Below are positions 1 to 31,532 of a DNA stretch of 31,532 nucleotides, piece by piece. Origin of the DNA: a virus (lineage: Duplodnaviria > Caudoviricetes); IMG/VR virus record IMGVR_UViG_3300034171_000077, positions 1-31,532 of that record; one strand, given 5' to 3'. Within the stretch, counting starts at the first letter, position 1; each line of letters starts with the position of its first letter. The notes below the pieces were generated by a model. It was not told the origin of the DNA. It did no database searches and worked only from the letters and a program-made list of their open reading frames with translations. The position numbers and the translations under genes are program-made.

Positions 1-248
1 ACCACCACCGATCGATAAGGTACAGAAGAAACTTGATCAACCGTTTGATGTATAGCCTTTGCGAGCTGTCCCTCGTCTATCGAATCGAGAGCTAGCCCGG
101 CATCCTGCACAGCCTTGACCAACTCCCGCTGCAACATATTGAAATAGCTGGCCAGCATTGGAGTGGCCGACTCGCCTGTTCCAGGGTTACCAGGGCGCCA
201 TTCGCCCTCGGTGGTGGTTCGGTCTGTGTATGCGCTTATTTTTTCCAC
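1..248 (-). CDS. Tail fibre protein, N-terminal part (runs off the window)
   Basis: Not in the ORF track. GTG at 248 with AGGAG upstream; manual translation MEKISAYTDRTTTEGEWRPGNPGTGESATPMLASYFNMLQRELVKAVQDAGLALDSIDEGQLAKAI. This 'GNP..G..AT....yFN.LQ.EL...QL..AI' pattern is typical of fibre N-termini that follow gp48/YmfQ. Confidence 0.8.
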   Translation of the reverse strand, partial: MEKISAYTDRTTTEGEWRPGNPGTGESATPMLASYFNMLQRELVKAVQDAGLALDSIDEGQLAKAIHQTVDQVSSVPYRSVV

Positions 249-258
249 TGTGTTACTC

Positions 259-885
259 CTATTGCTCTAAATAACCGATTTGTAAAATCTGCCAACTTGG
301 CGCCGCTGCACGTAAGGCGCATTCGATCAATGCATTGCCCCAGGATCTGAGGGGGTCGCCGATCTGGGCTTCGTCAACTACGGATTCGCGCACGACACCG
401 CCCGGCAGCAGCACGCGGAAGGTGGAATCCCAGTCACTGCCATTAATGTCATCACCGATCACAGCGCCCTGGTGGCCCGTGGCTGTATCCACTTCCACCG
501 TCGCCTGGCGCAGCTCGATCACTTGGGCGCCTTCGTAGCCCAGCCCCGCAGCAATCTCTGCGTAGTCAGCAGCGCGCATTCCGCCCTGTGATACAACGCG
601 GCCTACCAGCGCAGCCCGCCGGTCAGCCATGGATTGAACGTTTGGTGCGCACTCACTTGGCAAGCCGTAGCTGGCTTCCCACTCGTCGAACAAATACAGT
701 GCTCGTCGCGGGTCTGCATCAACGAGCAGATCCGCGCTTTGGGCGTCAACCCGAGCGAACTCCAATGCGGAACCACCCAGCAGGCGCTGCACGTTGCTTT
801 CTGGATCTACTGGCCATGCCATTCCCTGCGGCAGAAGGCTAAACAGCAGGCTCTGGTAGTCTTGGTCGGTTAAGCTCACAGCCAT
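259..885 (-). CDS. Baseplate wedge protein, Mu gp48/YmfQ (DUF2313)-like
   Basis: Motifs LLPQGMAWP, WEASYGLP..C, LRSWGNALIEC; follows baseplate J. Confidence 0.88.
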   Translation of the reverse strand: MAVSLTDQDYQSLLFSLLPQGMAWPVDPESNVQRLLGGSALEFARVDAQSADLLVDADPRRALYLFDEWEASYGLPSECAPNVQSMADRRAALVGRVVSQGGMRAADYAEIAAGLGYEGAQVIELRQATVEVDTATGHQGAVIGDDINGSDWDSTFRVLLPGGVVRESVVDEAQIGDPLRSWGNALIECALRAAAPSWQILQIGYLEQ

Positions 886-1922
886 TGAATGGTGCCCCAG
901 ATTGGTAGCTCACCCGCGCCGTAGATCACGTTATCCATGGGCCATTGCAAGTCGTAGTCTTCAATGCCAGCCGCCGAACTGATTGCATGGCGTACGCGGG
1001 TGATCAGCAGAGTGCCACCGGGCTCATTCTCTCGCTCGATCAGATCCTGCAAGCTTGCAGCAACAGACGCGCGCACCTCTTGCGTGTCTGGAACCACCGC
1101 CAATTGCGGCGCAAAATCCACCGGCGTTGGTGCGATCACGTACAGGTGTGCACCTACGTTTTTCACTTGCGTGATGTAGTCGAACACGCTGTCCAGCAGC
1201 TGTTGAGATGGTAGCGGCCCGTCTGCGGCATCATCCGCCATAATGCGGATAACCACTGACCCAGCCCCCATGCCGCGCGGGCTTTCCCAGGCACGGGTTA
1301 CGCCCGGCACTTCAAGCGCCCAGCTTTCCCAGTCGCCCATGGCACCGCCACGCGGAACACGTGCCCGGCGCCGCAGAATACGGTCGCGCCAAGTACTGGG
1401 CACCTCTAAATCTGCGCCGCCCTGCAGCCCATTGATGCCTACCAGGGCTGCGCTATTTACTCCGGGCAATGGGGAAACGAGGCTCAGCTCTGCACCAGAC
1501 GACTGATCAGCCGCCGCTCCGGCTTGAACCGCCGCTACGGACGCCGTGGCAGTGCCAGCCGATATCGTTGCTTCAGCAGTGGTCACGTACTCCAGGCCGT
1601 CCACTTGCACCGTGGTTCCGGTGACGATTACCGCGCCATTAGTGCCGCTGAATACAACGCTGCCGCTTGCCTTGGCCGCCTGGCGGCGAGGTACTCCGGC
1701 GCTGTGCAGGTGCACCAGGTCGTCGTCGCATGTTTCGGGGAACAGCTGGCGCTCAAGCCACTGCAGATACCCGTACAGGCCATGCGTTACGCCGGCTTGG
1801 CTTGTTGCCAGCGCCTGAGTAACGCGCACAGCCAGTGCTGCCTGCGAACCGGGCAGCCGCGACAGCAGATCCTGGTCAACCCGCGCCATCAAATCCGTCA
1901 ATGAAGGCCGTTTATATCCCAT
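876..1922 (-). CDS. Baseplate J-like protein (Mu gp47)
   Basis: RPSL start, QLFPETCD, GGADLE, GG..DW..WALEVPGVTRAW motifs; synteny. Confidence 0.92.
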   Translation of the reverse strand: MGYKRPSLTDLMARVDQDLLSRLPGSQAALAVRVTQALATSQAGVTHGLYGYLQWLERQLFPETCDDDLVHLHSAGVPRRQAAKASGSVVFSGTNGAVIVTGTTVQVDGLEYVTTAEATISAGTATASVAAVQAGAAADQSSGAELSLVSPLPGVNSAALVGINGLQGGADLEVPSTWRDRILRRRARVPRGGAMGDWESWALEVPGVTRAWESPRGMGAGSVVIRIMADDAADGPLPSQQLLDSVFDYITQVKNVGAHLYVIAPTPVDFAPQLAVVPDTQEVRASVAASLQDLIERENEPGGTLLITRVRHAISSAAGIEDYDLQWPMDNVIYGAGELPIWGTIQWL

Positions 1923-1933
1923 CTAACCCTCCG

Positions 1934-2377
1934 TTATGCGGCGTTCAGCCACACGTAGTCGAATTGCCGTTCCAGCACAGCACCATCGCCGCGACGGATA
2001 ACCACCCGCAGCCCCAAAGTGTTGCGGCGCAGATGCCAGGCCTCCACTTCTACCGCTTCGGCTACCGCGTCTTCAATCAGCCAGGCCAGAGCTTCCTCGG
2101 CATATTCCCGCGCGCGGCGTAACACTTCGGCCTGTTCTTTTTCCCGGCTCAAAAGCCACAGCCGGGAACCGTGGGGGCGGTCGCGGTAAGCGTCTGCCCA
2201 GTAACCGCGCCGATCACTGCTGCCGTCTGGCAGGCGATCTTCTTCCAAGGCGCGGCGATCGGTAAACAGCGACAGAATCACCGCCGTTTGAAGGCTTTCG
2301 TCACGCGCAAGATCGCCATCTTCCAGGGCCAGATCAAAGCGCTTGTCGCCTGCATCGTATTTCAGTGCGAAGTCCAT
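1934..2377 (-). CDS. Baseplate protein, Mu gp46 family
   Basis: LQTAVILSLFTDRRA, RGYWAD, GSRLWLL, YAEEALAWL motifs. Confidence 0.92.
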   Translation of the reverse strand: MDFALKYDAGDKRFDLALEDGDLARDESLQTAVILSLFTDRRALEEDRLPDGSSDRRGYWADAYRDRPHGSRLWLLSREKEQAEVLRRAREYAEEALAWLIEDAVAEAVEVEAWHLRRNTLGLRVVIRRGDGAVLERQFDYVWLNAA

Positions 2378-2997
2378 TAGCTCATGCCTTGGTTCGGCGG
2401 ATTTGTCGGGCCGCCGTTGTCGTTCTCGACATGGTTGTGCCCGTTATAGGTGTCGCGCATGCCCTGTATCGTGCCCCTCGGATCGGCCACCGACGTGGCA
2501 GAAGACAAGGCGCCCGCGAACTCACCTGTGCCGTTCACGACCAGGTTGCCGTTGATGGTTACGTTGCCGTCGTGAGTCGTGGTGGCCGTGATGTGGCAAG
2601 TCGGCGCGGTCACCTCCAGGTGCTGAACCGCCTGCACCTGGATCTTGTCGCGCTTGAACACAATCACGTTGCCCAGGTCGTCGTACATGGCCACCTCGCC
2701 TTGGGCCAACTGTTTCAGCCGGTACCGGCGGTCGTCGATGGCCAGCGCGACCAGGTGCGCCCGGGCACCGCCCACGGCGGCCACAACCGCTTCGGCGCCT
2801 GGGTGCGGGTGGCTGGTGTAGCCGTATTCCTGAAAGCGCTCAGCCCACGCGGGCTCACCGCCCAGCAGTGACACTTGTACCCGCTGCAGCTTCAGGCTGT
2901 CGTCTACCAAATTCAGCACGCCGCGTGAGACCAGCAGGCGGATGCGCCGCCACACGGGTCCCATCAGCCGCTGCCATGTACGTCTTTGATCTACCAT
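2377..2997 (-). CDS. Baseplate spike protein, Mu gp45 / gpV-like
   Basis: ERFQEYGYTSHP, DDRRYR, GEVAMYD, C-terminal HxH metal-binding tip (YNGHNH). Start placed at ATG 2997, which overlaps the gp44 stop (TAATG). Confidence 0.9.
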   Translation of the reverse strand: MVDQRRTWQRLMGPVWRRIRLLVSRGVLNLVDDSLKLQRVQVSLLGGEPAWAERFQEYGYTSHPHPGAEAVVAAVGGARAHLVALAIDDRRYRLKQLAQGEVAMYDDLGNVIVFKRDKIQVQAVQHLEVTAPTCHITATTTHDGNVTINGNLVVNGTGEFAGALSSATSVADPRGTIQGMRDTYNGHNHVENDNGGPTNPPNQGMS

Positions 2998-4067
2998 TAC
3001 CACCCCCATCCGGCCGGAGTACCGCTACCACCGTCCGTTTTGGACTCAGGTTCCGGCACCGGCACAGGCTCGAAAGCCGCCGGCGGCGCCACGCGCAGTT
3101 CAGCCGTGCGCCCCTGATCGCTCTCAATAAGTTGAACGTCACTGATCAGCAGCTGCTCGTCCAGCCCCAGATAGGCATCGCGCACATGAACCAGGTCACC
3201 CGGTCGCCACACGCCTTGCTCGTGGCGCCACGTGCCCACGGTGTAGGTCACGCCCCGGCCCCTGGCCCAGCGCATCCGCGCTTCCAGTTCTGCCCGGGCT
3301 TTGCAGTCGGCGGCGTCGGCGGGGGTATCGCACACAATTAAGGTGGTTCGCGGCGCACGAATGCGGGGGTCGTTCACCTGGGCCGTTGGGCCTGCGGCAT
3401 CCTCTCCGCTCCAGCTGTCTGAACCTGGCGTTTGGCCGTGAACGATGTAGCTGTTAAACCGATCGATGTTACTGAACACGCCAGAACCCTTGCGAATATT
3501 GCCGCCCAGCTCCAAAGGCGTGCTGACCTCGCGCTGCACCGCGTGCACGATCACCAGGTGGCCCTGGGCGTCGCTTACAATGCGCGCACCGCGGATCTGG
3601 GCCGCGCGCTCGATGGCCTCGGCGATTGGTTGGCCATCTTCCAGGGCGAACTCGCGGAAGGGCTTGCTTGCGCCCACGGTATCAATCACGTCTATGCCGT
3701 AGGGCGCAGCCAGGGCGGTGGCGATCTGCACCAGGGTTTGGCCATCAAAACGCTGGTCTTTGCCGCTGCAATCAATCAGGTCTGCGGCCTTACTGCGGCC
3801 ACTGGCCGCGATGGTGTGGCTGGTCGCGTCGTAATCTGGCAGCACTTCGTCCAGGTAGCCGGTTACGAGCAGCTCATCCCCAACGTGCACAGTGCAGGCC
3901 TCGCCAGGGGTTACCGGGCGCACCATGCCAGAATCGCCCCAGCGCTCGGTGAGCGTTAGATCAAAGCTGTCTGCGATCATTTCCAGGCTCAGGCGAATGC
4001 GCACTTCCTGCCAGCCCTGGTGGCGCTGGCTGCCAATTTGCAGCACGACGGGCTCTTGGTTATTCAC
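2997..4067 (-). CDS. Baseplate hub protein, Mu gp44 (P)
   Basis: GWQEVRI, VTGYLD, GRSKAADLIDCS, WRPGDLV motifs; synteny. Confidence 0.9.
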   Translation of the reverse strand: MNNQEPVVLQIGSQRHQGWQEVRIRLSLEMIADSFDLTLTERWGDSGMVRPVTPGEACTVHVGDELLVTGYLDEVLPDYDATSHTIAASGRSKAADLIDCSGKDQRFDGQTLVQIATALAAPYGIDVIDTVGASKPFREFALEDGQPIAEAIERAAQIRGARIVSDAQGHLVIVHAVQREVSTPLELGGNIRKGSGVFSNIDRFNSYIVHGQTPGSDSWSGEDAAGPTAQVNDPRIRAPRTTLIVCDTPADAADCKARAELEARMRWARGRGVTYTVGTWRHEQGVWRPGDLVHVRDAYLGLDEQLLISDVQLIESDQGRTAELRVAPPAAFEPVPVPEPESKTDGGSGTPAGWGW

Positions 4068-5310
4068 TCAACACCTCCAGATCCATTCCACCGCGCAACG
4101 CACCTGGGTGCGCCGCGTTGTTGCGTATAACAATTTCGTCCGCACGGGTCGCGTCGCCATACAGGCGGTGCGCCACTACCAGTGCCGGCAGCGTCCGCTG
4201 CGGTGTGTAGATGGTCAGGGCTGGCAAGGCCACCGCGCGCGTGCGCAAATCGTTAGAAACCTTGGCGCGCAGATTTACTAACGCGGCATAAACCGCATCG
4301 GTAATGGCGGAATCTGCCATCATCTGTGCGTCAATCAGTGCCAGGGTGCTGTCGCCAGCCGCCAGGGCATCTTGCCGACTCATCCAGTCGGTGTCTGCCA
4401 CCACGCGGGCGGCGGTCAGGGTGGCGGCGCGGCCATTCAGCTGGCGCGCCGCGATGGTGTTCTGCACTCGCTGCCGGCGCTCTGGCGTGTCTGCAATGGG
4501 CGGGGTTACGCTGTTGCTGCTATTGCCAATTTCAAGCAACAGCCTTGCGGCCCTGGTCGGCGTGCCCGGGGTTAGCAGCACACGACCGCCGCCGTCGGAA
4601 TTGCTCTTGCCCAGGATGGTGCCGCCGCTATAAAGGTCCAGGGCTTTGATCGGGCGCAGCACTGCGTTGCGCAGCCGGTTAAAGCCACCCAGCACAATGC
4701 CCGCGATATTCACTGGGAAGCGGATCACGCTGGCCACCTCATCAGCAATGCCGCCCACCACGTCTTCAGCCGCCCGGATGGCCGATGCCAAATCGCGCTC
4801 CACTGCCACCAGCGACCAGCCCAGCAAACCCTCTACGCGCCACTTATCGGCAAAGTCTTCGGTCAGCGCTTCTTCAAAAACGTCTGCGGCTTTTTGCACG
4901 TCACGCTGGGTGTCTACCGTGGTGACCGGATAGGCTTCCACGCCCGCTTCGGAGAAGGTCACCTGGAATGTGCAAACGCCACCGGTGCGCGTGCTTTCGC
5001 TCCAGCGCACATTGCTGGCCACGGCGGTGACACTGCCCAGGTATGGGTGCACCAACGTGGCTGCGCCTGGCGCGTCGAACGCCCGGATCAGCTCGTTGCG
5101 CTGGCGATCGTAGTCGTCACCCGCCACGAACAACTGCAACCGCCACTCGCGCGCCTTACGCCCCATATCTTCGGCGTGGGGCCGGTCGCGGCGCGGGTAT
5201 TCGTGAATCAGCCAGCGGCGGCCACCGGTGGTATCGGCGCTGTCCACATGGAAGCGCACGTTGCGGTAGGAGCCCGCCAGTTCCGGGTCGATTCGATCAC
5301 GCCAGCTCAT
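4060..5310 (-). CDS. DNA circularisation protein, Mu gp43 (N)
   Basis: MSWRD..GSYRNVRF, HEYPRRD...EDMG, LVHPYLG and C-terminal PALVVAHRLYGDATRADEIV.RN...HP. Confidence 0.92.
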   Translation of the reverse strand: MSWRDRIDPELAGSYRNVRFHVDSADTTGGRRWLIHEYPRRDRPHAEDMGRKAREWRLQLFVAGDDYDRQRNELIRAFDAPGAATLVHPYLGSVTAVASNVRWSESTRTGGVCTFQVTFSEAGVEAYPVTTVDTQRDVQKAADVFEEALTEDFADKWRVEGLLGWSLVAVERDLASAIRAAEDVVGGIADEVASVIRFPVNIAGIVLGGFNRLRNAVLRPIKALDLYSGGTILGKSNSDGGGRVLLTPGTPTRAARLLLEIGNSSNSVTPPIADTPERRQRVQNTIAARQLNGRAATLTAARVVADTDWMSRQDALAAGDSTLALIDAQMMADSAITDAVYAALVNLRAKVSNDLRTRAVALPALTIYTPQRTLPALVVAHRLYGDATRADEIVIRNNAAHPGALRGGMDLEVLSE

Positions 5311-5353
5311 GTGCTAAGCTCCTGTGAGTCCATAAATCAGAAGGAGAAAACCT

Positions 5354-6100
5354 GTGTCTAATATTTTCCTTATAGTGCTGCTGCTTTCGCTGATCGCACT
5401 TGTAGTAGGGGTCATCAATCCACGCTGGGCGATGCCCTGGGCATCGAACCCTAGTCGAGGCAAGGCAGCCGGCCTCTACTTCGCTTTGATACTGGTGGCG
5501 CTTATCGGCGTCGGCGCTACCACGGATACAACCGAGCAAACGGCGACTGCGGCTAAACCAGCTGAACAGCAATCGGATGGCCAAGTGGTCGAGCAGGAAC
5601 CAGAGCCGGCCGCAAAACCCGAACCACTCTCTCCGGTCAAACTTGTCGCTACGCGCATGCCAGCCGGACAAAAAAGCTTTCTGGCGGTTATAGCAGAGGC
5701 CGCCAATGCGTACGAAGATGCGCCCAATGAACTCGTCAAATCCAGTATCGATAAAGCGCGTCGTGTCGACTCCAGAGAGTTCACCTCGAACGGCCAGCTG
5801 AAGGGCTGGGTCGGGATATTGGAGCGCCTGGGAACAAACGGCGACGGCAATGGAATAATCGTGATCCGAGCTAATCCAAAGACGACCTTTCAAACTTGGA
5901 ACAACGCCTTTTCGGACATCAACGATAAAACTCTCATTCCGAATGGGTCGGAGCTTTATAACGCAGTCGCGCAGCTTGCAGAGGGCACACCCGTGATCTT
6001 TTCGGGCCGCCTCCTCGGTGAAGGCAGCACAACTGAGGAAGGATCCGTAATGGAACCCGAGTTCATCGTTCGCTTTAGCAGTATTGAACCGTTGCATTAA
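5354..6100 (+). CDS. Membrane-anchored hypothetical protein (moron), opposite strand to the tail operon
   Basis: AAGGAG RBS then GTG. Two hydrophobic N-terminal segments, a T/A/P/E/Q-rich linker and a globular C-terminal domain. Confidence 0.8.
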   Translation: MSNIFLIVLLLSLIALVVGVINPRWAMPWASNPSRGKAAGLYFALILVALIGVGATTDTTEQTATAAKPAEQQSDGQVVEQEPEPAAKPEPLSPVKLVATRMPAGQKSFLAVIAEAANAYEDAPNELVKSSIDKARRVDSREFTSNGQLKGWVGILERLGTNGDGNGIIVIRANPKTTFQTWNNAFSDINDKTLIPNGSELYNAVAQLAEGTPVIFSGRLLGEGSTTEEGSVMEPEFIVRFSSIEPLH

Positions 6101-7917
6101 GGCGCCACCCCCAGCACTCCCGATTCCACCTGGAAGTCCATAACTCCACTGCGGTGCGCCTCAGTAACCCGGGGGCGCCCCTCAGAATCCACCACTATGC
6201 GCAACTCACCGCCCACGTCGGCTCGCGCTGGCCTGGGCATGGCAGATGGCCGGCCCTGGGTTACCGAGGCGCCACCGGCTTGCGGTGCTGCCATGCCACC
6301 CAAACCAAGCTTGTCTTTGGCCCAGTCCGGCATCCAGCCGGCCAAATCTTCCATTTTCGTTGATAGCCAGCCCGTTAGCTGATCCCAGCGCTCACTGATA
6401 CCGCTCCACAAACCGCCGATCCACTCACCACCAACTTCAGTGAGAGGGCGCGCGCCGAACATCTCAAACACCGCGTCGATGCCTTGAAGCAAAAGCGCCG
6501 CCGGGCTGAATGAAAGAAGGTCTTTGGTGATATCGCCGATGCCCTGGCTGAAAAACGCCTTAACGCCGCCCCACATGTCACCAAACCATTGAGCGATGCC
6601 ATCCCAGTTCTTGTAAATGAGATAGGCCGCCCCAGCAATAGCGGCCACCGCAGCCAAAATCCAGCCCACGGGCGTGGTGAGAATGGCCAAACCAAGCGCG
6701 CGGATACCCGCGACGGCCGCCGGTATCGCTCGGGAAGCCAGGCCAATCAGCCCCGTGCCCATGCGCGCACTCATTACTGCCGCAAGCATTGAAGCCCGGC
6801 CAAACGCAACCAACCGCCGGCCGCCGCTTAGCAGCCCTCGCCCCATCATCAACAGGGCTCTAACGGCGACTTTACCCGCCGTTAGAGCGAACACGCCCAT
6901 CTGGAAAATGGACACCAGCAAGGCTGCCAAAAACTTACCGGCCATCAAGCCGGCCACTAGGCCAAGCAAGTTACCGTAACCGCCGACGCGCTCGGCCGCC
7001 CAGGACACGGCAGCGCCGATCATTTTGAAGCCCTGCCAGATGTCCCGAATGCCGCTTACAATGTCGCTGGCGACCGCTTGCCGGTTGGCTTGCCCCAGCG
7101 CGCCCATACGCTCAATCCAGCCGTTAATAGCGGGTAGCAGTTCACCCACCACCGTGGTTTGAATACTGAAAAACATCTCGCGCAAGTCGCCCATCTGGCG
7201 AGTGTAGATACGGGAGTTATCAATCTGTTCTTCGCTGATAATGACGCCCCTGTCGCGCCCGGCTTGCACCAAAGCCTCCAGCTCTTCACGGCTGGCCTTG
7301 AGCATTTCCACCATTTGCTCGCCGCCGGCACCGCCAAAGATTTCATCCATTACACGCTGGCGTGCGGCGTCGTTCTCTAGCCCGCCCAGGCGCGACCGTA
7401 CCAGGTCAAACATGGCCGCCGCGTCGCCGCCCGTTTTGCGCAGTTCTTCAACGCCGATGCCCAACCGGTTAAAGGCCTCGGCCGCAGGGCCGCCGGCGGT
7501 CATCACAAACTCGTCCGCACGCAGGCTCAGTTCTTTGATGCCGTCGGCCAGCGCGTCGTTGCCAACGCCAAACTGTTTGCCCACGTACTGCCATTCCTGC
7601 AACCAGGTGGTGCCCACGCCCAAGCGCTCGCTGGTGGTTTTTACTTCGTTTCCAAGGTTGGTCACAGCGGACACCAGGCGCTCCGTACCCCATACCGCAC
7701 CAGCGGCGACACCTCCCATCACCAGCATACGCTGGCCCAGGTTACGGGCGTGCCCCATGACCGAACCCATGGCGGCACCCACCCGGCGAGCGGAAGCCGC
7801 CAGACGATCCAGCCCAGCCCGACGGGCCAGGCCCGACAGCGACTGCTGGATGCGCCGAACCGGGCGTGTTACCCGATCTACCAGCTGCATCACTATGCTG
7901 GTAACCATGTTAGACAT
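6097..7917 (-). CDS. Tail tape measure protein (Mu gp42)
   Basis: 606 aa, Ala/Gly-rich, hydrophobic central segments, IYKNWDGI-type aromatic periodicity; follows the tail chaperones. Confidence 0.92.
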   Translation of the reverse strand: MSNMVTSIVMQLVDRVTRPVRRIQQSLSGLARRAGLDRLAASARRVGAAMGSVMGHARNLGQRMLVMGGVAAGAVWGTERLVSAVTNLGNEVKTTSERLGVGTTWLQEWQYVGKQFGVGNDALADGIKELSLRADEFVMTAGGPAAEAFNRLGIGVEELRKTGGDAAAMFDLVRSRLGGLENDAARQRVMDEIFGGAGGEQMVEMLKASREELEALVQAGRDRGVIISEEQIDNSRIYTRQMGDLREMFFSIQTTVVGELLPAINGWIERMGALGQANRQAVASDIVSGIRDIWQGFKMIGAAVSWAAERVGGYGNLLGLVAGLMAGKFLAALLVSIFQMGVFALTAGKVAVRALLMMGRGLLSGGRRLVAFGRASMLAAVMSARMGTGLIGLASRAIPAAVAGIRALGLAILTTPVGWILAAVAAIAGAAYLIYKNWDGIAQWFGDMWGGVKAFFSQGIGDITKDLLSFSPAALLLQGIDAVFEMFGARPLTEVGGEWIGGLWSGISERWDQLTGWLSTKMEDLAGWMPDWAKDKLGLGGMAAPQAGGASVTQGRPSAMPRPARADVGGELRIVVDSEGRPRVTEAHRSGVMDFQVESGVLGVAP

Positions 7918-8074
7918 CGCGTTTCATCTCCTCGGCCAGTTGCTCCGCCTGGTGGTACCACCACATCAGGTCATCCATATCCATTTCCAGTAGTGCCGCC
8001 GGGTTAAAGCCGGTGAACGCCACTGCCACGGTGCGTATCAGCGCATCCCAGTCCCGTGGAGCTTCGGCAAAAAA
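7910..8074 (-). CDS. Tail assembly chaperone frameshift extension (P2 gpE'-like), reached by -1 slip
   Basis: The -1 frame from T TTT TTG reads FAEAPRDWDALIRTVAVAFTGFNPAALLEMDMDDLMWWYHQAEQLAEEMKRDV*; the stop overlaps the tape-measure start region. Confidence 0.8.
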   Translation of the reverse strand, partial: FFAEAPRDWDALIRTVAVAFTGFNPAALLEMDMDDLMWWYHQAEQLAEEMKRDV

Positions 8075-8406
8075 GGCTCAATCGCCTGCATCGCCAGATC
8101 CACGTCGCGCCCGTCAAGCTCATCCGCCGCTTGCACGGGAATGCGCGCCAAGGCCGCAATCAGCGCCAGGGTTTTGCTCATCTCGCCCTGCACTTTGTCC
8201 ATCGCTTTCAAGTGCTTGCCTTTTACACAACGGGGCAGCGTGAGCGTGTCCACGGTGCGCTCGCCGTCCAGCTTGCTGGCTTTGAATGTGACCGGCTGCG
8301 CCAGATGCACAATCACCGAATCTGAGGTGTGCTCAATACGCCCCACCTTTTCAGCCGTCGAGCTGTCCACTTGCTGTTCCAGCTCTGCGTCTTGGTGCTT
8401 TTCCAT
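8038..8406 (-). CDS. Tail assembly chaperone (Mu gp41 / P2 gpE-like)
   Basis: Between tube and tape measure; DELDGRD motif; ends in a slippery site. Confidence 0.85.
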   Translation of the reverse strand: MEKHQDAELEQQVDSSTAEKVGRIEHTSDSVIVHLAQPVTFKASKLDGERTVDTLTLPRCVKGKHLKAMDKVQGEMSKTLALIAALARIPVQAADELDGRDVDLAMQAIEPFLPKLHGTGMR

Positions 8407-8409
8407 CGC

Positions 8410-8766
8410 TTAAACCCTCTCGCAGGTGCGGGCGGCCATGTTCAGACGAATCTGGCCCTCACCGCTGTTCAGTTCGGCTGTCTCGGTCACAAAGGCACCG
8501 GTCAGCATGTAGTCTTGCCCGTTGTCGCACTCGAACAGCACAGTGGCACCGCGGATCTTGCCGATCTCGATGATGTCCAGCTCTTCGGTGTGCAGCACGG
8601 TGGCCTGCAGTGTTGGCGCCACCGGCTCCTCGTTGTAGTACACGCGGTTGCCGGCCATTTTGGTGGCGCGGTTGACGCCACCGGGATTGAGGGTGGCGCC
8701 GCGTTCGGTCGGGTATTCCTGGCCATCCACACGGATGGTGGCAAGCCCTGTGATTCGTCCGCTCAT
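8410..8766 (-). CDS. Tail tube protein (Mu gpM)
   Basis: ITGLATIRVDG..LNPGG..FECDNGQDY; 118 aa, directly after the sheath. Confidence 0.9.
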   Translation of the reverse strand: MSGRITGLATIRVDGQEYPTERGATLNPGGVNRATKMAGNRVYYNEEPVAPTLQATVLHTEELDIIEIGKIRGATVLFECDNGQDYMLTGAFVTETAELNSGEGQIRLNMAARTCERV

Positions 8767-8809
8767 GGGTGTTTACACTCCTGTTAACGGGTGGTTATTC
8801 GCCGCTGAA

Positions 8810-10297
8810 TCAGCGGCGGAATTGTGTTTGCTGCGCGTGTACGCGGTACTGGCCAATCAGCATCGGCTGATCCATCACGTTCAGGCGGCCGGGGTCAGAC
8901 GGGTCAATGTTCGCCCGCAGGCTTTCGGTGTAGCCGGCGTAGTCGCGCACCCAGCCGTAAGCACCCATCAGCGTTAGACGGTAGAGATTCAGCAGCTCGG
9001 TGCGCGCCACTTTGGGCGTCATAATGGGCTGGCTGGGATCGTAGAATTCACGGTCTTCGTCGGCGGCCAGCTTGTGGCGCGGGTACTTCTGCGCGAACAG
9101 GCTGATCTGCTCAAATCGGATGCGTTCCAGGGTTTCGGGCGTGTTGATATCCAGGTAGCTGTCGTCGGCGATGCCGCTGGCGTTTTCCTGGTAGGTGGTG
9201 ATCTGGCGCTCAATCTGCACGCTGCCGTCGCTGGCCACGGTGTAAGTGGCCACGCCGTCAAACAGCAGGAGGTTGCGCTCGGGATCAGACCAGCGCTGGC
9301 CCTCGGCGGGCGGAATCAGGCCAGGCAAGGCCAACCGCTGCAACGGCCGGGCTGGGTCAATCGCCAGTGATTTGGCGGCCACAATGGCGTTGGTGGCGGC
9401 CCACAGCCACGTTGGGCTGGCCGCCAAACCTGTGCCCATCATGCTGACGTGCGGCGAGTTGCGGCCGTTACCGGCGGTGGCCACCTCGGCGTGGGTGCCA
9501 CGGAAGGCACAGAACGCACGCCCGCCAATCTGGCGCATAGGGCCGTAGCGATCGGACAGCTCGGCTTCCATCGCTTCCAGGCTGGTGGTGTCGGTGTAGG
9601 GCAGGCAAACCCAGTTAAACCACTCGCTACCCATGGCGGCAATAGCGGCATCCAGCTGTGGGTTCACAGCACCGCCACTTGCCTGGGTGTAACTTACGCG
9701 CAAGCCTTTGGGGCGCTGTTCACCTTTCACGCTGTCGCGCAGGTCAATGTCGTTACCGGTTTCGCCTTTCCAGCGGCAGGTCAGCACCACCTTGCTCGGG
9801 GTTATGCCATCCACGGCCGCGGTCACCGGCACGCGGTCGTCAGCGTTCACCGCATCGACAATGGCCTGGGCCACTATTTGGGGCTGATCGCCAGCAGCCA
9901 GGGATACCCACACGCGCCGGCCGGCAATGTACAGCGCCAGCGGACGGGTGTCGGACGGCCCTTCAGTCACTTCCAGGGAACACGTGGCCACCACGCCCGC
10001 CGCCGCATCGTCCAGGGCAATGACCCAGGTTTCGGTGTACAGATCCACTTCTTTGATGGCGCGCATCATTTCGGCGAGCATGGAGCCACGGCCAAACAGT
10101 TCGTCGCCTTGTTCTTTACTGGTCACACGTACCAGGCTGCCGGCATCCTGGGAGCCGCCAATCCGCTTCTGGCCAATCACCAGCAGCTTGCCCATGAACA
10201 CCGCGTTACCGGCCAGGCGGTTATCAAATTCGACGTACCAGCCCGGCACACGGAGTGATGCGGGAATGTCGTTAAATACGGTTGCGCTGATAGCCAT
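8810..10297 (-). CDS. Tail sheath protein (Mu gpL)
   Basis: FNDIP..LRVPG.YVEFDN, LFGRGSMLA.M, DPARPLQ, ERNLLLFDG, SYLDINT, KYPRHKLA. Confidence 0.95.
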   Translation of the reverse strand: MAISATVFNDIPASLRVPGWYVEFDNRLAGNAVFMGKLLVIGQKRIGGSQDAGSLVRVTSKEQGDELFGRGSMLAEMMRAIKEVDLYTETWVIALDDAAAGVVATCSLEVTEGPSDTRPLALYIAGRRVWVSLAAGDQPQIVAQAIVDAVNADDRVPVTAAVDGITPSKVVLTCRWKGETGNDIDLRDSVKGEQRPKGLRVSYTQASGGAVNPQLDAAIAAMGSEWFNWVCLPYTDTTSLEAMEAELSDRYGPMRQIGGRAFCAFRGTHAEVATAGNGRNSPHVSMMGTGLAASPTWLWAATNAIVAAKSLAIDPARPLQRLALPGLIPPAEGQRWSDPERNLLLFDGVATYTVASDGSVQIERQITTYQENASGIADDSYLDINTPETLERIRFEQISLFAQKYPRHKLAADEDREFYDPSQPIMTPKVARTELLNLYRLTLMGAYGWVRDYAGYTESLRANIDPSDPGRLNVMDQPMLIGQYRVHAQQTQFRR

Positions 10298-10509
10298 CAG
10301 TCAGCCTCCTTTTGCTTGAGTGCCGCACCGTTAGGCTTGGCCTTGGGTGTCGCGGCCGGGGTGGCTTCGACGATGGAACCCTCTGCCTTGCGGCGTATCC
10401 AGTGGCCGCTCCAGTCAACCCAGGCGCCCTCTTGGGGCAGCGGTTGGCCGTTTTGCGGCTGGCGCACCACCAGGCCCTGGCGGGCCGGTTTGATGTATCG
10501 CTTGGTCAC
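10297..10509 (-). CDS. Mu gp38 / DUF2635 family protein
   Basis: IKPA..GL.VR.P....LP.EG..V.....W.RR...G pattern upstream of the sheath. Confidence 0.85.
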   Translation of the reverse strand: MTKRYIKPARQGLVVRQPQNGQPLPQEGAWVDWSGHWIRRKAEGSIVEATPAATPKAKPNGAALKQKEAD

Positions 10510-10520
10510 GGTTGTGTCTC

Positions 10521-11063
10521 CTAGGTGGCCGTGGGAATTTCGGTGTAGCTCTCGGTGGCGGGGCCATCGCCCACCTGGTGAGTTGCGCTGTAGATGGCAA
10601 AATCAGCCAGTTCGGACGGGTCAGACGCCCGCAGAGCCAGCCCTTGCTGCCAGCTCACCGCCCAAAGCGCGACGCCCTGGCGGTCGGCCTGACCGCTGTA
10701 CAGGTTTTCAGCCGCCACGTTTTCCGGGCGTTGAGTGTTGTCCAGGCCCCAGCGGTTGCCTTTCACACAGCGCAGCAGCGCCTCGGTGTAATCCAGGGCC
10801 GCCACATCTCGTGTCGCTCCCGGCGTATCGCGGGTAACCACATAGGCCACCCAGCGCACCTGCACATGGCGCGTTTGATTGTCTGCAACCACCGGCACCT
10901 GCACAGCCGACACCAGCACCGCCGGCGCGCGACGGCTCCAGCGCTGCAGCTCCTGCAAATCAAAGCGGCCGCCATGGGCCTGGCAGTCTTTCAGGGCGGG
11001 CAGCGCCACCTGTATGGACTGAACAATGGCGTTGCGTGTCAGGTTGAGGTCTCCGGTGTTCAT
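10521..11063 (-). CDS. Tail terminator-like protein (Mu gp37)
   Basis: HGGRFD, PAVLV, NLYS..G.ALWAVSW; position. Confidence 0.78.
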   Translation of the reverse strand: MNTGDLNLTRNAIVQSIQVALPALKDCQAHGGRFDLQELQRWSRRAPAVLVSAVQVPVVADNQTRHVQVRWVAYVVTRDTPGATRDVAALDYTEALLRCVKGNRWGLDNTQRPENVAAENLYSGQADRQGVALWAVSWQQGLALRASDPSELADFAIYSATHQVGDGPATESYTEIPTAT

Positions 11064-11521
11064 CGTTGCTCCAGGTGCTGGTCAAGCCAGCGGCCGGCTA
11101 CGACCTGAAGCTCGGCCAGGTTGTCGCTGGATAAGCCCAGGTACGGGCGCGCCGGAATAGCCGCGGGGCCCGGCGCCATGCCTGCCACACCGCCTTCCTG
11201 GTGAATGCGGGCGTAAACCAGATTGGAGCCTATCTCCACCCGGTCGCCCTGCACGTCGAAGGTAATGCTGTCCAGCAGGTCGCCTTCGCCTTGCAGCAGT
11301 GATTGGCCGCCGTGGCGGGCGCCGGCGTAGTCGGCCGTCCATGCTGTCCAGGGGGTACCATCGGGCGCTTCCTGCTCGTCGCTGATCCGGAGCCGTGTCT
11401 GGCTTTCGGCCACGCTGCCCAGCTGCTCGCCTAACTCGCTTAACTGGAGGTTGCTCAAGCGCCCAATGCGCTCTTGCAAGCGGCGGACTCCTGAGAAGTC
11501 GGTGGTCAGCGAAACGCTCAC
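11060..11521 (-). CDS. Virion morphogenesis protein (Mu gpG / P2 gpS family)
   Basis: PDGTPW, G.L..SI, GSNLVYARIHQEGG, IPARPYLGLS. GTG start at 11521 overlaps the gp36 stop (GTGA). Confidence 0.88.
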   Translation of the reverse strand: MSVSLTTDFSGVRRLQERIGRLSNLQLSELGEQLGSVAESQTRLRISDEQEAPDGTPWTAWTADYAGARHGGQSLLQGEGDLLDSITFDVQGDRVEIGSNLVYARIHQEGGVAGMAPGPAAIPARPYLGLSSDNLAELQVVAGRWLDQHLEQR

Positions 11522-11934
11522 GTTAGCCTCCGGTCGCGGCCCCAACGGCGCGGTTTTGAGAACACGGCCGGCTTGATGCTGGTGGGCGTGCCTTGCTGAA
11601 TGCCCAAGCTAACCTCGCCCTTGGCGATGGCTTTCAGCAGTTGTATCGCTTTCTCGCAGCGGGTTTTCCGGTGTTCGGTGCCGGTATCGGCTTCGGGCGA
11701 CAGCGTGTCGAAAGCAATGTCCACGGCCAGCTTGGTCAGAATGCGCGGCACCGTGTTCAGGGGTAGCTTGTATTGCTGGCCCACGTAGGTGTCGATCTCG
11801 GCATCCGCATCGGCTAGGGCTTGCTCCACCACATCGGCGTCTACCTGGCCATCACCGTCACGGTCGGCGGCAATCAGCAGTGCGTCATTGCCAAAGCGAT
11901 CAATCAGGTTTTGCAGCGTGGCGTAAACAGCCAT
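11518..11934 (-). CDS. Head-tail connector, Mu gp36 (DUF1320)
   Basis: YAT..LI.RFG, ALADADAEID.Y...Y.LPL..VP, AI..L..IAKG..SLG. Confidence 0.9.
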   Translation of the reverse strand: MAVYATLQNLIDRFGNDALLIAADRDGDGQVDADVVEQALADADAEIDTYVGQQYKLPLNTVPRILTKLAVDIAFDTLSPEADTGTEHRKTRCEKAIQLLKAIAKGEVSLGIQQGTPTSIKPAVFSKPRRWGRDRRLT

Positions 11935-11935
11935 A

Positions 11936-12220
11936 TCAGCTCTCCTCGGTACCGGTTGAGGTGACGGCCCGCACGGTCAGCCGGCTCTCAGATTCGATGG
12001 CCTTCCGCTGCTCATGCGTTAGATCGCACACATCTATAACGGTTTCTGCGCGGCTAAACTGCAAGCCGGCGCGGCGGAAGCTGGGGGGAATGGATCGCAC
12101 GGCAATACGCTCGTGGCCCTGAGCGCTGCCCGGTGCGGCCGTGTTGTCCGCGGCGGTCTGGTCAGCGGCCTTGGCAGCCGGCTTGGTGATTTTTGCTTTG
12201 CTGGTTCTGGTGGCGGCCAT
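11936..12220 (-). CDS. Mu gp35 / HI1506-like small virion protein
   Basis: FRRAGLQF..LT.EQ..AI..E.RL.V motif after the capsid gene. Confidence 0.75.
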   Translation of the reverse strand: MAATRTSKAKITKPAAKAADQTAADNTAAPGSAQGHERIAVRSIPPSFRRAGLQFSRAETVIDVCDLTHEQRKAIESESRLTVRAVTSTGTEES

Positions 12221-12246
12221 GCGCCCTCCGTGTGCTTGTCGGTTTC

Positions 12247-12279
12247 AAAAATGGCCAGACCCAGGGCCCGGCCATTTTT
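12247..12279 (-). terminator. Intrinsic terminator after the major capsid gene (possibly bidirectional)
   Basis: Minus strand AAAAATGGCCGGGCC-CTG-GGTCTGGCCATTTTT; GC stem with A and T tracts on the two sides. Confidence 0.75.
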
Positions 12280-12311
12280 AGACTGCCTGTTTTAGAGTGC
12301 CTGCGTAGCGG

Positions 12312-13232
12312 TTAGCCCTGGCCGGTAGACCCGAACGCCATCTGCCAGAAGCTGAACCCAGCCGCGCCGCGAGCTTCCGCGCCGTAGAGGTACTTCTTCT
12401 GCAAGAACACGGCGTCGCTGTCCATGTTGGTCTGGGAGACGAACACAGGCGCCTTGCGTTCTTGATAGATGAACGGCTTTACCGGCTTGGTGGTGTCCAG
12501 CAGAAACCACGCGGTGTCGGACGTCAGGCGGGATGACACCACCACTTTCGCGGCGTTCCGGTAAGGGTTGGGCTTGCCGTCTTCCAACCGCTCAACGCTC
12601 ATCAGTGCTTCTGCGGTGTCTTCCAGGGCGGGTGGTACCAGCAGGATGTCGGGTTTGATGTTGAGCGGGCGCTCTTCGTCATCCTTCATCTTGCGCAACG
12701 CCGTACGAGCCGCACCAAAGCTGGCCTGAGCGGCCGCCAACGTGGCATGGCTCAGCGCAACCGTGCCCTTGTTAGAGGCACTGCCAGTGCTGCCATCCTT
12801 CTTGCCCACCGGGTGATCGGTATCGAAGAACGGCTGGCCGTCATAACCCAGTTCGACAAAACCCGCGTTCACCAGGTCAAACACCAGTTCGTCCGGCAGG
12901 TGCGCGGCGCTGTAGCCTGCCATCTCGGCTTCGGGGCCATAGATGCCCAGGGTGTCGTCTTCAATGTCGTTGCGATCCACTTCAACAGTGGCTTCGAAGT
13001 CGTCGTTGATGACGGTGTAGCCCTGGCCCTTCATCTGCTTAACCACCTTATCCCCTACCCACTTGCGCATGGCCGGGAAACGCTCCATCCACTTGTAGCG
13101 GTTTTCGGAAGAGGTTGAGGTCACCTTCATGGCGATCTTTGGCCACTCAGGCTCCGCGGCCTGCAGGGCGCGGTTGTATGTGGTCTTCAGGTTGAAGAAC
13201 ACGCCGTCTAATGCACCTTTATTTACAATCAC
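12312..13232 (-). CDS. Major capsid protein (Mu gpT)
   Basis: FP.MRKWVGD, FEATVEVDRNDIEDD.LG.Y, YDGQPFFDTDH, WFLLDTTKPVKPFIYQER, FWQMA. Confidence 0.96.
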   Translation of the reverse strand: MIVNKGALDGVFFNLKTTYNRALQAAEPEWPKIAMKVTSTSSENRYKWMERFPAMRKWVGDKVVKQMKGQGYTVINDDFEATVEVDRNDIEDDTLGIYGPEAEMAGYSAAHLPDELVFDLVNAGFVELGYDGQPFFDTDHPVGKKDGSTGSASNKGTVALSHATLAAAQASFGAARTALRKMKDDEERPLNIKPDILLVPPALEDTAEALMSVERLEDGKPNPYRNAAKVVVSSRLTSDTAWFLLDTTKPVKPFIYQERKAPVFVSQTNMDSDAVFLQKKYLYGAEARGAAGFSFWQMAFGSTGQG

Positions 13233-13243
13233 TGCTGTTCTCC

Positions 13244-13645
13244 TTATTCAACCCAGACGCCAGCGGATTCGACAGCCAGCACGGTACCGGCCGCAGAGCG
13301 GGTCCCGGTGCCATCCGTGCCAGCAACGGTCTCGTCGTCTTGGATGTAACAAATTTTGCCGACCAGAGCCTGGCCAACGGGATCGGTACCAGAGTTCACC
13401 CACAGAAACGCCTTGTGGCGGCGTACTGTCACGATGGCGTCGCCGTCTGCACCGTTGCTGTTGTCAACGTGCGCATCCGCCCGGCCCAGATAGGTCAGGC
13501 CAGTAGCGGCTTTACCCGCCACCAGAAAGCCGGTCGCGTTGGCGGCTACCAAGGCACCCCCAAAGATTTCTTCACCGGCGGCGACAGCGAACGGCATCAC
13601 TTCAGCGTCGCGGTGCGCGGTCATGCGGTCTTGAGTCAGCGGCAT
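13244..13645 (-). CDS. Probable capsid decoration/cement protein
   Basis: Small beta-rich Ala/Gly/Val protein between protease and capsid genes; CYIQDDETV..AG.V....GVWVE. Confidence 0.65.
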   Translation of the reverse strand: MPLTQDRMTAHRDAEVMPFAVAAGEEIFGGALVAANATGFLVAGKAATGLTYLGRADAHVDNSNGADGDAIVTVRRHKAFLWVNSGTDPVGQALVGKICYIQDDETVAGTDGTGTRSAAGTVLAVESAGVWVE

Positions 13646-14142
13646 CAGGCGTGCCCTCCGTAGGTTTTAAGATCCGCTTCGGAGTTGCCCATCATTTTGG
13701 CAATCTGCAGCGTCTCGGCGTTCAGGGCTTTTTCAGACCCCGGCACCGTGCGACCGTCCAGACCCGAACCGGCAGTGATGGCCGGCGCGCTGGCAACAAA
13801 CGTCTGGAAGCGCTCCAAACCACCGTCCGTGCGGCACTGGGCTTTGTGGTATTCCACGGTGGATGGCGCAATCTTGCCGTCTTCCAGGGCCTGATTCAGC
13901 GCGGTGTCGATGGCCTCATCGGCTTGCGCCTTCTTCATGCTCGTCAGCTGCTGCTCTGCGTTAGCGGCGCGCTGCTGGGATTGGTTGAAGTCGGCACGGG
14001 GCACGTACTTGTCAAGGCTCGGGGTTAATTCCCGGTTTTGAGCGGTGTCGAGATCCACCTGGACTTGATCAAGGGCCGCAATTGCTTGCGCCTCAGTCGC
14101 GTCTTCTGGCAGACCCAGCCGCTTAAGCAGTTCTTTCCACAC
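13645..14142 (-). CDS. Scaffold protein (gpZ-like) from an in-frame internal start in I
   Basis: AGGAGG (14151-14156) 8 nt upstream of in-frame GTG 14142, at the boundary between the protease and helical scaffold parts. Confidence 0.65.
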   Translation of the reverse strand: MWKELLKRLGLPEDATEAQAIAALDQVQVDLDTAQNRELTPSLDKYVPRADFNQSQQRAANAEQQLTSMKKAQADEAIDTALNQALEDGKIAPSTVEYHKAQCRTDGGLERFQTFVASAPAITAGSGLDGRTVPGSEKALNAETLQIAKMMGNSEADLKTYGGHA

Positions 14143-14664
14143 GGTGGATTCCTCCTGGGGCTCTTGCTGGTTCAGCGCTTTCAGCGCCAAGTTGGGTTGA
14201 TTGGTCAGGCCCGCGCTGGTCAGCCGTACAACCTGGCGTTCATCGCGGGTAAACAAAAACACGGGGGATAGATAACGGTACTCTTTGCGCTGCAGCTGGT
14301 TGGCGGCCTTTTCAGTCCACTCAACCAAACCCCATACGGCGCCATCACGCAGCTCTAGTTTTTTAACCCAGGCGGCGGCGGGGGCGTCCTCGCCCTTCGG
14401 GGCGCGGTGTTCGCTGGCGTGTTCCCAGTCAATCACCAGGTCAAGGCCGCGCGTGGCGAACTGGTCCACCACGGATTGAGGATTCTGGTTGCGCCAGGTG
14501 CGGCCGTCGCGGCCTTCCAGCAGCTCGCCGGCAGGCAGCAGCTCAACCCATTCCGGCACTTCGCCGGCGGGCAACTCAACATTCAGCGCCAGGCGGTGTT
14601 CCTGGACGGGTTCAGAGTTGAGGGCCTTGGCAAGGCCGGGACGGAGTGCGTTTGTGTTTTCCAT
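13645..14664 (-). CDS. Prohead protease/scaffold (Mu gpI)
   Basis: LLPAG..GRDGR.W, IDWEHA, APAAAW, VEWT, EYRYLSPVF, GLTNQPNL. Confidence 0.93.
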   Translation of the reverse strand: MENTNALRPGLAKALNSEPVQEHRLALNVELPAGEVPEWVELLPAGELLEGRDGRTWRNQNPQSVVDQFATRGLDLVIDWEHASEHRAPKGEDAPAAAWVKKLELRDGAVWGLVEWTEKAANQLQRKEYRYLSPVFLFTRDERQVVRLTSAGLTNQPNLALKALNQQEPQEESTVWKELLKRLGLPEDATEAQAIAALDQVQVDLDTAQNRELTPSLDKYVPRADFNQSQQRAANAEQQLTSMKKAQADEAIDTALNQALEDGKIAPSTVEYHKAQCRTDGGLERFQTFVASAPAITAGSGLDGRTVPGSEKALNAETLQIAKMMGNSEADLKTYGGHA

Positions 14665-14718
14665 GGCGCCACACTATCGGCGGCGCGGCGCCGAATGGGC
14701 TATGAGACAGTTCAGGGG
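14665..14718 (-). promoter_or_regulatory. Late promoter for the head/tail operon: activator box CCCCTGAAC-N4-TCAT, 25 nt, -10 TAGTGT, 6 nt, ATG
   Basis: Same motif and spacing as upstream of the lysin gene. Confidence 0.72.
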
Positions 14719-14811
14719 CGGTTTTCAGAGAGGGCGTTGCGCGGGCAGGATAACGAGCCAAACAGCCGGGCGCGTATTGCCAGGCATTGCGACCGCCCGG
14801 TAATCGCGTAC

Positions 14812-14833
14812 AAGGGCGTTAGAAGGGCGTTAG
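14812..14833. repeat. Perfect 11-bp tandem repeat AAGGGCGTTAG x2
   Basis: Read directly in the F-I intergenic region. Confidence 0.85.
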
Positions 14834-14972
14834 TTAAAGAAAGCGGAATCAACACCATACATTGCTCATCTTGAGCCTTGCAGGCGACTGTGAGCGTTCT
14901 TAGGCGCTCGCCGTCAGGCGGCCTTTACTGCAGCGATTCCAGCCACGACAGTATACTGGGTTTGGCGCAACT

Positions 14973-16265
14973 TCACTTCGATGCGGCTCGAATAACACGC
15001 CCCCTGCTGCGGGTGCGGCGCAGGTCGGCGTCGTCTGCCTTCTGATAGCTCACCAGATACAGCCGTCCCTGGTCGCCGGTACGCTTTAGAACGGCCTTCC
15101 ACCAACGGTTAGGGCTGTTGCTCGGCGAGGTGCGAGGCGAAAACACCACCGCATGCCCAGGGCGGTCACTTTCAATGGTGATACCGCGCGCCAGCCGCTG
15201 CGGCAGCTGCCGGTAATCGGCGGTCGTCAGGTCGGCATGACTGCGCAATTGCTGATTGAATGTGCCTGGCGACAACCGCACCACCTGCGTTGTTGCCCCC
15301 AAAGCCGCTTGCACCTGGCGGTCCACCAGGCCCGCAGGCAGCTCGCCATCCGCACGATCAACCCATTGATCCAGTATCGGCGACGCCATCACGTCCCGTG
15401 CGGCCGCCTCTGCCAGGCGCTGATCTAACGTATCCAGCTTGCCGGTCATGCGGTCGCGCAGCACGCGCACCCGGTCTTGCCCCGGATTGCTGGCCCAGGC
15501 CGGGTGCAGGCCTTGGTCTACCTGGGTGGTCTCGCCGGTGCGTTGGTTGGTGTAGCGTGTGGCGCGGGTGGGCGGCGCTTCACGCCTTACCGGCATTGTG
15601 CGGCGCTGGCGCCTGCCTGTAGGCAGGCCGGTGCCTGGGTCCACGTCCAGTTCGGCGCGCGGATTTTGCACGCCCTCGCGGCCCATGCGCTGTGCTTCCA
15701 CTTCGGACACCTGGCGCACACGGCACTTACAGCCATAGCCGTTCGGCGGCATGTGGTCGCGCCACCAGGGGTCGTCAACAGGCAGCAACGTGCCGGCCCA
15801 GGACACGTGCTTGTCCCGGTGGTTTTTGCTGGGGCCCAGCTCATACAGCAAATACGGCAGGCTTTCCTTGGTGCGCTGGGCGCGCTCCCACTGGCCCGCG
15901 GCACGGGCGCTGCGCAGGTTGGACTGGTAGATGGTTTTCAGGCGTCGCGGTGACCCCAGCTGCACCGTGCGGCGCTCACCCGTGTTTGGGTCTATTTCAT
16001 CCTTTACACCCCACCAGCCCTTTTTTTCCAGCTGGGGCTTCAGGTCGCGGGCGAACTCGCGAAAGGGTTTCCCCTCTGCCAGCGCGTCATCCAGCCCCGC
16101 GCGAAGGTCGTCCAGGATGTCCAGCTTCATGGCTTTGGCCACCGTGAACGCGTGGGCGTGCTCCTGGGCCCACACGTCCTGGTAATCAAACCCGGTGCGC
16201 ACATCCTTATCGCGGAAGTACTCCAGCGCTTCGCGCGGTACCGGGCCCGCCTCAAACGTGGCCAT
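14973..16265 (-). CDS. Minor head protein MuF (gp30) with C-terminal extension, possibly a PBECR-type nuclease fold
   Basis: HAHAFTVAK, LGSPRRLKTIY.SN, PPNGYGCKCRV MuF motifs. C-terminal ~130 aa with H.DLT..DY..LP ... WKAVLK.T...LYLVSY. Confidence 0.85.
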   Translation of the reverse strand: MATFEAGPVPREALEYFRDKDVRTGFDYQDVWAQEHAHAFTVAKAMKLDILDDLRAGLDDALAEGKPFREFARDLKPQLEKKGWWGVKDEIDPNTGERRTVQLGSPRRLKTIYQSNLRSARAAGQWERAQRTKESLPYLLYELGPSKNHRDKHVSWAGTLLPVDDPWWRDHMPPNGYGCKCRVRQVSEVEAQRMGREGVQNPRAELDVDPGTGLPTGRRQRRTMPVRREAPPTRATRYTNQRTGETTQVDQGLHPAWASNPGQDRVRVLRDRMTGKLDTLDQRLAEAAARDVMASPILDQWVDRADGELPAGLVDRQVQAALGATTQVVRLSPGTFNQQLRSHADLTTADYRQLPQRLARGITIESDRPGHAVVFSPRTSPSNSPNRWWKAVLKRTGDQGRLYLVSYQKADDADLRRTRSRGRVIRAASK

Positions 16266-17830
16266 CAGTCATCCCCTGTGTTTCCAAGGCCCCGGGCCTT
16301 GAACGTACTGGCGGCCAGCCGGCGCACCAGCTCAGACTCGTCCATCTCTGCCAGCACCTCGCTCAGCTGTGCCAAAAAGTCCGCCTCGTTACCGCCTTCA
16401 TCGGCCACCCGGCGCGCCAGGCGTTCAATGGGGTCAACAATGGGTGCGAGCTGCACCTGCCACTCGTCTTCCTCTTCGGCGATTTTATCAAAGCCGGGCT
16501 CGCGCTCATCAATCACCGACTCGCGATTCTGCGCGCTGCTCAAAGAACGGTTGGCCGCTGGCGCAAAGCCGGGCTCGGGCGCCGGCGCCTGCAGCAGGTG
16601 CGCGCCTTTTTCGGGGTCGGGCAAGCCCAGTTTGTCAGAGATCACCGAGCTTTCCACCTTCAGACCCATCGGCACCAGATCGCGCAGCGCGGTCACTAAC
16701 TGCGCCACGTTTTCCGGCTCTGGAATGCTCACCCGAATGGTGGGGTACCGGCGCTGCACGCCGTAGTTCAAATCCACAAACGGCCGCACCAGGTCACGCG
16801 CCAGCGTGTGGGCCAGGTGGCGAGCGTCGGCGCGCTGAATGTCTTCGCGCACGTCGTTGTGTACGGTCGCCTGTGACTGGCTGGAGCCGTCATCGGCGGT
16901 CATGGTCTGCCCAAGCACGGCCTTGCTGGTTTGCTTGTCAATCCACTCGGCCAGCCCGCGGAACAGCTCAGCGCCGCCGGCGGTGTTGGCGATTTCCTGG
17001 AACTCGATCTTCATGCCTTCGGGCAGGATGGCCGCCGCATCCGAGCCCAGATTGGCGACGGCCGCGCGCAGAATGTCCACTTCATCCGGCTTGGCGTTGC
17101 TGTTATAACGGCCCAGGCGCAGCGGCATGCCGAACACTTCGGCAAACGCCAGCCAGTCGGTCAGGGTGTAGCTCTTGGCCATGTAGCTTACGGCCACCAA
17201 TCGGGCTAACCCGCCTCGCAGCGGCACGCCAGACTTCAGGCGCGGGCTGTGCACAATGAATTTGTAGGGTGCCAGGCGCACACCCTCCGCCACGTTGAGC
17301 GGGTCAATCAGGCGCAGCTCGCGGCCGGTGGCTTGATCGAAACGGAAGAATCGCGGGTCTCGCCAGATGTATTCCTGTGGCCACCACTGCCGGTCACGGG
17401 TTTGCCACATGATTTCCGCCACGGAATAGCCCTTGCCCAGGGCGTCCAGCAGGTCTTCAACCAATGTCCCGAACGCCGCATCGTTTACCAAATCACGCAC
17501 GGCATCGGCCAGGCGCACGTCTTCCGCATCGTCAGAGGCCGATTCCACCACCACGCCCAGCCCGCTGATGGCGCGCTTACGGGTACCCAGCACCGAGGCG
17601 TAATGGGGCTCGCGCTCTTCCATTTCCTCGGCCAGCGTTAAATAGTCGTGGCCTTCGTTGTTTTCAGCGGCGCGCAGAATGCTGCCCAGGCGGTCGGGCG
17701 TCAGATGGCTGGCAATGCCGTTGTGCCAAACCTGACGCACGCCGGTCAGCGATGGCGCGGCCAGCTCCTGCTTGAGTTCGGCCTTCCTGATCGGGCGGCC
17801 GCTTGCGTCCACAATGGGTGAGTCGGCCAT
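16265..17830 (-). CDS. Portal protein (Mu gp29, DUF935)
   Basis: LAEEMEEREPHY.SVL.TRK, DALGKGYSV.EI.W, FAEVFGMPLR.G.Y, SKAVLGQT.T, VHN.VR.DI. Confidence 0.94.
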   Translation of the reverse strand: MADSPIVDASGRPIRKAELKQELAAPSLTGVRQVWHNGIASHLTPDRLGSILRAAENNEGHDYLTLAEEMEEREPHYASVLGTRKRAISGLGVVVESASDDAEDVRLADAVRDLVNDAAFGTLVEDLLDALGKGYSVAEIMWQTRDRQWWPQEYIWRDPRFFRFDQATGRELRLIDPLNVAEGVRLAPYKFIVHSPRLKSGVPLRGGLARLVAVSYMAKSYTLTDWLAFAEVFGMPLRLGRYNSNAKPDEVDILRAAVANLGSDAAAILPEGMKIEFQEIANTAGGAELFRGLAEWIDKQTSKAVLGQTMTADDGSSQSQATVHNDVREDIQRADARHLAHTLARDLVRPFVDLNYGVQRRYPTIRVSIPEPENVAQLVTALRDLVPMGLKVESSVISDKLGLPDPEKGAHLLQAPAPEPGFAPAANRSLSSAQNRESVIDEREPGFDKIAEEEDEWQVQLAPIVDPIERLARRVADEGGNEADFLAQLSEVLAEMDESELVRRLAASTFKARGLGNTGDD

Positions 17831-19344
17831 TACAGCAATCCTCCTCGGTTACGAAAGCCTGCGGTGGCGCGCACCGGGCGGTGTTGGTTTTGGTCGGGGC
17901 CGGAGCGAATGGCTTCGTAGCCGTATTCCAGCGCACCCTGCTGGCAGCTGGCGTAGTAGGCCAGCGCCAGCGCAATGGCGGAGTCGCCGTGTCGGTTTTT
18001 ATCACTGCCGGTTTTTGCATCAGGCAGCTTGGGAATGCCCTTGATCACTTGCAGGGCGCGCAAGTCGTCCAGTACGTCGCTGTCACGGGGGATTTCAATG
18101 CCGTCGTCTTCGAAGGCGGCCTTGAACTTCGGCATGTTCTCCAGATACCAGCCCTGCGACAGCATCACAGCCTCAACCCGCCCCGAGCCGTATTCGTACT
18201 GCGCCTGCTCAGCCAGGTACTGGCCGTTGCCGCGGGCGTCCAGGGCGCCGAACTGCAGGCCGGGCAAGCGGTCAACGATGTAGTACAGCACCTGCTCTTG
18301 TTGCTTGAACGGCATGTTGCGCAGCTCAACAAGAAACGGCACCCGGCGCACCAGCTGCTGGGTAATGGCCATGGGCGCAATCACGGTAAGGTCGCCGCTG
18401 CGCCCGAAATCCTCACCAAAGCAATGGCGGCCATCGGGGTCTAGCGCCGTCAGCAGCGGCAGCAGCTCGCTTTCGCACCAGTCGCGCACCTCGGCCGCAC
18501 GCAAATGCTCCGGCCAGGCGTTGAACTCAGCCGTGCCTTCGTACCGCACCACCGGCGCATCCACCATGCGCGCCTCGATCAAGGCGCGGGATATGTACGC
18601 CCCACCGCCGGATTTCGGCACGCAGTAGTATTCTTCCAGGGCGTCTTCGCGGGTGGCGGTGTCGCTGAGCAGGTTGTCTTTCCACTGCTTTTCAGCGTCT
18701 GGGGTCCACACTTTGCCGCGCACCTGGCAGATGCGCTGGTACAGGCCCTGCTCGCACGCGTCATCCAGCGTTAGCCGATGCACGCTATAACGCTTTTTAC
18801 CGGCCCGGCTGTCTTGAATCAGGCCGTTGAACACGTTTTCGGCCCCGTTGTGGGTGCTGATAAGGCGCACTTTTGCGCCCCACATGGTCAGCGCCAGCGC
18901 CGCCTTCAGCACTTCGGCAAGCTCCGCATGGAAAGCCGCTTCGTCAATCGTTACGTTGCCCTGCCGCCCGCGCAAGTTGGTGGGCCGGCTCGACAGCGCC
19001 TGAATCTTGAAACCACTGGAGAAGCGAATATTGAACGTGAGGATGTCTTTGTCTTCGTCGCTGAACACTTCTTCGGACACCGACGAGGCGGCCCGGTCAA
19101 ACGCTCGCGCCCACATGGCGCAGGCGTCAATGAATTCGATGGCCATCTCTTTGTTGGAGCCAACGTAGAAATGATTGGTACCGCCGGCGGCCTTGGAGGC
19201 GCTGGCTGTCAGTACTGCGTCTGCGGCTTCGCCCCAGGTAAGGCCGGTTCGCCGGCTCTTCTCGGCAATCTTGAGTTCTGAATCGTCTTCAATCCAGGCT
19301 TTCTGGTACGGCAGCAGGACGGAGTCTGGCAGTGGCGAAGTCAT
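17830..19344 (-). CDS. Terminase large subunit (Mu gp28)
   Basis: LLPYQ..W, EKSRRTGLTW (Walker A variant), IDEAAF (Walker B), ISTHNG, GEDFGRSGD, HGDSAIA. Confidence 0.95.
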   Translation of the reverse strand: MTSPLPDSVLLPYQKAWIEDDSELKIAEKSRRTGLTWGEAADAVLTASASKAAGGTNHFYVGSNKEMAIEFIDACAMWARAFDRAASSVSEEVFSDEDKDILTFNIRFSSGFKIQALSSRPTNLRGRQGNVTIDEAAFHAELAEVLKAALALTMWGAKVRLISTHNGAENVFNGLIQDSRAGKKRYSVHRLTLDDACEQGLYQRICQVRGKVWTPDAEKQWKDNLLSDTATREDALEEYYCVPKSGGGAYISRALIEARMVDAPVVRYEGTAEFNAWPEHLRAAEVRDWCESELLPLLTALDPDGRHCFGEDFGRSGDLTVIAPMAITQQLVRRVPFLVELRNMPFKQQEQVLYYIVDRLPGLQFGALDARGNGQYLAEQAQYEYGSGRVEAVMLSQGWYLENMPKFKAAFEDDGIEIPRDSDVLDDLRALQVIKGIPKLPDAKTGSDKNRHGDSAIALALAYYASCQQGALEYGYEAIRSGPDQNQHRPVRATAGFRNRGGLL

Positions 19345-19442
19345 TTGTTCAGGAACCCCCGAACGAATGCCGCGATAACAATAGCGGTACCAAGGGTATC
19401 AGCAGCGTCCACAATCGCCTGGGCCACGGTCAACTCTTCCAT
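19341..19442 (-). CDS. 33-aa hydrophobic small protein between terS and terL
   Basis: MEELTVAQAIVDAADTLGTAIVIAAFVRGFLNK*. The start overlaps the terS stop (TGATG) and the stop overlaps the terL start (ATGA). Confidence 0.7.
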   Translation of the reverse strand: MEELTVAQAIVDAADTLGTAIVIAAFVRGFLNK

Positions 19443-19990
19443 CAGGCAATCCCCAGAATGTCACGCTTGATGGCGTCAATGGATTCGCGGGTCATGCCTT
19501 GGCTGGCCATGCTGGTTTCCGCCGCCTCGGCCGCTTCTTTCGCCACTTCCTGGCGCAGCTCGCGCGCCCACTTTTTTTGACCCAGGGAAACCCGGCCAAT
19601 GTCCGCCAGAGCCCGGGTGACGCTGCTCAGGTGTTTGGCCGCCACCTCGGGTTCGTGTTCGGCCTTGCGCATGGCAATGGTGATGCGCAGCAGCTGGTCT
19701 TGCACAATGCGCGCCGTGGCGTCTATCAGGTGGCCACTCTCGTCGTCGTTTTCGGCGGTCATGGCGCGGGCCATCTCAGTGGTTTTGCGCACATCGCCCA
19801 TGGCCTCGTCAAACTCTTCCTGCAGGGCTGCGCCATAGCGATGCACCGCCGAGCGCGACAGCTTGAAGCCGTTGCCAAGCAGCCAGTCTGTCAGGCCCTG
19901 GTAATCCTGAAAGCCACTGCTAACCAGCTTTTGGTTCAGCTCGTCGCGCAGCTCCTGGGGCAGCTCGTAAACTTTTGAGCGCGGTGGCAT
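19442..19990 (-). CDS. Terminase small subunit (Mu gp27, DUF3486)
   Basis: RSKV..LP.E.R..L, LSRSAVHRYG, C-terminal IKRDILGIA. Confidence 0.9.
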   Translation of the reverse strand: MPPRSKVYELPQELRDELNQKLVSSGFQDYQGLTDWLLGNGFKLSRSAVHRYGAALQEEFDEAMGDVRKTTEMARAMTAENDDESGHLIDATARIVQDQLLRITIAMRKAEHEPEVAAKHLSSVTRALADIGRVSLGQKKWARELRQEVAKEAAEAAETSMASQGMTRESIDAIKRDILGIA

Positions 19991-19993
19991 GGC

Positions 19994-20293
19994 TCACACT
20001 CCCGGCAGCGGTGTAGCAATGCCAGGCACTCGGGCGCGGCCGTCTGCCACGTCGCTGCCGCGGCTGGTCAAGGTAATAATCCAGCCGGCGCGTGGCTGCT
20101 GGCACACTACCAGACCTTGCTCTTCAAGCCAGGCAATATCGCTGTGCAGCAAGTCTTTGCTGACATGATGGCCGTAGTTACCGGCCAGCTCATCGCTTAG
20201 GCTGTATTCGTTGGCGGTGTACAGGTTGCGGCGCGCCAGAATGCGCAGCGCGGCCAGGCGGCGGCCAGCGGTTTGGTAATCCTCAAAGCTCAT
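19994..20293 (-). CDS. Mu gp26-like winged-helix protein
   Basis: RL..LR.L, WLEEQGLV, LTSRG.DVA.GRA.VPG. Confidence 0.85.
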   Translation of the reverse strand: MSFEDYQTAGRRLAALRILARRNLYTANEYSLSDELAGNYGHHVSKDLLHSDIAWLEEQGLVVCQQPRAGWIITLTSRGSDVADGRARVPGIATPLPGV

Positions 20294-20673
20294 CGTCTGT
20301 TCCCTTTGTTGTTGAGCAGGTAATCGTTCACCAGCGACAGCTGTTGCGACAGCGCGCTCATTTGCCCGCGCGCGCCAGACAGGCTTTCGGCCACGTCGTT
20401 CAGGCGCTCGTAAACCTTGGACAAGTCCTGGTGGGTGGGCGCTGAGTCGAGCTTGGTTTCAAACACATCTTGCCGGCGCTCGGTGCGGGATATGCGATCC
20501 TGCAGGTGCCCGCACGTTGTCTCCAGGTCGCCGCGAACAGCGTTGATGGCGTTGGCGTTCACCTTGGATTTGTTGGCCATGTGGGTGTAAACAAACAGCC
20601 CCAGCAGGGCGATGGAATGCACCACACTGATCCAGAACTGAGCGGCCTTGTAGTCCAGCATTGGCAGATCCAT
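20290..20673 (-). CDS. Mu gp25 / DUF2730-like membrane protein
   Basis: N-terminal TM segment, coiled coil, PTHQDL motif. ATG 20673 overlaps the upstream stop. Confidence 0.7.
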   Translation of the reverse strand: MDLPMLDYKAAQFWISVVHSIALLGLFVYTHMANKSKVNANAINAVRGDLETTCGHLQDRISRTERRQDVFETKLDSAPTHQDLSKVYERLNDVAESLSGARGQMSALSQQLSLVNDYLLNNKGNRR

Positions 20674-20897
20674 CAGCGCCCCCGGCGGTCGTGGTCGGTT
20701 TGGCACTCCACGCAGCGTACGGCCTGCGGGTTAGCGTTTAATCGAGCAGCACCCATAAGCTCCCGGCAATCCAGACACAGGCGAACCCCGTTTATGTCCA
20801 GGGGTTTTTCAATTGGTCGATTGCGCACGGCTTGTATGGCTTCCGCTGTCCGGCGTTCTGTCAGTTCTCGGGCTTGATCGTGGTACCGCTCATCCAT
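20673..20897 (-). CDS. TraR/DksA-type C4 zinc-finger protein
   Basis: CLDC...I/M..ARL.A.P.A.RCVECQ; start MDERYHDQA at 20897. Confidence 0.85.
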   Translation of the reverse strand: MDERYHDQARELTERRTAEAIQAVRNRPIEKPLDINGVRLCLDCRELMGAARLNANPQAVRCVECQTDHDRRGR

Positions 20898-21468
20898 GGC
20901 GCTTACTCCCGAGCGATTCGGAGAGTTTGTCCAGCAGACCACGACCGTCCTGACCGGCATTCACTCGCTTATCCCGTGAGCGGGAGCTGATGTTGATACC
21001 GAGGATGGACAGGGCAATGCCCCACATCGGCGTGAGTGCGGTGACGGCGTTAATCAGGGCAGCGGCGTTTTCGGGGGAGCCCACCATAGCCCAGGCAATC
21101 GCGACCGACTGAATCAACCAGGTGAGCGCGACCATGTAGCCGAACGTGGGGCGCCAGCGCCGTACAAAGCCATCGTTGGCTGCGGCCTCGACACGCATGG
21201 TTTTGTTGATCTCGGTCAGCCGCGCGGTTTCAGACTCCAGCATCATGCGGGTCAGTTCGCGTTCGTGCTCTTTCTCCAGTTGCTGGAGCTTAAGCAAAGC
21301 CTGTGGGTCCGCCTTGATAGCAGCGCCCACGGCGTCAGGGGTATTCTCAGTGCCCAGAGCGGCTGCGATCAGCGTGCCGACGGCACCGCCAGCCGGCCCT
21401 AAAGCGCTGCCCAGCAGGGGTGCTGCCTTGCCAACTACTTCTTTGACTCCGTCCCAGCTCCAGTCCAT
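20890..21468 (-). CDS. Putative holin (GTA-type 3TM holin family)
   Basis: APLLG.ALG.., SxD.FVRRWRP.FGY-like motif, two TM segments, RS.DK; follows the endolysin. Confidence 0.75.
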   Translation of the reverse strand: MDWSWDGVKEVVGKAAPLLGSALGPAGGAVGTLIAAALGTENTPDAVGAAIKADPQALLKLQQLEKEHERELTRMMLESETARLTEINKTMRVEAAANDGFVRRWRPTFGYMVALTWLIQSVAIAWAMVGSPENAAALINAVTALTPMWGIALSILGINISSRSRDKRVNAGQDGRGLLDKLSESLGSKRHG

Positions 21469-21959
21469 TACCCAGCCCTCCGGAGCGCTTCGGGCATGGA
21501 ATGAATGCCGTAGAGGTAAGCGGTGCCCTTGGTGGTTTTAACCGCTGTCAGCAGTTGCTGGCGCGGCACCTCACCCTCGGGAGCAATGCCGACGTGCACC
21601 CATTGGCCGTACTCGTGAATAACCTGGTCGAAGGCGATACCGCTGCTTTCAAACCAGCGGGCCACTTCCAGCGGGCTGTGACCGCTGACGGCGATATCGG
21701 CGGCTAGCCCATGGACGTGGGCGCTGGTGTCGCTGCCGCCGATCTTCTGGTTCAGCAGCAGCGGACGGTAACCGGAGCTGATAAAGATAGGCCCCAGCGC
21801 TTCACGCGCAGGCTGCAGGGCCAGCTCGGCCAACAGTTTGAGATTACGGTACACCTCGCTGCAGGGCGTCACGCTCATGTCAATGTCATGACGCGCAGCG
21901 GTCTGCGAGCGGGTGAACTCGTCGAGGTAAAAATTATGAGAAATCTGGAGTCTTTTCAT
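21468..21959 (-). CDS. Endolysin, peptidase M15 family zinc peptidase
   Basis: S.NF.L.EF..S.TA, ISSGYR, S.H..G.AAD, FDQ.I.E, WVH. Confidence 0.88.
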   Translation of the reverse strand: MKRLQISHNFYLDEFTRSQTAARHDIDMSVTPCSEVYRNLKLLAELALQPAREALGPIFISSGYRPLLLNQKIGGSDTSAHVHGLAADIAVSGHSPLEVARWFESSGIAFDQVIHEYGQWVHVGIAPEGEVPRQQLLTAVKTTKGTAYLYGIHSMPEALRRAG

Positions 21960-22013
21960 GGCCGCAGGTTAGCGGCGGGGGCTTTACGTTCGTGGCATGA
22001 AAACGTTCAGGGG
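21960..22013 (-). promoter_or_regulatory. Late promoter for the lysis/packaging operon: CCCCTGAAC-N4-TCAT, 25 nt, -10 TAACCT, 6 nt, ATG
   Basis: Identical architecture to the site upstream of gene I. Confidence 0.72.
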
Positions 22014-22081
22014 GGTACTTGAGGTAAGGCGGGGAAAGCCAGCAAAGAATAGCTGGCGCCGGGTGCTATGACAAATGCAGC

Positions 22082-22105
22082 AAAGAAACAGGCGACAAAG
22101 CCGCC
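22082..22105 (-). terminator. Probable intrinsic terminator ending the early operon
   Basis: Minus strand GGCGGC-TTT-GTCGCC followed by TGTTTCTTT, 3 nt after the Mor-family stop. Confidence 0.5.
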
Positions 22106-22108
22106 GCA

Positions 22109-22504
22109 TTACGACTCGTTGAACAGATCCACCTGGCGCTCATCCGGCGTTGTGTCGGCGAGTATTTCCCACACCCGCCGCTCGGTCAGGTTGTAACACA
22201 GCGCAAGGCGACGAACGGAAATACCCATGTTGTGCTCCTCTCGCATCTGGCGGTTACGAAACGCTTTAGTGGCTGAGCTGGCGTTAGGTACGTCAAATCG
22301 TTCCAGGGCGTAGTGCTTCGAAAGCGCACGGGCCGCCTCAACTCCAAGCAACTCTACTAAAGCGTGTGTGTTTGGCATTTTCAGGGGCACCGTTAACCGG
22401 GTGCCGCCGTAGGCGCCTACCAGGCTTTTGGTGGCCTCCAGGCCGATCACATCGATCAGCTCTTTGAGCGAGGCAGGCAAGTAGTCTGTATCCCAGTTCG
22501 CCAT
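22109..22504 (-). CDS. Mor/C-family late transcription activator
   Basis: LP.SL.ELIDVIG....L...YGG..L.VP, RN..., LA..YNLTERRVWEIL; start placed at ATG 22504. Confidence 0.88.
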   Translation of the reverse strand: MANWDTDYLPASLKELIDVIGLEATKSLVGAYGGTRLTVPLKMPNTHALVELLGVEAARALSKHYALERFDVPNASSATKAFRNRQMREEHNMGISVRRLALCYNLTERRVWEILADTTPDERQVDLFNES

Positions 22505-22509
22505 CGTTA

Positions 22510-23022
22510 TCAGTCTCCGGCTGTGCGTTTTGTGGCGTATTTGCTGGTATCCACGCCCAGCTTCTCCATGTGCGCTTTCCACTTTCGGTTGGCTTCTTCC
22601 GGGGTTTCGTCTATGCCCTGTTTTTTAATCCAGCTGGTGGGGCGAGCCTCGGCTTCGGCAGAGGGTTTGTTGGCCGCTGGCGCCACGGTGGTCAGCACTT
22701 GCTTCAAGTAATTGTGATTTTTCAGCGGGTGGTTTTCGCCCCGCTGGCGCTTTTCGTGCAGTGTGCGCACGGTGTCTTGCAGGCCAGCAATCAGGCTGTC
22801 GCGGTCGGCAATGGCCAGGGTTTCCTGCGCCAGTTTCAGTGCGCGGGCGTTGCTTAGGTCGCTTTTCGCCGGGCGGAACAGGCCCAGGTATTGCACCAGT
22901 GGCCGGGCCAGTGGGCGACCCAGACCAGCCAGCAGGCCCAGCAGTTCGCTGCCGGCGTCGTCTTGTATCAGTGCTTCCAGCTGTATGTGGCTGTGGCACA
23001 CGGGGCAGCGGCCTAACTTCAT
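22510..23022 (-). CDS. Conserved Mu-like hypothetical protein with N-terminal CxxC
   Basis: MKLGRCPVCH, YLGLFRP.KS.L, PLKNHNYL. ATG overlaps the gemA stop (ATGA). Confidence 0.75.
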   Translation of the reverse strand: MKLGRCPVCHSHIQLEALIQDDAGSELLGLLAGLGRPLARPLVQYLGLFRPAKSDLSNARALKLAQETLAIADRDSLIAGLQDTVRTLHEKRQRGENHPLKNHNYLKQVLTTVAPAANKPSAEAEARPTSWIKKQGIDETPEEANRKWKAHMEKLGVDTSKYATKRTAGD

Positions 23023-23618
23023 GCCTGCTCCCCTTTGCGGTGTTCTGCCAGCCACTCATCCACGCTCATGTAGTGGCTGCACAGGGTTATTAATACTTTG
23101 CGGTTGCGGCGCCAGTTTTTGGGCAGGCTTATATTCCTTTTTTCCACATCATCCAGCGTTAGAGATTGCTCGGCCATAGCCTTCTCTAACGACTTCAGCA
23201 ACCGGCGCTTTTCCAGTTCCACGTCCAGGGCCGCAATTAAGCCGGTGAATTGCTCTACGCTCTTCAGCCAGGCCACACGCTCAACCTTGTATTGGCGCTT
23301 GGCGATGGCGTCGGCGTAGCTCCAGGGCGCTTTCAGTTCGGCCAACAGAGCCTCCACTTTTTGCAGCATGGGCTTGCTGTCCAGGTTGTGGGGCTTGCCT
23401 GGGTACTGGGCTACGCGCTTGCGGGCACGGGCCTTGAAGCCGTGGTCTTTCAGGCGCTGCACCACCTGGTAAAGCTCTGGCACGGTGCAATCCGCGCAGG
23501 AGCGCTTGCCGCCTGTTACCGTGGCAATCATCTGGCGGTAGGTGTCGTCATCCAGCGCCAGCTCTTTGCGGGCAATGTGGATCTGGGCGGTTACGCCGCG
23601 GCGGTTGTTGGGTTTCAT
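23019..23618 (-). CDS. gemA: GemA / Mu gp16 (DUF1018) protein
   Basis: IHIARKEL.LDDDTYR, GKRSC, GF, KVEALL....PW.YA. Confidence 0.88.
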   Translation of the reverse strand: MKPNNRRGVTAQIHIARKELALDDDTYRQMIATVTGGKRSCADCTVPELYQVVQRLKDHGFKARARKRVAQYPGKPHNLDSKPMLQKVEALLAELKAPWSYADAIAKRQYKVERVAWLKSVEQFTGLIAALDVELEKRRLLKSLEKAMAEQSLTLDDVEKRNISLPKNWRRNRKVLITLCSHYMSVDEWLAEHRKGEQA

Positions 23619-24028
23619 GCCTCGGCCGCCTCCGCTTCACGCTTGATTTCCAGATCTGGGAAGTGCTTTTTTAGGTGGGTAACGGCGGCAGACTCGGTGC
23701 CAAAATCCGGCACAAACGCAATCACTCTGGGCGTTACCATCCGGTCAGCGTGTGCCTTGCCAAAAATTCGCTTGAGCTTCGGATAGTCCTTTTTTTTGTA
23801 TAGGGCAGACTTCGCCGGTCGCCAAAAGCGGGCCTCGGGATGCACTGGCTTTTGATCTTCGACGGTGGTCCATTCGCCCTTTAAGTAGCCATCCACATAA
23901 ACGACCACATAGATCTTCTTGCCGTTGTTTACCTTGCGCAGCGACAGCTTGTAGCCGTCGGCTAGCAGCGTGATGCTGCCGCCCAGGTGCTTCAGGGCGT
24001 CTTTAATTTCTTGCCATTTATTCATCAT
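23615..24028 (-). CDS. Hypothetical early protein
   Basis: Coupled ORF in the early operon; basic; start probably ATG 24028 or 24025. Confidence 0.7.
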   Translation of the reverse strand: MMNKWQEIKDALKHLGGSITLLADGYKLSLRKVNNGKKIYVVVYVDGYLKGEWTTVEDQKPVHPEARFWRPAKSALYKKKDYPKLKRIFGKAHADRMVTPRVIAFVPDFGTESAAVTHLKKHFPDLEIKREAEAAEA

Positions 24029-24197
24029 CTGCCTTCTCCTCTGTTGGCGCTTCTTCGTAAGCAATCACTACTGCAACATCGTGATAGCTCGCCGCGACAA
24101 TCCCGCCGCTCATCATTGAAAACCCCAGCAGCCAGGCGAGAGCCACCAAGCCGAGCAAGCCGAATGCGTCTTCTGCTACCTTCTTCAATATTTTCAT
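24018..24197 (-). CDS. 59-aa membrane protein directly downstream of the hammerhead ribozyme
   Basis: GGAG RBS at 24203-24206; MKILKKVAEDAFGLLGLVALAWLLGFSMMSGG..., one TM segment and an acidic tail. Confidence 0.65.
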   Translation of the reverse strand: MKILKKVAEDAFGLLGLVALAWLLGFSMMSGGIVAASYHDVAVVIAYEEAPTEEKADDE

Positions 24198-24207
24198 TAA
24201 TTCTCCA

Positions 24208-24266
24208 GGTTGCTCATCAGTACCAGGCAACCACGCCTGGCAGACGCCCCAGCTGGGGCGTTTCGC
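24208..24266 (-). ncRNA. Type II hammerhead ribozyme with loop I pseudoknot
   Basis: GC-GAAA-CGCCCC-AGCU-GGGGCG-UC^-UGCCAGGC-GUGGUU-GCCUGGUA-CUGAUGA-GC-AACC. All core nucleotides are present, stems I, II and III pair, and GGUU/AACC can form a pseudoknot. Confidence 0.9.
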
Positions 24267-24512
24267 TTAGTCGATTAGGATGTCGCCGCCGGGTCGGTGC
24301 AGGATTTCTTCCCCTGTCACATCAAAGCTTTCACGCATGGTGGCGCGCATGACCTCGACGGCTTTCAGTGCAAGGCACTGCACAACGGTCGTCTTTTTGC
24401 CCATGGCCTGGCCGTGAAAATCTAAGCAGATCAACATTTCTCCTTCGGCCGTTGCTTCGACAGTCACCGTGGCTTTGGTGCCAATTTCTTGCGCTACGCT
24501 GGCATCAGTCAT
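24267..24512 (-). CDS. Hypothetical early protein (81 aa)
   Basis: Overlaps the end of the HU gene; its stop abuts the ribozyme. Confidence 0.65.
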   Translation of the reverse strand: MTDASVAQEIGTKATVTVEATAEGEMLICLDFHGQAMGKKTTVVQCLALKAVEVMRATMRESFDVTGEEILHRPGGDILID

Positions 24513-24804
24513 GGCTCACCGCATCCTTCAGGGCCTTGGCAGCCTTGAACTTGGGGACCTTGGTTGCCGGCAGCTCAATGGCTTTACCGGTTTGCGGGTT
24601 GCGGCCCGTGCGGGCGGCGCGCTCGGCTACGATGAGCTTTCCAACACCGGGCAAGGTGACTTCGCCGCCCTGGGCCAGCTGCTCGTGAACAATGTCGGTC
24701 AGGCTGTCCACAACGGCGGTCATGTTGTCCTTGCTAATCGCGTAGTTCTCGCGCTTGGCGTGGTGTTTGGCAATCAGGGCGTCAATCAGTTGTGCTTTAT
24801 TCAC
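24505..24804 (-). CDS. HU/IHF-family DNA-bending protein
   Basis: GAGGA RBS and GTG; MNKAQLIDAL...V.LPGVGKL....RAARTGRNPQTGKAIELPATKVPKFKAAKALKDAV. Confidence 0.93.
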   Translation of the reverse strand: MNKAQLIDALIAKHHAKRENYAISKDNMTAVVDSLTDIVHEQLAQGGEVTLPGVGKLIVAERAARTGRNPQTGKAIELPATKVPKFKAAKALKDAVSHD

Positions 24805-24839
24805 GGGCAAATCCTCTTTGGTTTCGGGGTTTGGGTGGG

Positions 24840-25472
24840 TTAAAGGGCCGCTACGTCGAGCGGGATCTGGCGGTATGGGCCGTCTTCGCCCTGCCGTTCG
24901 TAAAAGCGCAAATAGCTTTTGGAGCCGGTCACCTGAATGGAGTCCATGATGGCTTGCATGGCGTTCTGCCACTTTTCGCTTTTAATGTTCAGGCTGCGCA
25001 GGCCCAGCACGCGGGCGGTGCTGATCTTGCCTTCCTTGTCGGTCTGGAATGCGTGCTCTACCAGGGCCTGCACTTCGCTGCTGCTGCCGGCGGTCCATTC
25101 GTGGATGCAGTGATCAATCAGTTCCTTGGCCACCTGCAGGCGTTCGTCGAACGCCAGGCTGTCAGCGATCGCGCGCTTGATCTGGTACTTGCCGTCGAAA
25201 CTGGACAGGGTGACGTTGCCCTTTTTACCGCCGTAGCGGGTGTCGTACTCACGGGCGCTCAGCTCCAGAAAGGCTTCCACTTCGCTGGAGATGTCGGCTT
25301 TCACGATGCGCATGAGCTTCTGCAATTCCTTCACTTTGGTAACAACGTCACTTACCAGCTCATCACGCAGGCGGTCTATGTCTTTCACTTGCGCCAGCGG
25401 CACCAGGTGCCCTTTGGCGTTTCGGCGGAATTGGTCGGTGTTTTCTGCGGTGTTCATAAGGCTATATCTCAC
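24840..25472 (-). CDS. DUF3164-family protein
   Basis: NAKGHLVP...K.ID.LRD, GGKKGNVTL.SFDG, FDERLQ.AK.LID.C, K.Y.RFYER. Start is GTG 25472 or ATG 25457. Confidence 0.85.
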   Translation of the reverse strand: MRYSLMNTAENTDQFRRNAKGHLVPLAQVKDIDRLRDELVSDVVTKVKELQKLMRIVKADISSEVEAFLELSAREYDTRYGGKKGNVTLSSFDGKYQIKRAIADSLAFDERLQVAKELIDHCIHEWTAGSSSEVQALVEHAFQTDKEGKISTARVLGLRSLNIKSEKWQNAMQAIMDSIQVTGSKSYLRFYERQGEDGPYRQIPLDVAAL

Positions 25473-25828
25473 GTGGTTTGTGGTTGTGTTGGCTGCGGGT
25501 TCAGGCTGCGCCGAAAGCAGCTGGCAATGCCTCGGCGCTTGGGGTGCCGGATGTGGCGCAGAGCCTGGAACGGGCGCACGTTGTTGCGCACAAAGCCGTC
25601 TAGCTGCAGGGCCAGTTCTTCTGCCTGGGCTTGCAGAAGCTCGGCACGAAGCAGGCGCTGTTGTACGCGCGTCTGTGCGGGCAGCAACGGAAAGTCAGCG
25701 TGCAGCAGGCGCGCATAGATCTCTGGGTTGGCCAGATACTGATCCAGCGTTAGCCCGTGCTTGTGCAGTAGGTGGGCGGCGAATACGTCGGCGTGGTGTT
25801 CCAGGTAAGCAACGGAGTACATTTTCAT
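25469..25828 (-). CDS. Hypothetical early protein
   Basis: ATGA-coupled to the upstream gene. Confidence 0.7.
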   Translation of the reverse strand: MKMYSVAYLEHHADVFAAHLLHKHGLTLDQYLANPEIYARLLHADFPLLPAQTRVQQRLLRAELLQAQAEELALQLDGFVRNNVRPFQALRHIRHPKRRGIASCFRRSLNPQPTQPQTT

Positions 25829-26184
25829 GACTGGCCTCGCTTTGGGTTGTGTTCACAGCTCTGGCACACGCGCCAAACGCGCATGGCCATGGGGTTGTGG
25901 GTAGGCGCAGGCCTGTCGCGATAGGCCCGGCACTGCTCAGTGCTGATCATTTCGTTGTGCGCTGGGCAGTGAATGCCGTCCAGTGCTGCCAGTATCCGGC
26001 GCTCCATGCCTGCGGTGCTGGGGCTGCTGTAGCGATTGGCCAGCAGCAGCGACACCGCCGTGCGGCTAATGCCAATGCGCTCCGCCGTTTTGGTGCGGTT
26101 CGAGGATTCCACCTCGTTTGCTAGCAGGATCACCCAGTGCGGGGGCTGGTCGCCCCAGTTTGAAATGTCGATTTTGCGGCTCAT
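25825..26184 (-). CDS. HTH protein with Cys-rich C-terminus
   Basis: AERIGISRTAVSLLL HTH; CP..., C, W..CQ.C. Confidence 0.75.
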   Translation of the reverse strand: MSRKIDISNWGDQPPHWVILLANEVESSNRTKTAERIGISRTAVSLLLANRYSSPSTAGMERRILAALDGIHCPAHNEMISTEQCRAYRDRPAPTHNPMAMRVWRVCQSCEHNPKRGQS

Positions 26185-26810
26185 TCGTCGCCTTCCTCTG
26201 TTTGCGGATTGCGGCGGTAAACCACTTCGCCGGTGTTGGGGTCGTATAGCTGCTTCAGGCGCTGAATCATGGGCGCACGCGGGCCGGTCCAGCGGCTTTG
26301 CACCAGGCGGTACCGGGCCGGAACGCCGGGGCTGCCTTTGCGTGTGGTGGCCAAGTACTCGGCACCGGCCAGCATGGTGCAGTAGTCTTTGGCGGTGTTT
26401 TCAGCCACCGGAAACGCGGGGGTAGACGCGGCCTGGGCCAAGTCTCGCGCGGTAAAGTGGCCTATGATTTTCACTGTGCGCCACATCTGTTCGCGGCCAC
26501 GGCCCTGGGTGACTTCGGTGCCGTCTTTGCGCACACGGGGCGCTTCCATGCCGCAGTCTTTGATCAGTTCGTACTGCACGGCCGGCCCCGGCGCGCCCTC
26601 AATAGGGCGCAGGTAACCGGCGGCCACCAAACCGGTGATGTAATCGCGCACGCGGCCTTTTGGGCCCCACTCGGAAGCTTTCTCCCACACTTGACGGACG
26701 GTAATTGGCCAGCTGGTACGGTGCATCTTGCGGATCACTTCCCACATGTGTTGTCGATCGCCCTTTGGCCCCTGGGCCTGCAGGTGTACGGGTTTGCGAG
26801 TTACCGCCAT
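26181..26810 (-). CDS. Tandem winged-helix-like hypothetical protein downstream of B
   Basis: Two similar halves (RQHMW..I...Y..GLV.AGYL / REQMW....Y..ML..AEYL); TGPRAP.IQR...YDPN. Confidence 0.75.
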   Translation of the reverse strand: MAVTRKPVHLQAQGPKGDRQHMWEVIRKMHRTSWPITVRQVWEKASEWGPKGRVRDYITGLVAAGYLRPIEGAPGPAVQYELIKDCGMEAPRVRKDGTEVTQGRGREQMWRTVKIIGHFTARDLAQAASTPAFPVAENTAKDYCTMLAGAEYLATTRKGSPGVPARYRLVQSRWTGPRAPMIQRLKQLYDPNTGEVVYRRNPQTEEGDE

Positions 26811-26812
26811 TC

Positions 26813-27532
26813 TTATGTTCTCCGCGTCGGTGGCTGCCCGGTGTGTATGGCGCGCTCGCCCCAGGTGGCCACGTCTACCCGGCCCCAGTTGTTGGCCAAC
26901 GCTTCGCTGTGAATGCGGTACAGGTTCACCGCAACGCGGCGCAGGCAGCCCTTCACGCGGGTGCGCACCACCTCCAGCAAGTCATCAGCCATTTCAACAT
27001 CCGGGTAACTCGCCTCGGCCAGCGCCTGCACGTCGTCCAGGCTGGCCGCTTGTGCCGGCACCCACTCAAGCACCCGGTTGTGTAGGCGCTCAAGGCGAGC
27101 CATGGAGGCGGGCACACGCTCTTCACCGATCAGAATCAGGGTTCCCTGGCTGGCGTTGTAGATGTCGGTCAGCACGTTGGCGGCGCTTTTGTCGATCACG
27201 TATTGCACGTCGTCGATGATGATCGGGCGGCCCGATCGGCTAAGCTGCTCGGCCACCTGGTCCACCATTTCGCTCAGCGTTTTGGTGGGGATGATGCCCA
27301 TTTCCCGCAGGATGGCGGTCAGGAACGCTTTCTTGGTCCAGCTCTCGCGGCACTCCACGTAATAGGCACGGTGCAGGTTGGCCGCGTAAGCCGCTGCCAG
27401 GCTTTTGCCGTAACCACTGGGGCCGTACATAACGACCAGCCCTGGGAGTTCTGCCGGGCGGTTGGCCGCGCTTTCTACCGCGCGGGCCAGCAGCCCAACG
27501 TTGCTCAGTGGTACAATGGTGTTGACGCTCAT
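26813..27532 (-). CDS. Transposition ATPase B (AAA+)
   Basis: Walker A GPSGYGKS, Walker B IIIDD, LIGEE; follows the transposase. AAAGGA RBS before ATG 27532 (alternative start 27571). Confidence 0.9.
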   Translation of the reverse strand: MSVNTIVPLSNVGLLARAVESAANRPAELPGLVVMYGPSGYGKSLAAAYAANLHRAYYVECRESWTKKAFLTAILREMGIIPTKTLSEMVDQVAEQLSRSGRPIIIDDVQYVIDKSAANVLTDIYNASQGTLILIGEERVPASMARLERLHNRVLEWVPAQAASLDDVQALAEASYPDVEMADDLLEVVRTRVKGCLRRVAVNLYRIHSEALANNWGRVDVATWGERAIHTGQPPTRRT

Positions 27533-27574
27533 ACATGTTCCTTTGGTTTGGTTCTTGGGTGTCATGGCCATGCG

Positions 27575-29665
27575 CTACATGGCCCTGCGGGCGCTGACGG
27601 TTTTGCCGTCGGCGCTCGCATCCATCACGCGTTTGATGGCGCGGTGGTCGGCGGTCGCCGGGAAACTTTCCAGCCATTCCTGTTCTTTCTTGCTCAACAC
27701 ATCTCCTTCCGTTGCACGCTTCTCAAGTTTCTTCCACAGCCGATAACGGGCCATTGGGTCTTCTGGAATTACAAACGTTTCAGGCTGGCAGGCCGCCAGT
27801 TGCTTGGCTTTTGCGCGGCCTGCGGCAAGCTGCCGTTGAAGGTCATCGGTGTTTTCCTCTGGCTCGATGACGCGAATTTCCACATCTTTGCCGGTCACCG
27901 TTTTGGCCTTGGTGGCCAGCAGCTTGATCTGGCCTTTCACACGCTTATCACCAGCACGCTGAAGGACGGTTTGAGGCTGGGCCTCTGTGGAATTACCGTG
28001 CAGCTCAGCCTCGCCAATCAGCTCGCCTTCAAGGGTAAAAACACCGACGCTTGAGGCGTTGCGGTAATCCCAGGCCACCTTTATTTCCTCGCCGTGGAAA
28101 TCGCGCAGGCTGTCCAGGAAGTAGATCTCGCTATTAATGCGCACCTCGCCCCGATTGGTTTTGCGCACTTCTTGCGGCCGGGTCAGCGATGCCACCAGGT
28201 CAGCCTCGGCGGTAATAGCCTCAAAGCCTTCAACCTCGGCACTCGCCCAGATTTCCATTGGGCTTTGGTGGCGAAAGCGCAGGGTATTCAGGTCGCGAAT
28301 CTTCCGCAGGCCTGAATGCGGGGTGTGGTTGTATTTCTCTACGGCGGCGGTCAGGCGCTCGTAAAACTCCTGAAATGACGGGATGTTTACCGGCTTGAGC
28401 CCGGCTTTTATCGCCTTGCGAGACAGCCTGTGGGCGCGGGTGGCGGCCTGTTTGTCCATATCAGCACCGATGTAGCTGTCAAACTCTTTTGCCAGGCGCA
28501 CCAGTGTGGTTCTGTGGGGGCGCTCAATAATGCCGCGGCCTTGCGAGTTGTATGGCAGGGCGTGAGTAATGGTGCCACCCAGGCGATCAACCACTTCGTA
28601 GACGGCGGCGTTCTTGAAGCCGGAACCGTTATCCACATAGAACAGGCTGAACATACCGGCGTTGGTAATGCCGTGGCGCAAGGCGTCCAGCGTGGCCACG
28701 GTGCTTTCCGCCAGGTTCAGCGCAAAGCCCACAATGCGGCGGGTATACCAGTCCAGTACCACGGTAATTTCAGGGCGAAACGCCTGACCGGTCAGCGGGT
28801 TCATCACCTCGGCATCAAAGGTATGGCCATCCGATACCCACACATCATTCGGCCACATGTGGTCTGTGCTCCGGCGCTTGAACGGTTGCAACGCTTTCAG
28901 TTCTTGCGGGCTACGGCGGCCTTTCTCGCGGGCTTCCGGGGTCAGCTTTTTCAGCCAGCGACGCACCTGGTCAATAGACGGGTGCGGCGGTTCGGTTTGT
29001 TCGCGCAATTGCTCAAAGGCGGCGGCAATGCTGGGCTTTTGTGGGCGCTGATACCGCGCCAGAAAAGCAGGCCCCCACGATGGCACGTTCATATCAGCTT
29101 TCCGGCGGGCGGGTGCCAGTGCACGTTCGCCATGCTTTTTGAAGTCGGCAAACCAGCGTTTCAGCGTTCGCACCGAGAGTGTGCGGGTGTCGGTTTTGCG
29201 ATCGTTGGCGCGCACTGCCCGCTCAGCCAGATAAGGCGTTAGAGTTTTCTCACGCGCAGCTTTTACTAACGTGTCGATTGCCTTCTGCTGGCTGGTTACC
29301 TGGCTCAATCGCTGAACCTCACGAACGAAGGCCACGCGGGCTGTCATCACAGACATCTGGTCGTCGTTCAGTTCTTCATAGCGGGCCAGTTTCCGTTCCG
29401 CTTTCTCGGGCTCCGGCGCTAGCAAATCAGCGCCGGTACCGGAAGAGGTGAACGCCCGGGCCAGCAGTGCGTCACGCGTTACCTGGGGCAGGCTGGCGAA
29501 GGCATATTGCAGACCACCGCCGCGGCCTTGGCGCTTCCGTGACCCCCAGCCTTCGTTGCCGGCCTTGAGACTGACGCCGCGGCGAGTTCCAGGCATGCCG
29601 TCCAGCCCAGCCAACTCAACCGCTGTGTAGAAATCCTGAACTGGCAACACGCCCCGGCTGCTCAT
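27575..29665 (-). CDS. Mu-type DDE transposase A
   Basis: N-terminal Mu DNA-binding domain (ELAGL.GMP.T..G...A..EGW..R...GGG.Y), WVSDGHTFD, YVDNGSG, GIIER, YN..PHS.L. Confidence 0.96.
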   Translation of the reverse strand: MSSRGVLPVQDFYTAVELAGLDGMPGTRRGVSLKAGNEGWGSRKRQGRGGGLQYAFASLPQVTRDALLARAFTSSGTGADLLAPEPEKAERKLARYEELNDDQMSVMTARVAFVREVQRLSQVTSQQKAIDTLVKAAREKTLTPYLAERAVRANDRKTDTRTLSVRTLKRWFADFKKHGERALAPARRKADMNVPSWGPAFLARYQRPQKPSIAAAFEQLREQTEPPHPSIDQVRRWLKKLTPEAREKGRRSPQELKALQPFKRRSTDHMWPNDVWVSDGHTFDAEVMNPLTGQAFRPEITVVLDWYTRRIVGFALNLAESTVATLDALRHGITNAGMFSLFYVDNGSGFKNAAVYEVVDRLGGTITHALPYNSQGRGIIERPHRTTLVRLAKEFDSYIGADMDKQAATRAHRLSRKAIKAGLKPVNIPSFQEFYERLTAAVEKYNHTPHSGLRKIRDLNTLRFRHQSPMEIWASAEVEGFEAITAEADLVASLTRPQEVRKTNRGEVRINSEIYFLDSLRDFHGEEIKVAWDYRNASSVGVFTLEGELIGEAELHGNSTEAQPQTVLQRAGDKRVKGQIKLLATKAKTVTGKDVEIRVIEPEENTDDLQRQLAAGRAKAKQLAACQPETFVIPEDPMARYRLWKKLEKRATEGDVLSKKEQEWLESFPATADHRAIKRVMDASADGKTVSARRAM

Positions 29666-30099
29666 TCCTCGTCTCCCATCAACCGCTTCATCTCACGCAT
29701 TTCCGCGTGAAGCTTGTCTTTCATCTGCTGCATTTTCCCGTACTGTGCTGCCAACGCCTCGCGGCCATAAGCCACACGACCACCGCGCAGGTGTACCAGC
29801 CAGTCGGTAAACCCGTGGCTTTGGCAAACCTCTTCCAGCAACGGCACTCTATATAGAGGGATGTTGTGCTCAGCGCGGGCTGGGCTAGACCAGGCATCCA
29901 GCATGTGCTTTGACACGTCGTCACCAGATAGCCGGCTCATTTGTGAGGCAACCTCATAGCGGTCGTGGGGCGATCCTTTTAGAACGCTGCCCACCAGTTC
30001 GCTCACTTGGGCAGCGTAGTTACCGCTGCCGGGTGCGGGCACGATGGGCTTTGGAACCTCGAAAATGTCTAATGTGGCGGTATCTTTGACGCGACGCAT
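29662..30099 (-). CDS. Conserved hypothetical regulatory protein between ner and A
   Basis: R.EVA..MS.LSG..VSKHMLDAWSS; coupled to neighbouring genes. Confidence 0.75.
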   Translation of the reverse strand: MRRVKDTATLDIFEVPKPIVPAPGSGNYAAQVSELVGSVLKGSPHDRYEVASQMSRLSGDDVSKHMLDAWSSPARAEHNIPLYRVPLLEEVCQSHGFTDWLVHLRGGRVAYGREALAAQYGKMQQMKDKLHAEMREMKRLMGDEE

Positions 30100-30101
30100 G
30101 G

Positions 30102-30437
30102 TTAAGCACTCCGTGCTATTTGACAGTGCGCGATAGCGTTAGATTTTGTAGGCTTATGGCCTATAATCGGTTTGCGCTCACCCATGTTTGGGCGATCGCG
30201 GCACGGGGTAAGGTCGGGGTTCCAGCGATCTGGCCAAATAGTCCAGGGCTCCAGGTCCAAAACTGTGGCAATGCCGCGCTCAACACGTGGGTATTTCACC
30301 CGCTTTGCGTTAAGCACAGATTGACGGCTGATTCCCAGGCCTTGGGCGACCATGGCAAGAGAAGATCCGCGCACACGGAGTTGATATTTAATCCACTCCC
30401 AGCGCAGCTCAGAATCAGCCGGTATTTTGGTTTTCAT
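30102..30437 (-). CDS. ner: Ner-like HTH regulator
   Basis: IK..LR.RG.SL..VA...G, YPRVER.IA..L...P..IWP.RW; GAGGTG RBS; divergent from the repressor. Confidence 0.88.
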   Translation of the reverse strand: MKTKIPADSELRWEWIKYQLRVRGSSLAMVAQGLGISRQSVLNAKRVKYPRVERGIATVLDLEPWTIWPDRWNPDLTPCRDRPNMGERKPIIGHKPTKSNAIAHCQIARSA

Positions 30438-30489
30438 AGCGTCACCTCAGTGGCGTTTTTTTGGGATGTCTATCGGTTACTTGGTACTA

Positions 30490-30518
30490 AACATAACTTG
30501 ATAAAGTTAGGCTAGCAA
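30490..30518 (-). promoter_or_regulatory. Early promoter (sigma70): TTGCTA-17-TATGTT with palindrome TAACTT-N4-AAGTTA (30494-30509) over the spacer
   Basis: Near-consensus hexamers at 17-bp spacing upstream of ner in AT-rich divergent DNA. Confidence 0.6.
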
Positions 30519-30604
30519 CCCCTAAAAGGTTATTTCCATGTTCTTTCCGGTTAAATAGTTAGTCGTAAAGAGTTTAATTATTCGAAATCATGGAGTTACG
30601 AAAC

Positions 30605-31312
30605 ATGGAAGAAGGCAAGAAAAAAACATCCGCACTTCCAGGCTCAGCCCCCGAAGATGGAAGAGACTTAGAGTTCATTGGAAGACTAAAGGTTCTTGTA
30701 GCAGGAACTGGTAGCGCTAATGCGCTGGCTAAGGCGGCAGGGATTTCACAAAGCGGTATACAGCGTTATTTGAATGGCGGTGAGCCTAGTCGAAAAGCGT
30801 TAATCGCTATCGCGTTAGCGGGAGGAGTATCTGTCGGCTGGCTGGCCACTGGTCACGGCGAACCAGAAGACCCGGTGACGGCCAGTGCACCAGAGTTAGA
30901 AGACTACGCATTTGTTCCTCTCTACGACGCTCAGTGCAGCGCAGGGGACGGCAGCTGGAACGAGGATTCACGCGTGCTCACCAAACTAAGCTTTACGCGG
31001 TACAGCCTCAGGAAGCAGGGCCTGACGCCTGACCGCCTTTCAGCGATCCGTATAGATGGTGACTCTATGGAGCCCGTGCTGCACAGCGGCGACACGGTTC
31101 TGATTGATCACACCAGAATAACGATTGAGGGCGAGGGTATATATGTACTGCGGCTGGACGGGCATCTCTACGCCAAGCGCCTACAGCGGAATTTTGATGG
31201 CGTGGTGGTCATCAGCGCCAATAAAGAATACGCACCAATTACCATTCCTAACAATCGGCTCGATGAACTGGAGATAGTGGGGCGCGCGGTGTGGTCTGCG
31301 GGGTGGCTGTGA
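30605..31312 (+). CDS. CI/LexA-like repressor: HTH plus S24 peptidase domain
   Basis: LAKAAGISQSGIQRYLNG HTH, WLATG, SAG cleavage site, GDSMEP (Ser), AKRL (Lys). GGAG before ATG 30605 (alternative start 30590). Confidence 0.93.
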   Translation: MEEGKKKTSALPGSAPEDGRDLEFIGRLKVLVAGTGSANALAKAAGISQSGIQRYLNGGEPSRKALIAIALAGGVSVGWLATGHGEPEDPVTASAPELEDYAFVPLYDAQCSAGDGSWNEDSRVLTKLSFTRYSLRKQGLTPDRLSAIRIDGDSMEPVLHSGDTVLIDHTRITIEGEGIYVLRLDGHLYAKRLQRNFDGVVVISANKEYAPITIPNNRLDELEIVGRAVWSAGWL

Positions 31313-31337
31313 GCCATCCAGGCTACCCGGGCGGCGG

Positions 31338-31531
31338 TGCCAAATGTAGCGCCTAAATTAAACATTCGTGCAATTTTCGTGATTTTCTACAGTTGCACTA
31401 TATTTGGCATCTTTGCTGCGGTGTCATTTCTGGCAATCCCCCTGTTTTCGCGGCGCTCAGCCCAGATTGAACCATTTCTTCCCATTTCTTCCCGTCTTTC
31501 TTTTCTATGCCATATCTAATGCTAGTTCACA
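31338..31531. repeat. Phage left end: four ~15-bp repeats (consensus TGCCAWATNTARYGC) and terminal ...ACA
   Basis: TGCCAAATGTAGCGC (31338 +), TGCCAAATATAGTGC (31395-31409 -), degenerate TGTCATTTCTGGCAA (31422 +), TGCCATATCTAATGC (31508 +), then TAGTTCACA. Confidence 0.7.
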
Positions 31532-31532
31532 C

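Follow-up and report, generated by a model that had tools for sequence, protein, structure and literature searches.

An intact type II hammerhead ribozyme under selection sits in a fixed slot of the early operon, between Gam/DUF3164 and gemA, in the Mu-like phage described here and in many of its relatives. The window, that is, the whole stretch of 31,532 nucleotides analysed, is a single 31.5-kb contig of this phage. On balance, and with restrained confidence, we favour a reading in which the ribozyme would constitutively cut the early mRNA and thereby uncouple the life of the gemA-Mor/C message from that of the transposition and accessory genes.

A type II hammerhead ribozyme in the early operon

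In the window, the repressor is encoded on the plus strand. The minus strand carries, in this order, ner, transposase A, B, DUF3164, HU, orf81, the ribozyme, orf59, orf149, gemA, orf144 and Mor/C, followed by a terminator-like hairpin and then by lysis and head genes. Our annotation confirms the gene order of a preliminary description of this DNA: ner, A, B, DUF3164 and HU lie upstream of the ribozyme, and gemA with a single Mor/C gene lies downstream; one Mor/C-family gene was found among the 29 ORFs scanned. The features of the region are as follows.

24840–25472, minus: DUF3164 gene (Pfam PF11363), upstream landmark of the slot
24505–24972, minus: HU-like DNA-binding protein (PF00216, residues 57–152)
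24267–24512, minus: orf81, no Pfam or PHROG match, 41–45% homologues in relatives
24269–24267, minus: TAA stop codon of orf81, 2 nt before GAAA
24268–24204, minus: type II hammerhead ribozyme (match to Rfam RF02276, Hammerhead_II)
24266–24265, minus: 5' strand of stem II, GC (sequence)
24264–24261, minus: GAAA core strand (sequence)
24261–24255 with 24250–24244 (span 24244–24261), minus: stem III hairpin, 7 bp including an A-U pair (sequence and folding)
24245–24243, minus: GUC triplet (sequence)
24243/24242, minus: predicted cleavage site, 3' of C17 in GUC (hammerhead consensus)
24242–24235 with 24228–24221 (span 24221–24242), minus: stem I hairpin, 8 bp with one G-U (folding and covariation)
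24234–24229, minus: stem I loop GUGGUU (sequence)
24220–24214, minus: CUGAUGA catalytic core strand (sequence and Rfam match)
24213–24212, minus: 3' strand of stem II, GC (sequence)
24211–24208, minus: AACC tail, pseudoknot partner of loop GGUU at 24232–24229 (sequence)
24206–24203, minus: Shine-Dalgarno-like GGAG of orf59 (sequence)
24018–24197, minus: orf59 (ATG 24197–24195), first gene beyond the cut, no family match
23019–23618, minus: gemA (PF06252)
22109–22582, minus: Mor/C-family late activator (PF08765, phrog_836)
22091–22107, minus: terminator-like hairpin 3' of Mor/C (consensus scan)

The true start of the HU gene is probably near 24810, and partial homologues of orf59 occur in loci L148 and L155. 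The tight packing of the genes suggests that the early operon is co-transcribed across the ribozyme, and the terminator-like hairpin after Mor/C likely marks its end; the scan that located it, based on consensus only, returned 19 candidates against 14.6 expected in the region. At 22107–22046 on the minus strand, this hairpin precedes the sole promoter-like site of the scan, which lies in front of the endolysin gene; the stretch is likely the early/late boundary. The promoter scan returned this one site against 3.8 expected and is too weak to bear on internal promoters. A further terminator-like hairpin lies inside orf59 (24150–24124, minus), about 50 nt past its start, and is within chance expectation. 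Since the closest GemA relatives among named genomes come from Marinobacter (71–77%) and the sole RNA run containing the phage stems from brine, a Marinobacter-like host is likely.

By its sequence, the window element is a canonical type II hammerhead ribozyme. The Infernal check against Rfam that the preliminary description had recommended, run over the whole window, matched Hammerhead_II with 69.4 bits (E 1.1e-12), well over the gathering score of 37, and the alignment covers model positions 1–66 of 66. It is the sole Rfam match across the window at E of 1 or below. Our own covariance model R1, which has the window copy in its training set, scores it at 81.3 bits. The core CUGANGA, the GAAA and the NUH triplet are all present in type II order, and each sequence element that had been described was recovered at its position on the minus strand. 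Folding and covariation show loops closing stems I and III and an open stem II, and four Watson-Crick pairs are possible between loop I and the 3' tail. With the full-length match and every core base in place, the type II topology with pseudoknot that had been claimed stands, and the cut predicted at 24243/24242 agrees in position with the hammerhead consensus, 3' of GUC. The ribozyme folds with a z-score of -2.36 against shuffles. Pair probabilities for stems I and III were at least 0.97 in three contexts of 76–361 nt, with junction pairs at 0.77–0.83; the 2-bp stem II reached 0–0.23 in three contexts with ViennaRNA, whose model does not include the pseudoknot.

Covariation in homologous loci, on which the preliminary description had staked its assignment, was found. 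Across 32 homologues, a set of close relatives and hand-picked pattern matches chosen partly for folding, 92.8% of cells are paired and 16/21 pairs show two-sided changes, a level of covariation reached by 0/500 shuffles; among 17 close relatives, two-sided changes occur in three pairs. Three of the pseudoknot pairs are kept in 24–28 of the 32 homologues and the fourth in 9. The core is intact in 89/89 tabulated matches, a table that omits two copies, one in which the core is changed and one in which it carries an insertion. These compensatory changes, together with the invariant core, argue for selection on the RNA fold. Some variants were seen as well: one of two tandem hammerheads (L250:4676) has an altered core base and may be inactive, and copies with extra bases at the 5' GAAA/stem III junction occur at L131:4944–5016, L175:3939 and L275:3939, the L131 variant still being over the Rfam cut-off with 46.7 bits.

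The RNA data consist of assembled contigs from one brine run (X1), and contigs do not report ends, strand or level. They cover 23798–24223 and 24270–24942, and none bridges the cut site. As gaps of this size or larger are found at other places (about 23272–23558 and 24943–25174) and the contigs are silent on ends, we discarded this coverage gap as evidence of cleavage. One X1 contig matches the window up to 30495 and continues with 255 unrelated bases (window region 30495–31532), which suggests that the immunity region of the X1 strain differs.

Position of the ribozyme in related gemA loci

We took the best 80 gemA loci each from GTDB (of 305) and IMG/VR (of 439) and searched them with the covariance model built here, merging identical gemA starts; presence was counted in the 126 loci for which 3 kb or more upstream of gemA was available. 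These loci are related to one another and were picked for their similarity to the GemA of the window, so the counts should not be read as independent events; all of them come from the covariance model, since a pattern search had failed to detect the L131 ribozyme recovered by Rfam. The preliminary description had suggested examining conservation and position in related Mu-like phages, and the survey revealed a fixed Gam/DUF3164-to-gemA slot: a hammerhead lies upstream of gemA in 64/126 loci and is absent from 62/126, with two or more copies in 14/126. The 109 model matches all lie on the sense (gene) strand. Of 93 matches in distinct loci, 88 are located 71–2620 nt upstream of gemA and five downstream. 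Each of the 80 upstream matches with a mapped Gam or DUF3164 lies 3' of that gene, and each of the 71 with a mapped B lies in the distal half of the B-to-gemA interval, which has a median length of 3687 nt without and 3790 nt with the ribozyme.

The ribozyme also abuts the preceding gene. Counting open frames of at least 45 codons, a stop codon was found no more than 12 nt ahead of the ribozyme in 88/90 distinct ribozymes (control 6.6%) and exactly 2 nt before GAAA in 45/90 (control 0.8%). This exact spacing spans 12 protein clusters and both TAA and TGA, and the proteins flanking the 90 ribozymes form 28 clusters on the upstream side and 24 on the downstream side. Close relatives show the exact spacing in 19 of the 21 instances listed, some of which are near-identical. 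Among them, every locus with a DUF3164 of at least 67% identity and with sequence past the slot carries the ribozyme, and HU, orf81 and the genes between ribozyme and gemA are variably present. In the upstream flanks L165–L322, a His codon directly precedes the stop in 29/45 exact-spacing cases, which suggests genes grafted onto a common junction. When the 90-ribozyme list was inspected by eye, the 5' flank and loop I showed no covariation that would point to pairing between them.

A pattern scan of 3 of the 64 IMG/VR parts, done without preselection, gave 58 distinct folding matches from 143 pattern matches, with the same packing of stop, ribozyme and ribosome-binding site (RBS) and a looser stop spacing of 2 to about 13 nt. 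The ribozyme had been reported to fill its intergenic gap exactly; this is correct for the 69-nt gap in the window, but the equal packing in the unselected sample marks it as the norm for phage members of the family.

For the hammerhead-free loci, we considered two kinds of stand-in and rejected both. No other Rfam ribozyme class was present in the 24 of 62 such loci scanned, nor in the further hammerhead-free loci scanned with Rfam, and plain hairpins of at least 9 bp in the slot showed a weak excess (24/52 versus 15/52 in a control stretch). Several other elements were noted in the survey. The hammerhead-free Mu-like contig L317 carries a CRISPR-like array without Rfam match in the DUF3164-to-gemA slot (5580–5912; six copies of a 28-nt repeat with 33-nt spacers). 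Cutting by host Cas6-type enzymes would yield end chemistry similar to that of ribozyme cleavage; alternatively, the array may be a phage mini-array. L190:4933–5180, also in this slot and from a prophage without a hammerhead, consists of tandemly repeated hairpins of two alternating kinds. A common long imperfect hairpin, with the DUF3164/Gam stop directly 5' and an RBS 3', occurs in L210:5568, L214:5554 (no Rfam match) and L315:5321, all of them hammerhead-free. At L281:5841, a hairpin resembling stem III of the D3112-type hammerhead, without model match, is possibly a decayed copy, and L241:3578–3661 in a hammerhead-free Mu-like prophage matches a C4 antisense RNA. Two or three hammerheads are found in L295, L302 and L283, some of them 3' of Mor/C so that the activator is bracketed, and the phage contigs L054/L055 and L078 hold four or five pattern matches within about 3 kb.

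Among named phages, the ribozyme occupies the slot in D3112 (9439–9510), B23, DMS3 and RcapMu; no hammerhead was found in Mu (bases 1–12500), phiE255, BcepMu or Fc02 (bases 1–10000). The D3112 copy matches 222 phage records, including 119 Pseudomonas phages, with at least 95% identity in 104/222, and the window copy matches 170 records. The literature searched, which leaves most subscription journals outside its coverage, contained no paper on a hammerhead in D3112 or a ribozyme in DMS3.

Consequences of the predicted cut

In the reading we favour, the early polycistronic mRNA would be cut at 24243/24242 soon after its synthesis into one message with the transposition genes and another with orf59, gemA and Mor/C, and the 2-bp stem II would let the products part. 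The upstream RNA would keep its last stop codon and end in stem III with a 2',3'-cyclic phosphate; the downstream RNA would begin with a 5'-OH and stem I, its RBS lying about 36 nt in. When both product ends were folded, stem III formed at the end of the upstream RNA and stem I at the start of the downstream RNA. In hosts with RNase E, the downstream message would be shielded from 5'-end-assisted decay, perhaps modestly. The benefit would lie in processing and in an insulating boundary, with the gemA-activator message decaying apart from upstream RNA and from swapped-in genes, and the ribozyme would be an optional tuning device rather than a phase switch. We infer the cleavage, the co-transcription and the stability effect; a split of the early transcript in two is the likely outcome predicted from these data.

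Published work is consistent with such processing. Tandem phage hammerheads cut polycistrons of about 2 kb in vitro, one set also in E. coli (PMC3088659), and three type II copies near phage-like genes were cut in vivo in Desulfovibrio (PMC8782182). RNase E is assisted by a 5'-monophosphate, a route that a 5' stem-loop blocks in ompA mRNA, and E. coli is seemingly inefficient at phosphorylating hammerhead-made 5'-OH ends (PMC4191395, the latter from unpublished data cited there). The argument for protection by a 5'-OH end made in the preliminary description is weakened by direct entry of RNase E, a major 5'-independent route (PMC4191395), owing to which the stabilisation may be small. The 62/126 relatives without the ribozyme weigh against the favoured reading. 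Moreover, the multi-copy loci and the five matches downstream of gemA imply that the target may be single accessory genes and not the activator.

Mu itself has a separate gem promoter. The Mu Pm/gem operon and the present locus both concern expression around gemA and Mor/C; they differ in that Mu encodes two activators and, in the bases scanned, lacks a hammerhead. The Mu gene mor is the direct neighbour of gemA, and C lies roughly 0.8 kb beyond. The ribozyme had been proposed to be an RNA-level timer that replaces the middle promoter Pm of Mu. Such a kinetic timer would greatly stabilise the gemA-Mor/C mRNA, so that the activator outlasts the shut-off of the early promoter and sets lysis timing, and we regard it as doubtful. 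It is favoured by the strict placement between Gam/DUF3164 and gemA and by the distribution among named phages, the two-activator Mu lacking the ribozyme and the one-activator D3112, DMS3, B23 and RcapMu (regions read) carrying it. Early transcripts of Fc02 also dwindle distally (PMC9936078), so distal genes may need help. However, Mu was the sole clear two-activator genome, and a weaker association with activator number may exist. The Mor/C profile, which detects both Mu proteins, found one Mor/C gene in 94/95 loci with at least 4 kb downstream; 48/94 of these single-activator loci have the ribozyme, but 46/94 are without a type II hammerhead, as are phiE255, BcepMu and Fc02. A Pm substitute should be present wherever the Mor-to-C cascade is absent, and in these 46 loci it is missing. 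As no Rfam ribozyme of another class was found in the 24 of 62 hammerhead-free loci scanned either, a phage without Pm needs no known ribozyme. The site differs, too: Pm is a Mor-dependent promoter (PMC4390567) and mor is reported to close the left operon (PMC9936078). Since Pm needs Mor, it cannot drive mor at the ribozyme slot; Pm acts after mor expression and the ribozyme stands ahead of gemA, and hence the ribozyme is not at Pm's place. A replacement of the middle promoter is therefore not supported. Nor is there a sign of gating, as the RBS opening energy differs by less than 1 kcal/mol between cut and uncut RNA (three contexts) and folding, a method that does not extend to gating by proteins or ribosomes, revealed no competing fold or extra gating domain. 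A folding switch in which cleavage gates orf59 translation was rejected on the same energy difference. An ungated hammerhead would cut constitutively and thus change levels and half-lives without phase switching.

The variable genes on both sides of the ribozyme, which differ even between close relatives, suggest another role. The conserved 65-nt element could mainly act as a joint at which accessory genes recombine in and out, each with its own stop and RBS, with cleavage retained so that each cassette forms its own expression unit. In keeping with this, tandem copies bracket single genes in the multi-copy loci (HU lies between two copies in L138), and a junction of His codon and stop recurs in the 29/45 exact-spacing cases and in 5 of 12 unrelated protein clusters. 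We nevertheless consider it unlikely, as the compensatory changes and the invariant core reflect a selection on the RNA fold that DNA homology alone would not need, and the B-to-gemA interval is similar in length without the ribozyme.

The exact 2-nt stop spacing across 12 clusters and both stop codons raises the question of a link to translation. A terminating ribosome covers roughly the next 7–9 nt and might melt the ribozyme; alternatively, a cut past the stop codon might remove Rho-loading RNA and relieve polarity. This adjacency is explained equally by genome compaction and shared ancestry, and the spacing is looser in the unselected phage sample. With cleavage at about one per minute (PMC3088659), slow against elongation, either mechanism appears quite improbable. 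It is very improbable that the element is a relic, whether neutral or inactive, or that it yields a small RNA from its own promoter, unrelated to the operon: half of the relatives lack it, a few copies are degenerate (L250, L175) and Desulfovibrio reads mostly cover the ribozyme motif alone (PMC8782182), but the strong covariation, the intact cores, the strict strand and slot and the high identity among records matching the D3112 copy speak against it.

Relation to known hammerheads and implications

The ribozyme family, its link to Mu-like genes and the idea of polycistron processing are already published; the fixed slot and the presence in tractable phages are the additions made here. Perreault 2011 (PMC3088659) described type II hammerheads with pseudoknot in prophage settings and proposed polycistron processing. 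The accessible part of this paper does not mention the Gam/DUF3164-to-gemA slot, and its main text has no occurrence of "stop codon". The window ribozyme shares with RF02276 the permutation, the core, the 2-bp stem II, the pseudoknot and the intergenic prophage setting, and differs in its AACC tail (consensus AGCC, a U-A pair for U-G), being otherwise structurally alike. Hammerhead and twister ribozymes have their strongest association with Mu-like phage genes, for a reason stated to be unknown (PMC10085705, citing Roth 2014 and Weinberg 2015); compared with this enrichment, the position inside the early operon is resolved here. The gene tables of Roth 2014 and Weinberg 2015 may list gemA, Mor or DUF3164 and thus anticipate the slot. 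Processing with differential stability has been hypothesised for phage hammerheads (PMC6765202). The hammerheads of Desulfovibrio vulgaris belong to the same family, lie near phage-like genes and were seen to cleave in vivo by end-specific sequencing, but they come from another host, and the accessible part of that report gives no function and no effect on flanking mRNA (PMC8782182). The variable early region and gemA have been covered in PMC4378225, PMC8705779 and PMC12407980; the main text of PMC4378225 does not contain the word "ribozyme".

Taken by itself, the element is ordinary. What self-cleaving ribozymes do in phages has been described as unknown (PMC6765202, PMC10085705), and our survey narrows their setting to one slot, filled in about half of the Mu-like loci covered. 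The carriers D3112, DMS3, RcapMu and B23 are cultured and genetically workable. A wider proposal is that, in Mu-like phages of many Proteobacteria, cleavage in place of a promoter would yield a separate hairpin-capped gemA-Mor/C message, the stability of which sets the level of the late activator and thereby the timing of lysis; we put it forward tentatively, as possible but on the unlikely side. If true, it would give phage hammerheads a biological role.
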